Source of the DNA: Minisyncoccota bacterium
Lineage (GTDB): Bacteria; Patescibacteriota; Minisyncoccia; UBA6257; 2-01-FULL-56-20
Length of the DNA: 53,769 nucleotides
NCBI GenBank assembly: GCA_025449695.1
Contig: JANWIW010000029.1
Coordinates: forward strand, 1 to 53,769
Reading direction: 5' to 3'
The notes beneath the pieces were generated by a model, which ran no database searches, was not told the origin of the DNA, and saw nothing but the letters and a program-made list of their open reading frames with translations. Each line of letters opens with the position of its first letter. The first letter of the stretch is position 1. The position numbers and the translations under genes are program-made. This document shows, piece after piece, positions 1 through 53,769 of the stretch.

Positions 1-58
1 AGATCGCGAGAGGCGCGATCTACCAGCTCATTGATTCTCAATCGAAAGGAGGCCCGGT

Positions 59-112
59 TTGAAGATCAGGAACTATACCGCAGCGACCGGCGTCCTCGCT
101 ATCGGGCCCTAA
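59..112 (+). CDS. putative micro-ORF (17 aa, MKIRNYTAATGVLAIGP), output module of a cassette truncated by the window start
   Basis: AAAGGAGG at 45-52, TTG start 6 nt later, TAA directly before a terminator; same layout as units at 371 and 668. Confidence 0.35.
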   Translation: MKIRNYTAATGVLAIGP

Positions 113-118
113 AGGCCC

Positions 119-143
119 CGGGCGGCTCCAAGCCGCCCGTTTC
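119..143 (+). terminator. intrinsic terminator
   Basis: CGGGCGGCT-cca-AGCCGCCCG followed by TTT. Confidence 0.65.
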
Positions 144-151
144 CATTATTA

Positions 152-179
152 TTGACTAATTAAGAGGGTAGGATATGAT
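152..179 (+). promoter_or_regulatory. sigma70 promoter for leaderless Val leader
   Basis: TTGACT(152)-16 nt-TATGAT(174), ATG 6 nt downstream at 186. Confidence 0.7.
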
Positions 180-185
180 ATGCAT

Positions 186-254
186 ATGCATTTCGCCTCT
201 ACCGTTGCTGTGGTCGTCGTCGTCGTTAACTCCAGAACCCCCGGAGGCGCTTAG
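186..254 (+). CDS. Val-rich attenuation leader peptide MHFASTVAVVVVVVNSRTPGGA
   Basis: 7 Val codons in 8 positions; 3' end overlaps the antiterminator arm; not in the ORF track. Confidence 0.8.
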   Translation: MHFASTVAVVVVVVNSRTPGGA

Positions 255-306
255 CCGTTCGAAAAAAAGTCACCAAGCGCCTCCAATCCGGAGGCGTTTT
301 CGTTTC
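243..306 (+). promoter_or_regulatory. transcription attenuator (Val)
   Basis: AAGCGCCTCC(275-284) pairs either with GGAGGCGCTT(243-252, antiterminator) or with GGAGGCGTTT(290-299, terminator plus T tract). Confidence 0.8.
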
Positions 307-370
307 TTGCCTGATATGCCGCCCGTGCGGAAACCAGGCCGGAAACGGGGGTAGAGGGAGGCCTGGACCC

Positions 371-435
371 AGCTCGTTGAAAAGGAGGCGTCCTATGCGC
401 AAGGAATTCCACCGCGCCTATGGCGGCATGGGCGA
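371..435 (+). repeat. 65-bp exact direct repeat, copy 1 (boxA-like motif, SD, start of MRKEFHRAYGGMG ORF at 395)
   Basis: identical to 668-732. Confidence 0.95.
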
Positions 436-445
436 GGTCGAGAAC

Positions 446-476
446 GGGGCGGATCAATTCCGCCCCCTCATTTTTT
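446..476 (+). terminator. intrinsic terminator closing the Val unit
   Basis: GGGGCGGA-tcaat-TCCGCCCC then CTCATTTTTT. Confidence 0.7.
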
Positions 477-482
477 CCTTCA

Positions 483-511
483 TTGACACTCCGGCCGGCA
501 AGGCCTATCCT
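483..511 (+). promoter_or_regulatory. sigma70 promoter for leaderless Trp leader
   Basis: TTGACA(483)-17 nt-TATCCT(506), ATG 6 nt downstream at 518. Confidence 0.75.
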
Positions 512-517
512 TTGGAT

Positions 518-565
518 ATGGCACTGCATTGCTCCACGCGGTCCTGGTGGCGGAAAGGTTCCTAG
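518..565 (+). CDS. TrpL-like leader peptide MALHCSTRSWWRKGS
   Basis: tandem TGG TGG in a WWR context as in classical TrpL; followed by an attenuator. Confidence 0.85.
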   Translation: MALHCSTRSWWRKGS

Positions 566-620
566 CAACGGGAGGCCTTTCTGCGGTTTCTGACGAGGCT
601 TCCCGGCCTCGTTTTTGTTT
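550..620 (+). promoter_or_regulatory. transcription attenuator (Trp)
   Basis: 1:2 GCGGAAAGGTT/GGCCTTTCTGC; 2:3 CGGGAGGCCT(569-578)/AGGCTTCCCG(596-605); 3:4 ACGAGGCT/GGCCTCGT followed by TTTTGTTT. Confidence 0.85.
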
Positions 621-667
621 GAAATCCCGCCTCCGACGACTGGATTTCAGGCCGATACGGAGCCTGA

Positions 668-732
668 AGCTCGTTGAAAAGGAGGCGTCCTATGCGCAAG
701 GAATTCCACCGCGCCTATGGCGGCATGGGCGA
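668..732 (+). repeat. 65-bp exact direct repeat, copy 2
   Basis: identical to 371-435. Confidence 0.95.
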
Positions 733-748
733 TTGGATCATGATCTAG
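692..748 (+). CDS. putative micro-ORF (18 aa, MRKEFHRAYGGMGDWIMI), output of the Trp unit
   Basis: AAGGAGG 6 nt upstream; TAG abuts a terminator. Confidence 0.45.
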   Translation: MRKEFHRAYGGMGDWIMI

Positions 749-768
749 CGGGCCTCCGGCCCGCTTTT
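747..768 (+). terminator. intrinsic terminator closing the Trp unit
   Basis: AGCGGGCC-tcc-GGCCCGCT followed by TTT. Confidence 0.7.
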
Positions 769-771
769 CAT

Positions 772-799
772 TTGACATTCCCTATTACCCATGTAATAT
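772..799 (+). promoter_or_regulatory. sigma70 promoter for leaderless Leu leader
   Basis: TTGACA(772)-16 nt-TAATAT(794), ATG 6 nt downstream at 806. Confidence 0.7.
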
Positions 800-805
800 A
801 AAGGT

Positions 806-856
806 ATGTCCCGTACGCAATTAAATCTCCTCGCCCTTAGCCTCTTCAACCCTTAA
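806..856 (+). CDS. Leu-rich leader peptide MSRTQLNLLALSLFNP
   Basis: 5 Leu codons in 8 positions; same position relative to promoter and terminator as the Val and Trp leaders. Confidence 0.65.
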   Translation: MSRTQLNLLALSLFNP

Positions 857-888
857 CCCCACGGGAGGACGTTTTATGAGTAAAAAAC

Positions 889-912
889 AAAAGCCCCCGC
901 AAGGGGGCTTTT
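889..912 (+). terminator. attenuator terminator (Leu unit)
   Basis: AAAAGCCCCC-gcaa-GGGGGCTTTT; candidate antiterminator arm GGGAGGACGTTTT at 863-875 is weaker. Confidence 0.75.
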
Positions 913-1138
913 GCGGCTTGGATGCTGCACGGCTTGATAGGAAAGGTGTTCAGCATCCAGGCACTGCGCGAAAGCGCAAGGCCTGCGGTCGAAAGACCAA
1001 GCACATTGATTAGGAGGCCGTATGAACGGATATACCCGCCCATCTGGCGGCATCGCGCTCCTGCTCTAGGGCAAGGGCTCCCGGCGGGACAGGACAGGGG
1101 GTGATATCACCTCTGTTCTGCCCCGCCGATTTTTTTTG
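913..1138 (+). ncRNA. structured output RNA of the Leu unit (hairpins, boxA-like motif, SD, long terminator)
   Basis: TGGATGCTG/CAGCATCCA stem, TGCGC-GAAA-GCGCA and GGTC-GAAA-GACC GNRA hairpins, AGCACATTGA(1000), AGGAGG(1012), terminator 1082-1138 with T8. Confidence 0.5.
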
Positions 1139-1212
1139 CCCGAATGTGTGGCGTTGTTCGAAATCTGTCATCCCGCATTTGCCGTGCCATCTGCGTTGTA
1201 ATCCAAACGTCT

Positions 1213-1363
1213 TGTCATTCCGGCCTTGAGCCGGAATCCAGGGTTTATTTCTCCTGGATCCCGGATAGCCCAGCCCCAGTTTTCCAAACTGGGGCTGGGC
1301 TATCCGGGATGACAACGAGTGTGCATTTGACCTCGGGTAACCGCTGGGACTTCCGGGATGACA
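1213..1363. repeat. REP-like palindromic repeat cluster (TGTCATTCCGG...CCGGAATCCAG and CTGGATCCCGG...CCGGGATGACA)
   Basis: same repeat flanks the GIY-YIG gene at 16258-16616 and recurs at 20369-20451. Confidence 0.85.
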
Positions 1364-1407
1364 AGCGGATATGGAGATCAACCTTTCCGAACAGTTCTGC
1401 CCGAGCA

Positions 1408-1436
1408 TTGACTGTTTTACATTTTCATGTTATGAT
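1408..1436 (+). promoter_or_regulatory. sigma70 promoter with extended -10
   Basis: TTGACT-17 nt-TATGAT with TG at 1428-1429. Confidence 0.65.
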
Positions 1437-1554
1437 CTAGAAAGCCATCATAGCCCCTATTTTCCCCTCAGTTTCGTCCGATATAGGCCCAGCACGACAA
1501 GTGACGGGCTACGAGAACAATCGAATACCCCAATGACGCGTATGAGGAGAGCGA

Positions 1555-2613
1555 ATGAACGACGACACCTTGCTTGCCAGACTCGAGCAGCTCGATTTCA
1601 ACGACGTACAAACCGCCCTGAACAGCGCCCGCCGCATCCTGGAAGAAGCCCCTCGCAGGTTTCCTCGCAAGATCGAACGGCCGCTCGTCCTGGTCGGGGG
1701 AGGGAGCGGGATCCCGACGGTCGCCCGCGCGGTACAGATGATCACCGACGAGCCGTTCGTCATGCTTGCCAACACCGGCGAGTTGCAGACGAAGGACGGC
1801 CGGCCGATGGGTGCGGGATACCTGCGGAAGGAGCTCGGGACTCTCGACTGGATCGACATCGTGAAGCAGTCGATCCACGGGACACCGCTCGCCGCCCGCG
1901 GCCCCTGGCACCGTTTCCTGGACGCGAAGCTCACTAAGGACGATCCCTACATGAGGACGGCCTACGTGCTCTTCGAAGCCGCGCGCCTCGAGTGGGGACT
2001 GCAGGACGCGATCGATTTCTGGAACGGGGTTATGGGCAACCGCTACCGCGTCCTCCCGTCCGTGGGGTCGCCCTGCGACCTGTTCTTCCAGGTTGGCGGG
2101 CAGCGGATGGACTTCAACGAGTACGCCTACCGCCCGCCCGGGTCCCAGATCGCGGATGACATGTTCATCGAGCCGATGATGACTCGGCTGGACGAGCTGG
2201 CGGCGGTGACCCTGCGCGACGCGCGCATGGCGATCGTCGGCCCCGGCGACGTCCACTTCTCGGTCCTGTTCCACTTCGCGGTTTCGGGCTTCCGGAAGGC
2301 GCTGGCCGAGGTTCCGAACCTCGTGCTCATCACCAACCTGACCGCCCGTCCCATCGATATCCCCGGCTTCAAGTTGTCGGACTTCCTGAGCCTCTACGAC
2401 CGCTGGCTGCCCTCGGGCAAGCCGGTGACCGTTCTGGTCCACAGGGGCCCGCTGACCGTCGAGGATCCGCTCACGGACGACGTCGACGGAGATGCCTATG
2501 GGCGCTTCACCCTCCGCCGCGCGCCGATGGCCAGCCAGAACATGAGCAACAACGGACAGTTGATCCATGATGAGTCGCTCCTGGCGGCGGCTCTCGCGCC
2601 GCTCCTCGCGTGA
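1555..2613 (+). CDS. CofD/YvcK(GlmR)-family protein, divergent
   Basis: VLVGGGSG N-terminal motif, IVGPGDxxxS motif, LITNL; GAGGAG RBS. Confidence 0.65.
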   Translation: MNDDTLLARLEQLDFNDVQTALNSARRILEEAPRRFPRKIERPLVLVGGGSGIPTVARAVQMITDEPFVMLANTGELQTKDGRPMGAGYLRKELGTLDWIDIVKQSIHGTPLAARGPWHRFLDAKLTKDDPYMRTAYVLFEAARLEWGLQDAIDFWNGVMGNRYRVLPSVGSPCDLFFQVGGQRMDFNEYAYRPPGSQIADDMFIEPMMTRLDELAAVTLRDARMAIVGPGDVHFSVLFHFAVSGFRKALAEVPNLVLITNLTARPIDIPGFKLSDFLSLYDRWLPSGKPVTVLVHRGPLTVEDPLTDDVDGDAYGRFTLRRAPMASQNMSNNGQLIHDESLLAAALAPLLA

Positions 2614-3500
2614 TGCAATGCAGATCGGCCTCCGGGTCCCAACCCCGGAGGCTACGCATTTACAGGGAAAAGGAAGACTGTTATTTTTACATGATGTTCG
2701 ACTCCCAGATGCTGCCGGCCGGTTTCACGTTCGAGACCGGATTCGGCGCTTTTAAGGAAAAATACAACCAGTTGAAGAGGCCGGAAGACGAGCCTTTCGA
2801 TTTTTTGCAGCGCATCGCGGATATCCTCCTCGCCGATTTCGGAGGCAAGGAAGATGGCGACCTTCTGCGATACCTTATTCATGCGTTCTATGTAGCCGGT
2901 ACCACCCAGGATATCCTGATCCATGAGGACCGCTCCAAAGACGACCTCAAGATCGGAGTGGCGACTGCTTTCCTCCACGACATAGGGTATCTCCTGATTC
3001 GCGACCGCTTTCAGAACATCTTCGATGATTTCCAGAAGAAAGAGATCCGCAAGGCCCATATGGCCGCGGGAGCGGAATATGCGCTGAAGATAATGGCCGA
3101 GCCTCCGCTCAGCGCCATGTTCGCGCCAGCCGAGCGCGAGCGCGCGGCGGGAATCATCGCCGTGCACGACCTTCCCTCCACCGCCCAGGACGACGGACGG
3201 AAAGGATTGCCTTTGGACCTCGCCGACGGTCTGCTCTATGCCCATCGAGAAGCGGACCGGCTTTGGATGACCGAAGAGTACGGGTTCGGAGACGATCTGA
3301 GGCGACTGCAAAAGAAAAAGGAAGGAACCACTCCGAAGGACCTCCTCGATCACGTTTTGAAAAGGTATCGGGAGGAAAAGACGCTCTACCCGGACGACGG
3401 AGGTTTCAAAGGAGACATGTTGTTCCGTACCGACAGGGGATACGGCATACTTTTGGAACAGCAAGACAAGCTGATGGCGAAATATGCCATCGAGCCGTGA
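2610..3500 (+). CDS. HD-domain phosphohydrolase (start uncertain)
   Basis: H...FLHDIGY...H...VHD...EADRL metal-ligand pattern. Confidence 0.7.
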   Translation: MMQCRSASGSQPRRLRIYREKEDCYFYMMFDSQMLPAGFTFETGFGAFKEKYNQLKRPEDEPFDFLQRIADILLADFGGKEDGDLLRYLIHAFYVAGTTQDILIHEDRSKDDLKIGVATAFLHDIGYLLIRDRFQNIFDDFQKKEIRKAHMAAGAEYALKIMAEPPLSAMFAPAERERAAGIIAVHDLPSTAQDDGRKGLPLDLADGLLYAHREADRLWMTEEYGFGDDLRRLQKKKEGTTPKDLLDHVLKRYREEKTLYPDDGGFKGDMLFRTDRGYGILLEQQDKLMAKYAIEP

Positions 3501-3565
3501 TAATGGGCTGAATGCCCGCATTTGGGGCTATAAACCCCGGAAAACAAGCATTTCAATGCCAAGAC

Positions 3566-3594
3566 TTGACGTAAAAAGAATAATTCATTAGAAT
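3566..3594 (+). promoter_or_regulatory. sigma70 promoter, leaderless start at 3601
   Basis: TTGACG-17 nt-TAGAAT, ATG 6 nt later. Confidence 0.7.
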
Positions 3595-3600
3595 GCGAGC

Positions 3601-3717
3601 ATGACGGCCTTATATGTCAATGGGTTGGAGCACGCGAGCCTTCTGATTTGGGGCCTCTTCGTCATGATTTACTTCGTATACCTTTTTGGGTATACAAGGA
3701 GAGGCGGTACGCCCTGA
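3601..3717 (+). CDS. 38-aa aromatic-rich peptide MTALYVNGLEHASLLIWGLFVMIYFVYLFGYTRRGGTP (leader peptide or small membrane protein)
   Basis: leaderless ORF behind a consensus promoter; followed by the hairpin CCCCTCT/AGAGGGG then GTTTT. Confidence 0.55.
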   Translation: MTALYVNGLEHASLLIWGLFVMIYFVYLFGYTRRGGTP

Positions 3718-3943
3718 GAAGACGGTCCAGCGATCTCAAGGTCCCCTCTCCAGTAAGAGGGGGTTTTGGGGGGTCTCGCGGGTTGAAGCATGGGAAGACA
3801 GCCTATGCTCCAGGCCGAGAAGGATCATTGAAAAGACGACCTGTGCCTGGAAGGTCGTGAACGCAAATAAGAAATCAACCATTAAATTCAGACCGGTTTC
3901 GCACTGGACTGAGTGCAGTGACCATAAGGGAGCGAGGAGGAGA

Positions 3944-4840
3944 ATGGCGATGAATGTCATTAAGCTGCATCTCGGAAAGGCACGGGCGGCGTTTCTCGGC
4001 CTCGATATCGGAGGCACGAAAACCGAATTGTGCGCTTTCACGGCCAGTCACCGGTTCATCGTTTCGCAGGCAATCTCCACGTCGGAGCTGCCTCGCGGTT
4101 CGTTGGATCTTGTGCCAGCCATCAGGGCCATCTTTCGCGAAAACCTCACGCCGACGGTGAAAAGGGTGGGAGTCGCGATGAGAGGCCTCGTGGTGGACGG
4201 CAATGTCGCCTACAGTTCGCTCTTGGGCGGTGAGGTGAACCAGCCTCTCGCGGGAAACCTCTCGCGCGAGCTCGGTCTTCCCGTAACCGTCAGGAACGAC
4301 GTGAGCGCGCAGGCCGTCGCCGAACTGCGATTCGGCGGCCGCGCGCCCGACGAGAGCATGCTTTTCGTGAATCTGGGAACGGGGCTTCGGCTCTCGTTCT
4401 TCGACCACGGCAGGCAGCTCGGCGGTAAGAAAGGCGGCGCGGGCGAAGTGTCGCTCGGATCGATCTTCATCCCGGAAGTGGCAGAAGGAAGCATCGCGCT
4501 TTCCGACTTGCTCTCCGGCAAAGGGATTTCGAACCTCCACCGGCTCTTGACCGGAGAGGTGATGGATCCCGCGGAGATCTTCCGGCGCGCGAAGCAGTCG
4601 TCACAGAGGGAAGTCGTAGAGGTGTTCTGCCGTGAGCTGGCAAGACTGCTGGCGCACGCGACCTTCTTCTACAACCCGCACGTGATCGTTCTTGGCGGTT
4701 CGTTGACGCTGAGCGCGGACGCGTACCTGTCCCGTGTTCGGGAGCTGTACTGCGCCCAGGTGATACCACTCCTCCAAGCCGAGGAGATCACGGTATCGCG
4801 CCTGGAGCATGGCGGCTGTCTCGGCGCGATCATCAAGTAG
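3944..4840 (+). CDS. ROK-family sugar kinase
   Basis: GLDIGGTK, NDVxAxAxAE, LGTG, GAGE motifs; GAGGAGG RBS places the start at 3944, not 3686. Confidence 0.85.
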   Translation: MAMNVIKLHLGKARAAFLGLDIGGTKTELCAFTASHRFIVSQAISTSELPRGSLDLVPAIRAIFRENLTPTVKRVGVAMRGLVVDGNVAYSSLLGGEVNQPLAGNLSRELGLPVTVRNDVSAQAVAELRFGGRAPDESMLFVNLGTGLRLSFFDHGRQLGGKKGGAGEVSLGSIFIPEVAEGSIALSDLLSGKGISNLHRLLTGEVMDPAEIFRRAKQSSQREVVEVFCRELARLLAHATFFYNPHVIVLGGSLTLSADAYLSRVRELYCAQVIPLLQAEEITVSRLEHGGCLGAIIK

Positions 4841-4937
4841 CGCCGGCGACACACCGACTCGATTATCAAAGAAGCCAGCCTGGCTTTGGCCCGGCTGAAC
4901 GGTATCCAACCCCAATCACGAAAGGTAGGACACGACG

Positions 4938-6497
4938 ATGGATATTATCCTGGACACCAACGCTCTCGGTGTTGTTTCGTCCGCTGAAGATCCGACGGAA
5001 GCCGCTCTGGCTCTCCTCGACACGAACGAGAGCCTGTGGAAGCTGGTCGCCGATCTGTCGAGGGCCATCCCGCTCACGGTCAACCCGGCGGTGGCGGCGG
5101 TTATGGAAGAACTGGGCGTGCGACTGAACGGACAGGCCACGGAAGGATTGCGGCTCAACAGCGAGCCGGAAATCCGCTCTTTCGCCTCTTCGCGCATCTA
5201 CGTCTATGGCACGGCAGTGGACAGCATCGGCGAAAACGCTCCGGCGGAGTGGCTTGTCGCGGGACACGAGGCTCCGAACAGTCAGGGGAGCTTCGCTCGT
5301 CTCGTGAAGGCCGACTACTACACCGACGGCGACGGCGCAATCGTGGAGGTGGACGGCGTGGAGACTTCCGTGGGCATGAGCCCGCGGTTCGCGCTCGATC
5401 TCATGAAGACGATCACCCGCGCCCTGGCCGGACCGAAAGGCCCGGTCATCGAGCTGCCCAGCCTGGACGGCGACGTCACGACCCTCGCCGCGGAGCTGGC
5501 CTTCTTCGATTCCCAGTTGAAATGGCGGCTCGACGGGTACACCGTTCCCGCGGGATCGGTGCCCGATGCGGTGTTGAGCATCCTCGTGAGTCACACCAAG
5601 GAGGGACTCCCGCCGCTGTCGGGCACGGAACGGACCCGGCTGACCAACATCATCGGCCAGTTCGTGAAATTGCGGAAGCCGGTGCCGGTCACGATCTCTT
5701 ACGCGATCGGCGTGAGGATCCCCAATCGCCTCAAGTTCTTCGAAGACGCGCAGGTGCCGACCCTCGCCTGGGTGCACACCGGTTGGTTCTTCAAACTGCT
5801 GAACGAGAAGGTGAAAAGGGTCTACGCGCCGGGCCTGCGCATCGTCGTCTTCGACGAGGCGACGCTCTTCGCATCCATGCTGCCGGGGTTCAGCCTCGAG
5901 GGTGTCGAGAAGTTTCTCGACATGACGCGGGAGCTCTTCCGCCGCATGGACACCCCGATCGAGATCATTCCGCTTTCCCGGGACCAGTTCCCGGAGAAAG
6001 AGGTGGGCAAGGTCAGCGTGCTTCCCGACAGGGAGCGGACGTACGCCATCCTTTGCTCTCTGCCGGAGATGCAGGACCCCGACATCATGCACGATCTCTA
6101 TCACAAGCGCGACCGCGATTACGACGCCGCGCGTCGCCTGGCCGGACCCCTCTGGGCGGTGGCCGAGCAGAACTCGGCCATCATTAGCCGCTATCTCACC
6201 TATCGCAAGAACGCGCGCCTCTTCAGCACGCTTCTCGGCGGCTCCGACTTCGTCGACGCCTGCGTCACGGAGAAGGAAGAGCGGATCGTCCTCGACATGA
6301 CCGCCAACGCGCTTCCCAATCACGGGATGCCGCTCGTCCGGCGGAACGTCGCGGGTGCCTACTCGATGAAGATCGTCCCCGAGTACCGCTTCACCGGCCG
6401 GAGGAACATGCATCCGGTTCGCATCGCCCTCAGCGAGTTCGGCATCGACTCGCCGGGCGAGATGACCTTCTACTACCGCGAGGAGAGCGTCGAGTAG
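4938..6497 (+). CDS. divergent isocyanide synthase (PvcA/Dit1/IsnA)-like protein with an unknown ~220-aa N-terminal region
   Basis: C-terminal half aligns by eye with its neighbour: KVKRVYAPGLRIVVFDE, LPNHGMPL. Confidence 0.55.
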   Translation: MDIILDTNALGVVSSAEDPTEAALALLDTNESLWKLVADLSRAIPLTVNPAVAAVMEELGVRLNGQATEGLRLNSEPEIRSFASSRIYVYGTAVDSIGENAPAEWLVAGHEAPNSQGSFARLVKADYYTDGDGAIVEVDGVETSVGMSPRFALDLMKTITRALAGPKGPVIELPSLDGDVTTLAAELAFFDSQLKWRLDGYTVPAGSVPDAVLSILVSHTKEGLPPLSGTERTRLTNIIGQFVKLRKPVPVTISYAIGVRIPNRLKFFEDAQVPTLAWVHTGWFFKLLNEKVKRVYAPGLRIVVFDEATLFASMLPGFSLEGVEKFLDMTRELFRRMDTPIEIIPLSRDQFPEKEVGKVSVLPDRERTYAILCSLPEMQDPDIMHDLYHKRDRDYDAARRLAGPLWAVAEQNSAIISRYLTYRKNARLFSTLLGGSDFVDACVTEKEERIVLDMTANALPNHGMPLVRRNVAGAYSMKIVPEYRFTGRRNMHPVRIALSEFGIDSPGEMTFYYREESVE

Positions 6498-6624
6498 GAA
6501 AGCAGTACGGCTCCAATGGTTGATCGTGGTTCGAATCATGTAATGCACAAGGGGGGCTGTCGGCGCTGTTCTATAACCGCCGGCGGCCCCTTCCTGTTTT
6601 CATAAAGGAATGTATAATTGCCGG

Positions 6625-7797
6625 ATGGGATCCAACGAACATAAAGATGCGTTGGCAGGCGGCGTGGAATCGAACAGGTACGTTTACCCGTACGTGCCTT
6701 TCGAGAACCTTGCCGACAAAGATGTGCGCAGCAATTTCAACGAGGCCCGCGAGGAGTCGTTCGAGACTATGCGGAGCCTCGTTTCGAAAGAGATCCTGCC
6801 GGATATTCCCCTGACTGGCGACGCGCCGAGCGAAAGGATATTGTCGCTTTTCGAAAACGAGCACGTGCGCTTCGGGCCCGTGAGCTTCATAGAGGACGAG
6901 CGCGATTCCTGGCTGGGGAAGATGAATCAGTTCGTCCGTGAGGACCAGCCTCTCCAGTTCGTCCTGCTCGGGTTCCCGTTCAAAATGGCCGTGCCCCTGA
7001 AGACCGACCGCGTTTTGCCGGACTTGGGCGAGATGTTGTCCCTGCGCAGGCTTGAAAACATCGCCGCCGAGATCAAAAAAACCTACCCGCCCGGCGGCGT
7101 GATCACCGTGTTCGGGGAGGGTGCCTTCGCGAAGACGGCCGGGGTGCCGGGAGCCGACGCCAACGCATACTTCCATTACCTCGAGGACCTTAATCGCCGA
7201 ATGGGGCTCGAGGGTACCGTGAACCTGAAGGAACTCTCCGGTATGGAAAGCATGGTGCCGGACTTTGAGGAGCGGTATGCCCGCAAGGTGGAAGAGCTGA
7301 AGGCACTCTATGGCGCGGGAGATCCCGGCTTCATGGAAAAGTACCAGGGCACCTATCCTTCCGTGTCCCGTTTGGTTTCCACGAAGGACGTGCCGGAAGG
7401 CATGCTCATGGACGTGTATAACGACGGCTTGCCGGACAGCGCGCTCAATAACGATGCACGAGCAGTACGGGAAGACATCAAGGCCCGCGCCCAAGAGGCC
7501 ACCTTCCTGTACCACGCCTACCTTGGCCTGCGTGATGACCTGAACTTTATAGACACCGAGGTGCCCCATGCTTTGCATCTGACTGTTTCTCCCAAGCCCG
7601 GCCGCCTGGGCGTCATTCCCGTGAACGAACACTCCGTCCGCTTGCCGTACCATGGGGTGCCGGTCCACGACCGTGCCGCGGACAGCTTCTCGATAGAGTA
7701 TCTCATCGACATAAAGCGGCGCCCGCGCAACTATACGCCGGTGCATCTCGAAGGGGACAAAGATAACAAGCCCTTCTACTACGCCGCAGAAGCTTAA
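6625..7797 (+). CDS. isocyanide synthase family protein (PvcA/Dit1/IsnA-like)
   Basis: FVLLGFPFK, LPDLGE, IKKTYPPG, LPYHGV match the family motifs PAFPxK, LPDxxE, YxPG, TPWH; TATAAT at 6613 supports a leaderless start at 6625. Confidence 0.8.
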   Translation: MGSNEHKDALAGGVESNRYVYPYVPFENLADKDVRSNFNEAREESFETMRSLVSKEILPDIPLTGDAPSERILSLFENEHVRFGPVSFIEDERDSWLGKMNQFVREDQPLQFVLLGFPFKMAVPLKTDRVLPDLGEMLSLRRLENIAAEIKKTYPPGGVITVFGEGAFAKTAGVPGADANAYFHYLEDLNRRMGLEGTVNLKELSGMESMVPDFEERYARKVEELKALYGAGDPGFMEKYQGTYPSVSRLVSTKDVPEGMLMDVYNDGLPDSALNNDARAVREDIKARAQEATFLYHAYLGLRDDLNFIDTEVPHALHLTVSPKPGRLGVIPVNEHSVRLPYHGVPVHDRAADSFSIEYLIDIKRRPRNYTPVHLEGDKDNKPFYYAAEA

Positions 7798-7817
7798 AAA
7801 TTTGGTTTGATAGCAAA

Positions 7818-7847
7818 AGGGACGGCGGCTGCCGTCCCTCTCGTTTT
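7818..7847. terminator. terminator between convergent genes
   Basis: AGGGACGGC-ggct-GCCGTCCCT flanked by A and T tracts. Confidence 0.7.
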
Positions 7848-7867
7848 GGTTGTCGTTCCCGATCGAA

Positions 7868-8284
7868 TCAGTCTCCCTCCCAAGAGAAGACTTCCCATTC
7901 GTGCTTCTCGCTGCCGAGTTGAATGGCGATCTTTCGACCGCCGAACGCGTCGCTCAGCTCCTCGGCCAGATGGCGGATCTCCAGCAGTTGTGCGCGGCCG
8001 TAGACCTCGAGCACCCAGGTTCTAGCCCGGGCAGCTTTCCAGCCGTGCATCCACAACTGGGCCACCACCTGCCGCCGTCTCGGGAAGATGCCGAACCACT
8101 TCCGGCGAGGGCCCCGCAAAAGTCCGAAAACGCCTTCCTCGCGCTCGAGCGCATCGAGGTTCTTCAGAGCTTCGCCGCTGACATTGGCTAGCGCATAGCC
8201 GAGCGTCAGCGAATCCGCGATGTATCGGGCTACATCCGCGGCTTTGACATGAGGATCGACCGTTTCGGTCACGTTCGCAAGCAT
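7868..8284 (-). CDS. hypothetical protein
   Basis: perfect TTGACA-17-TATAAT (8336-8308, minus strand) and AGGAGG RBS. Confidence 0.75.
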   Translation of the reverse strand: MLANVTETVDPHVKAADVARYIADSLTLGYALANVSGEALKNLDALEREEGVFGLLRGPRRKWFGIFPRRRQVVAQLWMHGWKAARARTWVLEVYGRAQLLEIRHLAEELSDAFGGRKIAIQLGSEKHEWEVFSWEGD

Positions 8285-8408
8285 ACCAGTCCTCCTAGAC
8301 TTATTTCATTATAAAATTAAGCAATATAAGTGTCAATACAATCGTAATGCGAACATCAAGCTGAGAGGCTGCAATTCTTGGGATTGTGCTAGACTTTAAG
8401 CACTTAAA

Positions 8409-11400
8409 ATGCTGATCCTGCCTTTTCAAAAGCTCAAGGCTCAAGATGCGGATATAGCCGGTGGAAAAGGGGCTTCGCTCGGCGAGATGACCCAGGCGGG
8501 CATCCCCGTGCCGCCCGGTTTCGTGGTCCTTTCGGGCGCCTTTGACGGGTTCATTGATGAGACGCACCTGAACGCGGAGATCGAAGCGGCCCTCGATCTT
8601 GTGAACCACGAAGAGATGCATACCGTGGAAAACGCTTCAAAGAGGATCCAGGCCCTGATTCACAATGCCGGGATGCCCCCGGACATCGGCAAAGCGATCC
8701 TCGGCCAATTCAAGGAATTGGACGCCAAGTTCGTGGCAGTCCGTTCCAGCGCCACTTCCGAGGATAGCGCCGACGCGGCCTGGGCGGGGCAGTTGGACAC
8801 CTATCTCAATACCACCGAGGACCAGCTCCTGGAGAACGTGAAGCGCTGCTGGGCCTCGCTCTTTACGCCCCGCGCCATCTTCTATCGCTTCGAGAAAGGA
8901 TTGCACCATACGAAGATCTCGGTGGCGGTCGTGGTGCAAAATATGGTCGAAAGCGAGGTTTCCGGCATCGCCTTTTCCGTCCATCCGGTCACCCAGGACT
9001 ACAACCAGATGATCATCGAGGCCGGTCTCGGCCTCGGCGAGGCGATCGTGTCGGGCTCCATTACGCCCGACAGCTACGTGGTCGAGAAGGAGCCGTTCCG
9101 GATCCTCGACAAGAACGTATCGGTGCAGGAGAAAGCTATGGTGCGCGGAGCCGAGGGAGGCAGTATATGGCGGGAAGTGGAGAAAGAACGGGGCGAGAAG
9201 CAAGCTCTCTCCGACCAGCGGATCCTTGAGCTGGCCAGTGTGATCCTGCGCATCGAAAGGCATTACGGCTTTCCTTGTGATATCGAGTGGGCGCTCGAAG
9301 GCGGGAAGTTTTACATCACCCAAAGCCGCCCGATAACGACGCTTTTTAAGAAAGAGAACGGCCACGGATCCATCGAAGAGGCCCCGCGCTGGGAGAAGGT
9401 CCTCCAGCGCAATTTCCCGCCGTTTGCCTGGACCGCGAGCGGCCATTACGAGTTCAATGGCCTGAGCATCGGCCCGATGAAGTGGAAACGGGACCGGGAG
9501 ATGCACATCCGTTACAAATCGCAACAGTCCTACATGATCCAGGACCCGGCCGCCTATTATATCTCGAACATCAATGACGTCATCAGGGAGATCAATCCGT
9601 TATTTGAGGAAAAAATGGATGAATATAACGGCGAGATCCACGAGGCCGTCCGTAAAGAACCGGGCAAAACTCTTAAGGACTTGGCTGAATTGGTGGATTT
9701 GCATAGATGGATGTACGGCCTCATGCTCGTGGGTTTTGATGTCGCAATCGACATCAGGAACCGGATCGACGAGGTCGTAAAGGAAAGGGGTCCGGAATTC
9801 GAATCCTATCTTTTGACGCCCTGGAAGCAAACGGCCATCGGAAGGGAGACGGCGGGGATCGCGGAAGCGAAAGAAGCCGCAAAGAAGAACTCTGATGTCC
9901 GCGTTGCGGTCACGGAGAAGCTCTCCGCCGATTTCGGCTATCTTCACCAGGACTATCTCGGCCAATCCTGGTCGCCCGGGGATTATGAGCAGGCCCTTAA
10001 GGACCCCGCGCTGCAGTCGCATATGGATGATGCCCATGATATCAGCCGCCTGGACCCGTACGAGCAGTGGCTCATCACGATCTTCAAGAAGGTGATCTAC
10101 ATGTACGAGGAAGGCCGCAATGCCATGGTCCGCTGCATGTGGGCGATCAAGGAAACCGCGAAGGCCCTTGGGACGGACCCCGACGCCCTCCTTTATATGA
10201 CCGATAAGGAAGTGGCGGCATTCGCGTCCGGCAAGGGAAGCATGATCCCTCCCGATCTGCTCGGAAAGCGCAAAGAAGCATTTGCCCTTTATTTTGAGAA
10301 TGGCTCGTATCGGGAGTACACCGGCGAGGAAGAAGTAAAACAGCTGATACTGGATCAGGACATAATGCGCTTCTGGGAGGATAAAGCCGGTAACGAGGAT
10401 TCTCTGGAAGGCTCCATCGCTTTTAAAGGACACGTTAAGGGCAAAGCGCGTCTCGTCTTCACCCAGGCGGACGCGAACGCGGTAGAGCAAGGAGAGATCA
10501 TCGTTACTCCCATGACGCAGGTCGAGTTCTTATCCGGCATCCGCAAATGCGCCGCGATCGTGACCGATGAGGGCGGGATCATCTCCCACGCGGCCATCGT
10601 CGCCAGGGAATTCGGCAAGCCCTGCATCCTCAATACACGCAAGGCGACCAAAGTGTTCAGGAACGGCGACCTCATCGAGGTGGACGCCAACCTGGGCGTG
10701 GTGAAAAGGCTAGCACTGGCTGAAAATGAAGGCTTTTCCTTTGTGAACAGGGACTGGAAGAAGAACTGGGCTGGCGGCTGGGCGGCGCTCAGCTCCGCAT
10801 ATCTCGCCTATCAATACACGAAGCAGCTGAAAGACGTGCTGGGCGTCTGCCTGGAAGAGGCCCTCTTGATCAGCCACGGCAGCCTTACCGCTTGTTATTT
10901 CATCGACGCACATAAAAAGAAGTTCGGAACGCACTTCGCCGGCCAGGCGATCAAAGACCCGGGGGCGGTTTCAGCATGGGCCGCAACGCTCAAAGAAAAG
11001 ACCAATGCAGCCCGTTCCCTTATCGAGGCATATCTCAAGGAGGATTTTTCTCCGGAGCGGTTCGGCAGTTTCTTGGAGGCGATATACGCCTATGGCGTGC
11101 CGCATCGGATCGTGAAGGTCACCGTCGACTACCTGCCGGCGGATATTCTGGACCGGTCCCTGGACACGCTTGCCGAAGCCCGGGTGTATGCGGAGCCGGT
11201 GTACGAGGAAATGGAGAAATACTACCGGCACATCGCCGGCAAGATCGGCGACCGGCATGGGCTGGAACCGGAATTGGTCCTTGCGATGAACCGGACTCAA
11301 TTCGAGGACTATCTGAAGGCCGGCATTCTGCCTTCCACTCCAGTCTTAAAGGAACAATGCGGGAACTCCGCGTTCTATGTGAGCGGCGGCAGCGAGCTCG

Positions 11401-11783
11401 CATTCTCCGGAGAAAAAGACGTAACGGAGATCGAGCGGCTGCTGTCAGATCGCGGGGAAACCAAGGAATTGTCGGGGCAGACCGCGTATCCCGGCAAGGC
11501 CAGGGGAAGCGTCAGGATCGTCCTCGATCCCTCGAAGGTCACCGATTTCAGGGACGGCGAGATCCTCGTGACCGGCATGACCCGGCCGGAATACCTGTCG
11601 CTGGTCCAGCGGTCGGCAGGTTTCATCACCGATGCGGGCGGCATCCTGTCCCACGCGGCCATCACCGCCCGCGAATTGAAGAAGCCCTGCGTCATCGGAA
11701 CCGAGTCCGCGACCAGGGTGCTGAAAAACGGCGACCTGGTTGAAATCGATGCGGATAGGGGCTTAATCAGGATCATTTCGTAG
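8409..11783 (+). CDS. dikinase-like protein: PPDK/PEPS ATP-grasp domain plus two tandem [unknown domain + swivelling His domain] modules; no pyruvate-binding barrel
   Basis: GGKGASLGEM, VAVRSSATSED, GLGEAIVSG, DIEW, QSRPITT; GGIISHAAIVARE and GGILSHAAITARE. Confidence 0.85.
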   Translation: MLILPFQKLKAQDADIAGGKGASLGEMTQAGIPVPPGFVVLSGAFDGFIDETHLNAEIEAALDLVNHEEMHTVENASKRIQALIHNAGMPPDIGKAILGQFKELDAKFVAVRSSATSEDSADAAWAGQLDTYLNTTEDQLLENVKRCWASLFTPRAIFYRFEKGLHHTKISVAVVVQNMVESEVSGIAFSVHPVTQDYNQMIIEAGLGLGEAIVSGSITPDSYVVEKEPFRILDKNVSVQEKAMVRGAEGGSIWREVEKERGEKQALSDQRILELASVILRIERHYGFPCDIEWALEGGKFYITQSRPITTLFKKENGHGSIEEAPRWEKVLQRNFPPFAWTASGHYEFNGLSIGPMKWKRDREMHIRYKSQQSYMIQDPAAYYISNINDVIREINPLFEEKMDEYNGEIHEAVRKEPGKTLKDLAELVDLHRWMYGLMLVGFDVAIDIRNRIDEVVKERGPEFESYLLTPWKQTAIGRETAGIAEAKEAAKKNSDVRVAVTEKLSADFGYLHQDYLGQSWSPGDYEQALKDPALQSHMDDAHDISRLDPYEQWLITIFKKVIYMYEEGRNAMVRCMWAIKETAKALGTDPDALLYMTDKEVAAFASGKGSMIPPDLLGKRKEAFALYFENGSYREYTGEEEVKQLILDQDIMRFWEDKAGNEDSLEGSIAFKGHVKGKARLVFTQADANAVEQGEIIVTPMTQVEFLSGIRKCAAIVTDEGGIISHAAIVAREFGKPCILNTRKATKVFRNGDLIEVDANLGVVKRLALAENEGFSFVNRDWKKNWAGGWAALSSAYLAYQYTKQLKDVLGVCLEEALLISHGSLTACYFIDAHKKKFGTHFAGQAIKDPGAVSAWAATLKEKTNAARSLIEAYLKEDFSPERFGSFLEAIYAYGVPHRIVKVTVDYLPADILDRSLDTLAEARVYAEPVYEEMEKYYRHIAGKIGDRHGLEPELVLAMNRTQFEDYLKAGILPSTPVLKEQCGNSAFYVSGGSELAFSGEKDVTEIERLLSDRGETKELSGQTAYPGKARGSVRIVLDPSKVTDFRDGEILVTGMTRPEYLSLVQRSAGFITDAGGILSHAAITARELKKPCVIGTESATRVLKNGDLVEIDADRGLIRIIS

Positions 11784-11876
11784 AGGGTTCATGATGCGAC
11801 TCATGGTATCCAGAATGGTATGATGGTGAAGATTGACGTAATGGAAAGCAAAGTGACCATTTTGGAATAAGCCCAC

Positions 11877-12755
11877 ATGGAAATACGAAGCCATAATTCG
11901 GAACCGAGCTCTGAAAATCCTCCAGAAAACCTGCAGGCTGATTACATCCGCCACAGCAAATCGACTTATGCCACCTATCGCAAATTGGGTGCGGGGGAGA
12001 ACCCTGCCCAGGCATTCGACCCGGAAGATCAGGTTCTCCCGGACCTTTCCCCGGAAGGCCGGGAGCTTGCGAGAGGGGAGGCCGAAAAGTTTTTTGCAGG
12101 GCTTGATCCGGCGAAAGATGCCCTGTTCTTCGTGTCCAGTAACGAAGCGAGAGCCTTGGAGACCGCCGCGCTATATCGCGACATCGCTAAGGTAAAGAAC
12201 TTCGATATAGTTAAGCCGGAAAATGCCAGAAGCTCCATCTCGGAGAACCATATCGATGGAGATGTCCGGGTGATACGGGCGCTGTCTTTGAATCTCAAAA
12301 ACACGGTTATCCTCAACCTGTTCAACCCACCCGCTTCTCGCTACCCTGTAAACTTTGAAGGATTAAACCGTGAGGATGTCGAGATGTATAAGGGATTGGA
12401 ACGGGCCATCGACGCGGATAATAAAGGCTCTTTTGCGGCGAACTTCTTGCAGTACGGAGATTTGGTGAAAACGTATGTGCCTGGCTTCGAAACGGCCGAG
12501 GATCTTTATAATCGCAACTTCAAGCACCTGATCAGACTTCTCAGGTTCGCTGAAACGAAACGGCCGACTGGAGAGCAAGAGAAACCAATCAGGATTGTAG
12601 CCTTCGGTCATGAAAACCAAGTGCTCGTCGCCCTCAATAAATATTTTGAGGAACAGGGTATCAATAACTGCGAAGTTCTCCATGTCGAGCTGTCTCCTGA
12701 GGGCAAGGTTAGTGGTAGTTTCCGTGACAAAACGGTAGATGACATTGCTGCTTAG
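11877..12755 (+). CDS. histidine phosphatase superfamily protein, divergent
   Basis: YIRHS, LSPEG, SSxxxRALET, GHE. Confidence 0.65.
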   Translation: MEIRSHNSEPSSENPPENLQADYIRHSKSTYATYRKLGAGENPAQAFDPEDQVLPDLSPEGRELARGEAEKFFAGLDPAKDALFFVSSNEARALETAALYRDIAKVKNFDIVKPENARSSISENHIDGDVRVIRALSLNLKNTVILNLFNPPASRYPVNFEGLNREDVEMYKGLERAIDADNKGSFAANFLQYGDLVKTYVPGFETAEDLYNRNFKHLIRLLRFAETKRPTGEQEKPIRIVAFGHENQVLVALNKYFEEQGINNCEVLHVELSPEGKVSGSFRDKTVDDIAA

Positions 12756-12776
12756 TGTTAATAAGTGGATGTCTAC

Positions 12777-13865
12777 ATGACCCTACAACCAGAAAAATAC
12801 AGAGGTCTCTTCAAGATGAGGGGTCGCCTCACATGCTTACACAGCGATTTTTTCGTTCATGGTTCGTTGGGGTTCGGCAACGCCTTGGTAATCTGCAAGG
12901 GCGATGACTGGCGTTCTTTCATGTCTATTGAAGGAGAAAAGCGCTGTCTTCAGAAAGGCTTAGAAGTATTTTCGGATGAGATTGCATATCAACAGTATAG
13001 TCAAGGTTTCAGAAAGTATATTGAGACAGCTAAAGAGAAGATCATTCCACGCTTTAAAAATGAGCAAGAAAACATCACTTGGGAAGAACTCAACGAAATA
13101 TTATCTTTCCTTGGAAAGTTTTGGCATTTTTATGGCATGACCGAATTTTCATACCACGACCTTGCATATGAAAAATCTTTAGAAACAAATAACAGCGTAC
13201 TTAAGAGCAACCTGGATGATTTGGGTAAATTGAAATTCAGTGGAAGAGAATTAATGAATGCATATCTATTCGAAGGAGGTGTCTTCCATGCATTGCTTCT
13301 TAACGTGGGAAACCGATTTCTGAAAGATCCAAGCGATGCATCTTTTCTCTTCAAGCACGAAATTAAAGAGCTATTCGAAGGAGTCGCTATTTCTGGGGAA
13401 GAACTGAAGAAACGCAGGCAGGTCTACGGCTGTGCCGTCACGGAAGGTGCAACGGAGTTTTTTACCTACGAGAAGAGCGTAAGCGTGTGGGACGATTTTT
13501 GCGGTGCTCAGGCCGGTCCGCGATCGATCAGCGGGACCGTGGCAAGCCGTGGCATCGCTTCCGGGCGGGTCGTTATAGCTCCTATGCTGGTGGATATGAA
13601 AGAGATATTGAAGATCGACTCGGAGATGCAGCAAGGGGACATCCTGGTCGCGGAAAGCACGACCCCCGATCTTATGATGCTTTGCAAGAAGGCTGCAGCC
13701 ATAATTACCGATCAGGGAGGTATGCTGTCGCACGCGGCTATTATCAGCCGGGAATTGGGGATACCCTGCATCATTGGTACCGGTAAAGCGACCCACATCC
13801 TGAAAAACGGTGACCTGGTTGAAATCGATGCGGATAGGGGTAAGATTACGATACTAAGCAAATAG
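12777..13865 (+). CDS. stand-alone [unknown domain + PEP-utilising swivelling His domain] protein
   Basis: GDILVAESTTPD, TDQGGMLSHAAIISRELGIP; no ATP-grasp domain. Confidence 0.8.
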   Translation: MTLQPEKYRGLFKMRGRLTCLHSDFFVHGSLGFGNALVICKGDDWRSFMSIEGEKRCLQKGLEVFSDEIAYQQYSQGFRKYIETAKEKIIPRFKNEQENITWEELNEILSFLGKFWHFYGMTEFSYHDLAYEKSLETNNSVLKSNLDDLGKLKFSGRELMNAYLFEGGVFHALLLNVGNRFLKDPSDASFLFKHEIKELFEGVAISGEELKKRRQVYGCAVTEGATEFFTYEKSVSVWDDFCGAQAGPRSISGTVASRGIASGRVVIAPMLVDMKEILKIDSEMQQGDILVAESTTPDLMMLCKKAAAIITDQGGMLSHAAIISRELGIPCIIGTGKATHILKNGDLVEIDADRGKITILSK

Positions 13866-13868
13866 CAA

Positions 13869-14960
13869 ATGGGAGAATACTCACCAAGCATTGAGGCGGA
13901 AAAGCCATATAGTTCCAGGATCGAGCTTCACTTCTTCCGGCATTCCATCAAGGAAAGCGATGTCGTGAGCGAAACCGACCATGGAGTAAGGACATCAAGG
14001 GAGGGCAAGCGGCTGCTGAAGCAGGATACCTTCAGTAACGTGAACCTCGACCAGGCGGTCGCCTTTGGCAGCCCGCGAGACCGTGCCCAGGAGGCGGCAG
14101 GGTTCATGATGGCCGGCCATAGGGATGACATCACCGAAGACGATACGCTGGAGAGCCTAAAGGAGAAGCTCGATGCCGAACTTAAATACGGCTCGAAGAT
14201 CGGCGTCGATCACCGCCTCGATTTCCATGAGAGCAGGACCGGAAGCCCGGTAGCAAGGATGCTCTACGCGGCGATGGATCGCGGCGAGTACGCGAAAGCC
14301 ATAATCGAAGATAGCGACAAGATGGCCGAGGAAATCGGCGATGCGTCGGGAGCCAACTATTCCTTCAAGGCCGCAGGAATCGCGAGTGTCATCGAAAAGT
14401 ACATGAAGGTCGCCCCGAGATGGGACCAACTAGTGGCAGAAAAGAGCGGCCAATATACCGATACCCTCGAACGATATTTCGGCACCCATCAGGGCATGAG
14501 CGAGTCATTCCTTGCGAAGGTTATTGAAAAGACACAGGGCCTTGAGAGCAGGGCCAGGTTCATCGAGGCGTTCAGCAAGCAGGGATTTGATTTCAACAAA
14601 GGATTCGGCATGGAGATCCTTACGGGACCGCATGGAGAGCAGGCGTTGAAGATCAATATGATCATAGAAGGGAAAGATGATGTTCCGGGACATGTTCTTG
14701 ATCAGGAAGTTTCGGCTGCGACCATCAGGGAGATCATTCAGGAGGGAACCGAAGGACAGCGGCGGCTCATGGGCATGGCGTTGAGGCGCAGGCGCGAGGA
14801 GGGAGCGGTCGCGGAAAGCACCGTCGCCGAGAGGGCAAACCTTTCCGTGGAGCAGATCCAAGCCATGGAGAGCGGCGAATACCCCGACGTCCCGGACTAT
14901 GTCCGGGTCGTCGAGGCCATGGGATATCCCGCCGCCGATTTCGCCAGGTTCAAACCCTGA
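13869..14960 (+). CDS. histidine phosphatase superfamily protein with a C-terminal XRE-type HTH
   Basis: FFRHS, SPRDRAQE, THQG; C-terminal LRRRREE...VAERANLSVEQIQAMESG. Confidence 0.65.
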   Translation: MGEYSPSIEAEKPYSSRIELHFFRHSIKESDVVSETDHGVRTSREGKRLLKQDTFSNVNLDQAVAFGSPRDRAQEAAGFMMAGHRDDITEDDTLESLKEKLDAELKYGSKIGVDHRLDFHESRTGSPVARMLYAAMDRGEYAKAIIEDSDKMAEEIGDASGANYSFKAAGIASVIEKYMKVAPRWDQLVAEKSGQYTDTLERYFGTHQGMSESFLAKVIEKTQGLESRARFIEAFSKQGFDFNKGFGMEILTGPHGEQALKINMIIEGKDDVPGHVLDQEVSAATIREIIQEGTEGQRRLMGMALRRRREEGAVAESTVAERANLSVEQIQAMESGEYPDVPDYVRVVEAMGYPAADFARFKP

Positions 14961-14995
14961 AGACCCGGGGGTCAGGGCATGTTACAATCTTCGCC

Positions 14996-15997
14996 ATGAA
15001 GCTTTCCCTCGGCATCGTGGGCCTGCCGAACGTCGGCAAGTCCACTCTTTTCAAGATACTGACGGCGCAGGATATCCATATCGCGAACTACCCTTTCGCG
15101 ACCATCGACCCCAACGTAGGGGTGGTGGAGGTGCCCGACGAGCGCCTGCAGAAGATGGCGGTTCTCAGCAAATCCAAGAAGATCGTGCCGGCTGTGGTGG
15201 AGTTCTACGATATCGCGGGCCTCGTGAAGGGAGCGAGCGAAGGCCAGGGGCTCGGCAACCAGTTCCTGTCGCACATCCGCGAGACCCAGGCCATCGTGCT
15301 GGTGCTCCGGGTCTTCGAGGACCCGAACGTCATCCACGTGGAAGGCGCGCCGGACGCGCTGCGCGACCTGGAGATCATCAACACGGAGCTGATGTTGAAG
15401 GATCTCGATATCGTCGAGAAGCGCCTGAAGAAACTGGAAGCGGAGTCGCGAACCGGAGACAAGGCTGCGCAGAAGGACCTGGAAACCATGAGGAGCCTTT
15501 CAGCGGACCTCAAGGCGGGGAAACTGGCTCTGTCGTACCGGAACGAGCCCATCGTGAAGGATCTCCAGCTCCTCACCGCCAAGAAACAGCTTTATCTACT
15601 GAACGGCCCGGAAGAAGCAGTATCGAACGAGCTGAAAAAGAGGATCGCGGAATTGGGCGGCGACCATCTGAGTACCGATCTATCCATGCCCGAGGCGGAT
15701 GCCATCGAGAAACTGGTCCGCAAGGCGTATGCGATACTGGACCTCATTAGTTTCTTCACGACCGGAGAAGACGAGACTCGCGCCTGGACGGTACAGAACG
15801 GCGACAAGGCGCCGCAGGCTGCGGGGACGATCCACACCGATTTCGAAAAGAGCTTCATCCGCGCGGAGGTGGTGGGTACGGACAAGCTATTGGAAGCGGG
15901 AGGCTGGACGGCCGCAAAACAAAAAGGCTGGATACGTTTGGAGGGGAAAGAGTATGTGGTGAAAGATGGTGATGTTATGGTGATCCGCCACGGATAG
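14996..15997 (+). CDS. ychF: redox-regulated ATPase YchF
   Basis: [32 protein letters not shown], Gx[17 protein letters not shown]. Confidence 0.97.
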
Positions 15998-16257
15998 ACG
16001 ACGCTGTCGCTAATTGAGATTGCAAAAGACGGCTGTTTCGGGCAGAGTGGGCGTACGGGCAAACCTTTGCGGTGGGCTGGGGAGCCAATCCTCGAAGAAC
16101 GCCCGTATAGCCCGCAGGCCATCTCGGCCTGCGGGCATATCCTTTTCATGATCAGCCTCACAGAAGGATGGAATACACCTCAGGAGCAAGTCGCGCAATA
16201 GAGGGGGAATAATCATCTGACAACTCTACAGATCACTCAAAGTTATCAACAACCACC

Positions 16258-16616
16258 TGTCATTCCGGCCTTGAGCCGGAATCCAGTACACTGCCAATAT
16301 AAGGTGCTATTACGTTTACATTCTGGCGAGTCAGAGGAACGGCACGCTCTACATAGGCGTCACCAACGACCTGAAGAGAAGGGTCTGGGAACACAAGCAC
16401 GACATTCAAGATGGTTTTACGAAGCGCCACGCAGTGCATCTTCTTGTTTATACTGAAGAAACGTCAGATGTACGTGCAGCCATCCAGAGGGAAAAGCAGT
16501 TTAAGAACTGGAAACGTGAATGGAAATTAGATCTTATTGAAAGCAGGAATCCGCATTGGAAAGACTTGTACGAAGAACTCTAGCAATCTGGATCCCGGCT
16601 CAAGGCCGGGATGACA
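16258..16616. mobile_element. GIY-YIG nuclease cassette bounded by 29-bp inverted REP-like palindromes
   Basis: 16258-16286 and 16588-16616 are inverted copies differing by one compensatory pair. Confidence 0.75.
16299..16583 (+). CDS. GIY-YIG nuclease (YazA/YhbQ-like, 94 aa) with ATA instead of ATG; possibly a pseudogene
   Basis: YYVYILASQRNGTLYIGVTNDLKRRVWEHK...AIQREKQFKNWKREWKLDLIESRNPHWKDLY; absent from the ORF track because it lacks a canonical start. Confidence 0.85.
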   Translation: MRCYYVYILASQRNGTLYIGVTNDLKRRVWEHKHDIQDGFTKRHAVHLLVYTEETSDVRAAIQREKQFKNWKREWKLDLIESRNPHWKDLYEEL

Positions 16617-16652
16617 GGCGCTTTATAAATAAAGAGACAACAGTAAGCATGC

Positions 16653-17327
16653 TTAACTTCTGCCTTCGAGCGCCGAGCCGAGCGTCTCACCGTCCGCGAA
16701 CTCGATCTCGCCGCCTTGCGGCAGGCCCCGCCCGAGGCGGCTCATTTTTGCTGCGGCGCCGGCAAGCTCTTTCATGAGGAGTCCGGCGTGAAAGTCGCCA
16801 AGGCTCGTCGGATTGAGGCCCAGAATGATCTCCTTGGCCTGCCCGTCCAATTTCTCGCCTATGAACGCCTTCAGTCCTCGCAGGCGTTCTTTCTGCCAGT
16901 CCTCCAGGAGTCCGGTCTTCGGCATCTGGCCGAGGATAAGGTAGCGCCCCTTATACTTGCCCGTGTTCTCGAGAGAGATGAGATCGGTTTCTTTTTCCAC
17001 GATCATGACGATCGATGGATCGCGGTTTGGATCGCCGCAGATGTCGCACAGGCCTTCCTTGTCTCGCGAAGCCTTGGCGGACCGAGAGCCGTTCTCCGTA
17101 GTTTTTTCTGGTTTATCCGAAGCGCCGGAAGATTCAAAGATGAAATAACACCGCGTGCAGGTCGCGATGTCCTCGATGCCATGTATCCCAAAGGAGAGGG
17201 CCTTGGCGAGGGTCCTGCCTTCCGACACCAGGAAAAAGGCGATGCGCGTCGCCTGGCGCGGACCGATGGAAGGTATCTCCGCGAGTTCTTTTATAAGGCG
17301 GCGGAGGGAGGAGGGGATGGAAATCAT
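16653..17327 (-). CDS. recR: recombination mediator RecR with an insertion in the Zn finger
   Basis: IPSIGPRQATR HhH, CxxC...CxxC, IVEK Toprim, LGRGLPQGGEIEFAD. Confidence 0.95.
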   Translation of the reverse strand: MISIPSSLRRLIKELAEIPSIGPRQATRIAFFLVSEGRTLAKALSFGIHGIEDIATCTRCYFIFESSGASDKPEKTTENGSRSAKASRDKEGLCDICGDPNRDPSIVMIVEKETDLISLENTGKYKGRYLILGQMPKTGLLEDWQKERLRGLKAFIGEKLDGQAKEIILGLNPTSLGDFHAGLLMKELAGAAAKMSRLGRGLPQGGEIEFADGETLGSALEGRS

Positions 17328-17335
17328 AAGAGGTA

Positions 17336-17413
17336 TCTGGAATTTGGAATCTGGAATCTGGAGCGAACCACGACAGCAGTCTACCAGATTCTAGATTCCA
17401 GTTACCAGATTCT
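17336..17413. repeat. inverted heptamer tandem arrays (TGGAATC)n...(CAGATTC)n
   Basis: directly visible; related arrays at 18821-18906 and 35642-35717. Confidence 0.8.
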
Positions 17414-17417
17414 GTCC

Positions 17418-18812
17418 TTAAAATACCTCTGCGCCCTGTTCCATCTCGCTCTCGCGCCGATCCACTGTCCTGAAGGTGACGGCGTCCACGTCCATCATAA
17501 GATCGAGGCCGCCCAGGGGGCCGTTGCGGTGCTTGGCGACATTCACGTGGATAAGGTTCTCGTCCGCACCGCCCTGCATGTCGATCGAGTTCGGGTCCCG
17601 TCGCTCGCGCGCCCGGGAGAGGAGTATGACCACGTCCGCGTCCTGCTCGATGGAGCCGGATTCCCGGAGGTCGGAAAGGCGCGGCGTGTGATTGTCGCGC
17701 TTGTCCACCTCGCGGGAGAGCTGGGAAAGCGCGATGACCGGCACGTCCAGCTCGCGCGCCAGGGCCTTGATGCCGCGGGAGATCTCCGTGACCTGCTGGA
17801 CCACGTTATCGGACTTGGTGCGCGGCACGATGAGCTGGAGATAGTCGATGACGATGAGCCCGAGGCCGTGCTCCACCTGCAGCCGCCGCGCCCGGGAGTG
17901 CATCTGGAGCAGGGTGGGGGAGGCAGTGTCGTCCACGAAGATGTGGGTGTTCTGGAGACGGTCCAGGGCGGTCTGGATCATCTGCCACTCCGCGTCCTCG
18001 TTCACCCTGCCGGTGCGGAGCTTCCAGAGAGAGACGCCCGACTCCGCCGCGATGATGCGGTCCACGACCTGATCCTTGGCCATCTCGATGGAGAAGAAGG
18101 CCACCGGTTTTTCCGAGGCCTTGGCGGCGTTCCTTGCGATATCCAGGGCGAAGGTGGTTTTACCGACGGACGGCCGCGCGCCGATCACGACGAGGTCGGA
18201 CTTCTGGAGCCCGGAGAGAATGTTGTCCAGCTGCTTGAAGCCAGTAGGAACGCCGCGCAGGGTGCCCTTGAACTGGTTAAGCTTCTCAATGCGTTCGTAG
18301 GCTGCCTTCAGCTCGTCACGGATGTGCACGAAGTTCTGGCCGTACGTCTTCTGGGAGATCGCCAGGATCTTGTGTTCAATGGCATTCAATAAATCTCCCA
18401 CGTCATCCGGAGTCTTGAAGGCGTCCTCGGTGATCTCGGCAGAAGCATGGATCAGTTCCCGCAGGACCTTCTTGTCCTTCACGATCTCCGCATAATGATC
18501 GGCATGGGAGGCGGTCGTAACCTGGTTCGTGAGGTCGGCGATGTAGCCCGCGCCGCCCACCGTGGCGAGGAGATCCCGTTCCTTCAGCCGGTTCGTGACC
18601 GATAGGATATCGATGGGCTGATGCTTGCCGAAGAGCTCAAGCACCACATCATAGATCTTCTGATGCGCGGGCGTGTAGAAATCTTCCGGAACGAGAATGT
18701 CCGCCACTTTAATGATGCCGTTCGAATCGATCAAAAGCCCGCCGAGGACGGCTTGCTCGGCGTCCATATTGTGCGGCGGTATCTTGCCGGATGGGGAAGG
18801 TTTAGTGGGCAT
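17418..18812 (-). CDS. dnaB: replicative DNA helicase DnaB
   Basis: PPHNMDAEQAVLG, GARPSVGKT, IDYLQL, SQLSR, DLRESGSIEQDAD, KHRNGP. Confidence 0.98.
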   Translation of the reverse strand: MPTKPSPSGKIPPHNMDAEQAVLGGLLIDSNGIIKVADILVPEDFYTPAHQKIYDVVLELFGKHQPIDILSVTNRLKERDLLATVGGAGYIADLTNQVTTASHADHYAEIVKDKKVLRELIHASAEITEDAFKTPDDVGDLLNAIEHKILAISQKTYGQNFVHIRDELKAAYERIEKLNQFKGTLRGVPTGFKQLDNILSGLQKSDLVVIGARPSVGKTTFALDIARNAAKASEKPVAFFSIEMAKDQVVDRIIAAESGVSLWKLRTGRVNEDAEWQMIQTALDRLQNTHIFVDDTASPTLLQMHSRARRLQVEHGLGLIVIDYLQLIVPRTKSDNVVQQVTEISRGIKALARELDVPVIALSQLSREVDKRDNHTPRLSDLRESGSIEQDADVVILLSRARERRDPNSIDMQGGADENLIHVNVAKHRNGPLGGLDLMMDVDAVTFRTVDRRESEMEQGAEVF

Positions 18813-18891
18813 AAGGGGGATAGAATCTGGTAGTTGGAATCTGGAATCTGATGAGAATGTTGACGTGGAGTGTTAGTTTAGTTTCTAGATA

Positions 18892-20271
18892 CTAGATTCC
18901 AGATTCTTTCGGGAGAAGGAGCGGGCCTACCGGCGTATCCTCCAGGCTATATCCTAACCCAAGGATTTTTCCCCTCAGCTCATCGGCGTGGACAAACTGT
19001 TTATTTCTCCTGGCCTCTTCGCGTGCCTCGGCTATAGCCCGCACCTCTTCCGGTATTTCCGGCTCCTGCAGGACCAGGCCCAGGCTCGCCAGGGACTCGT
19101 TCATGAAGAGGATGGCCTCGGTCGCGCTGGCTGCGGAAAGGCCCCAGATGTCCTGATTGGCGTCATTCATGAGCTCGAAGAGGACGGCGAGGGCCTGCGG
19201 CGTATTGAAGTCGTCCTCCATGGCAGCATGGAACCGGGCCCGGTACGCGCCGGCATCCAATGCTTTCGCGCCGCCCTTGCCGTTCAGGAGGACCAACTTG
19301 CTTGTGAAGGCGGCCATAGACTGCAGGTTTTTCCTTGCTTGGAGGGCCAGATCGTCCGTCCAGTCCATGGGGGAGCGATAGTGCTGCTGGAGGACGGCCA
19401 TACGGAAGGTCTCCGCCGGGTATTTGCCTAAAAGGTCTTTCATAGTGATGAAGTTTCCCTTGCTCTTGGACATCTTCGCGCCGTCCATGAGGATCAGCCC
19501 CGCGTGCATCCATATTTTCACGAAAGGTTTAAGCCCGGACGCGGATTCCTGCTGGGCTATCTCCGCCTCATGGTGGGGGAACTTGATGTCGATACCGCCG
19601 CCATGGATGTCGTACTGGGGACCGAAATAGTGCTCGGTGATGGCGGTGTCCTCGATATGCCAGCCGGGGCGCCCCGCGCCGAGCGCGGTCTCCCAAACGG
19701 GCTCGCCGGGCTTCGAGAACTTCCATACGCAAAAATCCCCGCGGTTGCGTTTTTTGTCGCTCTCATCGATGCGGCTCACCCCGTCCTCGGCCTGTTCCAC
19801 CGTGCGGCGCGCCAGTTTACCGTACTCCGGGAAAGTAGTGAGGTCGAAGTACCAGCCGTCGCCTTCGATCTTGTAGACGTTCCCTTTGGCGATAAGAGTC
19901 TCTACCTGTTTCACGATCTCGGGAATGTGACCGGTCGCGCGGGCGAACTCCGTGACCGCGTCCGCGCCAAGCGCCTTCAAGACCGCGTAGTAGGCTTCCT
20001 CGTAGTCCCTGGCGATCTTGTCCCAGGCGACCCCTTCTTCCTTCGCCCGGGCGATGATCTTGTCGTCCACGTCGGTGATGTTTTGGAGGTAAAACACCTC
20101 CACGTCCCGGCTGCGGAGGTACCGGGCGATGATGTCGAAGGCTATGGAGGTGCGCCCGTTGCCGATATGGATATCGTCGTAGACCGTGGGGCCGCAGACG
20201 AAGAACTTGAGCGGCCGGCTTTCCGGCAAAAGCTCTTTTTTATCGGAAAGCGTGCTGTAGATGCGGAACAT
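18892..20271 (-). CDS. cysS: cysteine--tRNA ligase
   Basis: CGPTVYD, HIGN, GRPGWHIED, HGGGxDxxFPHHE, KMSKS. Confidence 0.98.
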   Translation of the reverse strand: MFRIYSTLSDKKELLPESRPLKFFVCGPTVYDDIHIGNGRTSIAFDIIARYLRSRDVEVFYLQNITDVDDKIIARAKEEGVAWDKIARDYEEAYYAVLKALGADAVTEFARATGHIPEIVKQVETLIAKGNVYKIEGDGWYFDLTTFPEYGKLARRTVEQAEDGVSRIDESDKKRNRGDFCVWKFSKPGEPVWETALGAGRPGWHIEDTAITEHYFGPQYDIHGGGIDIKFPHHEAEIAQQESASGLKPFVKIWMHAGLILMDGAKMSKSKGNFITMKDLLGKYPAETFRMAVLQQHYRSPMDWTDDLALQARKNLQSMAAFTSKLVLLNGKGGAKALDAGAYRARFHAAMEDDFNTPQALAVLFELMNDANQDIWGLSAASATEAILFMNESLASLGLVLQEPEIPEEVRAIAEAREEARRNKQFVHADELRGKILGLGYSLEDTPVGPLLLPKESGI

Positions 20272-20368
20272 AACTTACAGCTTATAGCTTACAGCTTGCA
20301 GTTACAAATGACTCGCTTGCTGGCTTCGACTGCGCAAAGTAGTGCCGTTCAGAAAACCAAGTTTGTCG

Positions 20369-20451
20369 TGTCATCCCGGAAGCCCAGTGGGGCTATCCGG
20401 GATCCAGTATGTGTCGGTGATCCTGGATCCCGGCTCAAGGCCGGGATGACA
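20369..20451. repeat. REP-like palindromic repeat pair
   Basis: TGTCATCCCGG...CCGGGATCCAG followed by CTGGATCCCGGCTCAAGGCCGGGATGACA. Confidence 0.85.
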
Positions 20452-20639
20452 AGCCTGGATCCCGCATCCCGCCGGAGGCGAGGCCCGCTCTTGGCGAGGT
20501 TCATCTTCGGCGACTCACCCTTGGCGAAGCCGTGCTAAAGGGCGGCAAGGCCGGGACGACAAGCTCCGGGCAACGCTCGCGTGACATTGACGATTTATAT
20601 AAAATAATATATAATGATGCAAGAAGGAGGGTTCTGACC

Positions 20640-21398
20640 ATGTGGCTTCAGAACGGTAAACATCGAGTTTTGACAACACCCCAGGGGGGCTCAATCCTGC
20701 AGTGGCAGTACGGCCAGGATTTCATCCTTGGACCGGCTCGCACCGTCGACATCGACGGCAACCTGAAAGTGCGCGGGGAAGCGCACTGGTGCTATCCGAA
20801 CTTCGGCGCGATTGATCCGGAAGCAGGATGGCATCAGTTCCCCCAGCACGGGTTCTTCCGAAATGCCGTGCTGGATGTCGTGGCGAGTTCGGAGGGAATG
20901 GTGCGTTTCTCCCGGCCGTCCGCGATGGCGGATCAAGTGCGGGAAGGCTCACTCATCGATCTCTCCGCCATGGCGGTCCTGACTCCAGGCGGAGTGACGG
21001 CGGCGCTTGAGGTGCGTAACCTCGGCGACGCGCGCATCCCGATTTTGCCCGCGTTCCATCCGTACTTCGCCGTACCCGCAGCCGGACTCGTCGTGTCCAT
21101 GGACGGGCGTCCTGTCGCCAAGTCCATCCGGGGCGGAGCGCAGGGTGTCGGCAGCAAAGCCATCGTTCTCCCGCGTACCGGGGCCGTCGTTGTCGACCTG
21201 ATTGATGTGGGCATCGTCGAGCTCGGCCTGGATGACGACTGCACGCACATCGTCATCTGGTCGGATCGCCCGTCCGCGTACGTCTGTGTCGAGCCCGCGT
21301 TCGGTACGCCGCGGACCTATGGGACCGCTGCCGGCCCGTGGCTCGAGCCCGGGGGAATCAGCATCTGCAAGGTGAATTTCGGGTTCACGCCGGCGTAA
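20640..21398 (+). CDS. aldose 1-epimerase (galactose mutarotase-like) protein
   Basis: PNFG, QHGFFR, AFHPYF, VCVEP; TTGACG-17-TATAAT (20587-20615) and AAGGAGG place the start at 20640. Confidence 0.85.
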   Translation: MWLQNGKHRVLTTPQGGSILQWQYGQDFILGPARTVDIDGNLKVRGEAHWCYPNFGAIDPEAGWHQFPQHGFFRNAVLDVVASSEGMVRFSRPSAMADQVREGSLIDLSAMAVLTPGGVTAALEVRNLGDARIPILPAFHPYFAVPAAGLVVSMDGRPVAKSIRGGAQGVGSKAIVLPRTGAVVVDLIDVGIVELGLDDDCTHIVIWSDRPSAYVCVEPAFGTPRTYGTAAGPWLEPGGISICKVNFGFTPA

Positions 21399-21411
21399 GC
21401 CGTGCATCAGG

Positions 21412-21447
21412 AAGCGGGAGATTCAACCCTCCCGCTTTCAGTTTTTC
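21412..21447 (+). terminator. intrinsic terminator
   Basis: AAGCGGGAG/CTCCCGCTT followed by a T-rich tail. Confidence 0.7.
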
Positions 21448-21557
21448 ATAAGCAGTGATCAGTAACTGGTAATCAGTAATTAGGAGATAGGCAGATCTTA
21501 AGGAGAGCTGTGACCGATCCCAATTACCAATGCCTCTTTACTAATTACTTTACTCAA

Positions 21558-22463
21558 TCACAGCCAGTCGCGGCGCTTGAAGAAGATGCTCAGGGTGATG
21601 ATGCCGATCACGATGGCGCCGACTATTATCCAGAACCCTTCCGGCCGGCCGGAGAGGGGATTGCCTTCCACCTGCATGGCGAAGATGGCGGCGATGAGCA
21701 TAAAGGGAAAGGTCAGGAAGGAGAACGCGGTTAGCCGCTTCATCACCTCCGTCGTCTTTGAGTACATGAGCTGGCTGTTGGTGCGCTCGAAGTCGTTCAG
21801 CGTCTCCCGATAATCCTCGATCTGGCTCACGATCTTGGAATGCTCGGCCACGAGATCGTTCAGATAGACCCGCGAGCCCTCTCCCCAGACCGCCGGGCCG
21901 CGCTCGCGCAGGGAATGGAGCACATTTTCACCCGCCCGCACGATGACGCGATACTCGGAACTATCCCGCTTCACGAAGGATATCTGCCGCAGCACTTCCT
22001 TTTCCTTATCCGTGAAGAGGCCGTCGCCCACGCTCTCCACTTTTTCCCGGATATGATGCAGCTGCCGTTCCTCGAAGCGGAAGATGCCGAGCAGTATGGA
22101 GTAAAGCAGGTCGAACGGGGTGGCGGCGCTGAAGTTCTGCATGTCCGCGAGGGGAGGCAGGGGCTCGTAATGGACGGTGATGAGCGCAGTAGGGGTGATC
22201 AGGAAATCTATCTCCGCCCGCCGGCAGGTCTGCTCGAACGGATTATAAAGAGGGAAGTTATAGATGAAGAAAAGATAGTTCTCGTAGATCTCGAGCCGGG
22301 CGCGTACGGAAGGGACCTCCAGCTCGCGGAGGATCACGTTATGGAAGCCGAACTTCGTCTTCAGCGCGGCGAGGTCCTCTTGAGCCGGGTTCTGCAGGTC
22401 GATCCAAAGGGCTTTCTCTGGAACCGTTTGGACTTTTCGATTGAGGTCGAGCGCCGTGGCCAT
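21558..22463 (-). CDS. corA: CorA-family divalent cation transporter
   Basis: WIDL, EIDFL, ITVH, two C-terminal TM helices; GMN signature appears as AMQ. Confidence 0.85.
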   Translation of the reverse strand: MATALDLNRKVQTVPEKALWIDLQNPAQEDLAALKTKFGFHNVILRELEVPSVRARLEIYENYLFFIYNFPLYNPFEQTCRRAEIDFLITPTALITVHYEPLPPLADMQNFSAATPFDLLYSILLGIFRFEERQLHHIREKVESVGDGLFTDKEKEVLRQISFVKRDSSEYRVIVRAGENVLHSLRERGPAVWGEGSRVYLNDLVAEHSKIVSQIEDYRETLNDFERTNSQLMYSKTTEVMKRLTAFSFLTFPFMLIAAIFAMQVEGNPLSGRPEGFWIIVGAIVIGIITLSIFFKRRDWL

Positions 22464-22580
22464 GATTCAATTATAGGTTCCGGCGCGCCGCTTGTCCTGT
22501 GCATGGCGCGGCCCTTCATCTTTCCTTACTGCTGAGTACGGCATATCTTAAAATAGCCCTTATGGGCTTTGGAGGACCCC

Positions 22581-22733
22581 ATGCCGAAAAAAAGAGAAGT
22601 GCCGGTCTTCACACCGGCGGATACGAGCGATGTGAAGGGTTCGACTCTGGCAGGAAGAGCCCAACAACAACGATGGGAAGCGACGAAAGACAGGGATGTC
22701 GACCCGTCGCGCCCCCGCAATCTGCCTCATTGA
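22581..22733 (+). CDS. small hypothetical protein (50 aa)
   Basis: GGAGG RBS, followed by the hairpin ACGGCCGAG/CTCGGCCGT; below the ORF track cutoff. Confidence 0.5.
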   Translation: MPKKREVPVFTPADTSDVKGSTLAGRAQQQRWEATKDRDVDPSRPRNLPH

Positions 22734-22786
22734 GCGAACGGCCGAGCTAGTCTCGGCCGTACCCATTTCAATATGCATTGAAGTCA

Positions 22787-22813
22787 TTGGCAATCTTGAC
22801 TAGGGATTGCCAA
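22787..22813. promoter_or_regulatory. CIRCE-like HrcA operator overlapping the -35 box
   Basis: TTGGCAATC-N9-GATTGCCAA perfect 9-9-9 palindrome (canonical TTAGCACTC-N9-GAGTGCTAA); TTGACT in the spacer, TATAAT at 22820. Confidence 0.85.
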
Positions 22814-22833
22814 CCCCTATATAATGGGGCCGT

Positions 22834-23517
22834 ATGCATGACCGCAGCTTTCAGATATTAGAGGCCGCCGTGCGGGATTTTATCGAGACCGGGGAGCCCG
22901 TCTCCTCCGGCTCGCTGTTTCATGAGTACGAGTTCGGTATTCGTCCGGCCATGATCCGCGCGGAGCTCGCCTGGCTCACCGACGAGGGCTACCTCGAGCA
23001 GCCTTACCATTCTGCCGGCCGGGTGCCGACCAACCGCGGCTACGAGTTCTTCGCAACCCGCGTCCTCGAAGAAGAGCGGCCGCAGGCGGTGCGGCAGGAA
23101 CTCGCTGCGCCGTTCAGCCACGGCGATCTTGCCGATTTCCTGGAGCTGCTTTCGAACCATCTCGGCATCGCTGCAGTGGCGAGCACCGCACGCGGGGAAG
23201 TGCGAAAGGACGGCCTGGACGAGCTCATCGGGCGTGTGGAGTGGGGGCCGCGGGAGGAGATCATGCAGATCATCCGCGATTTCGAGTCCATCGAGCGGCG
23301 CCTGGCGGCGCTGAAGCGGGACTTCTTCCTGCAGGAGTTCCTGGACGTGTTCATCGGCCGCAAGAGCCCGGTCACCCAGAGCGATGAGCTGGCGGTGATG
23401 GGCGCGAGTTACGGCAAAGGCGACGATCGCGTGCTGCTCTTCGCCATCGGGCCGAAACGAATGGACTACGAGAAGGCGGCGGCTATCCTCAAAGGCCTGA
23501 AAGACTTAAGCGCATGA
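22834..23517 (+). CDS. hrcA: heat-inducible transcription repressor HrcA (short form)
   Basis: IETGEPVSS, PAMIRAE, QPYHSAGRVPT, IGPKRMDY. Confidence 0.93.
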   Translation: MHDRSFQILEAAVRDFIETGEPVSSGSLFHEYEFGIRPAMIRAELAWLTDEGYLEQPYHSAGRVPTNRGYEFFATRVLEEERPQAVRQELAAPFSHGDLADFLELLSNHLGIAAVASTARGEVRKDGLDELIGRVEWGPREEIMQIIRDFESIERRLAALKRDFFLQEFLDVFIGRKSPVTQSDELAVMGASYGKGDDRVLLFAIGPKRMDYEKAAAILKGLKDLSA

Positions 23518-23615
23518 TGCCAATCCACCAATCTCATGCCAATCTACAAATTGCCAATGTGCGGATTCGCAATTCGCGGATTGGTATAAGATTCGCATAT
23601 TAGCGTCACATTAAT

Positions 23616-24113
23616 ATGGAAGATCAGAAAAACAATAACCCCATCGCTGAAGAGTTAGCCGCGAAGCTCGCGGAAGCGGAAAAGCAACGGGACGAATACC
23701 TCCAAGGCTGGCAGAGGGCCAAGGCCGATTATTTGAACTATAAGAAGGAAGCGATCGGGCGCTTGTAGCAGATCGCAATGTACTCCGGGGAAGACCTTAT
23801 TCGCGAGCTGGTGATCATCCTGGACAACTTCGACCTGGGCTTGCGCGCGCTCGAGAAGGCTGGTGCGGTGGAAAAGGGCGTGTATATGATCCGCGCGCAG
23901 ATAGAGGACATCGCCAGGCGCCGCGGGTTGGAGAAGGTCCACGTGCAGCCAGGCGACCCTTTCGATCCCAGTATCGCCGAGGCGCTCGCGGAAGGGGAAT
24001 CCGAGCATCCTCCGGGGACGGTGGCCGAGGAAATCGAGCCGGGCTATAAGCTATACGACAAAATCCTGCGTCCCGTCCGCGTCAAGCTATCCAAAGAGAA
24101 AAAACCTGACTAA
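23616..24113 (+). pseudogene. grpE: nucleotide exchange factor GrpE interrupted by an in-frame TAG at 23766-23768
   Basis: MEDQK...WQRAKADYLNYKKEAIGRL*QIAMYS...FDP...GYKLYDKILRPVRVKL in a single frame. Confidence 0.9.
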
Positions 24114-24145
24114 CAACTAACAACTAACAACTAAGAACTAAGAAC
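24108..24145. repeat. heptamer tandem repeat (CAACTAA)n
   Basis: directly visible between grpE and dnaK. Confidence 0.85.
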
Positions 24146-24146
24146 C

Positions 24147-26108
24147 ATGTCTAAGATAATCGGCATAGACCTCGGCACCACCAATTCCGCGATCGCCGTC
24201 ATGGAAGGAGGCGAGCCGCGCATTCTTGAAAACACCGAGGGCAACCGCACCACGCCCTCCATCGTCGCGCTCTCCAAGGCGAACGAGCGCCTGGTCGGGC
24301 TCCTGGCCAAGCGCCAGGCCCTCACCAATCCCGCGAACACCATCTTCTCGGTGAAGCGGCTCATCGGACGCAAGTTCTCCGATCCCGAGGTCCAGCGGGA
24401 CAAGGCCTGGCTGTCCTATGAGCTGCGCGCGGCGCAGAACGGCGGCGTGGAAGTAAAAATGGGCGAGCAGTGGCTCACTCCCGAGGAGATATCCTCCTTC
24501 GTCCTCGCCAAACTGAAGGCCGACGCCGAGGCGAAGCTCGGCGAGAAGGTGGAAGAGGCCGTGATCACGGTGCCCGCCTACTTCGACGATTCCGAGCGCC
24601 AGGCCACGAAGAACGCCGGCGAGATCGCCGGGCTCAAAGTGCGCCGCATTCTGAACGAACCAACCGCGGCCGCCCTCGCCTATGGCCTTGGAGCAGGGAA
24701 GCAGCTCCGACGCCCTGGAGGGGTCGGAGTCCCGACCGAAGCGTCGGGAAAGAACGAAAAAATCGTCGTCTACGACTTCGGCGGCGGCACATTCGACATC
24801 TCCGTGCTGGAGGTGGGGGACGACACCGTGGAGGTGAAGGCCACCGGCGGTGACACCCATCTCGGCGGCGACGACTTCGACAAGCGCATCCAGGAGTATC
24901 TGGTCGTAGAATACAAGAAACAGGAGCGTATCGATGTGTCCAAGGACCCGCTCGCGGTCCAGCGCCTCAAGGAGGCCGCGGAGCGCGCCAAGCACGAGCT
25001 CTCGAGCGCCGCGGAGACGGAGATCAACATACCCTACATCTCCTCGGACGCGAACGGTCCCAAGCACTTCCTCATGAAGATGACCCGTGCCAAGCTGGAG
25101 AGCCTGGTGCAGGACATGATCGATCGCTCCGTCGAGCTCACCCGCGAGGCGGTGACCGCGGCCTCGCCGAAGGGTGCCGGGTTCCAGCTCTCCGAGATCA
25201 ACGAGATCATCCTGGTCGGCGGCCAGACCCGCATGCCGGCGATCCAGGAGGCGGTGAAGAAGCTCTTCGGCAAGGAGCCGAACAAGAGCATCAACCCGGA
25301 CGAAGTGGTGGCGATCGGCGCCGCCGTCCAGGCGGGGATACTCCAGGGCGACGTGAAGGACATCTTACTCCTCGACGTGACCCCGCTCACTCTCGCCATC
25401 GAGACCCTGGGCGGCGTAGCTACGCCGATGATCCAGAAGAACACCACCGTCCCGACCTCGAAGACCCAGGTCTTCTCGACCGCGGCGGACAATCAGACCT
25501 CGGTGGAGGTGGTGGTGACTCAGGGCGAGCGGCCCATGGCGGCGGACAACAAGGTCCTGGCCCGGTTCCTCCTGGACGGCATCCCGCCCTCCCCGCGCGG
25601 CATGCCCCAGGTGGAGGTCTCCTGCGACATCGACGCGAACGGCATCCTGTCCGTGAAGGCTATGGACAAGGCTTCCGGCAAGTCCCAGTCGGTCAAGATC
25701 GAAGCGTCCACTTCGCTCTCCAAAGAGGAGGTCGAGCGCCTGAAGCAGGAGGCCGCAAAATTCGCCGAAGAGGACGCGCGCAAGAAAGAGGTGATCGAGG
25801 CGAAGAACCACGCCGAGACGCTCGTCTATACCGCGGAGAAGGCGCTCGCCGACGCGGGCGACAAAGTGCCTGCGGACGTGAAGGACTCCATCCAGTCCAA
25901 ACTCGACGCGGTGAAGAAGGTGAAGGACGGCGACGACAAAGCCGTCATCGACCAGGCGGTCAAAGACCTCTCCGCCGAGATACAAAAGATCGGACAGGCC
26001 ATGTACAATAAGACCGAAGGACCCGGTCCTTCCACTGACAATGGACAAAATCCCCAGCCTTCTGAACCGGAGCCCGGTCCCGACGAAGGACCTGCTGGCG
26101 CAGGTTGA
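24147..26108 (+). CDS. dnaK: chaperone DnaK with a ~15-aa palindromic insertion
   Basis: [41 protein letters not shown]. Confidence 0.99.
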
Positions 26109-27072
26109 GCCGCAGAAAACGGCCTTGCCGCGCGGCTTCTGGAAGCTCATCGCGCTCGAGCTCATCGCGCTCGGCCTCACGGCCTGGATGGGCCGCTGGC
26201 TCGCGGGCTATCTTCACGGCGGCATAGCGCTTGCCTGGCTTCTGCCCGTCGCCGGAGCCACGTTTATTGCCCATGCTTTCGCGAGCGTGTTCAATCCTTT
26301 GCGCCCGCGGCGGATCATCGTCGCCCTTCTTCAGATCATCGTCTTCCTCCTCGCGTACCTCAGTCTCGGCGGCGTGCCTCTCAGCCTGGCCAGCTGGGCC
26401 GCGGCTGCCGTGCTCGTCTTTTCCGTGTGGGGGGACGAGGCTCTCTGGGCGGAACTTCAGAACCGGTTGCGCCTTTCCTTTATCTCACTGGCCCATCGTA
26501 AGATCGCCCGCGCGCTCACCGGCTATCTTCTGGCGGGCATCATCCTTTCCATGCCCGCCTGGCAGGACCAACCCCTGCCCATCCCCGAATCGCAGTTCCG
26601 CTCTTTCTACGAGAGTTCGGTGAGGATGGCGGGCGTGCTCTTCCCGGGGGTGAAGCTTGATGCTACGGTGGGAGCTTTCGCGGAAAGCGTGATCAGGAAG
26701 CAGGTCCAGGGCAATGGCGGTTTTGAGGCGTTGCCGGGGGACGTCCGGGACGCGCAGATCCGGCAGGCGGCAGAGACCATGATCAGGGACGCCTCCAAGA
26801 ACCTGGATATACCAATCGAGCACAGCATGCGCTTGGCCGACGTGTTCTACGTGTATCTCGCGAAGAGCATGGCTACGTGGAAATCCCGTCTGGGCGGCAG
26901 CTTTACGCTGATCTGGGCCATGTGCGTTTTCATATTCTTGCGTGGCTTGGGGACCCTCCTCGTTTGGGCTGCGGCCCTGGCAGGGGGCCTCTGTTACGGG
27001 ATCATGATCGCGTTCGGCTACGCGTCAGTGGCGGGAGAGTCGGCCGTCCGGGAGAAGCTGATGCTGACGTAG
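26041..27072 (+). CDS. multi-pass membrane protein (start uncertain; overlaps the dnaK end)
   Basis: several hydrophobic segments with a large soluble loop. Confidence 0.75.
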
Positions 27073-27171
27073 ATGCCCCAAGCGTTATAATCGTTCTAGC
27101 CGTTCTAAACGTCGTAGTCGCAGGTCCAGTCGTCTAGAACGCATAGAACGATTACAACGATTAGCACACAT

Positions 27172-28278
27172 ATGAAAGACTACTACAAAATCCTGGGCGT
27201 AGATAAAAACGCCTCCGACGAGGACATCAAGAAGGCGTTCCGCAAGCTTGCCCACCAGCATCATCCCGACAAGGGTGGAGGGGACGAGGCCAAGTTCAAG
27301 GAAGCGAACGAGGCCTACCAAGTCCTCTCCAATAAAGAGAAGCGGGCACAGTACGACCGTTTCGGTACCGCGGATCCGTTTGGCTCCTCCGCCGGAGGCG
27401 GACCAGCGGGTGGGTGGCAGAATATGAACTGGGAGGACCCCGGCTCGTGGGCCGGGGCAGGTTTCCCGGGCGGCGTAGATATGGGCGATCTGGGAGATAT
27501 CTTCGATCTTTTCACCGGCGGCGGGCGCGGGACCCGGACGGTGTCGCACGGCTCGGACCTCGAGCTCTTGGAGGAAATCACTCTGGAGGATGCCTTCCGC
27601 GGCGTCACTAAGCCGGTGACCATCGCGACCTGGATCGGCTGTGGCGTGTGCAAGGGTGAAGGCGGGGATCCTGGCGCGGGCACCGAAACTTGTTCCGTTT
27701 GCGGCGGGCAAGGCCAGGTGCGGGAGGAGCGTAGGACATTTTTTGGCAGTTTCGCCCAGGTGAAGACCTGTGCCCGCTGCCAGGGCCGGGGCAGCCTGCC
27801 GAAGAAGCCCTGCGAGAACTGCAAAGGCAAGGGCCGGGTGCAGGGCGAGCGTTCCACCACCCTCGAGATACTTCCCGGCATCCAGGACGGCCAGTTGATC
27901 CAGCTGAAGGGCTTCGGCGAGGCGGGAGAGCGGGGCACGCAGGCAGGCGATCTTTATGTCCGGGTGCGGGTCAAACCACACGCGAAGTTCGCTCGGCAGG
28001 CTGACGATCTGGTCGTCCGGCATGAACTGAAAGTGAAGGACATTCTTCTCGGGAAGCCTGTCCTCGTGCCCACTATAGAGGGCGGACAGGCGGAGTTCGA
28101 AGTGCCGGCCGGTTTCGACTTGAAGCAGCCCTACCGCATCCCGGGCAAGGGCATGCCGCGCTTCGGGTCGCGCCCTGGCCGGGCAGGCAGCCGCGGCGAC
28201 CTTCTGGTGGACTTCATCATCAAAGCGCCGAAGAAGCTCGCCGAAAAGGAAAGAAAAGTGCTGGAAGAGGGGGATTAG
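27172..28278 (+). CDS. dnaJ: chaperone DnaJ
   Basis: J domain HPD, G/F region, four CxxCxGxG repeats. Confidence 0.98.
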   Translation: MKDYYKILGVDKNASDEDIKKAFRKLAHQHHPDKGGGDEAKFKEANEAYQVLSNKEKRAQYDRFGTADPFGSSAGGGPAGGWQNMNWEDPGSWAGAGFPGGVDMGDLGDIFDLFTGGGRGTRTVSHGSDLELLEEITLEDAFRGVTKPVTIATWIGCGVCKGEGGDPGAGTETCSVCGGQGQVREERRTFFGSFAQVKTCARCQGRGSLPKKPCENCKGKGRVQGERSTTLEILPGIQDGQLIQLKGFGEAGERGTQAGDLYVRVRVKPHAKFARQADDLVVRHELKVKDILLGKPVLVPTIEGGQAEFEVPAGFDLKQPYRIPGKGMPRFGSRPGRAGSRGDLLVDFIIKAPKKLAEKERKVLEEGD

Positions 28279-28333
28279 TGGATTGCTCTATTCCACCGGC
28301 GTCCCGCATATTCCATCTAACGATCCTGCGCTT

Positions 28334-29095
28334 CTACTTCAGCGAATTCCAGAGCGAATCGAAGATAAGAAGCTGCGTGGCGTATATGCCGTCGTCTTCG
28401 ATGATGAGGCCGTGCGGGACGCCGTCCTGATTCACCGATATCATCGCTACCTTTCCGGCGTAGATGAGCGTGTAGATCGGCGTACGCTCATCTTTCGTGA
28501 GCCATTTGCGTTTGTCTCGGCCTTGCATCTCGCCGCCGGAGCCAATGGCTATCGCGCGCACTGCAATCTTCCGCCGAATGCGCTCTTCAGTGAAGCTCGG
28601 AAAGGCGTTCTTCTGGTAAAGATATGGCCGGATCGCGGACGATGAATATGCGGCATACTCCTTCTGCGGCAGTTGTTCCGTCGCATCGAGCACGTCCTCG
28701 AGGATCGTGCGGAGACCGGTGTATCCTTTATAGTACTTTACGGCCGGGCTGTTTCCTGCCGGCCGGGTGAGCGCATGGAGGTAAGGGAGAAGGTCTCGTA
28801 TGTCCGCTTCGGCGCGTTCGATATCCTGCTTCTTCCGCGCAAGAAGATTCAAAAGCGCCTTGGGTTCTTCAGCAACAAAGTGTTGACGGGTCTCTTTATG
28901 GTAGTAGGAAACCAGTCCTTTTTTTTGGAGTTCTTTTAACGCATCATGCGTCGTTCCGCGATTCACGCCCGCCTGTTCGGCGATCTTCCGGATGGCTGAA
29001 GGTCCGAGCGTGAGCAGGGCAAGATACACCGCCACTTCCTTCGGGTTCAGGCCCAGCCCCTCGAGGCCAGCGTGAACATCTTTTTCATTGCTCAT
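28334..29095 (-). CDS. TrmB-family transcriptional regulator
   Basis: LGLNPKEVAVYLALL, HTH, LQKKGLVS, YIYAGKVA-like C-terminal domain. Confidence 0.85.
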   Translation of the reverse strand: MSNEKDVHAGLEGLGLNPKEVAVYLALLTLGPSAIRKIAEQAGVNRGTTHDALKELQKKGLVSYYHKETRQHFVAEEPKALLNLLARKKQDIERAEADIRDLLPYLHALTRPAGNSPAVKYYKGYTGLRTILEDVLDATEQLPQKEYAAYSSSAIRPYLYQKNAFPSFTEERIRRKIAVRAIAIGSGGEMQGRDKRKWLTKDERTPIYTLIYAGKVAMISVNQDGVPHGLIIEDDGIYATQLLIFDSLWNSLK

Positions 29096-29320
29096 GGTAA
29101 TGATTGTTACCGCAAAGGTAGAAATTTGTCAAAGCATTTATTGACAGGTTTGAATTTCTGCTTCAAATATATCCATTTTTTTGTCATAAATCATGTCAAA
29201 GAAAGCGTTGACTTTATTTGCTTCAATATATACTCTCCGGGGTAGGAACTAGGAGCGGGAGGAGTGGGGTATATGCCCCTCTCCTCGATTTACAACCGAA
29301 AACCGGAAAGGACGAGTGAG

Positions 29321-30115
29321 ATGAGAACACGGGTGATCATTCCCGCAGCCGGGAAAGGCACGCGCATGAGAGCATCCCTTCCCGGTCGTATCAGGGAGGA
29401 GACGGCAAAGGCGCTTTGTGAAGTGAGCGGCCGGCCGATGATTGTCACGCTTCTCGAGACAATCCTCGAGGCGCGGGTCGATCCGAAACCGGTCGTCGTC
29501 GTGAGCGAGGAAACGGGAGCGGAGGTCAGAGCTGTTCTTGGCGAATCGTGCGAGTATGCGGTTCAACAGGAGCGGCTCGGGACGGCGCATGCCGTCGCGT
29601 GTGCGGAACCGATTCTCAGGGGCCGGGCCGACACGGTGATGGTCTTTTACGCCGACATGCCCTTCGTCGCGGCATCGACGATCCGCAGCATCTGGGAGGC
29701 GCACGTGCGTGCGCTGCCTGTCATAACGATGGGAACAGTGACCGTCCCGGACTTCGAAGACTGGCGGCACTGCCTCTCCACCTACGGCAGAGTGGTGCGC
29801 AGTCACGAGGGCATCGTGCAGAAGATCGTTGAGATGAAAGACGCCGCGCCGGCCGAGCTCGAAATCAAGGAGGTGAGCCCCTCATTCTTCTGCTTCGACG
29901 CAGAATGGTTGTGGGAGACCCTTCCGAGGATCGGGCAGGGCAATGCGCAAGGTGAGCGGTACCTGCCGGACCTCGTGGGTATCGCGATCGAACGAGGGCG
30001 GCCCGTCGAAACGGTGGATGTCCCTCCCATCGACGCGATCGGCATCAACACGTTTGATGAGCTGACCCTTGCGCAGGGGCTCGACGAACGGCGTGCGGAA
30101 GGAGGATCGGAATGA
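29321..30115 (+). CDS. nucleotidyltransferase resembling the GlmU N-terminal domain (no acetyltransferase domain)
   Basis: IPAAGKGTRM, QQERLGTAHAV, YGRVVR, NAQGERYLPD, GINT. Confidence 0.85.
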   Translation: MRTRVIIPAAGKGTRMRASLPGRIREETAKALCEVSGRPMIVTLLETILEARVDPKPVVVVSEETGAEVRAVLGESCEYAVQQERLGTAHAVACAEPILRGRADTVMVFYADMPFVAASTIRSIWEAHVRALPVITMGTVTVPDFEDWRHCLSTYGRVVRSHEGIVQKIVEMKDAAPAELEIKEVSPSFFCFDAEWLWETLPRIGQGNAQGERYLPDLVGIAIERGRPVETVDVPPIDAIGINTFDELTLAQGLDERRAEGGSE

Positions 30116-31026
30116 ATTTCGATGCGCTCATTGGATTCTCGGCGAATCCTGAAGTCGTGGGGGTGTACGACTCGGCGTGCGATCGCGAGAAACTCCCACT
30201 GCTCGAGTTTCGGGTGGACCTGTCGGGGGCTGCGGCGGACGTCGCCACCGCGCTCCAGAAGCTGGGGCGTATGCCGCACCTTATGGGTCTGACGGGAACC
30301 GACCACAGCGATGAGGACGCCCTGTTCCAAATAGCACTTGAGAAGGCGCGGTTGTCGTTCACTCCCGTGCGCGTTCTCGATCGCACGAGCATCGCCTTTC
30401 TCCCCGTGGACAAGACGTCCAGGCCTCGGGTTGCCGGCCGTACAGGAACGGTGACCAGTCATGCGGCAACCCCGATTGTTACGGGAATTGCCAATGGGCA
30501 CAAGGGCGCATGGCGAGTCGCCACAGGGGTGCGCGTTTCTGACGTGGAATTTGCGAGCTCGCTGTACACGGACGCTGAGCCCGGGAAGCGAGTACTGAGC
30601 CCTCACCACACCGCGTGTGCAAGCAAGCTCCACGGCTTCGATGAGCTCCTTCGCAGCGCCGACCTGTTCGTCCTCAACGAACAGGAATGGAAGTGGATCG
30701 GAGGCGGAGCAGTGCTCAGCGATTTCCACTGCTTTGGGCCGAAGCTCATCATCGTCACTCAGGGTGAGAGCGGTGGGATGTATTCGCTCCGCGGCAGGCC
30801 GGGGGAGTTCCACGCGGCACAGTGTCCCGACAAGGCAATCTCCTCCGTGGGGGCAGGCGATTGGTTTCTCGGCGCGCTCGTTCACTCCTTCCTGGAGCAT
30901 GAACGCCACGTAGGAAACATCGATGTCTCCATGCTGGAGAGCTACCTTGCATTTGCGGCGAAGGTCGCCGCCAAAAAGGTCACCATGCCGGGCGCCGCGA
31001 ATGGTCCGACGCTCGAGGAAGTCTGA
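30112..31026 (+). CDS. PfkB-family carbohydrate kinase
   Basis: LNEQE, VTQGESG, SSVGAGDWF. Confidence 0.85.
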   Translation: MNFDALIGFSANPEVVGVYDSACDREKLPLLEFRVDLSGAAADVATALQKLGRMPHLMGLTGTDHSDEDALFQIALEKARLSFTPVRVLDRTSIAFLPVDKTSRPRVAGRTGTVTSHAATPIVTGIANGHKGAWRVATGVRVSDVEFASSLYTDAEPGKRVLSPHHTACASKLHGFDELLRSADLFVLNEQEWKWIGGGAVLSDFHCFGPKLIIVTQGESGGMYSLRGRPGEFHAAQCPDKAISSVGAGDWFLGALVHSFLEHERHVGNIDVSMLESYLAFAAKVAAKKVTMPGAANGPTLEEV

Positions 31027-31049
31027 GATTCAAGCGGTGATTCAATGAG

Positions 31050-31076
31050 AGAGGACGGCGATCGCCGTCCTCTTTT
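31050..31076. terminator. terminator between convergent genes
   Basis: AGAGGACGGCG-at-CGCCGTCCTCT followed by TTT. Confidence 0.7.
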
Positions 31077-31696
31077 CAATTTTGCGAAATAATGCGCTTG
31101 AGCTCGGAAAGCGTGGCGATACTGGAAAGGGACAGATGACCGGCGTCCAGAGGGGAAAAAGGAGAAAAAAGAATGCAGTGCAGGTTTGGGAAGGAATTCT
31201 GGACCGCTTCCGTTTCGGAAATGAGGTCGTTCACGAAATAGCTTCCTTCGGGGACGGCCATCCTTCTCAGCTCTTGGATCTTCCCGTCCGACGTGGGAAC
31301 GACGCGAATTTCATCGAAAAAGGGCGCAAGACCCGTTTGGCTAAGTTTTGTGCGTTGAAAACGCTCAATACCCTTCGTGAGGAGCGTGATCCGGAACCCT
31401 CTTGCCCGGAATTCCCCGAGAACCTCTTTCGCATCCGTCACGAGGTGTTTCTCAAATGAAGATGAGAGGAACGCATGTATCTTCTCAAGCGAGGCAATCT
31501 TTTTTTCATGCATGAGGTCCTCAGCGTGCCAGAGCATGTCGTAATTTCCTTCATGAGCCTTCATGAAAGCACTGGTCGACGAAACGATGGCTGCTTCGTC
31601 AAGGCCGCACGCTTCGAACGTGGCGATCATATCTTTCCGAAGCCCAACGGTATCGAAGAGAGTATGGTCGAGATCGAAAATGAAATACCTGTTCAT
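31076..31696 (-). CDS. HAD-family hydrolase
   Basis: FDLDHTL, LLTKG, K, VND motifs. Confidence 0.85.
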   Translation of the reverse strand: MNRYFIFDLDHTLFDTVGLRKDMIATFEACGLDEAAIVSSTSAFMKAHEGNYDMLWHAEDLMHEKKIASLEKIHAFLSSSFEKHLVTDAKEVLGEFRARGFRITLLTKGIERFQRTKLSQTGLAPFFDEIRVVPTSDGKIQELRRMAVPEGSYFVNDLISETEAVQNSFPNLHCILFSPFSPLDAGHLSLSSIATLSELKRIISQN

Positions 31697-31792
31697 GGAT
31701 CAGTTGCACCTGAAGTATACCCGATAGAAAACAAGAGGTGCATGCGTGAGCGCATGCACCTCCCTCATTGTAATGAGAGGGCCCCCGTGTAC

Positions 31793-32728
31793 TTACCTGC
31801 TTGGTAATGACCAGAGAGCCTGCAAGGTCTTCGCGACCCCTGCCTCGAACATGACGCGCGGTTTCCAGCCGAGCACGCGCGCGGCCCTCTGGGGGTCGAG
31901 CGAGATGCGCATGATCTCGCCCGGCCGGTGGGGCAGGTAACGCGGCTCTCCTTCGTAACCGAAGAACCTGGCGATGGTGTCGAACACCTGCCGGTCGGTG
32001 ACCTGCCTGCCCGAGGCAAGGTTCATGGTGGCGCCATGGCCCTTGGTCAGGGCGAGGACGTTCGCGCGAGCTATGTCCTCCACGGAGATATAGTCGCGGG
32101 TCTTCCTGCCATCGCCGAAGATGACTGGTTGTTCGCCGTGCTGCAGAAGGCCGCCGAAGATCGCCACCACCCCTCCTTCGCCTTGCGGGTTCTGGCGAGG
32201 ACCGTAGACGTTGCCGTAACGGAAAATGACGAATCGCATGCCGAAGAGATCCGCGTAATAGCGGATGGCAGCCTCATCCATCACCTTCGAAAGGCCGTAC
32301 GCCGACAGCGGCTCGAGCGGAGCCGATTCCGGAGTCGGATTCCTTTTCCGGACGCCGTAAGCCGCCGCCGTCGAGGCGAAGATGAACCTCTTATTGCGCA
32401 CGCCGGTCACTTTGCCGAAGGCTTGCAATACATTCACGGTGCCGACCACGTTGACCGCGAAGGTAGGCGTCGGGTTCACCACGGAATTCGCCACTTCGGC
32501 GATCGCGGCGTGATGGCTGACCACCTGCGGACGTTCCCTCTCAAAGATCCGGGCCCGGGCCCCGGGGTCTTCTATGTCCGCACCGTAGAATATAGCCTTG
32601 CGGTTCACGTTGCGGCGAACGCCGCTGTGAAGATTGTCGACCACAGCGACGTGATGGCCGAGCTCCATGTAGGCATCTACGACGTGGCTTCCGATGAAAC
32701 CCGCCCCTCCCGTTACTAAGATTCTCAT
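31793..32728 (-). CDS. NAD-dependent epimerase (UDP-glucose 4-epimerase-like)
   Basis: VTGGAGFIGSH, YGLSK, NVYGPRQ, TRDY; GGAG RBS places the start at 32728. Confidence 0.92.
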   Translation of the reverse strand: MRILVTGGAGFIGSHVVDAYMELGHHVAVVDNLHSGVRRNVNRKAIFYGADIEDPGARARIFERERPQVVSHHAAIAEVANSVVNPTPTFAVNVVGTVNVLQAFGKVTGVRNKRFIFASTAAAYGVRKRNPTPESAPLEPLSAYGLSKVMDEAAIRYYADLFGMRFVIFRYGNVYGPRQNPQGEGGVVAIFGGLLQHGEQPVIFGDGRKTRDYISVEDIARANVLALTKGHGATMNLASGRQVTDRQVFDTIARFFGYEGEPRYLPHRPGEIMRISLDPQRAARVLGWKPRVMFEAGVAKTLQALWSLPSR

Positions 32729-32775
32729 GGTTTTTTCAACTCCTCCTTCAAATTTCCTTGCCCGGATGAACCATA

Positions 32776-33519
32776 CTATGAAAATAATCCCTGGGCAATG
32801 CGAAGCTGTTCTGGCGTATTCACACCGATGCATTCCCGCGGCTCTATAGCTACCGAGCCTACGGGATGGCCCTCCTCGACGGCAAGACGGACCAGATCGG
32901 TCAGATAGTATTCGCCCTGAGCATTCCGATTCTTGAGCTGTGGCAGGCTTGCCCAAAGCCATTCAGCGTTGAAGCAAAAGAAGGAAGGATTGACCTCTTT
33001 TATATCCAGCTCCTCGGGCGAGGCATCCTTGCGTTCGATGATGTCTACGATGGTACCGTCCTCATCTCGTATCACTCTGCCGAAGTCGTAGAGGATCGCA
33101 TGCCACCCTTCGTAGGCGGGGACTTCCGTGGTCATCATGGTCAGCACCGCACCGCTCCTTGCATGTGCATCATGGAGCTTGCGGATGGTCGCGGCCGTCA
33201 CGAACGGCTGATCGCCGTAGAGGACGATCACGGTGTCCGCTTTGCCGGCGAGCGCGGCTTCGGCGGCTCGCACCGCATGGCCGGTACCATGCTGTTCCAT
33301 CTGCACGGCGTACTCGTAGCCGGAACCCAAAGCTGCGCGGAGTTCTTGTTCGTTATGCGGACCAACGACAATCACCGGCCGGGAATCAAGGCCGGACTCC
33401 CGCACGGCCTGGAGGAGGTGCAGGATCATGGGTTTCTCCTCGATCTCGAGGAGTACTTTGATGGCACCTTGCATGCGCGTGCTCTTGCCGCCGGCAAGGA
33501 TAACGATGCGGGTGGACAT
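32776..33519 (-). CDS. second GlmU N-terminal-like nucleotidyltransferase
   Basis: ILAGGKSTRM, QHGTGHAV, YGDQP, NAQGEYYLTD, GVNT. Confidence 0.88.
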   Translation of the reverse strand: MSTRIVILAGGKSTRMQGAIKVLLEIEEKPMILHLLQAVRESGLDSRPVIVVGPHNEQELRAALGSGYEYAVQMEQHGTGHAVRAAEAALAGKADTVIVLYGDQPFVTAATIRKLHDAHARSGAVLTMMTTEVPAYEGWHAILYDFGRVIRDEDGTIVDIIERKDASPEELDIKEVNPSFFCFNAEWLWASLPQLKNRNAQGEYYLTDLVRLAVEEGHPVGSVAIEPRECIGVNTPEQLRIAQGLFS

Positions 33520-33624
33520 AGGATTCGTAGGATACACGAGGATAAAGAAGACGGGAAGAAGAGGAGGGAAGCATCGCTGCCTCGGGAGGGTCCTCACGAT
33601 ATGCGTAGGTCATCCTCCGCCGCG

Positions 33625-33952
33625 TGCCCCCACCAGGGATCCGCCTGGGCGCTTCGCTAGGCATTCCCTGAATATCCGTTGCCTTCGGCAACTGCAACTA
33701 TTGAAGTCAGAACTGGGACCATCTCCTTATCGCAGGCAGCGAAGTGCCATATGAATAAGCATATCCTTATTTTCCTCTTTGTGCCCCCACCAGGATTCGA
33801 ACCTGGGACCATCTCCTTAAAAGGGAGCTGCTCTACCAACTGAGCTATAGGGGCACAAAGAGGAAAAAATCGAAGCTTATTCATATGACAACGAGCGAAC
33901 CTGCGAGCCCAAAGGGCAAAGGGAGCTGCTCTACCAACTGAGCTATAGGGGC
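33625..33952 (-). pseudogene. outer tRNA-Lys copy split into three pieces by insertions in the anticodon loop and T loop
   Basis: 33918-33954, 33713-33729 and 33624-33637 are identical to successive parts of the intact tRNA. Confidence 0.8.
33782..33854 (-). tRNA. tRNA-Lys(UUU), CCA not encoded
   Basis: GCCCCTATAGCTCAGTTGGTAGAGCAGCTCC-CTTTTAA-GGAGATGGTCCCAGGTTCGAATCCTGGTGGGGGCA cloverleaf. Confidence 0.95.
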
Positions 33953-34072
33953 ACGCGGCGGACAATGAGCGCTACAGGGAGATGAACGGGAGGAATTGAG
34001 CTTATAAACAGGAGAAGTATAGTTCGGCAAGGGCCATTTTTCAAACATAAATGCCGCTTTCATACAAATTCG

Positions 34073-34232
34073 CCCCGTTCGAGACAGCCAAGCGAGGTGT
34101 TTCTGTGGATAGTCTAAGTATTTGAAGATCATAAGATATATCAGTAGCTATGCTTTCGTTCGCGGAAGCGCTGTACTAGGCACGAACCCCTGATAACTAT
34201 CGAATTACAAGCGCTGCCTGTCTCGAATGGGG
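34073..34232. mobile_element. possible MITE (15-bp terminal inverted repeats)
   Basis: CCCCGTTCGAGACAG / CTGTCTCGAATGGGG (14 of 15 match) around an AT-richer core. Confidence 0.35.
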
Positions 34233-34387
34233 TTCATTTACTTTTTACGAGCTTCGTGTTTAAATAGACAACACTTACGCGTCCCGTGGGAGGCGCGATC
34301 CAGACCAACCATGATCCTCAAGATTCTTTTTGCGGTAAAAGGCCGTCAGCTTGCCGGAACGCTCTGCGTTTCGTGCCTCTAACCGGG

Positions 34388-35665
34388 ATGCGAGGGAACA
34401 AGGGACTCCTGTTCGCGCTTATCGTGCTCCTCGCCATCGCTGCGGGGGTTTTTGTGTATCCCAAGGGCTTCGGCGCGAAGTATCGTCCCTGGCGGCTCGG
34501 CCTCGACCTCGTCGGCGGCAGCCACCTGGTCTATAAGGTGGATCTCTCCAACGTGCCCGCTTCCGACCAGGATTCCGTCCTGAACGGCCTCCGGGACGTG
34601 ATCGAGAAGAGGATCAACAACTTCGGCGTGGCCGAGCCGTACGTTTACATCGCGAAGTCAGGCAATGAGAACAACCTTGTGGTAGAACTCGCCGGCATCA
34701 AGAATGTCTCCGATGCGGTGAAAGAGATCGGCGCGACGCCATTCCTCGACTTCCGCGAAGTGAGCAGCGGGGTGAGCACGAGCACCTCCACGCCGGGCGC
34801 CGTCGATTATACCTTCACTCCGACCGACCTGACCGGCCGCTACGTGACCGGGGCGGCGATGTCCTTCGACCCGACCACTAATTCGCCGCAGGTGGACATA
34901 TCTTTCAACGACGAGGGCGCGAAGATATTCGAGGCGCTGACCGAGAAGAACATCGGGAAGCCTTTGGCTATTTTCTTGGATAACGAGCTGATTGAGATGC
35001 CGACCGTGCAAGGCAAGATCGCCGGCGGCAAGGCGCAGATCACCGGCCGGTTCACCCTCGATGCGGCCCGGGAGCTCGTGGAGCGCTTCAACGCGGGCGC
35101 GCTGCCCGCGCCGGTGACCCTTGTCGACCAGTCCACGACGAGCGCTACGCTCGGCAAGGATTCCCTGCGCGCCGCCATCATCGCGGGCATCATCGGCACC
35201 CTGCTCGTCATTCTTTTCATGCTCATCTACTACCGTTCGCTCGGCGTCTTCGCCGCAGTCGCCCTCCTTATCTATATTGCCCTGACTCTGGCCGTGTTCA
35301 AGCTGGTGCCTATTACCCTGACTCTCGCGGGCGTGGCGGGCTTCATTCTGACCATAGGCATGGCCGTGGATGCGAATATCCTGGTTTTCGAGCGCGTCAA
35401 AGAAGAGATGAAGCGGGGCCTTACCCGGAGTGCCGCCATGCACGAGGGTTTCCGACAGGCCTGGCCGTCCATTCGCGACTCCAACAGTTCCACGATCATC
35501 ACTGCCATCATCCTCTACTTCTTCACTACGAGCTTCGTGCGGGGCTTCGCGCTGACTCTTTTCCTCGGCGTGGTCATCTCCATGTTCACCGCCATCACCG
35601 CCACCCGGCTAATGCTCGACGTGTTCGCAAGGGACCGCAAGCAGAATCTAGAATCGAGAATCTAG
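34388..35665 (+). CDS. secD: protein translocase subunit SecD
   Basis: LGLDLVGG, IEKRINNFGVAEP, AGALP, GMAVDANIL, IRDSN. Confidence 0.96.
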   Translation: MRGNKGLLFALIVLLAIAAGVFVYPKGFGAKYRPWRLGLDLVGGSHLVYKVDLSNVPASDQDSVLNGLRDVIEKRINNFGVAEPYVYIAKSGNENNLVVELAGIKNVSDAVKEIGATPFLDFREVSSGVSTSTSTPGAVDYTFTPTDLTGRYVTGAAMSFDPTTNSPQVDISFNDEGAKIFEALTEKNIGKPLAIFLDNELIEMPTVQGKIAGGKAQITGRFTLDAARELVERFNAGALPAPVTLVDQSTTSATLGKDSLRAAIIAGIIGTLLVILFMLIYYRSLGVFAAVALLIYIALTLAVFKLVPITLTLAGVAGFILTIGMAVDANILVFERVKEEMKRGLTRSAAMHEGFRQAWPSIRDSNSSTIITAIILYFFTTSFVRGFALTLFLGVVISMFTAITATRLMLDVFARDRKQNLESRI

Positions 35666-35730
35666 AATCTACATGCAAACCTCGATATCCAACATCAGAT
35701 TCCAGATTCCAGATTCTAACTACTATCCTC

Positions 35731-36633
35731 ATGCTTAACATCATCGGCCATCGCAGGAAGTTCATGGTGCTCTCTATCATCCTCGTGGTCGCGGCGGCGG
35801 CTGCCGTCGGCGTCTTCCGGTTCCGCGAGGGCATCGACTTCAAGGGGGGAGTGAGCTGGACGTTCCGGGCCGATAATCCCGATATGGCCGCCGTCCGCTC
35901 CATGATCGCGGATACGATCGATAACCAGGACGTGCGGGTGACCCAGGACGGCTCCGGCGCGATCATCGTGCGCATGCCTCCTATCGACGAGACCAGGCAC
36001 GCGGAACTCCGCACGATGCTCAGCACGGCCTATGCGGGCTTCGACGAGCTTTCCTACCAATCCATCGGTCCGACCGTCGGCGCCGCAGTCCGCCGCCGGG
36101 CAATCATCGCGCTCATACTGGTCCTGGTCGGCATCTCCCTTTACATCGCCTTCGCCTTTCGCAAGGTGTTCCGTCCCGTAAGCTCCTGGAAGTACGGTTG
36201 GATCACCCTGATCACCCTGGTCCATGATGTCATCATCCCCGCCGGCGTGCTCGCCATCCTCGGCCGTTACCAGGCGATCGAAATCGATACCAACTTCCTG
36301 GTCGCCCTCCTCGTAGTGATGGGTTTTTCCGTACACGACACGATCGTGGTTTTCGACCGCATCCGGGAAAACCTCCTGAAGGAAAGGTCGAAGTATTCGT
36401 TCGAAGAGCTTGTGAACCGCAGCGTGAACCAGACCCTGGGCCGCTCTATAAATACGTCACTGACCCTGATCCTGGTTCTCCTCGCGCTCTACTTTGCCGG
36501 ACCGGCCTCGTTGCACTACTTTATCCTGACCCTGCTCGTGGGCGTGACCACGGGCATCTACTCGTCCATCTTCGTAGCCAGTCCTTTGCTCATCATCTGG
36601 CAGAACTGGTCGGAGAAGGGCAAAAGGAAATAG
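35731..36633 (+). CDS. secF: protein translocase subunit SecF
   Basis: GIDFKGG, IGPTVG, HDV, GFSVHDTIVVFDRIRE, RSINTS, YSSIFVASP. Confidence 0.97.
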   Translation: MLNIIGHRRKFMVLSIILVVAAAAAVGVFRFREGIDFKGGVSWTFRADNPDMAAVRSMIADTIDNQDVRVTQDGSGAIIVRMPPIDETRHAELRTMLSTAYAGFDELSYQSIGPTVGAAVRRRAIIALILVLVGISLYIAFAFRKVFRPVSSWKYGWITLITLVHDVIIPAGVLAILGRYQAIEIDTNFLVALLVVMGFSVHDTIVVFDRIRENLLKERSKYSFEELVNRSVNQTLGRSINTSLTLILVLLALYFAGPASLHYFILTLLVGVTTGIYSSIFVASPLLIIWQNWSEKGKRK

Positions 36634-36770
36634 GGTATAGAGTTTCGATACCCCATACCCGAAACCCTATACCCTGACCCCTAGACCCCTTGTTGAGATA
36701 TCCCCATTGACACCTCACCCCAGATTTGACATATTAATATAAACCATAGTATAATACCGACGTTGAACCA

Positions 36771-37811
36771 ATGAACCAATTTACCCCCAAAACCTTGGAA
36801 AATCTCCTTCAGGGCCTGGCCGACCGGCAGCGCAAGGTAGTCATGGGCCGTTTTGGCCTGGAAAATAAGGGCAAATCAATAAAGCAGACCCTCGAGGCGA
36901 TCGGGAGGTTGTTTAGCATCACCCGCGAGCGGGTACGCCAGATCGAGGCTGCGTCTCTTCGGACCATCGCCGAAAACGTCAAGGAGAACTCCCTGGCCCA
37001 GAACCTGATCCGGGACGCAAAGAAGATATTGAAGGATGCGGGCGGCGTCATGCGCAAAGATGCTCTCATTGATATGCTGTCGAAGGCCTACGAGGGCATC
37101 ACGGAAAACTACATCGCCTTGCTCTTGGCCGCCTCGCATGCGTTCGAGGTCCATCCCGAGGACGACCAGTTCCGGGCGTTTTATTTCGCGGACAAGGAGG
37201 CTCTGAAGAAAGCCGAAGGCTTCATCTCCCAGTGGGTGAAACAGCTTCGTACCAAGAAGACGGCCATCCTGAACGGCACTTACCACGCGGAGTTCAAGGA
37301 CTTCGTGAAAGGCAAGAGCCTGCCCATCGAGCACGCCGAGAACTACATGGCGGTGTCCAAACTGATTCATATGAACTCCTTCAGCGATGTGGGCCTCACG
37401 GAATGGTCGGAAGTCAATCCCAAGACGATCCGCGACCGCATCCACCTCGTTTTGCGCAAGAAGAAGGAACCGGTCCATTTCACCGATATCGCGAAGCTCA
37501 TCAACGAGGCCAGGCTTGACCACCGCACCGCCCTTGCCTCCACCGTCCATAACGAGCTCATCAAGGACCCCCGTTTCGTACTGGTAGGCCGCGGCTTCTA
37601 CGGCCTGGCCGAACATGGCTACGAGCCGGGCACCGCACAGGAAGTGATCTCCCGCATCCTGAAGCGCAACGGCCCGATGAAATCCGGCGAGATCGTGCAG
37701 GCCGTCCAGAAGGAGCGCCTTTTCAAGCACAACACCATCCTGGTGAACCTGCAGAACAAGCAGCTCTTCGAGCGGCAGACCGACGGCACTTACAAGATGC
37801 GCGAGGCTTAA
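36771..37811 (+). CDS. sigma70 region-4-like HTH fused to C-terminal winged-HTH (HARE/RpoE-delta-like) domains
   Basis: RFGL...TLEAIGRLFSITRERVRQIE; HFTDI...TVHNELIKDPRFVLVGRGFYGL; TTGACA-18-TATAAT at 36726-36755. Confidence 0.8.
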   Translation: MNQFTPKTLENLLQGLADRQRKVVMGRFGLENKGKSIKQTLEAIGRLFSITRERVRQIEAASLRTIAENVKENSLAQNLIRDAKKILKDAGGVMRKDALIDMLSKAYEGITENYIALLLAASHAFEVHPEDDQFRAFYFADKEALKKAEGFISQWVKQLRTKKTAILNGTYHAEFKDFVKGKSLPIEHAENYMAVSKLIHMNSFSDVGLTEWSEVNPKTIRDRIHLVLRKKKEPVHFTDIAKLINEARLDHRTALASTVHNELIKDPRFVLVGRGFYGLAEHGYEPGTAQEVISRILKRNGPMKSGEIVQAVQKERLFKHNTILVNLQNKQLFERQTDGTYKMREA

Positions 37812-37836
37812 GCCGAACCGAGGACACGATCTTTTG

Positions 37837-37875
37837 CCCCGCCCCGCACCATATGGTGCGGGGCGGGGTGTTTTT
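37837..37875 (+). terminator. perfect 32-bp palindrome plus T tract
   Basis: CCCCGCCCCGCACCAT/ATGGTGCGGGGCGGGG followed by TGTTTTT. Confidence 0.75.
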
Positions 37876-37914
37876 ACTTGGAAGGAAGGCTGGAAAGTAA
37901 TATAATCAACGGAT

Positions 37915-39276
37915 ATGCTTGAGTTCATCTGGGATTTTTGGAGCCATACCTGGTTCATATGGGTCTTCGCGGTCCTTCTTCCGTTCACCGAGAGTATCTG
38001 GACCGCGTGGCGGCAGAAGCACTTCGAACACAACATAAAATGGGCCATGCTCGAGATGTTAATCCCTCGGGAGATCGTCACGAGCCCCAAGGCCATGGAA
38101 CAAGTGCTCCTCCAACTCCATTCCTTCAAGAACTATCCCGCCAACGTCAAGGAGAAATACTTGCTAGGCGAGGTCACCCGGTGGCACTCCTTCGAGATAG
38201 TAGGCATCGACGGCGAGGTCCATTTCTATATCCGCACGCCTATGGATTACCGCGATATCGTGGAGGCCGCGCTCTTTGCGTACTATCCCGACATCGAGAT
38301 CGAGGAAGCGGAGGATTACATGAAACGGTTTCCCAAGACCATCCAGGCCCTCTACGGCGAGAGCTATCGCATGTGGGGAACGGAACTGCGGCTCGAGAAG
38401 AGCGCGGCCTATCCCATTCGCGATTACACCCAGTTCGAATCTCCGGACGAGAACAAGGAATACGATCCGATCTCCGGCATCATCGAGTTGTTCAGCAAGC
38501 TGAAGGTGGGACAAATGGCTGCGATCCAGATCCTGGTCCAGCCGGCCGCATCCCCCCATGACAAGCACGAGATCGAGGAATATAAGCAGGAGGTGGTGAA
38601 AGTTCGTGAAAGAAAAGGGGAAGCCGCGCATGCGGCCGCTCCCAAGCTGAAACTGAAGTTTCATGGCGGCATCCTGCCTACCCTTGAACCTCCTTCACCG
38701 GAAGAAGAGGCCGGCCTCGGCAGCACCCTCAAGAAGGCCATCATGACCCGCACCCCGGGCGAGACGAACATCCTGGAAGCCATGGAAGAGAGCCTGGCCC
38801 AGCCCATGTTTAACACGATCATCCGCTACATCTACGCATCGCCCTTCGAGTTCTACTCGGAGCACCTTCCCCGCCGCGCTATTTTCGGCGCCTTCAACGC
38901 CTATGGCGCGACCAACATCAATGCCTTCAAGCGCAATAGCAAGACCCAAACCCGCGGCAAGATGTGGGAATGGCCGTTCATTTTTCCGGACATCCGCAAA
39001 GAATACCGCCGCCAGCGTATTTGGTATGATTTTCGCAACCGCGAACTGCCGCCGCACAATACAATCGGCCGCCTGTTTATGTCCTACATCTTCAGCTGGC
39101 ACTTCGGCAGTAAAACGATGCATCTCAGTCCCCGTTCCCTGGCCACGGTGTGGCACCCGCCCACACACGCCATCCTGACCGGGCCGCATATCCGGCGCAT
39201 CGAGAGCAAGAAGATGGGCCCGCCTGCCGGCGTGGAGATTTACGGCGCCGAGGATCAAATAACCAAATTCCAGTAG
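37915..39276 (+). CDS. membrane-anchored protein resembling the domain that accompanies CPR coupling-protein-like ATPases
   Basis: N-terminal TM; SPKAMEQ, SFEI, YPDIEIEEAEDY, YPIRDY, QILVQP, LATVWHPP. Confidence 0.7.
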   Translation: MLEFIWDFWSHTWFIWVFAVLLPFTESIWTAWRQKHFEHNIKWAMLEMLIPREIVTSPKAMEQVLLQLHSFKNYPANVKEKYLLGEVTRWHSFEIVGIDGEVHFYIRTPMDYRDIVEAALFAYYPDIEIEEAEDYMKRFPKTIQALYGESYRMWGTELRLEKSAAYPIRDYTQFESPDENKEYDPISGIIELFSKLKVGQMAAIQILVQPAASPHDKHEIEEYKQEVVKVRERKGEAAHAAAPKLKLKFHGGILPTLEPPSPEEEAGLGSTLKKAIMTRTPGETNILEAMEESLAQPMFNTIIRYIYASPFEFYSEHLPRRAIFGAFNAYGATNINAFKRNSKTQTRGKMWEWPFIFPDIRKEYRRQRIWYDFRNRELPPHNTIGRLFMSYIFSWHFGSKTMHLSPRSLATVWHPPTHAILTGPHIRRIESKKMGPPAGVEIYGAEDQITKFQ

Positions 39277-39288
39277 ATATCCGATCCT

Positions 39289-39891
39289 ATGGCAGAGTTC
39301 CTCGAACCGGTCTGGCCTCTTTATAGTGCCGCGCGCGTGCTCCTCATCGCGCTCAGCATGGCCTTGTTTTTTGCAAGCATTTTTGCCGGAGTGGAACTAT
39401 GGCATTATCGCCCGCGCTTCGTGTATGACCCGCGCAAGCCCGCCCCGGGCCATAAGCGCAAAAAAGCCGCGGGCCCCTCGCCTTGGGAATCCTGGCAAGT
39501 CATTCGCGCCAAGGCGGAAACCGGCACCCAGGAGGGCATCCATATCGCGATCATCGAGGCGGACGGATTTGTGGACAGTGTTCTAAGGCAGCGCCATTAC
39601 AGCGGCGAGACCTTCGCCGACCGCCTGGCCCAGATCAAGCCGCACAGCATGGAAACCCTGGACCGGCTCTGGGACGCCCACCGCATCCGGAACGACATCG
39701 TTCATACGCCTGGCTTCCAGGTGCCCGCGGATACCGCGCGCATTGCCCTCAACAACTATGAGGCCTTCCTGCACGAACTGGGAGCCCTGTCCGCTCCGGC
39801 TAAGTCCGGCATCTACCACGAGGAAAAGAAGGTCGAAGAGAAAGATGACGACGAGGAGAATTCGGAGAGCCTCAAAGAACCCGATTTTTAA
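39289..39891 (+). CDS. membrane-anchored hypothetical protein
   Basis: N-terminal TM; AIIEAD, GETFADRL, AHRIRNDIVH (HEPN-like RxxxxH). Confidence 0.75.
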   Translation: MAEFLEPVWPLYSAARVLLIALSMALFFASIFAGVELWHYRPRFVYDPRKPAPGHKRKKAAGPSPWESWQVIRAKAETGTQEGIHIAIIEADGFVDSVLRQRHYSGETFADRLAQIKPHSMETLDRLWDAHRIRNDIVHTPGFQVPADTARIALNNYEAFLHELGALSAPAKSGIYHEEKKVEEKDDDEENSESLKEPDF

Positions 39892-39911
39892 TCTAACCAG
39901 CAGACCATTCC

Positions 39912-41351
39912 ATGGCCCGATCAAGGATACAGATCATCCAGTATGCCCCGCCCCCGCCGGAACTTCCGGTGTACGGCAAGGACGACCCGAAGGACATTTC
40001 CTATTTCGGCCGCACCAACTACGTGGCGGCGCTGGAGGAAAAGAAGTTCATCTTCGGCATCAAGCGCGTCGACCGCCGCCGGCACCTTTACATCATCGGC
40101 AAATCCGGCGTCGGCAAGACGAAGCTCCTCGAGCTCATGATCCGGCAGGACGTCGCCTACGGCCACGGCCTCTGCCTCATCGACCCGCACGGCGACATCA
40201 TCGAGGCGACCCTGGAGTTCGTTCCGGAAGACCGCATCGAGGACGTGGTACTCATCGACCCCACCGATTTCAAATATCCTTCCTCGTTCAACCCGCTCGC
40301 GAACGTGGATCCCAACTTCAAGCACCAGCTGACCCAGGGCCTCATCGAAGTGCTCGAGAAACAGTTCGGCGCGAACTGGACGCCGCGCCTGGAGCACGTG
40401 TTCCGCTTCACTACGTTGGCCCTCCTCGACTATCCGCATGCCACTATGCGCGGCATGATCTCTATGCTCACCGACAGGAACTACCGCCAGAAGGTGGTGG
40501 AGTACATCACGGACGACATGGTCAAGCGCTTCTGGGCGATCGAGTTCGCGGACTGGTCGGAGAAGTTCGACACCGACGCCATCATCCCGCTTGTCAACAA
40601 GCTCGGCCAGTTCCTGTCCGACCCGATGCTCCGGAATATCTTCGGCCAGAAGGAGAACAAGATCGACCTGGAGAGCCTCATCAACCAGAAGAAGATCATC
40701 CTCATCAACCTCTCCAAAGGCAGGCTGGGCGAGGAGAACTCCAGCTTCTTCGGCGCCATGTTCCTCACGAAGATCAAGCAGGCCGGCATGGCCCGCGCCA
40801 CCATGCCGGAGAAGGACCGCCACGACTTCTACCTCTACGTGGACGAGTTCCAGAACATCGTGACCGAGACCTTCGAGAACATCCTGTCCGAGGCCCGCAA
40901 ATACGGCCTCTGCCTCACCGTGGCCCACCAGTATGTGGGCCAGCTCATCCCGCGCGTGCAGGCGGCCGTGCTCGGGAACGTCGGCTCCATCGTCATCTTC
41001 CGCGTGGGCGGCGAGGACGCGGTCAAGCTGAAGCCGGAGATGGCACCGGTCTTCGAGGTGAAGGATATGATCAACCTTGGCGTCAGGGAGTTCTTCATCA
41101 AGATGACCATCGACGGCGAGTCCTACGATCCGTTCTCGGCGGAAACGCTGAAGATCATGCCCCCGCCGCATCGCTCCTTCAAGGAGGAGATCCTGGCCGC
41201 CTCCCGCCGCAAGTACGCGATTCCAGCCGACTCGGCGAAGAAGCTCATCCAGGAAGAGGAATCCACCATCCTGCGGAGCGCCCAGGAGAAGGCCATCATC
41301 GAGGGCAAGAAGCCCGGCGAGGTGGAAAAGGCTCCGGAACCATTAATCTGA
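39912..41351 (+). CDS. type IV coupling protein-like / HerA-FtsK superfamily ATPase
   Basis: RRRHLYIIGKSGVGKT, IDPHGD, LYVDEFQN, SEARKYGL, AHQY. Confidence 0.9.
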   Translation: MARSRIQIIQYAPPPPELPVYGKDDPKDISYFGRTNYVAALEEKKFIFGIKRVDRRRHLYIIGKSGVGKTKLLELMIRQDVAYGHGLCLIDPHGDIIEATLEFVPEDRIEDVVLIDPTDFKYPSSFNPLANVDPNFKHQLTQGLIEVLEKQFGANWTPRLEHVFRFTTLALLDYPHATMRGMISMLTDRNYRQKVVEYITDDMVKRFWAIEFADWSEKFDTDAIIPLVNKLGQFLSDPMLRNIFGQKENKIDLESLINQKKIILINLSKGRLGEENSSFFGAMFLTKIKQAGMARATMPEKDRHDFYLYVDEFQNIVTETFENILSEARKYGLCLTVAHQYVGQLIPRVQAAVLGNVGSIVIFRVGGEDAVKLKPEMAPVFEVKDMINLGVREFFIKMTIDGESYDPFSAETLKIMPPPHRSFKEEILAASRRKYAIPADSAKKLIQEEESTILRSAQEKAIIEGKKPGEVEKAPEPLI

Positions 41352-41489
41352 GCCGGGCTAGCAACCTTCCTAAAGACATGAAAACGTGCCTTAATATATC
41401 TTATGCAGGCGCTGGCACGGCGTATCAAAAGCTCCTTATCGCAGGGAGGTAGTGCTATGCACGCGGGATCGCGCACGACAGGACCTCTC

Positions 41490-41666
41490 ATGGACAGAAC
41501 GACGATCGAAGAAAAGATGGCTGAGCTTCAGAGCCTGCTCGTCCAATATCGGAGCAGTCTGGGCGGCCTGGAGAAAGATCTCCTCGCGGTTATCAGTGAA
41601 TACCACGCCGCTCTCAAAGAAGAGCGGTTGCGCGAGCTAAAAAAAGACCTTACGCCCGGCTCGTGA
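41490..41666 (+). CDS. small coiled-coil protein (58 aa)
   Basis: MDRTTIEEKMAELQSLL...; stop overlaps the next start (GTGA). Confidence 0.55.
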   Translation: MDRTTIEEKMAELQSLLVQYRSSLGGLEKDLLAVISEYHAALKEERLRELKKDLTPGS

Positions 41667-44600
41667 CGAACGAAACAAAAAAGCCTCTGGATTCCATCGG
41701 CGAAATTCCGGCCGGAACCGTCGAAGGCGCTTCGGAGCGAAAACTCGACGAGCGAACGCTGCAGGAAGCACTAGAGCGTGCCGGTGTGGAAGTGGAGAGC
41801 GAGGGAGCGAGGGTGCTGGATGAAGCCGAGCGCCGCGCCGCGCCGCCGTCCTCGATAGTCCTGGATCCCTCCAAGGTGGAAGCGATCCGCGAAGAAGGCG
41901 GTTTCGGAAGCCGGATTCAGGGGCTCCGGGATATGATTTCCGGTCTCGTTCAAGCGACCAAAGACAAGATCGCGGCGATCGCGAAGAATAGGGAGGAAGG
42001 GAGGCTCATATCGGAGGTCAAATCGCAGAGGGTAGAAAACCCTCAGCGCGTTGCCGAGCTTGGGCGTTATTTGGAACGGCAGGCGGTCGAGAAGCACTCC
42101 GAGACATTCTCCGATCGGGAACAAGGTCAGCAACGAGCCGAAGCGCAAGCCGCCAAGCTGCGCTCGGAGGGTTACTCCGTTTCGGCAATACCGTATGGAG
42201 CAACGAAAGATTATATCGCGACCAAAGAAACGCCATACGTCTTCAGGCCAAAGGAATCCCAGGTCCTGGTACAGCATCTTGCCGATATGGCCGCGGCATC
42301 ACCCAATGCGATACGGGTATTCGAAGCGCTCCAGGGCTTCGGTTTCCGCCTCGAGCTTCAGGGTTTCGGCGCCTCAAGCGGCGCTGTCCTGAACGGTGCC
42401 CAGGGGTTAAAAGAGCTGGTCAGGGAACCGAATGCCGCCGCCTTCCTGGAGCGGTTGAGCGCTTTGGGTCCCGAAACCGTGACGCGCGAGTTCACCGGTC
42501 ACTTGGGAAAGGACGAGACATTTCGGCGGCTCGCCCAGCTTGCGAAGAAAGAGGCAGAACATCCCTTCCTTGCCGAATCCGGACCTGCGTTGGCCCGGGT
42601 CGCGGAAGCCTTCGGCCATCCTTTGGAGCTCAGCAATCTCGAGACCTGGGCGCGCCTCGCGGAAGATGAGGCGGTCTTGGAGATACTGCCAAGCCTCGTG
42701 GACAAATACGGAAAGGCTGTGGGCGAGACCGGCCGTTCCGGCTACGGCCATGAATTGCAGGAAAAGACGATTATCAAAGAAGTCGCGACGCTTAAGGACG
42801 CCAATGTGGCGGGGGAGTTCGCGGCTCTGATCAAGGCCGGTTTTCCGGCGAACGCCCTTGGCTACATGGACGGCAACGCGCATTCGACCGCAACGAGGAA
42901 CATCAAGCGGGCGGTTGAGGCATTTGCGGAAACGCCGGGTTTGCAGGAGCTGATGCGCGGTATGGTGGACGTGTTCGGCATGAGGGATGTTGTAGATTCG
43001 AGAACGCTCGCGCAATGCAAGGAGTTCCTGAATGACGTGCCATCAGCCCCCGCCGCACTGTCGCTCCTTGCGCGACGAGGTATCAAGACCCGTCCTGAAG
43101 ACAATAGATACCTTCTCGAGCCATCTGCGCGTCAGGACATCCGCAAGACGTTTGATGCCATGGCCGAACCGGACTTCGAGGCTTTTATGACCCAGTGCCA
43201 GCAACTCGGCTACAGGTTCGGAGAGGATGACTTTCTCCCGTCTTATCGCAATGATGCCCGGTTCAACGGGGTTGTTCAAAATTATCAGAACGAGGCGTTC
43301 CGATCCGCTCTCGGATCCGAAGAAGGTCAGGCTCTTAGCGCCTACCTCAAGGTGTTCGAGATGCCCTCGCTGCGGTGGTACGGCGAGATCGTAGTGGAGA
43401 TGCTTGCGATCCCGGACGCACTGGCCACCATGCAGAAACTGGAGAAAGCATACGGCTACCGCTACGCCGCGGCGAGCGATCAGATAGGCGAGGCGTATAA
43501 GCTTACCGAGGCCTTGAAGGACCAGGAACTGTGCCGGAAGCTCGTCGACCCGTCCATGGTGCGCATCTTGAGCGGTCAGGCAGGCTTCGACATCAAGTTC
43601 TCCATGCTCGACGCGAAGCGCCAGGTCGCCCTCCTTGAAAAACCTTCGACGAAAGCCGTCCTGGAGGACGCCGAAGCCATAGGTTTCGCGAAGGAAATAT
43701 TGGGATCGAGCACGAGTCTGAAGGATATCATTGGATTGGCGCAATGCGATCCGTCGCTCCGCCCGCTCCTTAGGAGGATGGTCACAGAGTTCCATTATTC
43801 GCCTCTGGTGCTGGATCATGAGGACGAACAGGGAAATCCGAGCTACACCCTTTACGAAGAAGGGACATTGAAGCGCCTGCGCGACGATCCCACTATTCTC
43901 GAGGTTCAAGGCAGGCTGAAACAGGCCGGCTTGGAGAAGAATCCGATGCATTGGGCCCCGGAACTTCGCAAAGCGGCCGATCTGGATCTCGTTGCTCTTT
44001 TTGAGCGCTATGCCGGGTCACCCGGCACTTTGCAGATGATCTGGCAGAACATGGAGGCCATGGCGGAACTGAGGTCCCTCTATCCCGACAAGGTCGAGAC
44101 GTATATGGAGATCTTCCAGAAGGTCGCCGACTCTCCCTCGCAAGAGGTGCAGCGGCTGAAGGACCAGCTCCTCTCCCAGCTCCTCCGGTCAGAACATCCG
44201 GTCGAAGACTATCAGAAGATAGAATCCATTTTCATCAAGAACAATGTTCCTACCGTCGGCAAGGTGTTCAACGTGTTCCAGGTGCTCTACGACTCCGGCC
44301 GCGTGGACCAGATACTGAAGGGCAATACCAGGTTGAGCCCGGTGCTGGAAGCATCAGGTTCCGGCCGCCGTTATTACACGATCTATCAGGACTTGCTGAG
44401 CGTCCACATAGAATCGGGTAACAGGTCGCTCAAAGAATACGTGGAGGTCCTCCAAAGCGGCGGTGACCTCCTGGATCGTTTCGAGCAGGAAGGATTAGCT
44501 TCTCTCGAAGAGAGAGAGCAGGAGCGCCTTCGTTACTTCGTAGGAAAGCTGGAAACGCTTCTGTCCAGGTCCGCGCTCGAGACTGCCGGGGAAGCATTCG

Positions 44601-46270
44601 CGGTGAGCGCGTCCGAGCTCGGAGAACGCATCCGGCATGTGCGGGAAGGGTTGAAAGTGGTGACCGGACAGACCGTCCTGGAGCGCGTAGCGGAGATGTA
44701 TCTGCGTCCCGCAGGGCTCACGCGGCCGGAAGAACTTCTGGAGGTCATGCGCGCCGCGAAGACCTCCGCCGATTCGAGGGGCCGCGCCATGATCGCGGAA
44801 GTCCTCCGGACGGAAGGGCAGACCCTCGGAATAAACGAGGGGGACCTGCTGAAAGCCGTGAACCACAAGTACATCGGCAACATCCTCCAGAACGGCTCGG
44901 TGGCTAAGGAGTTCCTCGGCGCGAATTCCGACTCTGACTCGACCCCGCTCGACACCGATGTGAGCATTGTTCTCCCGGAAGATCTCAAAGAAGGGAATGC
45001 GGGAGCTATCCGCAATTCCCACGCGAACGACAGCACGTACGGCTCGTTGCTTTTCGTGCTCAAGGACCATGGCCGGTTCCAGCGCACCGAAGAGGGCGTG
45101 AACGTGCGGCCGGAGGCCGGCAAGCGGGAGCTCTTCAAGACGGGCGTGCTCGGCGAGCGGCACTATGGGATCAGGACCGGATTCGCGTCCACGGAGATCG
45201 ATTTCATGGTGGCGAAAGAAGAAATCACCCGCGATGCCAAAGGCATGGAAAAGCTGTTCTTCGAAATTGTGCAGAACGGATTCTACGTGCCCATCGTGGA
45301 CATCGAAGGCAAAATCATCTTCACCCCGGAGATGTATGATGAGCGGCGACGGGCTTTCGCGGGAGTGGAGAAGTTCGACGGCGAGCCGTTGCGGTTCGAG
45401 CCATTGTCCCCGGATAGCCGTTCCTACGGCCAGATCCGGGAGATCGGCGCGGCCTTCCCGGAGGACAGTGAACGGGTCCGGACCGCGGCCGGAGCCATCC
45501 GGAGCGAGATCCAGGTTGCCCTGGGCGGCCTGGGAGTGAGTCTCAGATCCGAGTTCGACACGGGCATTCTTGGCGCCGAGCTCCTGGACACCGGTTCGAC
45601 CGGCCGGTACACCAACATGCCCGGTGATTTCGACTTCGATTTCAGCCTGAAGCTGGATGCGAACGATTTCCCGAAAGCGAAGGCGCTCGCGCAGGCAATC
45701 AATAGCTTAATGGTCAAGGAAGGGAGCAATGATCACGAGGAGGAAGGAGGATACTACCAATTGAGGGCAAAAGGCGTCACTCGGATAGGAGACCGCGTCT
45801 TCGAAAAGCCCCTCGACATCGATATCGGCTTCGCCAGCAAATCGGATCTTAGCGTGTATGGTTCGCATGACGCGATCCGCGATAAGTTGGATCACATCAG
45901 GGAGCACCAAGGCGAGGAAGCATATCGGGAATCCGTTGCCAACGTCATACTTGCCAAGACCTTTCTGAAGGAAGGCCATGCGTATAAGAAGGGAGAAGCC
46001 GCGGACGGAGGAATGGGCGGCATTGGCGTGGAGAACTGGATTCTCGCGCATGGCGGCAATATGGAATCCGCGTTCCGCAGTTTCTACGATGCCGCTCATG
46101 ACGAACAGGGCAATCGGGTCTCTATCGATGAATTCAGGAAGCGGTACCGGGTTCTGGACGCGGGAGTCAACATCAAATACCTTGGCCACGACAATTTTAT
46201 CGACATCCTGAAGCCCCAGGGGTACGAGGCGATGCTGGCCGTCATTGAAGGGTATTTGGAAGGGAAATAA
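41663..46270 (+). CDS. 1535-aa protein with a C-terminal Pol-beta-superfamily nucleotidyltransferase and a preceding ART-like domain
   Basis: TGSTGRYTNMPGDFDFD...DIDIGF...AKTFLK...GGIGVENWIL; LLKAVNHKYIGNILQNG...YG...IRTG. Confidence 0.7.
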   Translation: MTNETKKPLDSIGEIPAGTVEGASERKLDERTLQEALERAGVEVESEGARVLDEAERRAAPPSSIVLDPSKVEAIREEGGFGSRIQGLRDMISGLVQATKDKIAAIAKNREEGRLISEVKSQRVENPQRVAELGRYLERQAVEKHSETFSDREQGQQRAEAQAAKLRSEGYSVSAIPYGATKDYIATKETPYVFRPKESQVLVQHLADMAAASPNAIRVFEALQGFGFRLELQGFGASSGAVLNGAQGLKELVREPNAAAFLERLSALGPETVTREFTGHLGKDETFRRLAQLAKKEAEHPFLAESGPALARVAEAFGHPLELSNLETWARLAEDEAVLEILPSLVDKYGKAVGETGRSGYGHELQEKTIIKEVATLKDANVAGEFAALIKAGFPANALGYMDGNAHSTATRNIKRAVEAFAETPGLQELMRGMVDVFGMRDVVDSRTLAQCKEFLNDVPSAPAALSLLARRGIKTRPEDNRYLLEPSARQDIRKTFDAMAEPDFEAFMTQCQQLGYRFGEDDFLPSYRNDARFNGVVQNYQNEAFRSALGSEEGQALSAYLKVFEMPSLRWYGEIVVEMLAIPDALATMQKLEKAYGYRYAAASDQIGEAYKLTEALKDQELCRKLVDPSMVRILSGQAGFDIKFSMLDAKRQVALLEKPSTKAVLEDAEAIGFAKEILGSSTSLKDIIGLAQCDPSLRPLLRRMVTEFHYSPLVLDHEDEQGNPSYTLYEEGTLKRLRDDPTILEVQGRLKQAGLEKNPMHWAPELRKAADLDLVALFERYAGSPGTLQMIWQNMEAMAELRSLYPDKVETYMEIFQKVADSPSQEVQRLKDQLLSQLLRSEHPVEDYQKIESIFIKNNVPTVGKVFNVFQVLYDSGRVDQILKGNTRLSPVLEASGSGRRYYTIYQDLLSVHIESGNRSLKEYVEVLQSGGDLLDRFEQEGLASLEEREQERLRYFVGKLETLLSRSALETAGEAFAVSASELGERIRHVREGLKVVTGQTVLERVAEMYLRPAGLTRPEELLEVMRAAKTSADSRGRAMIAEVLRTEGQTLGINEGDLLKAVNHKYIGNILQNGSVAKEFLGANSDSDSTPLDTDVSIVLPEDLKEGNAGAIRNSHANDSTYGSLLFVLKDHGRFQRTEEGVNVRPEAGKRELFKTGVLGERHYGIRTGFASTEIDFMVAKEEITRDAKGMEKLFFEIVQNGFYVPIVDIEGKIIFTPEMYDERRRAFAGVEKFDGEPLRFEPLSPDSRSYGQIREIGAAFPEDSERVRTAAGAIRSEIQVALGGLGVSLRSEFDTGILGAELLDTGSTGRYTNMPGDFDFDFSLKLDANDFPKAKALAQAINSLMVKEGSNDHEEEGGYYQLRAKGVTRIGDRVFEKPLDIDIGFASKSDLSVYGSHDAIRDKLDHIREHQGEEAYRESVANVILAKTFLKEGHAYKKGEAADGGMGGIGVENWILAHGGNMESAFRSFYDAAHDEQGNRVSIDEFRKRYRVLDAGVNIKYLGHDNFIDILKPQGYEAMLAVIEGYLEGK

Positions 46271-46329
46271 GGCCATGAAGGTCCTTCGCGTTTCTGGAGC
46301 TACCGCTTTCACGGTACACTAAATCATCC

Positions 46330-48000
46330 ATGGCCAAAGAGACGAAGATATGCAGAAACTGCACCGGCTCTTTTACGATCGAGCCGGACGACGCGGCGTT
46401 CTATGCGCGCATAGACGTGCCGCTGCCCACGCTTTGCCCGGAGTGCCGCTTCAAGCGGCGAGCGGTCTGGCGAAACGAGACCACTCTCTATAACCGGGCC
46501 TGCGGCCTGTGCAACGCGCCGGTTATCAGCATGTATAACCCCAAATCCCCGTATGTGGTCTATTGCAATACCTGCTGGATTTCAGACAAGTGGGATCCCG
46601 GATCTTATGCCATGGACTACGACCCGGAGCGCCCCTTCCTGGAGCAGTTCAATGCCCTCCTTCTTAAAGTGCCTAAATGGGCAACCTACAGCAGTCCTGC
46701 TTCGGGGCCGAACATCAACAGCGAATATACGAACTTCGCGGGCGGCAACAAGGATTGTTACCTGATTTTCAACTCGGGGCCAAAAAATGAGAACTGCGCT
46801 TATTCCCGGGGCCTGACCAATACCCAGAATGTGTTCGATACCTACTACGGCGACGGCCTGGAGCGGGTGTACGAGGGGGTGAACGTCCAAAAGAGCGCAG
46901 GGGTCGCCTGGAGCACCGATGTGTCCGATTGCCTGGACTCCGCGTTTCTTCTCAACTGCAGCGGTTGCAAGGATTGCTTCGGCTGCGTGAATCTGCGCCA
47001 CGCGACGAACTGCTTCTTCAATGAGCAACTGACCGCGGAGGAATATCGCCGCCGAGTAGACGAGATCACGGGCAGCCGCACGAAGATAGCCGAAGCCCGC
47101 CGGCGGTTCGAAGAACTTGCCCGGAATCTACCTCGCCGCGAGAACAGCAACCTCAAATCCGTGAACTGCATTGGCAATTACCTCATCGAATCCAAGGATT
47201 GCCGCCATTCTTTCGAGGTGGCCGGCGGCGAGAACCTTTGCTATTCCTTTTCTACGAAATGGGGCAAGGATAACTACGACATAGCAGGTCATGGCCGGAA
47301 GAGCGAACTTCTCTACGAGTGCGTCGGGGTAGGTTGGAGCTCGCGGATATGGTTCTCTTCTTCCGTCGAGAGCTCGCACGACGTCGAATATTCCCATACT
47401 GTGCGTTCCAGCCAGTACTGTTTCGGTTGCGATGCGGTCCGGAACGGGGAGCATATGATATTGAACAAGAGATACACGGAGGAGGAATACCGCCGTCTCC
47501 GCGAGGACATCATCGGCAAGATGAAGGCGGAAGGGACCTATGGAGAGTTCTTTCCAATAGGAATGGCCCCCTTCGGCTACAACGAGACCGTGGCGGAAGA
47601 TAATTTTCCGCTTTCCCGCGAGGAGGCCGTCGCGCATGGCTACCGTTGGGAAGAAAACGTGCAGATGACGACGGGCAAAGAAACCTTGCGGCCGGAGGAA
47701 GTTCCGGACCACATTGACGATGTGCAGGATTCGATATTGGGCGGCGTCCTGCGTTGCGCGGGATGTGGACGGAATTACAAGGTCATCCCCGTTGAACTTG
47801 CCTTCTATCGCCAGATGAAGTTGCCGGTCCCTGCAGAGTGTTTCTACTGCCGCCACCGCGCCCGGATCCGGAGAAGGGGACCGATGGAAATATTCGACAG
47901 TGCGTGTGCCAAGTGCGACAAGAGCATCAAGACTACTTATGCGCCGGACCGCCCGGAGATCGTGTATTGCGAAAGTTGTTATCAATCAGAGGTGGCATAA
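46330..48000 (+). CDS. Cys-rich CPR-type hypothetical protein with multiple CxxC zinc-ribbon motifs
   Basis: CRNC, CPEC, CGLC, CNTC, CFGC repeats, CAGC, CFYC, CAKC, CESC. Confidence 0.85.
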   Translation: MAKETKICRNCTGSFTIEPDDAAFYARIDVPLPTLCPECRFKRRAVWRNETTLYNRACGLCNAPVISMYNPKSPYVVYCNTCWISDKWDPGSYAMDYDPERPFLEQFNALLLKVPKWATYSSPASGPNINSEYTNFAGGNKDCYLIFNSGPKNENCAYSRGLTNTQNVFDTYYGDGLERVYEGVNVQKSAGVAWSTDVSDCLDSAFLLNCSGCKDCFGCVNLRHATNCFFNEQLTAEEYRRRVDEITGSRTKIAEARRRFEELARNLPRRENSNLKSVNCIGNYLIESKDCRHSFEVAGGENLCYSFSTKWGKDNYDIAGHGRKSELLYECVGVGWSSRIWFSSSVESSHDVEYSHTVRSSQYCFGCDAVRNGEHMILNKRYTEEEYRRLREDIIGKMKAEGTYGEFFPIGMAPFGYNETVAEDNFPLSREEAVAHGYRWEENVQMTTGKETLRPEEVPDHIDDVQDSILGGVLRCAGCGRNYKVIPVELAFYRQMKLPVPAECFYCRHRARIRRRGPMEIFDSACAKCDKSIKTTYAPDRPEIVYCESCYQSEVA

Positions 48001-48181
48001 CAACTTTCGTCCTGAGCTTGCTTGTTCCTCAGCCTATCGAAGAGGCCGAATCCGTCGAAGGGCGAGGCGTGCTACCAACAGGCAGTGATTTGACAACAGA
48101 GTATTTTAGGTTGCAGTCAATTTTTAAAGCAGTTTGTTATTTTGTTCGTCGAAAAAGGTTGATTTTCAAGGCAAAATGACA

Positions 48182-48212
48182 TTGACATTATAGCACTAAT
48201 TGTGTTATAATG
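48182..48212 (+). promoter_or_regulatory. strong promoter with an overlapping palindromic operator
   Basis: TTGACA-18-TATAAT with extended TG; CATTATAGCAC-taatt-GTGTTATAATG palindrome. Confidence 0.7.
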
Positions 48213-48231
48213 TGAGCCTAGGAGGTAAGTC

Positions 48232-48528
48232 ATGTCCTTTGATACAACTCATTTCCGTGCGATGGTTGCAGAATGCATCCAGAAGTATGGTATCGATATC
48301 CAGAGCCTCCAGGCTCTTGCAGGCCTGCTGGGTACGCTTTCTCTCGCACCGCACACCATCTTCTACATCCAAAGCCTCACCACGGAGCATGCCGATGGCC
48401 CGATCCCGGAATCGGTCATCGACGAAATCGCCGACGCGCTGGTTGCGACCAAAGAAACGACCAGTTTCGTAGCGGCAACGAGTAGTTCGTTCCGTTGCAC
48501 TACCACCGCGGCGGCCGCAACCGCCTGA
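48232..48528 (+). CDS. hypothetical protein (98 aa)
   Basis: AGGAGGT RBS and a consensus promoter. Confidence 0.65.
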   Translation: MSFDTTHFRAMVAECIQKYGIDIQSLQALAGLLGTLSLAPHTIFYIQSLTTEHADGPIPESVIDEIADALVATKETTSFVAATSSSFRCTTTAAAATA

Positions 48529-48636
48529 GTGGTCATTATCGTATGCCGCAGCTTCACCGCTGCGGCACACGAATTTTCAGGCGTTATCCCCAGGGTCCGG
48601 TTTTGACCTCCGGCCACAAGCTTTTATTGTGAACGT

Positions 48637-49161
48637 ATGGAACCCGATCAAGCACCGCGCCCGCGCATCTTTTCACGGCACTTCTTTCATGTTGTTACGG
48701 TGTTCTTGGTGATCATCGCCGCGCCCGCGATGTATGTGTACTGGGCAGGGAGACCTGTCCAAGGAACTATCCAGGAAACGGGCACGGAGGAAGATTACCG
48801 GCAATACCGGAACGAAACCGAAAAATATGAAGACACGCTGCGCGCGGATACATACGGCGGCGCATCGCCCGAGGAAACCCTGAGCCTTTTTATAAAAGCG
48901 CTGGCGGCATCGGATGCGGCCCTGGCCAGCAAGTATTTCGAGCCGCCCGAGGCCAAGCAGGAAGAGTGGCGGGCCAAGCTCGCGGCACAGCAAGCGATCC
49001 TTCCACGCCTGGCCGCGGAGCTCGAGAAGTATGACGAGCTGAAGCAACTGACTCCCGCAACTTCCCTCTTCATCTACAAAAATGCCGACGGCTCAGTGGG
49101 ATTGCAGCTTTCTATGCGGTACATACCTCTCTCCAAGCTATGGAAGATCGAAGGTCTTTGA
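48637..49161 (+). CDS. membrane-anchored hypothetical protein
   Basis: N-terminal TM; DTYGGASPEETL...LASKYF...WKI. Confidence 0.8.
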   Translation: MEPDQAPRPRIFSRHFFHVVTVFLVIIAAPAMYVYWAGRPVQGTIQETGTEEDYRQYRNETEKYEDTLRADTYGGASPEETLSLFIKALAASDAALASKYFEPPEAKQEEWRAKLAAQQAILPRLAAELEKYDELKQLTPATSLFIYKNADGSVGLQLSMRYIPLSKLWKIEGL

Positions 49162-49223
49162 TCAGGATATCCTCTGCCGGATCAGTTTAAGGAAAATTGA
49201 TGGCGTTCGCGTAAGGTAAGGCC

Positions 49224-51269
49224 ATGCGTGCACGCATGGCCATCATCTTTACCGCCCTTCTCGCGGTGCTCGCGCCTCAGTATGCGCAAGCATATGGGAC
49301 GCAGACCCATGCATATTTGACCGGTGTGGCGTTTGATCTCTACAACGCCAGCGCTCAAGAGCCCTTGCCGGCCGAGTGGCGGGATTATATGGTCGAAGGT
49401 TCCCGCGCGGAAGATGCCGACCCGCGCTATATGAATCACTTTTATGATCCGGTAGGGAACCGGGGGTTGCGCCGCGATCCAGCCATAGACCCCTTTTATT
49501 TTCTTGGTACCTGGCCTTCCTCCAAGGCGTGGGCACAGGATGGCAGCGCTCAGAATCGTCCTTTCTACAAGCTAAGCGCGGCAATGGCCGCGGCGGAAAG
49601 CGATTTCAGCTGGGATGCGGGCATCCGTGCCTATGCGCGCGGCGAACACGGGAAGGCAATGGCTATTCTGGGGCACATCCTGCATCTCATCGAGGACCTG
49701 GCAGTTCCGGAGCACACCCGCAACGATCCTCATCCGCTCGGATGCCCCTACGAAGATTGGACGGCGCGCTTCGATCCCGGCCACCCCGACCCGGGCCTTC
49801 GGGACAGGCTCCAAGGCATGGCGCCGGTTCGCCTGGATGATCTGAACGCCTACTTCGACGATCTTGCGCGTTACACGAACTCCCATTTCTACAGCCACGA
49901 CACGATCGGCATCCAGAACGGCTATTCCGCGCCGGTGTCGGAGGTCCTGGAACGGAGGAACGGCCTGTGGTTCCGGATGGGGGAGGACGAGGAAGGATCC
50001 TATCCGCTGGTCCAACAGGTGCGATTGAACCGGTTCAACTTCGCGGTGGCCCTGGCAGGGGACCTGTCTCTTGCGGACCCGAACGGCACGGTTATGGAAG
50101 CGTACTGGTTCCGCCTTGCGCCGCGGGCCGTCCGATACTCAGCGGGAGTGATAGATCTTTTCTTAAAGGAAGGGGAGCGGGCAAAACGCAATCCCCTGTT
50201 TGCAAGTACAGAACGGGAATCGTGGTTGGACCGCTTCGGCACGGCGGTCAGGAGAGCGGTCGGTGCAGTTCTCGACGGTAATGCCGGACCGGCGGTTCTC
50301 GCACCGTTGCCGGCGGGGCATGGATCTCCGGAACCCCTGCAGGCCGGACCTGCGGTAGAGAAGGAACCGGCCCTGCCCGGCGCTCCCGGCAAGGAAGCCG
50401 GTCCGAAGCTTCCCATCTCATCCTCTACGACTGCAGCTTTTCCTCCAGTCTCCTTGATCACTGTACCTGTCCCTTCCCAGATGGCGTCCGCGACTGTGGC
50501 AAAGGTCAAAACCGCATCTTTCCCGGATACGCTCGTAGTCTCTCTGCCGCTTGTCTTCTATGGTGGCGCACCTTCCGCAATCACCTCGCCGTCCGTTACA
50601 GAGAAGATCATCGAGCAAGTGTACGATAGCCTGGAAGAGGCTGCTGCTCCACCCCCGGCGCCCACGAGCACGATTCCGGAAACGGGAGGAGAAGGAGATC
50701 AAGAGGAGAATGAGGAAGAGAGTGGGGATATTCCAACCGCCACGTCCACGGACGAAGGCGCCTCGGGAGGAGTCCTCATCTTGCCCGAGCCTCCGCCAAT
50801 CGCGACGAGCACCGAGCCCGGTCCTTTTCCCGGCACCGCGTCGACTACCGCCACCTCTACGGATTCCGGTATTCCACCTGAGCCGCGGACCGCGAGTGGA
50901 GCCTTTGATCGCGCCTCGTTCCCGAACGAATACTGCAATTTCGGAAAGGCGACGCTCGTACCCGCCGAAGATATACGGATCGCTTCCGTCGATTTCTTCG
51001 CGGCCTGCGCCAATGGGTTCTGCGGCGGCCCGGATACCTTCCGTATCTTCGACGAAGACGGCTTGACCATGCTTGCGGAAAGCAAACCGGGCATGTTCGG
51101 CCATGTGGAGCTCCGGCCTATGTATCTTGAGTTCTGGCCAGAGGACCGGATAGTCCTCACGGCCGGACACACGTACCGCATCACTCCCTTCGCCGGGAAC
51201 GGCCAGTGCATGGTGGATTCCTGGGGAGGCCCGCGCGGCATCTTCACATTGAATGGAATCGCCCCGTAA
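49224..51269 (+). CDS. secreted protein with a zinc-dependent phospholipase C/P1-nuclease domain, P/T/E-rich linker and C-terminal beta domain
   Basis: signal peptide AQA-YGTQTH, NHFYDP, LGHILHLIEDLAVPEH, YE. Confidence 0.8.
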   Translation: MRARMAIIFTALLAVLAPQYAQAYGTQTHAYLTGVAFDLYNASAQEPLPAEWRDYMVEGSRAEDADPRYMNHFYDPVGNRGLRRDPAIDPFYFLGTWPSSKAWAQDGSAQNRPFYKLSAAMAAAESDFSWDAGIRAYARGEHGKAMAILGHILHLIEDLAVPEHTRNDPHPLGCPYEDWTARFDPGHPDPGLRDRLQGMAPVRLDDLNAYFDDLARYTNSHFYSHDTIGIQNGYSAPVSEVLERRNGLWFRMGEDEEGSYPLVQQVRLNRFNFAVALAGDLSLADPNGTVMEAYWFRLAPRAVRYSAGVIDLFLKEGERAKRNPLFASTERESWLDRFGTAVRRAVGAVLDGNAGPAVLAPLPAGHGSPEPLQAGPAVEKEPALPGAPGKEAGPKLPISSSTTAAFPPVSLITVPVPSQMASATVAKVKTASFPDTLVVSLPLVFYGGAPSAITSPSVTEKIIEQVYDSLEEAAAPPPAPTSTIPETGGEGDQEENEEESGDIPTATSTDEGASGGVLILPEPPPIATSTEPGPFPGTASTTATSTDSGIPPEPRTASGAFDRASFPNEYCNFGKATLVPAEDIRIASVDFFAACANGFCGGPDTFRIFDEDGLTMLAESKPGMFGHVELRPMYLEFWPEDRIVLTAGHTYRITPFAGNGQCMVDSWGGPRGIFTLNGIAP

Positions 51270-51298
51270 AGCAGCGGGCCGGTGCTATAATAAAGCGT

Positions 51299-52795
51299 AT
51301 GTCGCTTCTCATCCGCAACGTGAGCGTGCTCGGCTCGACGCAGGACCTGCCGGAGCGCGCGGACGTGTTCGTGAATGGCGACACAATCTCCGCCATCGGC
51401 AACTTCCCGCAGAAGAGCGCCGACGAGGTGATCGACGGGCAGGGCGCGTATCTCTCGCCAGGCTTCATCGACGTGGATACGACTTCGGACCATTATCTCA
51501 CCCTCTTTTCCGGTCCCGGGCAGGAGGATTTCCTGAGGCAAGGAGTAACCACTATCGTGGGCGGCCACTGCGGCGCGAGCCTGGCTCCCTTGCTCTATGG
51601 CAGCCTTGAATCCATACGCAAGTGGGGGGATCCGGAGAAGGTGAACGTGGACTGGCACACCGTTGCCGAGCTCTTTGAGGCGCTGAAACGCCGTCCGCTC
51701 GGGGTTAATTTTGCGACCTTCGCCGGTCATTCCACCATCCGCCGGGCGATGCTCGGCGAGGACATCCGCGATCTTGCCAAGAACGAGATCGCGGTCTTCA
51801 AGGGAGTCATCGAGAAGGCGATGACGGACGGGGCGATGGGGCTCTCGAGCGGTTTGGAATACGTACACAGCCGGGGCGCCTCTTACGCGGAATTGAAGGC
51901 TCTCCTCGCCGCGGTTGGGCCGAATGGAATCTACGCGACGCACCTGCGCCATGCCGCGGGCGCCGTGGACGGCGGCATGGAGGAGGCGGTCAGGCTGCAT
52001 CAGGAGACGGGCGTGCCGGCGCTCGTGAGCCACTTTGTGCCGGTCCACAGGTTCCGCAAGGAATATCTCCGCGCGCTCGAGCTTATGGACGCCCTGCCGG
52101 CGGAGGCAGACTTCCACTTCGACGTCTATCCTTTCGGCGGTACGGTGTTCGCGCTGTACCGTCTCATGCCGGAGTGGGCTCAGAACGGCAACCTCGAGCT
52201 CATGGTCAGGAACGTGGCGGATGAATGGCTCGGCAAGCGCATCACCGCGAGCCTGCCGGAAATCGACCCCCTGCAGATCACGATCGAGGCGGCGCGCAAT
52301 CCCGATCTCGCCGGCCGGACGCTCGCCGAGTTCATGGAGTTCGCCGGCGTCGAAGGAGCCCGGGCGGGACTTCTGGAGCTCATGCGCGCCACCCGCCTGC
52401 AGGCGGTGGTCTCCTGGCAGAACGTGGACGAGGGGCTCCTGGAGGAAGCCTTGCTGCATCCGCGGGCCCTCATTGGCTCGCACGCCGCCGCCGGCATCGA
52501 GGTGTACGAACGGGAGACCTTTTTGCAGGAGCGGGCCCGCCGGGCATTCACCGCCTTCCTGGGCCGCATGGAGGAAAAGAAAATGCTGGAGGAGGGGGTC
52601 CGGCGGGTGACCGCCATGCCCGCGAAGAAGTTCGGCTTCAAGCGGAGGGGTGCCGTGGCGCAGGGCTATGCCGCCGATCTGGTCATCTTCAAATCCGGCG
52701 CGGTCCGGACCGTGGTAGTGAACGGCAAGGTCGCCCTCCACGAAGGCAATCCGACAGGCGCGCTCGCAGGGCGCCCGTTGCGTCGCGAGCCATGA
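51299..52795 (+). CDS. N-acyl-D-amino-acid deacylase-like amidohydrolase with a degenerate metal site
   Basis: PGFIDVDTTSD, QGVTTIVGGHCG, GLSSGLEY, YATHLR, ADLVIF; TATAAT at 51286 supports a leaderless start. Confidence 0.85.
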   Translation: MSLLIRNVSVLGSTQDLPERADVFVNGDTISAIGNFPQKSADEVIDGQGAYLSPGFIDVDTTSDHYLTLFSGPGQEDFLRQGVTTIVGGHCGASLAPLLYGSLESIRKWGDPEKVNVDWHTVAELFEALKRRPLGVNFATFAGHSTIRRAMLGEDIRDLAKNEIAVFKGVIEKAMTDGAMGLSSGLEYVHSRGASYAELKALLAAVGPNGIYATHLRHAAGAVDGGMEEAVRLHQETGVPALVSHFVPVHRFRKEYLRALELMDALPAEADFHFDVYPFGGTVFALYRLMPEWAQNGNLELMVRNVADEWLGKRITASLPEIDPLQITIEAARNPDLAGRTLAEFMEFAGVEGARAGLLELMRATRLQAVVSWQNVDEGLLEEALLHPRALIGSHAAAGIEVYERETFLQERARRAFTAFLGRMEEKKMLEEGVRRVTAMPAKKFGFKRRGAVAQGYAADLVIFKSGAVRTVVVNGKVALHEGNPTGALAGRPLRREP

Positions 52796-53769
52796 GGATG
52801 CTGCGCAGATTGTTCGGAAAGGACGGGGGGCATCATCCCGATTACTTCCTTTTGGCGACATTGTTCCTTCTCGTGGTGGCGGGCCTCGCCATTCTGACCA
52901 GCGCCTCGTCCGATCTCGGCAAGGTAAAGTTCAACGACAGCTATTACTATCTGAAGCACCAGCTCGTGTCCGGATTCCTCGTCGGAGGGCTGGGATTTCT
53001 CATTGCCGCGTACGTTCCGTACAAGTCCTATAAGAGCCTGGCTTTCCTTTTCCTGATCCTGAACCTCGTCCTTCTGGTGCTCGTGTTCACCCCTCTCGGC
53101 CACACGGCCGGGGGCGCGAGCCGCTGGATCGATGCCGGACCGGTGACTTTCCAGCCTGCCGAGCTCCTCAAGCTCTCCTTTATCCTCTACGTGGCCGCGT
53201 TCTTCTCCGATACCCGCCGGAACCGCGCCAAGAACATCCGTTCCGGCCTCCTGCCTTTCCTGCTCGTGGCGGGCACCATGACCGTGCTCCTCATCCTTCA
53301 GCCAGCGACATCCACGGTGATGATCTTGCTCGCTGCCGGCCTCGTGATCCTTTTTCTTTCCGGCGTTTCCTGGAAGCATCTCGGCATGATAATGGGCGGG
53401 GGAGTAGTCCTGCTCGGCCTGCTCATCGCTACCACTTCGTACCGCCTCCAGAGGATCGTGAGCTATTTTGACCATTCCTCGGACACGCAGGGCGCGAACT
53501 ACCAGGTGAACCAGAGCATGATCGCCCTCGGCTCCGGCGGAGTATTCGGGCTCGGGTATGGGCGCTCCACCGTCAAGGTGAGCCGGCTGCCCGCGGTGGT
53601 CGACGATTCCATCTTCGCGGTCGTGGGGCAGGAACTGGGCTTTGTGGGCACGGGCAGCCTAGTCGCCCTCTTTGCCATCCTCGTGGCGCGCCTCTTCTGG
53701 CTCGCGCGGGGCCGTCGGGCCCCGCAGCTCCGCAGAGCGGGCGGAGGGGAATGTGTGTACTGCGACGTG
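52792..53769 (+). CDS. ftsW: FtsW/RodA (SEDS) peptidoglycan glycosyltransferase, truncated by the window end
   Basis: GASRWI, FQPAELLK, YQVNQSMIALGSGGVFGLG, LPAVVDDSIFAVVGQELG. Confidence 0.9.
   Translation, partial: MRMLRRLFGKDGGHHPDYFLLATLFLLVVAGLAILTSASSDLGKVKFNDSYYYLKHQLVSGFLVGGLGFLIAAYVPYKSYKSLAFLFLILNLVLLVLVFTPLGHTAGGASRWIDAGPVTFQPAELLKLSFILYVAAFFSDTRRNRAKNIRSGLLPFLLVAGTMTVLLILQPATSTVMILLAAGLVILFLSGVSWKHLGMIMGGGVVLLGLLIATTSYRLQRIVSYFDHSSDTQGANYQVNQSMIALGSGGVFGLGYGRSTVKVSRLPAVVDDSIFAVVGQELGFVGTGSLVALFAILVARLFWLARGRRAPQLRRAGGGECVYCDV

Follow-up and report, generated by a model that had tools for sequence, protein, structure and literature searches.

The first 1.07 kb of the window (the whole 53,769-nucleotide stretch of DNA that was analyzed) contain four units, numbered 0 to 3. 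The host genome, G000, is a metagenome-assembled genome of 983,527 bases with a completeness of 92.7%. A fifth unit with the same architecture is located on contig C23 of this genome, bringing the total to at least five, where an earlier note on this DNA had counted four. A scan of G000 for AGGAGG, a short open reading frame (ORF), and a terminator, in which contig ends were also checked, revealed no extra units elsewhere. Each unit is organized as a promoter, a leaderless leader peptide, a terminator/antiterminator, a structured spacer, an AGGAGG sequence, a micro-ORF, and a second terminator (T2). The leader specificities could be read as Phe (C23) and as Val, Trp, and Leu (this stretch). 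Unit 0 is truncated at the contig start; its leader is cut off and begins MELHVIV. The array is flanked by a PepT-like gene and a CofD/YvcK-like gene, the latter downstream at 1555-2613, and all units are oriented toward its operon. A repeat element (1210-1320) and an independent strong promoter (1408-1436) follow the last T2. Seven soil DNA runs carry parts of the stretch, and none of the runs listed is RNA. Four soil runs yielded short, low-depth, identical contigs, with no variants and nothing gained upstream of position 1.

1..21 (+), unit 0, 8-bp hairpin before the motif (-12 kcal/mol, z -1.8)
25..34 (+), unit 0, motif AGCTCATTGA
47..52 (+), unit 0, AGGAGG, 6 nt before TTG 59
59..112 (+), unit 0, micro-ORF (M)KIRNYTAATGVLAIGP, then stop
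119..139 (+), unit 0, T2, stop-to-stem distance 6 nt
152..179 (+), Val unit, putative promoter TTGACT-16-TATGAT, 6 nt before ATG 186
186..254 (+), leaderless Val leader MHFASTVAVVVVVVNSRTPGGA, then stop
275..299 (+), Val attenuator terminator (T1)
241-252 paired to 275-284 (+), Val antiterminator, competing with T1
371..380 (+), unit 1, motif AGCTCGTTGA
383..388 (+), unit 1, AGGAGG, 6 nt before ATG 395
395..565 (+), unit 1, micro-ORF MRKEFHRAYGGMGEV..., frame open to the Trp leader stop
446..466 (+), unit 1, T2, within the open micro-ORF frame
483..511 (+), Trp unit, putative promoter TTGACA-17-TATCCT, 6 nt before ATG 518
518..565 (+), leaderless Trp leader MALHCSTRSWWRKGS, then stop
592..613 (+), Trp attenuator terminator (T1)
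628..634 (+), unit 2, CGCCTCC, pairs with GGAGGCG 682-688 in the minimum-energy fold
646..668 (+), unit 2, hairpin adjoining the motif
668..677 (+), unit 2, motif AGCTCGTTGA
680..685 (+), unit 2, AGGAGG, before ATG 692
692..748 (+), unit 2, micro-ORF MRKEFHRAYGGMGDWIMI, then stop
747..765 (+), unit 2, T2, overlapping the stop codon
772..799 (+), Leu unit, putative promoter TTGACA-16-TAATAT, 6 nt before ATG 806
806..856 (+), leaderless Leu leader MSRTQLNLLALSLFNP, then stop
887..914 (+), Leu attenuator terminator (T1), bidirectional type
920..1002 (+), unit 3, spacer with three hairpins (z -5.9)
987-998 (+), unit 3, last spacer hairpin GGTCGAAAGACC
1000..1009 (+), unit 3, motif AGCACATTGA
1012..1017 (+), unit 3, AGGAGG, 4 nt before ATG 1022
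1022..1069 (+), unit 3, micro-ORF MNGYTRPSGGIALLL, then stop
1082..1137 (+), unit 3, T2, long stem and a run of 8 T
G000:C23, 442-68 (-), fifth (Phe) unit: AGGAGG-6-ATG, micro-ORF MTRFRNRSFGGTGRF, then stop, and a terminator

The motifs, AGGAGG sequences, start codons, and micro-ORFs described in the earlier note are all present at the positions it gave. Its fourth peptide, MNGYTRH... with a proposed one-base shift, is a mistranslation, and the in-frame reading is MNGYTRPSGGIALLL. The degenerate 10-mer AGCWCRTTGA occurs 18 times on the two strands of the 983,527-base genome, and four of these copies fall within this 1.07 kb, against about 0.01 predicted from the 14 copies outside the array. 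The composite of motif, AGGAGG, and start codon has four matches in G000, all inside the array. However, the motif copies are paralogues, two of them (units 1 and 2) lying in a stretch of 66 identical nucleotides (371-436 and 668-733), and they therefore do not count as four independent events. The gap between the motif and AGGAGG measures 12 nt in unit 0 and 2 nt in units 1 to 3, and in the Phe unit AGGAGG is preceded by GGTATCCCAATGGTA, AGCWCRTTGA being absent. The hairpin that had been reported before the motif in all four units is clear in units 0, 2, and 3, but the unit 1 stem (334-366) is absent from the minimum-energy fold (z +1.3). A function of the motif as a -35 box was rejected, as no -10 box lies at a suitable distance. 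By its sequence, AGCWCRTTGA is a predicted 5'-UTR block, conserved in four of the five paralogues and positioned just 5' of the initiation region.

A first explanation, that of the earlier note, takes the hairpin and AGCWCRTTGA as a boxB-boxA-like loading site for NusB/S10, or AGGAGG as a sequence that titrates anti-SD-bearing ribosomes, which would throttle rRNA synthesis or translation on starvation. NusB is encoded in the host genome, a hairpin precedes the motif in three of four units, and units 1 and 2 share TTGAAAA with the element CTTTCTTTGAAAAAC, which follows a hairpin in the host 16S leader. This is reminiscent of the boxA of rrn leaders (the NusB-S10 site), where a hairpin is followed by a short motif containing GCTC...TTGA. 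However, the array motif matches the 16S-leader element at 9/14 positions in units 1 and 2 and at just 6/14 and 5/14 positions in units 0 and 3, respectively, with TTGA(AAA) as all that the two have in common. The U-run of both rrn leaders (GGTCTTTTCGTAA in the 23S leader) is replaced by C-R-T-T in the array motif. The host's own rrn boxA is thus U-rich and unlike the array motif, which the Phe unit lacks altogether. In addition, each of the four motif copies has a terminator 66-85 nt beyond it, leaving no long operon to antiterminate. TTYTTTGAAAA was considered as a boxA of the lineage and discarded, being too common across 30 relatives to define one. From these sequence comparisons, AGCWCRTTGA does not resemble a boxA and the boxA/Nus reading is not supported. 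A decoy role toward ribosomes bearing an anti-Shine-Dalgarno (anti-SD) sequence is unlikely, since the 16S rRNA of the lineage has no CCUCC through which host ribosomes could be titrated. We rate the explanation as a whole as highly improbable.

The 3' end of the host-lineage 16S rRNA reads GGATCA-ATTAAAC, with no CCTCC. In a search of 41 genomes, 31 of which gave no match, all 11 matched 16S ends, in G000 and nine relatives, read GGATCA-ATTAAA. Loss of the anti-SD has been published for a subgroup of Parcubacteria (Tsurumaki et al. 2022, PMC9297842), which the host resembles in its 16S tail without CCTCC and in its SD-poor, often leaderless starts. The accessible part of that paper reports the loss and describes no genes that keep AGGAGG at SD spacing. 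In the host, the five micro-ORFs and about 14 other genes do so. SD 5-mers as a class are not enriched before starts (91/932 versus 936/11,210), and GGAGG at a spacer of 4-7 nt is found at 20.4 per 1000 starts versus 7.2 per 1000 controls (2.8-fold). For the gene at window position 20640, orthologues in two other genera retain the MWL.N start and, 6-9 nt ahead of it, AGGAGG or AAGGAG, so that three genera in all keep the signal at this gene. AGGAGG may still be working in the host lineage despite the missing anti-SD. Given a 16S rRNA with no CCUCC and no enrichment of SD sequences, translation of an internal, AGGAGG-led ORF is not assured. Alternative SD pairing with the new 16S tail was tried and rejected, as tail-complementary 5-mers number 79 near starts versus 78 far from them. 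Within the array, units 0 and 3 contain CATTGATT, the complement of GGATCAAT.

In the host genome, starts are as a rule leaderless: a -10-like hexamer lies ahead of 142 of 932 long-ORF starts versus 257 of 11,210 internal ATGs, with a spacer peak at 6-8 nt. The array leaders contain the runs FFFFSF, VAVVVVVV, WW, and LNLLALSL, each with an exact 6-nt spacer between promoter and ATG. When the whole genome was scanned for -35/-10 boxes followed after 3-12 nt by an ATG and an ORF of 8-35 amino acids, five hits were obtained, four of which are the leaders of the array and C23 and the fifth the 23S promoter. In the first 1.7 kb, four promoter-like sites were observed against 0.9 expected, and eight terminator-like sites against 2.1 expected. 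The Val unit has a clear antiterminator (241-252/275-284) that is mutually exclusive with the terminator at 275-299, and the alternative folds of the Trp unit show a 1:2 / 3:4 layout with an antiterminator present. The Leu unit has only a weak alternative helix, and in the Phe unit no U-run follows the first hairpin, the terminator scan making no coding-strand call there. An Rfam search of positions 1-1700 at E values up to 10 returned 32 matches, none at the gathering score; the best leader scores were 20.8 bits for Leu_leader (gathering score, 50) and 19.3 for Phe_leader (55), with the Leu_leader match and one of the two Phe_leader matches on the wrong strand. Taken together, the upstream halves are, as predicted from these features, a variant of ribosome-mediated leader-peptide attenuation, and we judge the array to be real.

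The downstream halves differ from what such attenuators would usually control. Searches of the 92.7%-complete G000 recovered 14 of 14 controls but neither Trp_syntA nor ILVD_EDD nor Iso_dh. No genes for Trp, Ile/Val, or Leu synthesis were found in this genome, so that no biosynthetic operon appears to be left for the attenuators to control. Only a micro-ORF follows each attenuator, in place of genes that make or supply the amino acid it senses. The micro-ORFs span 15-18 codons and are paralogous, each being the sole cistron behind its attenuator. AGGAGG lies 6, 6, 6, 4, and 6 nt before the start in the five units (5/5), and the five ORFs align without gaps at the codon level around CGC-N6-GGCGG, with a common (R)-x-x-G-G/V core. 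The distance from stop codon to T2 stem is 6, -2, and 12 nt in units 0, 2, and 3 and 6 nt on C23, whereas the unit 1 (Val) micro-ORF has no stop before T2 and its frame continues into the Trp leader. At these distances (-2 to 12 nt, or with the unit 1 frame crossing T2), T2 is near enough for a translating ribosome to affect it. No regulated gene lies 3' of T2, where the promoter of the next unit follows or, after the last unit, the repeat and the independent promoter.

The suggestion of the earlier note that these ORFs encode a family of ~17-amino-acid peptides is compatible with the five paralogous ORFs and their preserved AGGAGG, spacing, frame, and core. Peptide conservation among the micro-ORF paralogues is no better than DNA conservation and is therefore no demonstration of coding selection. 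The micro-ORF tails tend to contain cognate residues of their leaders (F, 3/14; V, 1/26; W, 1/17; L, 3/14), a pattern noticed post hoc, with a Fisher combined p of 0.043 and the true leader-ORF pairing ranking first among 24 permutations. The signal is modest and is borne by Phe, Leu, and Trp, Val alone not being enriched (P = 0.86).

In the reading that we propose, to which we give about an even chance, there are at least five self-contained transcription units, each sensing an amino acid, and every output module is the regulated half of one such unit. As written in the sequence, a sigma-70-type promoter would produce a transcript starting at the AUG of a leader rich in one amino acid. A ribosome stalled on hungry leader codons would then favor the antiterminator over T1, as in classical ribosome-mediated attenuation; alternative folds point to this for Val and Trp, and by extension the Leu and Phe units would behave alike. 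RNA polymerase would continue through the structured spacer, AGGAGG, and the micro-ORF, which is taken to be translated, up to the second strong terminator. The last step is the weakest. Since the micro-ORF tail tends to carry the amino acid sensed by the leader and abuts T2, the micro-ORF is probably a second ribosome-sensing checkpoint on a starvation RNA of ~300 nt, whether or not it also encodes an effector peptide.

Alternatively, the read-through RNA itself could be a starvation-induced riboregulator that binds a protein or RNA, with the ORF incidental or tuning stability or the 3' end. The nucleotide blocks AGCWCRUUGA, AGGAGG, and CGC-N6-GGCGG are conserved while the residues between them vary freely, and AGGAGG would find no anti-SD to pair with in the host ribosome. 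A precedent for a trans-acting attenuator RNA exists in rnTrpL of Sinorhizobium meliloti, according to the portion of the source consulted (PMC7968998). However, the motif-AGGAGG gap of 12 versus 2 nt and the absence of the motif in the Phe unit leave no common contiguous seed, and CsrA, the obvious GGA-binding partner, was not found in the host genome, which also led us to discard a CsrA sponge. A duplex matrix across the units gave no unit-specific pairing; it lacks diagonal dominance, and long-range pairing of an output with its own leader was rejected as well. Moreover, all five units preserve the start codon, the frame, and the length of the ORF, which an untranslated RNA would not need. 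An RNA effector of this type is a tentative possibility, clearly behind the sensing units proposed above.

The distribution of the array bears on a further explanation, in which one attenuator-plus-micro-ORF unit was duplicated in tandem within an accessory island and the resulting array is neutral or decaying, most copies being functionless now. Searches of 460 related genomes, one metagenome locus, the best of eight genome loci, and 80 viral loci gave no homologue of the module. The pattern of motif, AGGAGG, and start had no match in 60 relatives (0/60). BLAST of positions 1-1500 against the same number of relatives matched only the 1210-1320 repeat and terminator-like fragments, besides one motif-region match (G001:C6:15416), which was discarded because it lies inside a coding region on the opposite strand. 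The ORF-core pattern (AGGAGG-4..6-DTG-12..21-CGC-N6-GGCGG) gave 7 single matches versus 8 control matches in 400 genomes of the order, none a look-alike; with an ATG start it matched at least 117 stretches of viral contigs, and none of the 80 loci screened was alike. In 400 genomes of the class, a leaderless Phe-run pattern did not outperform its control and was abandoned; 10 of the 30 loci examined had short in-frame ORFs, which look like antisense or coding noise. Neither 60 relatives nor 400 genomes of the phylum contain the CofD-like gene, and no array lies upstream of its one metagenome relative (53% identity). The PepT-like gene is likewise absent from 60 relatives, and the best of its eight genome loci (a Patescibacteria MAG, 49% identity) has no array downstream. 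As no homologue was found, function has to be read from the comparison of paralogues alone, and the apparent support for selection comes solely from the five paralogues of one metagenome-assembled genome.

Decay would agree with an array found in a single genome, between flanking genes that 60 relatives lack. The 66 nucleotides identical in units 1 and 2 point to a recent event, either duplication or gene conversion; the stop is missing from the Val copy, as is the U-run from the first Phe-unit hairpin. Yet the units have diverged to four specificities, and every copy keeps its promoter, 6-nt spacing, terminators, AGGAGG, and start, a combination that is difficult to explain unless each unit is under selection. 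We consider decay unlikely.

The array might also serve the CofD/YvcK-like operon downstream as a composite leader with several promoters, in which shortage of any one amino acid would cause read-through of T1 and T2, perhaps processively via a boxA-type signal. All units point at this operon, the stops lie 0-12 nt from T2 so that a ribosome could occlude it, the Val micro-ORF and the Trp leader form one continuous frame, and the genome encodes NusB. However, on read-through the next leader AUG would be internal, 58-76 nt past the preceding stop, and hence untranslated, and the default fold would terminate at the next T1. The last T2 combines a long stem with 8 T and is followed by the repeat element and an independent strong promoter. 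In addition, the only relative found of the CofD-like gene has no such array, and the motif is unlike the host's own rrn boxA. A leader function for this operon is therefore very unlikely.

The preferred reading, of self-contained sensing units, can be extended to a bolder scenario. The host would be an obligate amino-acid scavenger that can make none of Phe, Val, Trp, and Leu and has turned attenuators into stand-alone "hunger sensors," each releasing a ~300-nt RNA and/or a peptide of 15-18 amino acids whose tail names the missing residue. Together they would form an OR-gated signal parallel to RelA, with AGGAGG working without an anti-SD. We advance this scenario tentatively and think it possible but rather doubtful. 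To our knowledge, leader-peptide attenuation has always served to hold back an operon for biosynthesis or supply. In this organism, in which none of the pathway genes searched for was found, there are at least five attenuator units, and each appears to control only a mini-gene. If active, the units would be the first stand-alone amino-acid sensors of such a kind and could offer a handle on how ultra-small symbiotic bacteria perceive host supply. Moreover, a perfect AGGAGG in an anti-SD-less lineage makes an anti-SD-independent role of SD-like motifs testable.

In the enterobacterial trp, phe, leu, and ilv attenuators, stalling at the hungry codons of a leader peptide causes read-through. Similar to these classical systems, the array combines a short ORF rich in one amino acid with an intrinsic terminator and a competing antiterminator. 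It differs from them in that its leaders are leaderless, with the -10 box exactly 6 nt from the AUG, that it comprises at least five units, and that these would control a micro-ORF and a second terminator in place of a biosynthetic operon. The leaderless polycysteine short ORFs of mycobacteria (bioRxiv 10.1101/834739) are comparable in that, in the portion of the preprint consulted, a 5' leaderless ORF senses one amino acid and controls what lies downstream. There, as far as that portion describes, operonic genes of the matching pathway are controlled, whereas the array would control a micro-ORF, responds in prediction to Phe, Val, Trp, and Leu, and is built of arrayed units with intrinsic terminators. 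Finally, the attenuator RNA rnTrpL and the tiny peptide peTrpL of S. meliloti act in trans, according to the accessible parts of the two reports (PMC7968998, PMC7298713). They indicate that an attenuator unit can itself be an effector. In S. meliloti, as those parts describe it, the effectors are the terminated short RNA and the leader peptide, and a trp gene follows; in the array, by contrast, the candidate effector is the read-through part, with no structural gene after it.

Positions 1-1137 of the window, at the start of contig C29 of the source genome (G000; 983,527 bases in 37 contigs, rated 92.7% complete, with relatives of 0.5-1.3 Mb), contain no long gene and are occupied by tandem small units, all on the plus strand. 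A unit consists of a promoter, a leader peptide ORF, a first terminator (T1), a spacer, the motif AGCWCRTTGA, AGGAGG, a micro-ORF and a second terminator (T2); unit 0 is truncated at the contig start.

Features of the array
25, 371, 668 and 1000, plus strand: AGCWCRTTGA (units 0, 1, 2 and 3)
47, 383, 680 and 1012, plus strand: AGGAGG
59 (TTG), 395, 692 and 1022, plus strand: micro-ORF start codons
Micro-ORF peptides: unit 0, (M)KIRNYTAATGVLAIGP; unit 1, MRKEFHRAYGGMGEV...; unit 2, MRKEFHRAYGGMGDWIMI; unit 3, MNGYTRPSGGIALLL
186-254, plus strand: Val leader (unit 1), MHFASTVAVVVVVVNSRTPGGA
275-299, plus strand: intrinsic terminator after the Val leader (T1)
518-565, plus strand: Trp leader (unit 2), MALHCSTRSWWRKGS
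592-613, plus strand: intrinsic terminator after the Trp leader (T1)
806-856, plus strand: Leu leader (unit 3), MSRTQLNLLALSLFNP
887-914, plus strand: intrinsic terminator after the Leu leader (T1)
Contig C23, minus strand: Phe leader, MNSARFFFFSFSDEPLSRKVFLAD

An earlier note had located the motif, AGGAGG and start codons correctly. The one-base shift that it proposed for the fourth micro-ORF is needless, as MNGYTRPSGGIALLL is already in frame, and the hairpin that it placed directly before every motif is present in units 0, 2 and 3; in unit 1 the stem lies outside the favoured fold. After these corrections, the modules are real and non-random. AGCWCRTTGA occurs in 18 copies genome-wide (both strands), four of them within the array. 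The composite of motif, AGGAGG and start codon is found four times in G000, always in the array, and not once in 60 relatives. Because positions 371-436 (unit 1) are identical to 668-733 (unit 2), the modules count as three independent observations rather than four.

A sigma-70-type promoter lies upstream of each module (4 sites versus 0.9 expected in 1.7 kb), with exactly 6 nt between the end of the -10 hexamer and the leader ATG. Leaderless starts are the rule in G000, where 142 of 932 long-ORF starts have a -10-like hexamer upstream versus 257 of 11,210 internal ATGs, and the spacer to the long-ORF start peaks at 6-8 nt. Each leader ORF is rich in one amino acid and is followed by an intrinsic terminator. 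A genome-wide scan for the promoter and leader architecture gave five matches: the three array leaders, the 23S rRNA promoter and the leader on C23. Downstream of the Phe leader on C23 come a strong hairpin and a structured spacer, then AGGAGG with an ATG 6 nt further on that opens MTRFRNRSFGGTGRF with its stop, and lastly a terminator; the first hairpin of this unit has no U-run. Past the Phe unit, another promoter with a 6-nt spacer leads to an ATG opening an ORF (MELHVIV...) cut by the contig end; this ORF probably supplies the leader that unit 0 lacks. The array is thus predicted to comprise at least five units, with Phe, Val, Trp and Leu specificities plus unit 0 (probable leader start MELHVIV).

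Folding of the Val unit gives a clean alternative between an antiterminator (241-252 with 275-284) and the terminator (275-299), and the Trp unit adopts a 1:2 / 3:4 layout; the corresponding alternative in the Leu unit is weaker. Since leader and terminator precede each module, what the earlier note described as an output module is the region that follows a predicted ribosome-mediated attenuator of the classical type. The Leu unit also holds a 45-codon ORF (window 861-1013, MSKKQKPPQGG...) opened by GGGAGG-7-ATG; this ORF begins just past the leader stop, crosses T1 and ends in a TAG (1011-1013) overlapping AGGAGG.

The motif had been proposed to be boxA-like, making the RNA a possible decoy for Nus factors or for ribosomes bearing an anti-SD. 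G000 encodes NusB, together with RelA/SpoT; a search for CsrA in this genome found none. Its 16S leader carries a promoter and a hairpin, then CTTTCTTTGAAAAAC, and the 23S leader element is GGTCTTTTCGTAA. By manual count, the array motif matches the 16S-leader element at 9/14 positions in units 1 and 2, 6/14 in unit 0 and 5/14 in unit 3. It has no U-run, is not found in the Phe unit, and is followed by a terminator within 66-85 nt. A pattern search of 30 relatives for a lineage-wide boxA returned matches too common to define one. Being unlike the rrn leader elements of G000, which the earlier note had named first among the observations that would count against its reading, and absent from the Phe unit, the motif lends the Nus/boxA reading no support at the sequence level. 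AGCWCRTTGA is a family-specific 5'-UTR block, whose role we assign to none of the readings. The U-rich tails after the Trp T1 (window 605-627, GTTTTTGTTTGAAATC) and after the first Phe terminator (C23, locus L030, about 262-245, minus strand, GGGCTCTTTTGCGG) resemble the rrn leader elements more than AGCWCRTTGA does; they may be no more than terminator U-tracts. Separate contigs carry the 16S and the 23S gene, and each gene has its own promoter.

The 16S 3' tail of G000 (C4:20198-20238, minus strand) reads GGATCA-ATTAAAC, without CCTCC, leaving the anti-SD decoy reading unsupported as well. GGATCA-ATTAAA was present in 11/11 matched 16S ends (loci L065-L075), which came from 10 of 41 genomes searched (31 gave no match). 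Loss of the anti-SD is described for a Parcubacteria subgroup in PMC9297842, and the rRNA traits of G000 are consistent with a Patescibacteria/Parcubacteria-like genome. Close to its 3' end, the 16S gene itself (C4, about 21230-20300, minus strand) is interrupted by an insertion with a LAGLIDADG-type homing-endonuclease-like ORF. Starts in G000 show no enrichment of SD 5-mers (91/932 versus 936/11,210), so AGGAGG, previously taken as a strong SD, is not an ordinary ribosome-binding site, though it may still have a role at starts. Genome-wide, GGAGG at a spacer of 4-7 is 2.8-fold enriched (20.4 versus 7.2 per 1000), and 14 of the 17 AGGAGG-bearing starts listed have it at 4-9 nt. An aldose-epimerase-like gene (window 20610-20642) has kept AGGAGG/AAGGAG at a distance of 6-9 nt upstream of the same start in two further genera of this bacterial family (L097, L098). 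This enrichment at SD spacing, and the retention of the motif in three genera of a family lacking the anti-SD, suggest that SD-like motifs may have an anti-SD-independent role. Tandem heptamer repeats also abut start codons, at window 24100-24146 (AACTAAC type, before dnaK) and 20272-20310 on the minus strand (GTAAGCT type, before cysS).

The five micro-ORFs, aligned without gaps and anchored on G-G/V, have in common AGGAGG at 4-6 nt from a start codon and a basic N-terminus, as well as CGC-N6-GGCGG (R-x-x-G-G), from which unit 0 departs. Residues between these blocks vary freely, so that DNA-level and peptide-level conservation are inseparable. The stop lies 6, -2 and 12 nt ahead of T2 in units 0, 2 and 3, and 6 nt ahead of it in the Phe unit. 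With no stop before T2, the Val micro-ORF (395-565) stays open through the next promoter and, still in frame, enters the Trp leader, whose stop it shares. The micro-ORF tail contains F three times in the Phe unit and reads ...GDWIMI in Trp, ...IALLL in Leu, ...GEV... in Val and ...GVLAIGP in unit 0, whose leader would start MELHVIV. Enrichment of the cognate amino acid gives a combined p of 0.043 against proteome frequencies, a post hoc value to which Val adds nothing, and the true leader-micro-ORF pairing ranks 1 of 24 permutations. This is suggestive, post hoc, of a tendency of the tails to hold the amino acid sensed by their own leader. Taken together, the variability of the sequence, the codons particular to each unit, the conserved initiation region and the terminator abutting the ORF form a leader-type signature, and the micro-ORF looks more like a regulatory ORF than an effector peptide.

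Behind each internal T2 there is nothing but the promoter of the next unit. In the last T2, 8 T residues come after a long stem; beyond this terminator lie a dispersed repeat and then the independent promoter of a CofD/YvcK-like operon. On read-through past T2, the next leader would be an internal ORF, probably untranslated, and transcription would terminate by default at its T1; the one exception would be the Val micro-ORF, which continues into the Trp leader in the same frame. On these grounds, the units are read as autonomous. The repeat (window 1210-1320, also 1343-1392) is hairpin-forming and MITE-like, with copies on C4, C8, C23, C25 and C30 and shorter matches in relatives G017, G035, G011 and G005. 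The flanking CofD-like and PepT-like genes are absent from 60 relatives, which places the array in an accessory region. Genes on its two flanks (C23:492-2891 and window 1555-14960) encode a PepT-like M20 peptidase, uncharacterised proteins of 416 and 519 aa, CofD/YvcK-like, HD, ROK kinase and DIT1/PvcA-like proteins, and two PEP-synthase-like proteins.

We favour reading the units as an array of orphan amino-acid-specific leader-peptide attenuators. Each would gate a paralogous micro-ORF that is putatively translated and probably serves as a second point of ribosome sensing. The effector could be a peptide or an RNA, and we choose neither. No TrpA-, IlvD- or LeuB-type family was found in G000 (92.7% complete), and the same searches were positive in 14/14 control genomes.

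No array homologue was detected by DNA, motif pattern, ORF-core pattern or synteny of either flanking gene among 60 relatives, 400 genomes of the order, 400 each of the class and phylum (with different queries), one metagenome locus, the best 1 of 8 genome-contig loci and 80 of at least 117 viral stretches. Public soil runs contain only identical fragments of this stretch at low depth, and none of the listed public runs that contain it is an RNA run. Our literature search found no report of leader-peptide attenuation in Patescibacteria. Among the nearest precedents found are the leaderless poly-Cys attenuators of mycobacteria (bioRxiv 10.1101/834739) and rnTrpL/peTrpL of Sinorhizobium meliloti (PMC7968998, PMC7298713).

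Follow-up and report, generated by a model that had tools for sequence, protein, structure and literature searches.

Two adjacent genes, here called ORF1 and ORF2, occupy positions 4938 to 7797 of the window, by which we mean the whole stretch of 53,769 nucleotides analyzed. A kinase gene lies directly upstream, and transcription signals may delimit the three genes. The features of this region are listed below in window coordinates.

1555..2613, + strand: CofD/YvcK-like protein (Pfam CofD, 42 bits), possibly associated with the unit
2610..3500, + strand: HD-domain phosphohydrolase (Pfam HD, 30 bits) that shares 4 nt with the CofD-like gene; likewise a possible associate of the unit
3566..3594, + strand: promoter-like site TTGACG-17-TAGAAT, a consensus match only (10/12), lying in the 443-nt gap that precedes the kinase gene
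3601..3717, + strand: candidate leader ORF of 38 codons from the ORF list, rich in aromatic and hydrophobic residues
3944..4840, + strand: first gene of the unit, coding for an atypical kinase of the ROK family, directly upstream of ORF1
4938..6497, + strand: ORF1, 519 aa, an N-terminal domain followed by a remote PvcA-fold domain
4938..5492, + strand: N-terminal alpha/beta domain of ORF1 (residues ~1-185), fold unassigned
~5547..6497, + strand: PvcA-fold domain of ORF1 (residues ~204-519), from hhalign, Foldseek and VIA
6625..7797, + strand: ORF2, 390 aa, divergent DIT1/PvcA-family enzyme with a PvcA-fold core at residues ~64-389
7818..7839, + strand: terminator-like hairpin found by scan, its 9-bp stem (7 of the pairs GC) followed by a CTCGTTTTGG tail

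The source genome comprises 983,527 bases in 37 contigs (0.98 Mb) and is 92.7% complete. Its CPR origin, proposed from the sequence in the original prediction, is borne out by the CysRS encoded in the window, whose best named relatives belong to Patescibacteria/Parcubacteria/Paceibacterota (54-66% identity). Parts of the stretch are also present in 13 soil-metagenome DNA runs.

The hairpin, 21 nt past the ORF2 stop codon, likely marks the end of the transcription unit. The kinase, ORF1 and ORF2 would be transcribed together, from the promoter-like site at 3566 to the terminator-like hairpin at 7818. Between promoter and kinase, the candidate leader ORF contains one W, three F and three Y (seven aromatic residues) within 16 residues, and it is the sole one with at least five aromatics in 12 among the 89 small + strand ORFs of the first 14 kb. 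The leader RNA (3596-3950) folds with a z of -3.2, and a scan of positions 3600-3944 found no classical terminator; the leader ORF is a possible attenuator. No riboswitch was detected near the unit by an Rfam scan of the window. As for the two genes upstream of the gap, CofD-like genes also adjoin ORF2-type genes in loci L013, L042 and L046, and in L042 the CofD-HD pair does so likewise.

The kinase start is taken as an ATG following GGAGGAG; the ORF as listed, 384 aa long, begins at a TTG at 3686. The protein matches Pfam PF00480 with 112 bits (threshold 22.9), the domain beginning at residue 104 of the 384-aa ORF, and scores far under the cut-offs of all NCBIfam equivalogs (best, 69.8 against 283). 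ROK kinases carry an ExGH sugar-binding motif and a Cys-rich zinc motif. In an alignment of 16 operon-linked ROKs, with positions assigned by eye, the ExGH stretch reads AGE(I/V)S and is followed by LSGKG, without the cysteine cluster.

ORF2 is readily assigned to its family. Its frame may begin at 6610 or 6625 (395 or 390 aa), and the database gene call begins at 6625 (99% coverage, 390 aa). It matches PF05141 (DIT1_PvcA) with 67 bits (E 2.5e-18, gathering threshold 26.4), over profile positions 2-132 of 273 only, and matches PvcA (PDB 3E59) by sequence with an E-value of 2.2e-9. Its predicted model (pLDDT 92.4) gives a Foldseek E-value of 3e-16 and superposes on PvcA with a VIA Z of 27.4 and an rmsd of 2.9 Å over 287 of the 305 residues of 3e59_B. 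On the PvcA equivalog model NF045653 of NCBIfam, ORF2 reaches only 41.8 bits against a cut-off of 600. On this model, the second genomic copy described below (P0002) scores 40 bits, a further relative (P0003) 43 bits, and the tail matches of a profile search (P0196-P0205) all less than 50 bits. A word search retrieved 153 ORF2 relatives, in the main from Patescibacteria.

ORF1 is tied to the PvcA family by profile-profile comparison and structure only. The original prediction had counted it as a second isocyanide synthase homologue. ORF1 has no Pfam match at an E-value of 0.01, and its sequence finds no match in NCBIfam (PvcA equivalog included) or in the PDB. A collinear BLASTP alignment with ORF2 reaches an E-value of 0.001. 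When family profiles are compared by hhalign, the two align over 295 columns (98.4%, E 6.4e-15), and the tail of an exhaustive search with the ORF1 profile is made up of DIT1_PvcA proteins. The predicted ORF1 model (pLDDT 93.5) matches PIsnA (9dh4) in Foldseek with an E-value of 2.6e-11, and its residues 207-516 superpose on PvcA with a VIA Z of 24.9 and an rmsd of 2.8 Å over 268 residues. With a DIT1_PvcA HMM match for ORF2 and structural matches to PvcA for both proteins, well above what chance could give, the observation of two adjacent, divergent homologues is confirmed. For residues 1-185 of ORF1, a structure-atlas search gave no usable match, and the VIA rows hardly probe this region. 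Among 1.84 billion proteins the ORF1 family has 84 representatives, some long and some short; the short forms (340-350 aa), which make up about half of the branch, lack the N-terminal domain.

The fold common to ORF1 and ORF2 is that of the PF05141 L-Tyr/L-Trp isonitrile synthases PvcA of P. aeruginosa and IsnA/PIsnA (PDB 9DH4, 9DHM). Divergence from these enzymes is large. Identity in structure alignments with PvcA and PIsnA is 18-21% for ORF2 and 15-16% for ORF1, with about 60 and about 200 additional N-terminal residues, respectively. The motifs read from the sequence in the original prediction are all present in the translations: GFPFK, LPDLGE, YPPG, PYHG, GEG and LTVSP in ORF2, and the more degenerate YAIG, VPTLAW, YAPG and PNHG in ORF1. 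In ORF2, FPFK, a second Lys, PDxGE, YPPG and PYHG stand in register with PvcA and PIsnA. At two further positions the canonical motifs are replaced. As read off the two aligned PDB sequences of PvcA and PIsnA, these are SDG, which follows the YxPG strand, and LSIHPQ, which precedes the P(W)HG loop; ORF2 itself has GEG and LTVSPK there. Both branches carry (T/G)EG in place of SDG and (S/T)xKxxR in place of SIHPQ, the latter taking the form VSPK throughout the ORF2 branch. The E of (T/G)EG is found in 30/30 sequences of the ORF2 branch and 46/46 of the ORF1 branch; S322 and K324 of ORF2 are kept in 29/30 and 30/30, and their ORF1 counterparts T444 and K446 in 39/46 and 44/46.

Ten core positions are invariant or near-invariant in both branches (30 ORF2 and 46 ORF1 sequences). 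In ORF2/ORF1 numbering they are K126/K266, P132/P274, G157/G299, E165/E307, Y265/Y388, R303/R423, K324/K446, R327/R449, H343/H462 and E358/E482. Because these positions are conserved in both branches, selection acts on ORF1 at the core positions that it has in common with ORF2, and ORF1 therefore does not have the look of a dead copy. The ORF1 branch also has invariant residues of its own.

That the pair constitutes a new subfamily, as originally proposed, holds insofar as the branches are divergent and uncharacterized. Public databases do, however, already list such proteins, generically named 'L-tyrosine/L-tryptophan isonitrile synthase family protein'. The divergence of the ORF2 branch follows from its score on the equivalog model, its partial Pfam match and the branch-wide replacement of SDG and SIHPQ. 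A substrate different from that of canonical isonitrile synthases, also part of the proposal, is plausible.

We gathered related loci with the ORF2-family alignment, deduplicated the contexts and defined pairing as the presence of a second PvcA-fold gene at most 3 kb from an ORF2-type gene on the same strand. Among 38 eligible contexts, 33 have such a partner, which is ORF1-type in 21 cases, a member of a third branch in six and ORF2-like in six; the ORF2-type gene stands alone in the other five. The source genome itself harbors a second diverged pair, on contig C4, whose members are 53% and 42% identical to those of the window. In a quick, midpoint-rooted tree that carries long-branch warnings and leaves out canonical IsnA/PvcA sequences, the two genomic pairs are sisters in both clades.

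Accessory genes recur near the pair. Of 43 contexts, 21 contain a ROK gene, 11 a HAD phosphatase gene and nine a gene for an M20 amidohydrolase. ROK is missing from the other 22, some of which are cut by contig ends. One relative (P0205) has a HAD domain fused to its DIT1_PvcA domain. Five clusters from beyond the small-genome group have one or more ORF2-type genes and a ROK gene downstream of TRAP transporter genes; L024 and L025 come from named Alphaproteobacteria, and L060, L062 and L063 are metagenome contigs. A divergent AraC regulator is found in L024, L025 and L060. Uptake-and-catabolism operons are usually laid out in this AraC/TRAP fashion, and the context looks catabolic. Furthermore, prephenate dehydratase and/or aminotransferase genes adjoin the module in L010, L014, L016, L044, L048 and L058. 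With its kinase, phosphatase, amidohydrolase, transporter and aromatic amino-acid genes, this context looks metabolic rather than natural-product-like, and nothing was found that speaks for the use for or against a host that was first envisaged. As originally noted, Pfam scans of window ORFs reveal neither an Fe/2OG oxygenase nor an NRPS. The absence of the oxygenase extends further: TauD (PF02668, the family of PvcB/IsnB) has 0 matches in the 92.7% complete source genome and none in any Pfam-scanned neighborhood.

Small upstream ORFs with runs of F/Y/W occur in L006, L010, L011 and L037 as well as in the window, where the run is weaker than in those four. We also considered leader-peptide attenuation as a general property of these loci. 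At least six aromatics in 10 were found in 4/35 upstream regions against 2/35 reverse-complement controls, a count that leaves out the window candidate at 3601-3717, its region having been shortened by the spurious 3686 start. There is no general enrichment; attenuation remains a candidate in some loci.

In isonitrile synthases, the first half-reaction joins the amine of the amino acid to a ketose phosphate at its C2 carbonyl, by condensation. Since the two branches are divergent, paired with a sugar-type kinase and devoid of the usual oxygenase, both genes probably serve a related, undescribed amino-acid/sugar-phosphate chemistry. We propose that ORF1 and ORF2 form an anciently diverged pair of PvcA/IsnA fold, both members functional, acting with the kinase in a three-part C-N route, a model to which we give not quite an even chance. 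The ROK kinase would supply or activate a sugar phosphate or the phosphate of a sugar conjugate. The PvcA-fold pair would then make, rearrange or break a C-N bond of the imine or ketosamine type between sugar phosphate and amino acid, the latter most likely aromatic. The two proteins would act as a unit, through consecutive steps or as a hetero-oligomer, and in other genomes the HAD phosphatase and M20 amidohydrolase would complete the route.

A related logic is seen in fructoselysine salvage by FrlD/FrlB, a PfkB kinase and a SIS-domain deglycase. There, a transporter and a kinase act first, and the C-N bond of the ketosamine phosphate is then broken, which sets the amino acid free and leaves a sugar phosphate. 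In logic, this system is similar to the AraC-TRAP-enzyme-ROK layout; the protein families are unrelated, and the analogy concerns only how the system may work. A precedent for other chemistry within PF05141 itself is yeast Dit1, which is reported not to act as an isonitrile synthase: PvcA does not substitute for it, and its most likely product is N-formyl-tyrosine (PMC7345447). Dit1, likened here by family and not by sequence, is a eukaryotic spore-wall enzyme that works with the P450 Dit2, without a kinase or a paralogue partner. From the PvcA and IsnA systems, the present unit differs by its two paralogues, one of them invisible to Pfam, by its ROK kinase and by the lack of a PvcB/IsnB oxygenase.

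The most serious competing explanation, which we consider unlikely, is that the genes encode genuine isonitrile or N-formyl amino-acid synthases. One or both would condense an amino acid with ribulose-5-phosphate. The resulting amino acid, isocyano or formamido, would require no PvcB-type oxygenase and be used directly by the cell, in metal binding, antagonism or signaling towards the host. PvcA and PIsnA are by far the best structural matches (Z 24.9-27.4 against ~9-11 for the next fold), ORF2 passes the Pfam threshold with its main motifs in canonical register, and the pentulose phosphate could come from the kinase. However, the equivalog score of ORF2 is far under the cut-off, the SDG and SIHPQ replacements are branch-wide, no Fe/2OG partner was found in the genome or in the Pfam-scanned neighborhoods, and the AraC/TRAP context suggests catabolism in the relatives that lie outside the small-genome group. 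F/Y/W-rich upstream ORFs, where they occur, would cause induction when aromatic amino acids are scarce, an odd arrangement if the pathway uses them up. That the family is chemically broader is also shown by Dit1.

It is less likely still that ORF2 alone is catalytic and that ORF1, as in the active/inactive heterodimer first suggested, is a dead paralogue providing scaffold, specificity or regulation, its N-terminal domain binding something else. The ORF1 branch has indeed lost the equivalents of FPFK, D133 and E136, which are invariant in the ORF2 branch and common to PvcA: FPFK becomes (L/I/V)GxR, D133 is replaced by T/R/H, and E136 by W in 33/46 sequences. Adjacency is also tightly conserved, and partner clades co-vary in the tree. 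Against this, near-invariance of the ten core positions, E307, K446, R449 and H462 among them, in 46 sequences would be unusual for a dead protein, and the branch has invariant residues of its own; moreover, about half of it lacks the N-terminal domain, and six contexts pair two ORF2-like copies.

Highly improbable, finally, is a reaction on aminoacyl-tRNA or another activated amino acid, as in cyclodipeptide synthases, with no sugar phosphate and an unrelated kinase: the next structural neighbors are class Ic tyrosyl-tRNA synthetases (both models) and cyclodipeptide synthases (ORF2), a likeness that hints at an amino-acid-binding Rossmann-type core, but these matches are weak (~10% identity, Foldseek E ~2e-3, Z ~8-11, a common range), the links to ROK, to HAD and to a HAD fusion speak for phosphorylated small molecules, and no tRNA-like gene lies beside the pair, the only tRNA of the window (Rfam) being at 33782-33854.

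Returning to the three-part C-N route, we think that salvage or conversion tied to amino-acid supply is probably favored, on gene context, over synthesis of an isonitrile natural product. The evidence is not one-sided: a kinase and a phosphatase in one operon fit biosynthesis at least as well, ROK is missing from 22 of 43 contexts, and in five of 38 the ORF2-type gene is without a partner. Among solved structures, true isonitrile synthases come closest, with FPxK, PDxxE, YxPG and P(Y/W)HG kept, and the proposed chemistry is drawn from a distant relative only. Leader peptides are not generally enriched, and the window leader has no classical terminator. In its fullest form, which we regard as rather doubtful, the proposal places the PvcA-fold pair and the atypical ROK in primary metabolism, where they would salvage or interconvert adducts of amino acids and sugar phosphates, so providing ultra-small auxotrophs with (aromatic) amino acids, and form an inducible uptake-and-catabolism operon in free-living Proteobacteria.

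In the literature searched, we found no paper connecting Patescibacteria or CPR with isonitrile or isocyanide. Papers naming PF05141 or DIT1_PvcA, among the matches listed, concern fungi, Pseudomonas or domain statistics. Patescibacteria have genomes of about 1 Mb and few biosynthetic pathways; this reduced genome nonetheless retains two diverged copies of a two-enzyme unit. Cultivable Alphaproteobacteria (Tropicimonas, Consotaella) are among the relatives, and the question is therefore experimentally tractable. If isonitriles are made, the unit would be one of the rare instances of an epibiont producing reactive small molecules. To our knowledge, the PvcA fold has been met only in enzymes that form isonitriles or formyl-tyrosine; if adducts of amino acids and sugar phosphates are handled instead, as the gene context suggests, the pair would represent a new metabolic use of the fold, and the unit may hint at how auxotrophic Patescibacteria obtain amino acids.

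On the forward strand of the window, a CofD-like gene and an HD gene are followed by a 443-nt gap, a ROK kinase gene, the paralogues ORF1 and ORF2, and a terminator-like hairpin:

1555-2613, + strand: CofD-like gene (Pfam)
2610-3500, + strand: HD gene (Pfam)
3566-3594, + strand: promoter-like site upstream of the ROK kinase gene
3601-3717, + strand: candidate leader ORF of 38 codons, in which a 16-residue stretch holds W, 3 F and 3 Y
3944 (probable start) to 4840, + strand: ROK kinase gene (Pfam)
4938-6497, + strand: ORF1, 519 aa, no match in Pfam, NCBIfam or PDB sequence searches
6610/6625-7797, + strand: ORF2, 395/390 aa, same strand as ORF1
7818-7839, + strand: terminator-like hairpin directly after ORF2

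The two paralogues had been proposed to be isocyanide synthase homologues, and all motifs quoted in the original prediction are found in the translations. ORF2 matches the Pfam family DIT1_PvcA at 67 bits (cut-off 26.4), a match limited to the front half of the profile (2-132 of its 273 positions), and reaches 41.8 bits against a cut-off of 600 with the NCBI PvcA equivalog model. In a sequence search of the PDB, its residues 102-353 match PvcA (3e59; E 2.2e-9), and the isonitrile synthase PIsnA (9dhm and 9dh4) is also found. The best PDB matches of its AlphaFold model (pLDDT 92.4, pTM 0.90) are again PvcA and PIsnA (Foldseek E 3e-16; VIA Z 27.4, 2.9 A, 287 residues).

ORF1 and ORF2 align collinearly and are 22% identical (BLASTP E 0.001). 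A word-based search returns only 3 relatives of ORF1, and an exhaustive profile search 84 among 1.84 billion representatives, DIT1_PvcA proteins making up the weak tail of the list. When family profiles built from 46 (ORF1) and 30 (ORF2) sequences are compared, ORF1 residues 206-518 align with ORF2 residues 66-390 over 295 columns (hhalign probability 98.4%, E 6.4e-15). PvcA and PIsnA are likewise the best PDB matches of the ORF1 model (pLDDT 93.5, pTM 0.79; Foldseek E 2.6e-11; VIA Z 24.9, 2.8 A, 268 residues). With both HMM and structural matches found, the homology of the pair to isonitrile synthases stands. The first ~185 residues of ORF1 are modelled as a separate alpha/beta domain, for which a search with residues 1-185 gave no usable match; it is missing from roughly half of the family, which comprises a long form of about 500-600 aa and a short form of about 340-350 aa.

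In sequence alignment, ORF2 retains FPFK, the Lys of PLK, PDLGE, YPPG and PYHG of PvcA and PIsnA; however, SDG and LSIHPQ, present in both solved enzymes, are replaced by GEG and LTVSPK. The replacements are conserved in the ORF2 branch (E165 30/30, S322 29/30, K324 30/30, R327 30/30) and common to the ORF1 branch (E307 46/46, T444 39/46, K446 44/46, R449 45/46). At ten core positions (K, P, G, E, Y, R, K, R, H, E), conservation is complete or almost complete in each of the two branches. ORF1 had been described as more degenerate; its branch does lack FPFK, with (L/I/V)GxR instead (R in 30/46), and has no equivalent of D133 (T/R/H there) or E136 (W in 33/46), but keeps the ten core positions across 46 sequences. 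Judged by these alignments, ORF1 is therefore a separately conserved variant and not simply degenerate.

Searches with an ORF2-family alignment yielded 62 loci, 26 of them in species genomes and 36 in metagenomes. Clustering the ORF2-type proteins of these loci and the window at 95% identity gave 43 contexts; in 38 of these, a partner is visible or the upstream sequence is 1.1 kb or longer. A second PvcA-fold gene lies on the same strand within 3 kb in 33 of the 38. The partner is ORF1-type in 21 of these, a member of a third branch in six and an ORF2-like paralogue in six. Third-branch proteins are mutually homologous, have no Pfam match, and are tied to the ORF1 profile through loci L016 (E 2.6e-10) and L014 (E 1.5e-6). 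ORF2-type genes stand alone in the other five contexts (L007, L042, L056, L060, L063). In a quick, midpoint-rooted ML tree with long-branch warnings, the ORF2-type, ORF1-type and third-branch proteins separate into three clades with strong support (SH-aLRT 99, 99, 100), and partner type co-varies with ORF2 subclade. The pair is the conserved unit, and pairing is obligate-looking.

The organism's own genome (983,527 bases, 92.7% complete) holds a second, diverged pair at the end of contig C4 (L032:7460-9942, - strand), cut by the contig end, with 53% (ORF2) and 42% (ORF1) identity to the window pair. Since both copies group in the quick ML tree as sisters of their counterparts in the window, the pair was duplicated as a unit and then diverged. 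No ROK kinase gene is visible near it on the available part of C4; an ATP-grasp gene lies further downstream. The module has a patchy distribution in the phylum: of 301 genomes sampled, five (counting this one) yield an ORF2-type match at E 1e-20 or better.

Among the 43 contexts, purpose-built HMMs at E 1e-10 or better, with Pfam checks, detect ROK kinases (21 contexts), Cof-type HAD phosphatases (11) and M20 amidohydrolases (9). ROK kinases usually carry a His motif and a Cys cluster; the operon-linked ones form one coherent group in alignment and appear to lack both. CofD-like genes recur in L013, L042 (with HD) and L046. A library protein of 659 aa (P0205) is a natural fusion of HAD phosphatase and DIT1_PvcA, which, as a Rosetta-stone case, hints at a pathway shared by phosphatase and PvcA-fold enzyme. 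Genes for prephenate dehydratase and/or aminotransferase are direct neighbours in L010, L014, L016, L044, L048 and L058. Outside the small-genome group, five clusters have TRAP transporter genes ahead of these genes: L024 (Tropicimonas), L025 (Consotaella) and three on metagenome contigs (L060, L062, L063). L024, L025 and L060 also have an AraC regulator. As originally noted, the window ORFs scanned with Pfam contain neither a Fe/2OG oxygenase nor an NRPS domain; no TauD-family oxygenase was found in the 92.7%-complete genome or in the scanned neighbourhoods either.

The candidate leader ORF starts directly past the promoter-like site; none of the other small + strand ORFs within the first 14 kb (89 in all) reaches five aromatic residues in 12, as it does. 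Compared with shuffled sequences, its leader RNA has more structure (z -3.2), but no classical terminator was detected. Aromatic runs (6-8 in 8-11 residues) also occur upstream in L006, L010, L011 and L037. A systematic scan, which left out the window candidate because its region ended at a spurious start at 3686, found 4/35 upstream regions versus 2/35 reverse-complement controls at threshold; aromatic-codon attenuation is thus a candidate in a minority of loci and not established as a general feature.

Other short reading frames were observed. In L016, from a Woesebacteria genome, an 18-codon ORF with an FFF run (7843-7899) lies just upstream of a GATase (glutamine-amidotransferase) gene (7999-8370), adjoining prephenate dehydratase and directly downstream of PvcA-like/ROK/HAD genes. 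Window positions 1-1100 hold an array of tiny genes behind strong Shine-Dalgarno sequences (AAAGGAGG): three of the ORFs have 15-18 codons (starts about 60, 692 and 1021), and a fourth, with its start at 395, has 56. Each lies between a promoter-like and a terminator-like site, which are some 150-300 nt from one another. Two of the starts fall within an exact 65-nt repeat (371-435 and 668-732).

Directly past the unit, on the opposite strand, is a 138-aa ORF without Pfam match (7868-8284, - strand), whose promoter (8336-8308, TTGACA-17-TATAAT) is the only 12/12 sigma-70 consensus in the first 9 kb. A 1124-aa PEP-synthase/PPDK-like protein (8409-11783, + strand) has an ATP-grasp domain at its N terminus and, in addition, two PEP-utilizer mobile domains; the second gene after it, past a 292-aa protein without family, encodes a 366-aa protein with the mobile domain only (12765-13865, + strand). 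A sugar-nucleotide cluster (29264-33597: two NTP transferases, PfkB kinase, HAD hydrolase, NAD-dependent epimerase/dehydratase) has as neighbours a regulator of the TrmB type and the sole tRNA of the window (33782-33854). A type IV coupling-protein-like ATPase (39912-41351) precedes very large ORFs without Pfam family (41663-46270, 1535 aa; 46330-48000; 49224-51269), and positions 39912-53769 may be a conjugation or surface-apparatus region.

The fold, the kept Lys, Asp-Glu and His positions, and the association with ROK, HAD and a HAD fusion suggest that an amine would react with a phosphorylated, sugar-like compound, as isonitrile synthases do in their first step. Our tentative reading is a two-enzyme C-N module in salvage or conversion, whose substrates, direction and physical interaction we infer. 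True isonitrile or formamide synthesis seems unlikely. A classical isonitrile natural-product role is less likely than a metabolic one because canonical motifs are replaced, the equivalog score is very low, the oxygenase is absent and pairing looks obligate; because relatives outside the small-genome group occupy transporter/regulator operons, and aromatic amino-acid genes and upstream ORFs rich in F/Y/W are present at other loci; and because, according to PMC7345447, Dit1 extends the chemistry of the family beyond isonitrile formation. An active/inactive heterodimer, as first proposed, is still more doubtful: the motifs missing from ORF1 stand beside its conserved core. The next fold for both models, far lower (Z about 8-11), is TyrRS or cyclodipeptide synthase, and tRNA-dependent chemistry is very improbable. 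A small remaining probability goes to none of these readings.

Databases already list the proteins, with a generic family name. In the literature library searched, no paper links Patescibacteria or CPR with isonitriles or isocyanides. The module is a known fold in a new, conserved two-paralogue-plus-kinase architecture.

Follow-up and report, generated by a model that had tools for sequence, protein, structure and literature searches.

The window analysed here is a stretch of 53,769 nucleotides from a Minisyncoccota bacterium (contig JANWIW010000029.1). On its minus strand lies an intact tRNA-Lys(UUU) gene, the only one with this anticodon among the 42 tRNA genes of the genome (G000; 983 kb, 92.7% complete), and it is flanked on both sides by the parts of a second tRNA-Lys. 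The first-pass annotation had described an intact tRNA-Lys nested in the anticodon loop of another, doubly interrupted tRNA-Lys, and our analysis reproduces that layout (Table 1). The first insert (33917-33730) is indeed a palindromic stretch of 188 nt with the intact tRNA as its loop. Its removal joins CTTT to TAAGG and gives an intact anticodon loop (CTTTTAA) with zero duplicated bases, the junction falling between nucleotides 35 and 36 of the tRNA. The outer 5' half had been placed at 33954-33918; it is present, but its first nucleotide is 33952, and the extra two are leader bases common to both copies. The insert in the T loop, estimated before at about 70 bp, measures 75 nt and lies between CCCAG and CCTGG, where the inner copy has 8 nt. 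The outer stem is a perfect 15-bp inverted repeat at 33616-33630/33948-33962, as had been claimed, and it extends further at 90% complementarity.

Table 1 Parts of the nested tRNA-Lys locus, with positions in the window.
Feature	Position	Strand	Details
Promoter-like site, TTGAAA-17-TATACT	34016..34044	-	10/12 matches; ~60 nt upstream of outer 5' half
Extended outer acceptor stem, 5' strand	33948..33968	-	Partner 33610-33630; 21 nt, 90% complementary
Outer tRNA-Lys 5' half, nt 1-35	33918..33952	-	Ends CTTT; 35/35 identical to inner copy
Cassette left arm	33855..33917	-	Hairpin P1 33917-33907; P2 strand TCGCAGG 33906-33900
Left arm, continued		-	Unpaired centre TTCGCTC 33899-33893; P3 strand 33892-33868; P4 leader strand 33867-33855
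Inner intact tRNA-Lys(UUU)	33782..33854	-	Sole copy in genome; ARAGORN 33781-33854; Rfam 33782-33854, 71.7 bits
Cassette right arm	33730..33781	-	P4 trailer strand, P3 strand, centre TTCGCTG 33743-33737, P2 strand CCTGCGA 33736-33730
Outer tRNA-Lys nt 36-52, TAAGGAGATGGTCCCAG	33713..33729	-	Direct repeat; 17/17 identical to inner copy
T-loop insert, 75 nt, hairpin-rich	33638..33712	-	Replaces GTTCGAAT; includes hairpin GTTGCCGAAGGCAAC
Outer tRNA-Lys 3' end, CCTGGTGGGGGCAC	33624..33637	-	Direct repeat; 14/14 identical to inner copy
Extended outer acceptor stem, 3' strand	33610..33630	-	Partner 33948-33968

The promoter-like site upstream of the outer copy likely drives the whole nest; a scan of the left arm for a promoter-like site returned none. 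Elsewhere in the genome, the search of other tRNA loci that the first pass had proposed turned up a second nest, around tRNA-Ser(UGA) on contig C28, with unrelated arms. The 12-mer TTGCCGAAGGCA of the T-loop insert recurs beside this tRNA-Ser nest, and a 146-aa ORF next to it matched no Pfam family. A second full-length copy of the T-loop insert is absent from the genome, and a genome-wide search for the arm motif pair found one in the Lys nest alone.

The arms of the cassette form an elaborate stalk. Beginning at the tRNA, a 13-bp leader-trailer stem (P4) prolongs the inner acceptor stem, and is followed by P3 (16 bp) and P2 (7 bp). The arm pairs named earlier are all present (18 nt at 100%, 16 nt at 94%, and TCGCAGG/CCTGCGA). 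Folded as a single strand, the region 33713-33954 gives z-scores of -8.63 (minus strand) and -6.34 (plus strand), values equalled by 0 of 200 shuffles. To compare arms between genomes, we aligned 12 nests from 12 genomes. RNAalifold predicted P2, P3 and P4; of 59 pairs, 32 showed compensatory change where 19.1 were expected. Paired cells amounted to 95.2% as opposed to 79.5% in shuffles, and the covariation score was 0.420 as opposed to 0.134; 0 of 500 shuffles reached any of the pairing or covariation measures, and slid controls were 41-49% paired. P1, a small hairpin that always follows the 5' junction, keeps its pairing while its sequence varies. P4 covaries, with G.U pairs present on the tRNA strand. 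P2 and P3 are separated by a conserved unpaired centre of 7 nt per strand (TTCGCTC on the left, TTCGCTG on the right); because its two strands read alike (TTCGCT), the folded element is two-fold pseudo-symmetric. This 6-nt direct repeat exists within the arms only. Rfam at E<=1 contained no family for the arms. In one relative (G017) the right arm is repeated, after the inner 3' end and again after the outer 3' end.

We then considered how far this arrangement extends among relatives, a comparison that the first-pass annotation had suggested. At least 18 of the 125 family genomes, from 13 genera, contain a nest or a one-sided remnant, a count that includes four nests missed by the strict pattern (G016, G021, G035, G015). 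Among 60 relatives searched, members of other genera gave long matches that took in the outer half together with arms and inner tRNA, and the loci that we read there have an identical order of parts and different sequences. The right-junction pattern matched 20 places in the 125 family genomes, which by eye comprised 15 true cases, 1 uncertain (L051) and 4 false; because its backwards control gave 14 matches against the 20 real ones, the pattern by itself is unspecific. When a degenerate version was run on wider genome contigs, 113 of 120 places among the matches listed had no tRNA-Lys or look-alike nearby, and the other 7 were nests already seen. In an order-wide sample (401 genomes, 32 families) the motif occurred at 24 places in 19 genomes, with a backwards control of 0, and inspection identified real nests in three further families (f16, f24, f29). 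The arm family is thus present in at least four families of the order. Nest-bearing loci are recorded as Paceibacterota or Saccharibacteria, i.e., Patescibacteria (CPR); nests reach a depth of up to three layers (L035; L221, L226), and two lie in records labelled as single chromosomes, of 898,885 and 827,485 bp (L109, L125). One narrow scan of viral contigs gave no sign of a phage vector; its 2 matches were both by chance and without the element.

Comparison within genera brings out gain, loss and succession of alleles. G093, a congener of G027, has a single clean tRNA-Lys between the same flanking genes that in G027 enclose a perfect nest. In G001, a congener of the genome studied here, the tRNA-Lys is clean, belongs to a different allele, points the opposite way and lies near SecD. 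Outer and inner alleles are identical in our genome and in G027, and they differ in G025, G026 and G086; the inner allele of G026 is the outer allele of G086, whose own inner copy is a third allele. One-sided remains take both forms, as tRNA, right arm and 3' half (G105, G026, G015) or as 5' half, left arm and tRNA (G293, G409), which would be the expected product of recombination between direct tRNA repeats. Only 2 of 13 genome nests, and about 9 of 32 from metagenomes, retain two outer halves that lack interruptions and are nearly identical to the inner copy. In the remaining nests the outer copy is mutated or truncated, or hairpin inserts 7-75 nt long occupy its D, anticodon or T arm; even where interrupted, the outer parts that are retained are identical or nearly so to the inner copy.

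The element is not confined to one tRNA. A scan of metagenome contigs with the left-arm motif returned 58 loci, of which 14 were chance matches. Twenty-nine were loaded in the sense orientation, 23 with tRNA-Lys (5 of them CUU) and 6 with tRNA-Ile(GAU). The other 15 were antisense relative to the neighbouring tRNA and were either loaded with tRNA-Ile(UAU) or empty, with 47-77 nt between the motifs or centres. In the tRNA-Ile(UAU) nests the element is inverted relative to both tRNA copies. Partial 3' copies of tRNAs (Tyr, Met, Lys) hold empty elements in their T loop; other empty copies occupy an anticodon loop (L205) or, at L013, the arm of another element. The tip thus ranges from about 8 nt to a whole tRNA, and the small empty element belongs with the arms of the Lys nest to a single modular family, able to hold a tRNA in either orientation. 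Because the centre keeps its own strand identity in the inverted Ile-UAU nests, it cannot be one pre-tRNA RNA motif.

In all four loaded tRNA classes the junction falls at 35/36 and position 36 is a T; tRNAs that read ANN codons have in general U36 followed by A37. The word TAAG adjoins the P2' end in the Lys-UUU, Lys-CUU and Ile-GAU nests, where it is tRNA nt 36-39, and also in the Ile-UAU nests, where the element is flipped and the word is the complement of nt 32-35. This flank rule has four tRNA classes as its basis, and the empty T-loop copies do not visibly follow it.

The arms also carry a strand bias. Across P3 positions 4-14 of 42 distinct copies (462 cells), the top strand has 25 A.C mismatches against 5 G.T pairs, a ratio of 16:4 in sense-loaded, 7:1 in empty and 2:0 in antisense-loaded copies. 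A top-strand A.C is a wobble pair on the bottom strand, so the strand that tolerates wobbles and preserves its fold is the one opposite to tRNA-Lys and not the pre-tRNA-Lys strand. The 42 copies are related and few, and we take this as a hint that the fold of the opposite strand is preserved. In the 12-genome alignment, variable pairs include 13 G.U and 13 A.C, so the strand signal comes entirely from the P3 count.

Taken together, these observations fit the suggestion of the first-pass annotation that the locus holds a palindromic element able to invade tRNA loops with a rescue copy on board: it recurs across genera and tRNAs, it is found loaded, empty and in both orientations, its site is clean in a congener of one holder, and most outer copies are broken. 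We regard as likely a self-rescuing cassette acting at the level of DNA, with the outer halves as relics. The fuller statement, in which the cassette is non-coding and an enzyme acts on it in trans, is on balance probable and, judged from sequence, the best explanation we have. From the same comparisons we infer that the element is mobile. It would insert as DNA, acting as the folded strand opposite tRNA-Lys and landing beside 5'-TAAG-3' with the help of a trans-acting enzyme; a single-strand, transposition-like step is possible, though we hold it with some doubt.

In the mechanism that we propose, the element would insert seamlessly between nt 35 and 36 of the resident tRNA-Lys with a complete gene at its tip, and the insertion would be tolerated because the carried copy replaces the essential single-copy gene that has been destroyed. 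The old halves would stay behind as dead flanks, where small hairpin inserts such as the one in the T loop could settle later. Repeated rounds would build deeper nests, and recombination between the direct tRNA repeats would strip one or both sides. Transcription would most likely start from the old promoter upstream of the outer 5' half, and the arm duplex in the transcript may be cut by RNase III, which this genome encodes, before ordinary end-trimming.

This model has difficulties of its own. No enzyme gene is linked to the element, and the outer tRNA is perfectly foldable in about a quarter of nests, as splicing would predict too. Neither an excised or circular form of the element nor variation inside a single population was observed. 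The outer parts are near-identical to the inner copy despite their interruptions; since old relics should diverge and these do not, the model would need gene conversion, events of very recent date or a homing-like repair in which the flanks are copied too. As candidates for the enzyme the genome offers its single Xer-type tyrosine recombinase and 11 small GIY-YIG nucleases. The recombinase, the sole PF00589 protein, is Xer-like and encoded on another contig, C21; it scores 113 bits against TIGR02249 (cut-off 265) and lies above the XerA cut-off. A dif-like site built from the P3 arm was not found in the genome, so mimicry of the host Xer site is unsupported there. Searches of the genome for reverse transcriptase (RVT_1) and HNH found neither. 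A Y1 transposase was rejected as the mover: it was not found in this genome, its occurrence in 22 of the 125 genomes of the family, among them 4 of the 18 nest holders, amounts to no enrichment, and an IS200-like copy in a relative has ends unrelated to the element.

The GIY-YIG nucleases raise the strongest rival explanation, homing without an intron. A GIY-YIG enzyme would cut tRNA-Lys, the break would be repaired from the cassette allele by way of the tRNA halves, and pairing of inner with outer copies would add a layer. In the genome studied here, 5 of the 11 small GIY-YIG ORFs have a tRNA or tmRNA gene no more than about 205 nt away. The identity of outer halves to the inner copy is what co-conversion would give, and both one-sided forms are present. 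Phage T4 offers a precedent in SegB, a GIY-YIG homing endonuclease in a tRNA gene cluster (PMC2330249); like the cassette as we read it, this is selfish DNA that spreads through breakage in a tRNA gene region. The cassette differs from SegB in that it neither encodes a nuclease nor is linked to one: we found no GIY-YIG gene within 600 nt of the arm element in 60 loci, and only one within 1.5 kb (about 440 nt away) in 45 loci of relatives. Since the inner copy is identical to the broken target, the homing target would not become immune. Nor does homing account for empty copies in T loops or in the arm of another element, for the inversion in Ile-UAU nests, for the conserved unpaired centre or for the strand bias. 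We therefore consider homing unlikely as an account of the nests.

The self-rescuing cassette must also be weighed against an immobile duplication that evolved in place in the host, for example by template switching at a palindromic stalk, with the arms as a leader-trailer stalk. This would suit the identity of outer and inner copies in our genome and in G027, as well as the covariation of P4 with G.U pairs on the tRNA strand in a genome that encodes RNase III. Yet one arm family accompanies Lys-UUU, Lys-CUU, Ile-GAU and Ile-UAU, and is also found empty and in both orientations; it spans at least four families of the order, clean and filled states exist at one syntenic locus within a genus, and the alleles differ in G025, G026 and G086. 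Local duplication is accordingly quite improbable.

A further alternative operates on RNA, and is close to the other reading offered by the first-pass annotation, an unusual precursor that yields a spliced tRNA or tRNA halves. The outer tRNA-Lys would be spliced and the excised insert trimmed to a second tRNA-Lys, so that each transcript gave two tRNAs. Group I introns occur in the anticodon loops of bacterial tRNAs, and archaeal tRNAs have introns marked by a bulge-helix-bulge. The cassette shares with them the anticodon-loop site and exact exon ends, and its pseudo-symmetric centre is loosely bulge-helix-bulge-like. The uninterrupted, foldable outer tRNAs counted above and the promoter-like site upstream of the outer copy would agree with splicing, as would the outer-versus-inner changes of G025, which keep the acceptor and T stems paired. 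The cassette differs from tRNA introns in that it has no detectable ribozyme core and its outer exons are mostly disrupted: interruptions or mutations affect 11 of the 13 genome nests, and the 75-nt T-loop insert at our locus would need a second excision. In group I introns the 5' exon ends in U and the intron in G; here the 5' exon ends in T, the 188-nt insert ends in A, and across 12 nests the last base is A, G or T. Rfam recognised no family at the locus (L001) other than tRNA, with no group I or II intron at E<=1. The archaeal motif is a 3-4-3 bulge-helix-bulge with a 4-bp central helix, located at the exon-intron junctions. At our locus the junction is a three-way one (anticodon stem, P1, P2), and the symmetric 7x7 loop is set 7 bp into the insert, with 2 bp at its centre. 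The splicing endonuclease EndA (PF01974) and RtcB (PF01139) were not found in the 92.7%-complete genome, in searches to which archaeal controls responded. The arm motif is inverted in Ile-UAU nests, its centre is bound to one strand, and the P3 mismatches favour the other strand. Splicing of the outer tRNA is unlikely on these grounds, and we judge the complete two-tRNA intron model very improbable.

There remains the concern, raised in the first pass as the observation that would overturn it, that assembly had misjoined tRNA alleles. Independent public Logan contigs from two runs, which may include the source sample, cover 33623-33891 (with 0 differences) and 33708-33858. They span the right junction and the inner tRNA and run past the T-loop insert at both of its ends, but among the contigs compared none bridges the 5' junction (33917/33918). 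This gap is uninformative either way because the exact repeat there, 35 nt, exceeds the usual assembly word. Misjoining has that repeat and that gap in its favour, but is contradicted to the point of being negligible by the right-hand junctions bridged in two runs and by the recurrence of this ordered architecture in many independent assemblies, some of them labelled single-chromosome, where the sequences differ and the arm changes are compensatory.

How would a self-rescuing DNA cassette relate to mobile elements that are already known? Islands that target tRNA genes favour the anticodon loop and the T loop, as these nests do. Such islands and prophages use tyrosine integrases, and their recognition follows the Islander principle (PMC4383910); an essential tRNA gene is split and restored by sequence of the insert, with displaced tRNA fragments remaining as repeats, all of which the nests share. 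In contrast, the cassette is 188 nt long, lacks an integrase and has a tRNA as its sole gene, which it carries whole. Its fragments flank the full copy on both sides, and no core is duplicated at 35/36.

Single-strand transposons of the IS200/IS605 group and their non-autonomous palindromic derivatives (PMC3201880, PMC5027513) come closer in the manner of insertion. They insert seamlessly with no target duplication, adjoin a short specific word and depend on folded hairpins of one strand. For the cassette, the junction free of duplication, the TAAG flank in four tRNA classes and the P3 mismatch ratio among few and related copies hint at similar behaviour, and one of its hairpins lies near an end. 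The cassette differs in being a single long hairpin with its cargo at the tip and a tRNA loop as its target. It also departs from a MITE: inverted arms are present, and a target-site duplication is absent at the junctions.

The attC box of integrons is GTTRRRY, and the conserved GGTTCGCTC of the element does not fit it. The overall form of attC is nonetheless similar. In the integron literature (PMC5027507, PMC2727003, PMC6393395), attC folds as a single-strand hairpin in which an unpaired central spacer separates two paired boxes and the tip is variable; one strand is preferred, and successive cassettes are stockpiled. The element has this fold, with P2 and P3 paired, an unpaired 7x7 centre and a variable tip. 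Here the cargo lies inside the hairpin tip and not beside the site, and the target is a tRNA anticodon loop; neither an integron integrase nor an attI platform was found in the genome.

These likenesses lead us to propose, tentatively and by analogy, that the nests may represent a new class of gene-less mobile DNA. Its members would fold into an attC-like hairpin, insert seamlessly and strand-specifically in the manner of IS200, home by way of TAAG to position 35/36 of ANN-reading tRNAs (Lys, Ile), carry a replacement tRNA in the tip and rely on a host enzyme of the Xer or GIY-YIG type. We found no published description of such an element or of nested tRNAs in the main texts of the open-access literature. 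A selfish element that brings a spare copy of the gene broken by its insertion is apparently undescribed. Because tRNA finders see one gene and miss the nest, the arrangement is also an annotation trap.

If the cassette reading is true, a gene-less element shorter than 200 nt overwrites an essential single-copy tRNA gene of these ultra-small bacteria time and again, and survives because it carries its own spare tRNA. Selfish DNA would then have a new way into an essential gene, and tRNA genes a new route of replacement and horizontal spread. The anatomy of the element (symmetric centre, flank rule and strand bias) could lead to a DNA-hairpin-processing activity of an Xer-type recombinase or a small GIY-YIG nuclease. 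The nests also bear on the long-running question of how split and intron-bearing tRNA genes originated. Should the elements form an attC- and IS200-like class, successive invasions would drive the turnover of tRNA alleles across the Patescibacteria.

The word CGCTCATTG, the conserved left-centre part of the arm family, also lies directly upstream of the outer tRNA-Lys copy, the interrupted gene that surrounds the cassette. Next comes a stem of 21 nt (33610-33630/33948-33968) in which the leader of the outer tRNA is paired with its trailer. Together, the word and the stem may be the remnant of an older, third layer of the nest.

Complementary arms are not confined to tRNA-Lys in this genome: on contig C28 they also flank a tRNA-Ser(UGA) (27968-28058), and beyond them lie divergent tRNA-Ser-like 5' and 3' pieces with hairpin inserts in them. 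The hairpin 12-mer TTGCCGAAGGCA is common to this nest and the T-loop insert of the outer tRNA-Lys. About 700 nt downstream of the tRNA-Ser, past a 146-aa ORF with no match in Pfam, we found a 19-nt copy of nucleotides 37-55 of the tRNA.

The 983-kb genome encodes 11 small GIY-YIG ORFs (80-136 aa), five of which overlap a tRNA or tmRNA gene or lie within ~205 nt of one (Gly-CCC, tmRNA, Ser-GCU, Val-UAC and Thr-UGU). As a separate observation, directly downstream of the GIY-YIG ORF that comes after the tmRNA gene, outside the window, a 16-nt stretch (TCGCAGGTTCGCTCGT, C8:30189-30204) matches the left arm of the Lys nest exactly.

Positions of the features discussed (C, other contigs of the same genome; L, loci in relatives or metagenomes; G, genomes)
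Feature	Location	Strand	Remark
CGCTCATTG	window 33963-33971	-	
tRNA-Ser(UGA) nest region	C28:27150-28200	-	outside window
GIY-YIG ORF	window 16275-16583	+	in window, distant from Lys nest
Other GIY-YIG ORFs	C11, C8, C27, C36, C17		outside window
Empty T-loop copies, then GAACCCTnnAGGGTTC hairpin	L182, L198, L203, L206, L210, L224 and others		
T-loop inserts starting GCCTGTCC/GCTTGTCC	L013/L036 (G017), L035 (G063), L033 (G061), L034 (G062), L223		
GC palindrome	L008 (G016) 1380-1700; L049 (G137) 1200-1560		

Where empty copies of the arm element occupy T loops, another conserved hairpin, GAACCCTnnAGGGTTC, comes after them; loaded copies in anticodon loops are without this hairpin. What looks like a second recurrent type of T-loop insert starts with GCCTGTCC or GCTTGTCC, finishes with GGA and occupies the identical spot in the outer copies of several genera. 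Finally, the D arm and T arm of one genome's outer tRNA-Lys are both interrupted by one and the same GC-rich palindrome, either CCTGCCTGCCGGCAGGCAGG or a closely similar sequence; it recurs in another genus and so acts as a tiny mobile plug would.

Follow-up and report, generated by a model that had tools for sequence, protein, structure and literature searches.

A giant protein family of tiny-genome bacteria with a Pol-beta nucleotidyltransferase, a predicted ADP-ribosyltransferase fold and a small partner gene

Cid1, TUT4, TUT7, the poly(A) polymerases (PAP) and GLD-2 carry out template-independent chemistry at RNA 3' ends by means of a two-lobed nucleotidyltransferase (NTase) module, and the CD-NTases of CBASS, OAS and cGAS belong to the same superfamily. 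Class I CCA-adding enzymes such as that of A. fulgidus (4x4n, 1r89, 3ova) possess a GS-x-x-R-x-T...DxD...D centre; in their sequences, the helical neck bears a motif of the form K...Y-G/K...G-rich...E, and head and neck are followed by a body and a tail for the acceptor and T arms of tRNA. Among proteins with an ADP-ribosyltransferase (ART) fold, Tpt1/KptA combines an NAD-binding C-lobe with an RNA-binding N-lobe carrying catalytic Arg-His-Arg residues, and DarT, the toxin of the DarTG system, is a DNA ADP-ribosyltransferase and thus acts on nucleic acid. Polyvalent proteins are very large and multi-enzyme, and ART is one of their common modules; their genes lie in phages or conjugative elements, and the proteins are delivered with DNA (Iyer et al. 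2017, PMC5512222).

Here, we describe a gene for a 1535-aa protein located in a window of 53,769 nucleotides, which is the whole stretch of DNA analysed. The host is a tiny-genome (CPR-type) bacterium, and its genome of 983,527 bases contains one copy of the gene. The open reading frame (ORF) and the motif positions reported in an earlier note, which had been made from the letters of the DNA, were correct, with LLKAVNHKYIGNILQNGSV at 44846-44902, GSTGRYTNMPGDFDFD at 45593-45640 and DIDIGF at 45815-45832; a further motif of that note, K...GGIGVE, was located at residues 1432-1457. The features of the locus are as follows.

39912-41351: VirD4/TraD-like ATPase, adjacent gene, a core gene of the phylum
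41490..41666, plus strand: small partner gene, encoding a charged helical protein of ~58 aa, conserved part from Met-30
41663..46270, plus strand: whole giant gene, GTG start, 1535 aa, stop-free translation
41663..44032, plus strand: residues 1-790, lineage-specific and fast-diverging (tblastn, no family match)
41744..41989, plus strand: residues 28-109, helices on which the partner is predicted to dock (interface of the complex model)
44033..44779, plus strand: residues 791-1039, conserved domain (84/84 loci; alignment A3)
44834..45367, plus strand: residues 1058-1235, predicted ART fold, Tpt1/DarT-like (AlphaFold model, pLDDT 89.6)
44852-44854, plus strand: Lys1064, which appears to replace the strand-1 His (relatives' alignment, hhalign register)
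45407..46267, plus strand: residues 1249-1535, two-lobed Pol-beta NTase with catalytic and helical lobe (AlphaFold model)
45593..45640, plus strand: catalytic motif G1311-S-T-G-R1315-Y-T1317...D1324-F-D1326 (relatives' alignment)
45821..45823, plus strand: third catalytic carboxylate D1387, in DIDIGF (228/229 relatives)
45956..46033, plus strand: helical-lobe motif K1432...Y1441-K...GGxGGxGxE1457 (second lobe of the model)

Homologues of the 1535-aa protein numbered 238 at E ≤ 0.001, and the family comprised 952 cluster representatives at 50% identity; hence, the ORF at 41663-46270 lies far above chance expectation. Species-representative genomes contained 387 family loci, and the best 80 of these 387 genome matches came only from CPR lineages and from small-genome gut MAGs labelled Bacilli. 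In the window's phylum, 11 of 301 sampled genomes carried the family, and in the small-genome order labelled Bacilli 8 of 101 did. Its distribution is patchy and accessory. Curated libraries miss the family almost entirely, and the full protein gave no meaningful match in Pfam, PHROGs, NCBIfam or PADLOC; matches to Csy1/Cas8f and DGQHR were at chance level (E 0.007-0.06) and were dismissed. Searching the PDB with the single sequence yielded a sole match at E 1.7, and the A1 profile yielded four irrelevant matches, of which the top one, to an XPD helicase (E 0.003), fell within the helical middle part of the protein. A description of the family was not found in the accessible parts of the literature on Patescibacteria/CPR, nucleotidyltransferases, ADP-ribosyltransferases and giant proteins. 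The protein contains no membrane segment (the Kyte-Doolittle 19-residue mean peaks at 1.03) and no predicted signal peptide, and we regard it, with the moderate confidence that applies to the best explanation given below, as a soluble multi-domain enzyme.

The C-terminal domain was modelled by AlphaFold (pLDDT 92.1, pTM 0.90) as a catalytic fold of the Pol-beta superfamily followed by a helical second lobe. The hG[GS]...[DE]h[DE]h signature of this superfamily and a third carboxylate are present in the sequence. Residues G1311, S1312, R1315, D1324 and D1326 were each conserved in all 229 relatives, and so were K1432, Y1441 and E1457 of the helical lobe. Foldseek identified 3ova_A as the top match (E 5.3e-7) among 104 matches at E ≤ 0.001; all matches listed were two-lobed Pol-beta NTases, and seven of the first ten were class I CCA enzymes. 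Comparison with VIA (model residues 210-496) gave the highest score for 4x4n_A (Z 16.8, rmsd 3.5, 226 aligned), then for Cid1 (15.4), PAP (15.2) and TUT7 (15.1), and the group of Cid1/TUT4/TUT7, poly(A) polymerases and GLD-2 ranged from Z 13.8 to 15.4. Thus, model, Foldseek and VIA agree with the earlier note in assigning a Pol-beta NTase to the C-terminus.

Pfam returned no match on the whole protein at E ≤ 0.01 and none on its last 496 aa at E ≤ 1, and the cut-off of NTP_transf_2 (PF01909) was not reached. PF01909 was found at E ≤ 1 in 24 of 77 relatives, few of which exceeded the 21-bit cut-off (P0218 with 24.0, L058 and L068 with 22.4, L080 with 21.2 bits). A HEPN_RiboL-PSP match of 31.8 bits was seen in the helical lobe of a single homologue, L096, and is not read as pointing to an RNase.

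The best structural match of residues 1249-1535 is the class I CCA-adding enzyme, which has the catalytic centre in common with the giant protein. However, the alignment is limited to head and neck (chain residues 2-249 of 437), with an identity of about 15%. Because the match stops at head and neck and the protein ends at residue 1535, the giant protein has neither a CCA body nor a tail; upstream of its NTase it carries, besides an ART-like domain, over 1000 further residues. It differs from Cid1, the TUTs and the poly(A) polymerases in that no PAP-associated or PAP_central Pfam match was obtained, in its bacterial origin and in its fusion to an ART-fold domain. The GS...DxD...D centre is intact, and the NTase is probably template-independent, of the class-I-CCA/Cid1/poly(A)-polymerase kind; this assignment belongs to the same best explanation and carries the same moderate confidence.

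The ART call had been marked as weak in the earlier note and is now upheld at the level of the fold. VIA matched residues 1058-1235 to the C-lobe of yeast Tpt1 (7yw4_A; Z 8.3, rmsd 3.2, 108/120 residues), with DarT structures second (Z 7.1, 6.6, 6.2, and 6.0); PARPs ranked below, followed by diphtheria-, cholera- and pertussis-type toxins. Altogether 82 of 48,161 chains reached Z ≥ 2, and roughly four-fifths of the 50 listed were ARTs by title. Foldseek found nothing at E ≤ 0.001 (best E 0.065, Tpt1), and an hhalign comparison of the domain profile with KptA and 98 homologues was not significant (Prob 2.9%, E 0.016, 63 columns). The ESM Atlas, searched with residues 1040-1250, provided only unnamed clusters and low-share leads. 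The model shows the split beta-sandwich of the ART superfamily, and residues 1058-1235 may be considered an ART as far as the predicted fold indicates.

At the first strand, where the superfamily has an NAD+-contacting His or Arg, the giant protein has Lys1064. The hhalign register places DLLKGV..ILQNG on FLYHGT..I.KQGL of KptA, and canonical HG[ST] motifs (HGS, HTT, HGT) occur in sister proteins where the giant family has KG or KA; together with the first strand of the model, these alignments suggest that Lys1064 occupies the position of the strand-1 His. Among 226 relatives, this position was Lys in 221, His in three, Gln in one and Arg in one; a few NTase-fused members thus also carry His. 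As the canonical His is replaced, NAD use by the ART-like domain is doubtful. Further polar residues were conserved, namely E1083 and D1099 (each 224/227), E1156 (221/224), and H1167 and R1171 (each 226/230). In ARTs a catalytic Glu or Asp opens strand 5, and by simple counting of strands E1156 may fall at the beginning of strand 5 in the model. The domain differs from Tpt1/KptA, its best structural match, by the Lys, by about 50 extra residues and by an undetected RNA-binding N-lobe, and PF01885, the Pfam family that includes this lobe, did not match the 1535-aa protein. It differs from DarT in that no sequence similarity was detected and no macrodomain antitoxin (DarG) is nearby, neither among the window neighbours nor among 21 neighbours of five homologues.

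AlphaFold folded the ART-fold and NTase domains as one body with confident packing (pTM 0.90). Upstream of them, residues 791-1039 contain invariant SPSQE, NNxPxVGK and SGNRS motifs (alignment A3, and also the alignments with P0017 and P0073). No lead to a known family came from Pfam, the PDB or the Atlas, and the ESM Atlas search with residues 790-1045 gave no usable match. The C-terminal ~745 residues were conserved in 84 of 84 related loci, and the identity of the C-terminal module across distant lineages was 33-70%. In some relatives the module is joined to other C-terminal domains, either kinase-like (by eye) or with a weak HD match. Residues 1-790, in contrast, were found by tblastn in only 5 of the 84 loci. 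This N-terminal region is probably helical, and the earlier note had predicted about 1050 aa of helix; in indirect support, helix-favouring residues make up 51-52% of residues 1-1039, and residues 28-109 show an i,i+3/4 contact pattern in the complex model described below (chain pLDDT about 81).

The follow-up analysis revealed a small partner gene as a new finding. Its listed ORF begins at 41403, and its stop codon overlaps the GTG of the giant gene by 4 nt. Homologues were located directly upstream of the giant gene, coupled to its start codon, at 15 distinct loci, the window included, and an HMM of the small partner matched 17 of 12,101 small ORFs, all upstream of a giant gene and none elsewhere. 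No Pfam family scored above its cut-off. A complex of the ~58-aa protein with residues 28-109 was predicted with an ipSAE of 0.62, compared to 0.00 for the best control; the partner is thus predicted to bind this segment. An HMM of the docking segment (residues 20-120) found it in only 3 of 73 giant ORFs, the closest relatives.

Window neighbours named by Pfam were SecD/SecF, a sigma-r4/HARE-HTH protein, the VirD4-like ATPase, a zinc-finger protein, an amidohydrolase and FtsW. None of the window neighbours recurred beside more than 5 of 84 homologues, and no neighbour with a product of at least 80 aa was conserved, the best family occurring at 6 of 79 loci. The neighbours at other loci, as seen for 21 neighbours of five homologues, were ordinary housekeeping genes. 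Neither a conserved immunity gene nor a conserved secretion gene was found near the giant gene in related loci. Of 101 genomes of the phylum, 100 contain the VirD4-like ATPase; it has four matches in the genome of the window and adjoins a giant homologue in only 1 of 84 loci; since it is a core gene, a secretion context was rejected.

With moderate confidence, we propose that the giant protein is an accessory cytoplasmic enzyme that modifies nucleic-acid ends and is used in conflict or host interaction. The C-terminal ~745 residues would form one working unit of the 791-1039 domain, the ART-fold domain and the NTase. The ART-fold domain would be of the nucleic-acid-directed kind (Tpt1/DarT-like), and its Lys and the family-specific Arg1171 might either hold the substrate end or phosphate or perform an NAD-type transfer. 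The NTase would add nucleotides to a nucleic-acid end, most likely of RNA or tRNA, and the variable ~790-residue N-terminus together with the ~58-aa partner may set targeting or regulation. Such a protein could act as a toxin-like effector aimed at a competitor or host cell, or as a self-contained sensor-effector defence protein. A role in conflict or interaction appears most likely, and a housekeeping role less likely. In favour of end modification, the nearest NTase folds are RNA-end enzymes, the nearest ART folds act on RNA or DNA, and the ART-like domain contains many invariant polar residues. The accessory character of the gene (patchy occurrence, divergent N-terminus, exchanged C-terminal domains in relatives), the small partner gene and the separate class II CCA enzyme of the genome also support the proposal. 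Whatever is said about the target derives from analogy to these nearest folds, and having a fold in common is no proof of a common function. The Z-scores of 13-14 obtained with CD-NTases and OAS lie close below those of the RNA enzymes, which counts against this reading. The weak SMODS matches given below, the non-significant Foldseek and hhalign results for the ART-like domain, the replaced His and the housekeeping neighbours at other loci count against it as well. A toxin is expected to have an immunity gene, and a protein that is exported as an effector should come with a signal or system for secretion; none of these was conserved nearby, which speaks against a toxin or an exported effector.

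The earlier note had offered a multi-enzyme, host-directed effector as one of two functions, and the protein may be one. In its exported form, the NTase would AMPylate or nucleotidylate, and the ART-like domain ADP-ribosylate, proteins in a host or rival, and the small partner would serve as chaperone or targeting factor. The large multi-enzyme make-up with a variable N-terminus and the confinement of the best 80 matches to CPR and small-genome gut MAGs agree with such an effector. Adaptor or chaperone pairs are known for secreted effectors, and the partner predicted on the N-terminal helices resembles them. Multi-enzyme delivered proteins with ART domains are also known from phages and conjugative elements (PMC5512222). 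However, the giant family differs from these polyvalent proteins in lying among housekeeping genes, and of 26 pattern matches in the viral contig collection none was confirmed as a relative; for lack of such a relative, and with BFVD fold matches being weak and to generic NTases, a phage origin was rejected. The lack of a signal peptide or membrane segment, the near-universal VirD4-like ATPase, the lack of a conserved immunity gene, and nearest folds that are nucleic-acid-directed (ART) and RNA-polymerising (NTase) further argue against export, which we therefore consider unlikely.

A more specific proposal, and a rather unlikely one, is that the Lys-variant ART fold and the CCA/PAP-like NTase form a composite site for an undescribed nucleic-acid end modification, restrained or targeted by the ~58-aa partner and directed against host or phage RNA in ultra-small symbionts, both CPR and the reduced gut lineages labelled Bacilli. 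RNA-end recognition, or ADP-ribose/phosphate transfer, combined with untemplated nucleotide addition would be an example.

The enzyme might instead repair or tail the cell's own RNA, the Tpt1-like part healing 2'- or 3'-phosphate ends and the CCA/PAP-like part rebuilding or tailing the 3' end of tRNA or other RNA. Tpt1 and class I CCA enzymes are indeed the nearest folds, and none of 151 genomes of the phylum, this one included, contained canonical Tpt1 (PF01885), so that without the giant protein the Tpt1 function would be lacking. A cellular RNA-processing role would also agree with the strongly conserved C-terminal module and with the housekeeping neighbours. We nevertheless judge this explanation improbable: the family is present in only 11/301 and 8/101 of the sampled genomes, one would not expect a repair enzyme to have a hypervariable N-terminus of 800 residues or sister proteins with exchanged C-terminal domains, Lys stands in for the strand-1 His, and the Tpt1 RNA-binding N-lobe went undetected.

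The second function of the earlier note, a second-messenger synthase of the CD-NTase/OAS/cGAS type with an infection-sensing N-terminus and a signal-producing NTase, has become less likely and is in our view quite improbable. The fold, the GS...DxD...D centre and the helical lobe are common to CD-NTases and OAS, the variable N-terminus could be a sensor, and VIA gave Z 12-13.8 for CD-NTases, OAS and cGAS (DwCdnB 13.8, OAS1 13.4); of 77 relatives, five had a weak Pfam SMODS match at E ≤ 1, the strongest at E 0.0077. Yet RNA-end enzymes scored higher (Z 14.5-16.8) and dominated the first Foldseek matches, and the CD-NTase models of PADLOC were silent at E ≤ 0.1. The earlier note had also seen no CBASS effector or cap genes nearby, and indeed PADLOC detected no CBASS component at E ≤ 0.1 on the protein and eight neighbours; no effector, receptor or Cap gene was conserved beside the giant gene in 79 + 5 related loci. 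Moreover, signal synthesis would leave the ART-like domain without a role. Finally, a housekeeping CCA-adding enzyme, a reading favoured by the archaeal class I match and named in the earlier note as what would overturn its own, is effectively refuted, because a class II CCA/PolyA_pol gene (PF01743, G000:C18:30307-30702, 128.5 bits) exists elsewhere in the genome, the giant protein has no tRNA-binding body or tail, and its gene is missing from most sampled relatives (present in 11/301 genomes).

Much of bacterial diversity belongs to the CPR/Patescibacteria, which live on other cells; to our knowledge, a biochemical activity has been predicted for few of their accessory proteins. The giant family offers three handles, namely an intact NTase centre, a Lys-for-His ART-fold domain and a small partner, and hence lends itself to direct tests in vitro and in E. 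coli. Pfam-type models are warranted for both its ART and its NTase domain, as the genes are now called 'hypothetical'. If ART-fold domain and NTase cooperate on RNA ends, they would represent a new nucleic-acid-modifying chemistry; if the protein acts as an effector or defence protein, it would be among the first enzymatic weapons assigned to CPR/Patescibacteria.

The sequence motifs that the earlier note had read in the giant protein were all found where it had placed them. Reading frame and motifs, with positions confirmed in the window, are:

41663-46270 (+): giant open reading frame, GTG start, 1535 residues, stop-free translation
44846-44902 (+): motif LLKAVNHKYIGNILQNGSV
45593-45640 (+): motif GSTGRYTNMPGDFDFD
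45815-45832 (+): motif DIDIGF

A word-indexed search, in which 7,997 candidates were scored, revealed 238 homologues at E ≤ 0.001; those named are "hypothetical proteins" of Candidatus Zambryskibacteria, Taylorbacteria, Uhrbacteria and the "Patescibacteria group". Exhaustive HMMER searching with the last 496 residues of the giant yielded cluster representatives in large number, 952 at E ≤ 0.001 and 607 at E ≤ 1e-30. Judged from sequence, a chance reading frame is excluded. The gene is single-copy in its genome (983,527 bases, 37 contigs, 92.7% complete). No match to the giant was obtained in Pfam and PHROGs at E ≤ 0.01; NCBIfam and PADLOC returned rows at chance level only, and the PDB returned no relevant match by sequence.

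Comparison of the giant covered 84 related loci (79 of species-representative genomes, five of the phylum sample). Residues 791-1039 and residues 1040-1535 were each present in 84/84 loci, whereas residues 1-790 were present in only 5/84. Pairwise alignment with the homologous protein P0017 gave 56% identity across residues 792-1533, with conservation starting at about residue 790, and alignment with P0073 gave 33% identity, with conservation from about residue 711. Among the best 150 of the 952 representatives, a few of the shorter ones being possible fragments, the module forms the C-terminal end of proteins of ~600 to 3069 residues. From these counts and this C-terminal placement, we conclude that the family combines a fast-diverging N-terminal part with a conserved C-terminal module of ~745 residues. 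One homologue, P0056 (1049 aa), carries a second, N-terminal nucleotidyltransferase at residues 22-75 (PF10706, 25.3 bits) besides the module.

The module was found in 11 of 301 genomes sampled across the phylum, the window's own included; seven matches run along the full module, one consists of fragments and three cover the ART-like (ADP-ribosyltransferase-like) part only. None of the same-order or same-class genomes listed in this sample carried it. When 185,579 species-representative genomes were scanned with a pattern, 387 stretches were confirmed. The best 80 of these bear titles of many CPR groups (Zambryski-, Taylor-, Magasanik-, Uhr-, Moranii-, Collier-, Gottesman-, Peri- and Gracilibacteria, Paceibacterota, "Saccharibacteria"); gut MAGs with the label Bacilli are among them as well. 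Certain automatic labels, "Gammaproteobacteria" for one, should not be trusted. Within the order of one such Bacilli genome, 8 of 101 genomes (0.8-1.5 Mb) contained the module. A viral contig collection gave 26 pattern matches and no confirmed relative. These patchy counts across the phylum and the Bacilli-labelled order show that the giant gene belongs to the accessory genes of two bacterial groups with small genomes.

The neighbourhood was surveyed at 79 loci (up to 6 kb per side, ORFs of at least 80 aa), and the most frequent neighbouring family occurred at only six of them. At five further loci, the neighbours were PBPs, Dus, QueA, ArgRS, ProRS, MraZ/FtsL, PPDK and similar. The following gene was considered as a secretion context:

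39912-41351 (+): VirD4/TraD/HerA-like ATPase, just upstream of the giant gene

This context was rejected, since the ATPase is near-universal in the phylum (100/101 genomes) and rarely stands beside a giant homologue (1/84 loci); it has four matches in the window's genome, and phylum genomes usually hold 2-4 copies. The giant is also devoid of hydrophobic segments (highest 19-residue Kyte-Doolittle mean 1.03), hence nothing points to Sec export or to insertion into a membrane. We regard it as unlikely that the giant is an exported, protein-modifying effector.

Other features of this region were observed as well. The ATPase and a membrane protein (37915-39276, +) match two halves of phrog_5156 (824 positions) with E 7.9e-54 and 4.7e-8, respectively, and a 200-aa membrane protein is encoded between them. 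As the ATPase match crosses one in-frame TAA in several genomes, fused and split forms of this pair may be alternatives. A 346-aa protein (36771-37811, +) is an unusual sigma fragment fusion, with N-terminal sigma-70 region 4 (E 3.2e-9) and HARE-HTH (E 1.7e-9); region 2 was not detected. Downstream of the giant, a 556-aa Cys-rich protein (46330-48000, +) shows treble-clef zinc-finger matches at both ends, below Pfam cut-offs, and internal repeats in its middle part; giant homologues have a relative of this protein nearby at 2/84 loci (L024, L027). The G+C content of 12001-14000 is 0.477 compared to 0.56-0.63 elsewhere, and this stretch may be foreign DNA. An amidohydrolase ORF (51206-52795, +) overlaps an FtsW/RodA ORF (52225-53769, +) by ~570 nt in different frames; since the FtsW Pfam match begins only at residue 209, the true FtsW start is probably downstream of 52795.

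The earlier note had proposed a nucleotidyltransferase fold for the C-terminus. An AlphaFold2 model of residues 1040-1535, built from a 53-sequence alignment, reached a mean pLDDT of 92.1 and a pTM of 0.90, and Foldseek returned 104 PDB matches at E ≤ 0.001. Archaeal class I CCA-adding enzymes account for seven of the first ten (best 3ova_A, E 5.3e-7), followed by poly(A) polymerases, Cid1, TUT7 and a CD-NTase. VIA, an independent structure-comparison search scoring by Z, aligned model residues 210-496, corresponding to protein residues 1249-1535:

A. fulgidus CCA enzyme: Z 16.8 (rmsd 3.5, 226 residues, chain 2-249 only)
Cid1: Z 15.4
NF90: Z 15.2
Yeast PAP: Z 15.2
TUT7: Z 15.1
CD-NTase DwCdnB: Z 13.8
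OAS1: Z 13.4

All 229 relatives covering this domain have G1311, S1312, R1315, D1324, D1326, K1432, Y1441 and E1457, and 228 have D1387. Model, fold matches and invariant residues support the proposed fold and identify the C-terminus as a predicted, catalytically intact Pol-beta nucleotidyltransferase with a helical second lobe. The generic Pfam family NTP_transf_2 matches 24 of 77 relatives at E ≤ 1, a few above cut-off; the giant itself is below it. In one homologue labelled Bacilli (L096:6001-7398, +), residues 345-465 of the translated stretch, within the helical lobe, match Pfam HEPN_RiboL-PSP with 31.8 bits (cut-off 28.4), as do four further relatives among the 77 at E ≤ 1; the Rx4-6H motif is not conserved in the family.

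The fold search places the domain nearest to RNA 3'-end polymerases, without clean separation from signalling synthases. That the giant is a cellular RNA repair or tailing enzyme appears rather improbable, and a second-messenger synthase more so; no CBASS partner adjoins the gene according to Pfam and PADLOC, as had been noted before. A role as the cell's CCA-adding enzyme is practically out of the question, as the giant lacks body and tail domains and its genome encodes a class II PolyA_pol elsewhere (128.5 bits).

Because nucleotidyltransferase matches filled the first list, residues 1040-1244 were folded alone (pLDDT 89.6, pTM 0.86). Foldseek gave no match at E ≤ 0.001 for this model; its best rows were all ADP-ribosyltransferases, with yeast Tpt1 first (E 0.065, probability 0.94), then Tpt1/KptA, DarT, PARP14, cholix toxin and tankyrases. 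VIA gave Z ≥ 2 for only 82 of 48,161 chains, headed by a Z that is middling on the tool's own calibration:

Yeast Tpt1 NAD-binding lobe: Z 8.3 (rmsd 3.2, 108 of its 120 residues)
DarT, four entries: Z 7.1, 6.6, 6.2, 6.0
KptA: Z 5.9
CteC: Z 5.6

The remaining rows are mostly PARPs, diphtheria-, cholera- and pertussis-type toxins, Arr and Rhs ART toxins; going by the titles, ADP-ribosyltransferases make up roughly four in five of the 50 rows. This near-uniform list and the coverage of the Tpt1 lobe convince us that the modelled region takes an ART fold, which bears out at fold level a call made only weakly before. Profile comparison with Tpt1/KptA (hhalign; E. coli KptA plus 98 homologues) was not significant (probability 2.9%, E 0.016); its register sets DLLKGV..ILQNG against FLYHGT..I.KQGL. 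The ART-like and nucleotidyltransferase domains pack together in one confident model.

This register equates Lys1064 with the strand-1 His of the ART motif, named by the strand-1, strand-2, strand-5 convention (PMC5512222). Three distant relatives from the phylum sample with an ART-like domain and no nucleotidyltransferase read YIHGS, LIHTT and LLHGT here, which independently supports the assignment:

L019, 62-4486 (-): sister protein, 1474 aa, canonical His, HGS
L020, 5234-9229 (-): sister protein, 1331 aa, canonical His, HTT
L021, 2867-4999 (+): sister protein, 710 aa, canonical His, HGT

Past this domain, one sister protein has a stretch that is kinase-like by eye (no Pfam match), one a weak HD match (E 0.0016, below cut-off) and one nothing more. 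In the fused family, position 1064 is Lys in 221/226, His in P0230, P0231 and P0232, and once each Gln and Arg; P0130 reads LLHV at the strand-1 position, by eye. Arg1171 is kept in 226/230, the sister proteins being among the exceptions, and E1083, D1097, D1099, E1156, H1167 and T1172 are nearly invariant. ADP-ribosyltransferases carry a catalytic acid at the start of the fifth strand, where E1156, its candidate counterpart, lies in the model by strand count. Conservation of this many polar residues speaks for a functional site, for a ligand or for catalysis; classical NAD+ use appears uncertain owing to the His-to-Lys change.

Directly upstream, a small partner is encoded, with a 4-nt overlap between its stop and the GTG of the giant:

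41490-41666 (+): small partner, ~58-aa charged helical protein (ORF listed 41403-41666, conserved part from Met-30)

An ORF of 40-150 aa ends beside the giant start at 14 of 62 loci with an intact giant 5' end. An HMM from 12 of these ORFs, run on 12,101 stop-to-stop ORFs of the 84 loci and the window, gave 17 matches, or 15 distinct loci once two duplicates were removed; the seeds match by construction, so that the three extra loci and the lack of matches elsewhere are informative. Each match immediately precedes the giant gene in the same orientation; relative to the first start of the giant, the stops fall between -32 and +8 nt, and the exact 4-nt overlap recurs at 7/15 loci. No Pfam family fits. 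Complex prediction with giant residues 1-790 scored 0.62, 0.62 and 0.64 (best control 0.00); in the tool's calibration, this mark was reached by 116/157 solved complexes and 2/215 mismatched pairs, counts that are only rough here because the alignments were our own. The partner had a pLDDT of 80-82, the runs shared at least 90% of contacts, and the predicted interface joins giant residues 28-109 to partner residues 1-49. These predictions support a putative binding of the partner to the giant N-terminus, with the reservation that helical bundles are easy for such models. When 73 giants were searched with an HMM of the docking segment, it was recognisable in the three closest relatives only.

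ART and nucleotidyltransferase folds are themselves well known. No description of the family was found in a literature search that covered listings and abstract openings; novelty appears to lie in the fusion of both folds, an ART motif with Lys for His, the domain conserved at residues 791-1039, and the small partner. The substrate is an RNA 3' end for class I CCA-adding enzymes, Cid1, PAP and TUT, an RNA 2'-phosphate for Tpt1 and DNA for DarT. Since the closest structural neighbours of either domain thus have nucleic acids as substrates, the simplest interpretation is that the giant modifies nucleic-acid ends, probably of RNA: binding or chemical preparation of the end would fall to the ART-like domain, the nucleotidyltransferase would add nucleotides to it, and the variable N-terminus with the small partner would target or regulate the enzyme. 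Such an enzyme may serve as an effector resembling a toxin or as a defence protein that contains its own sensor and effector, a composite reading to which we give about an even chance.
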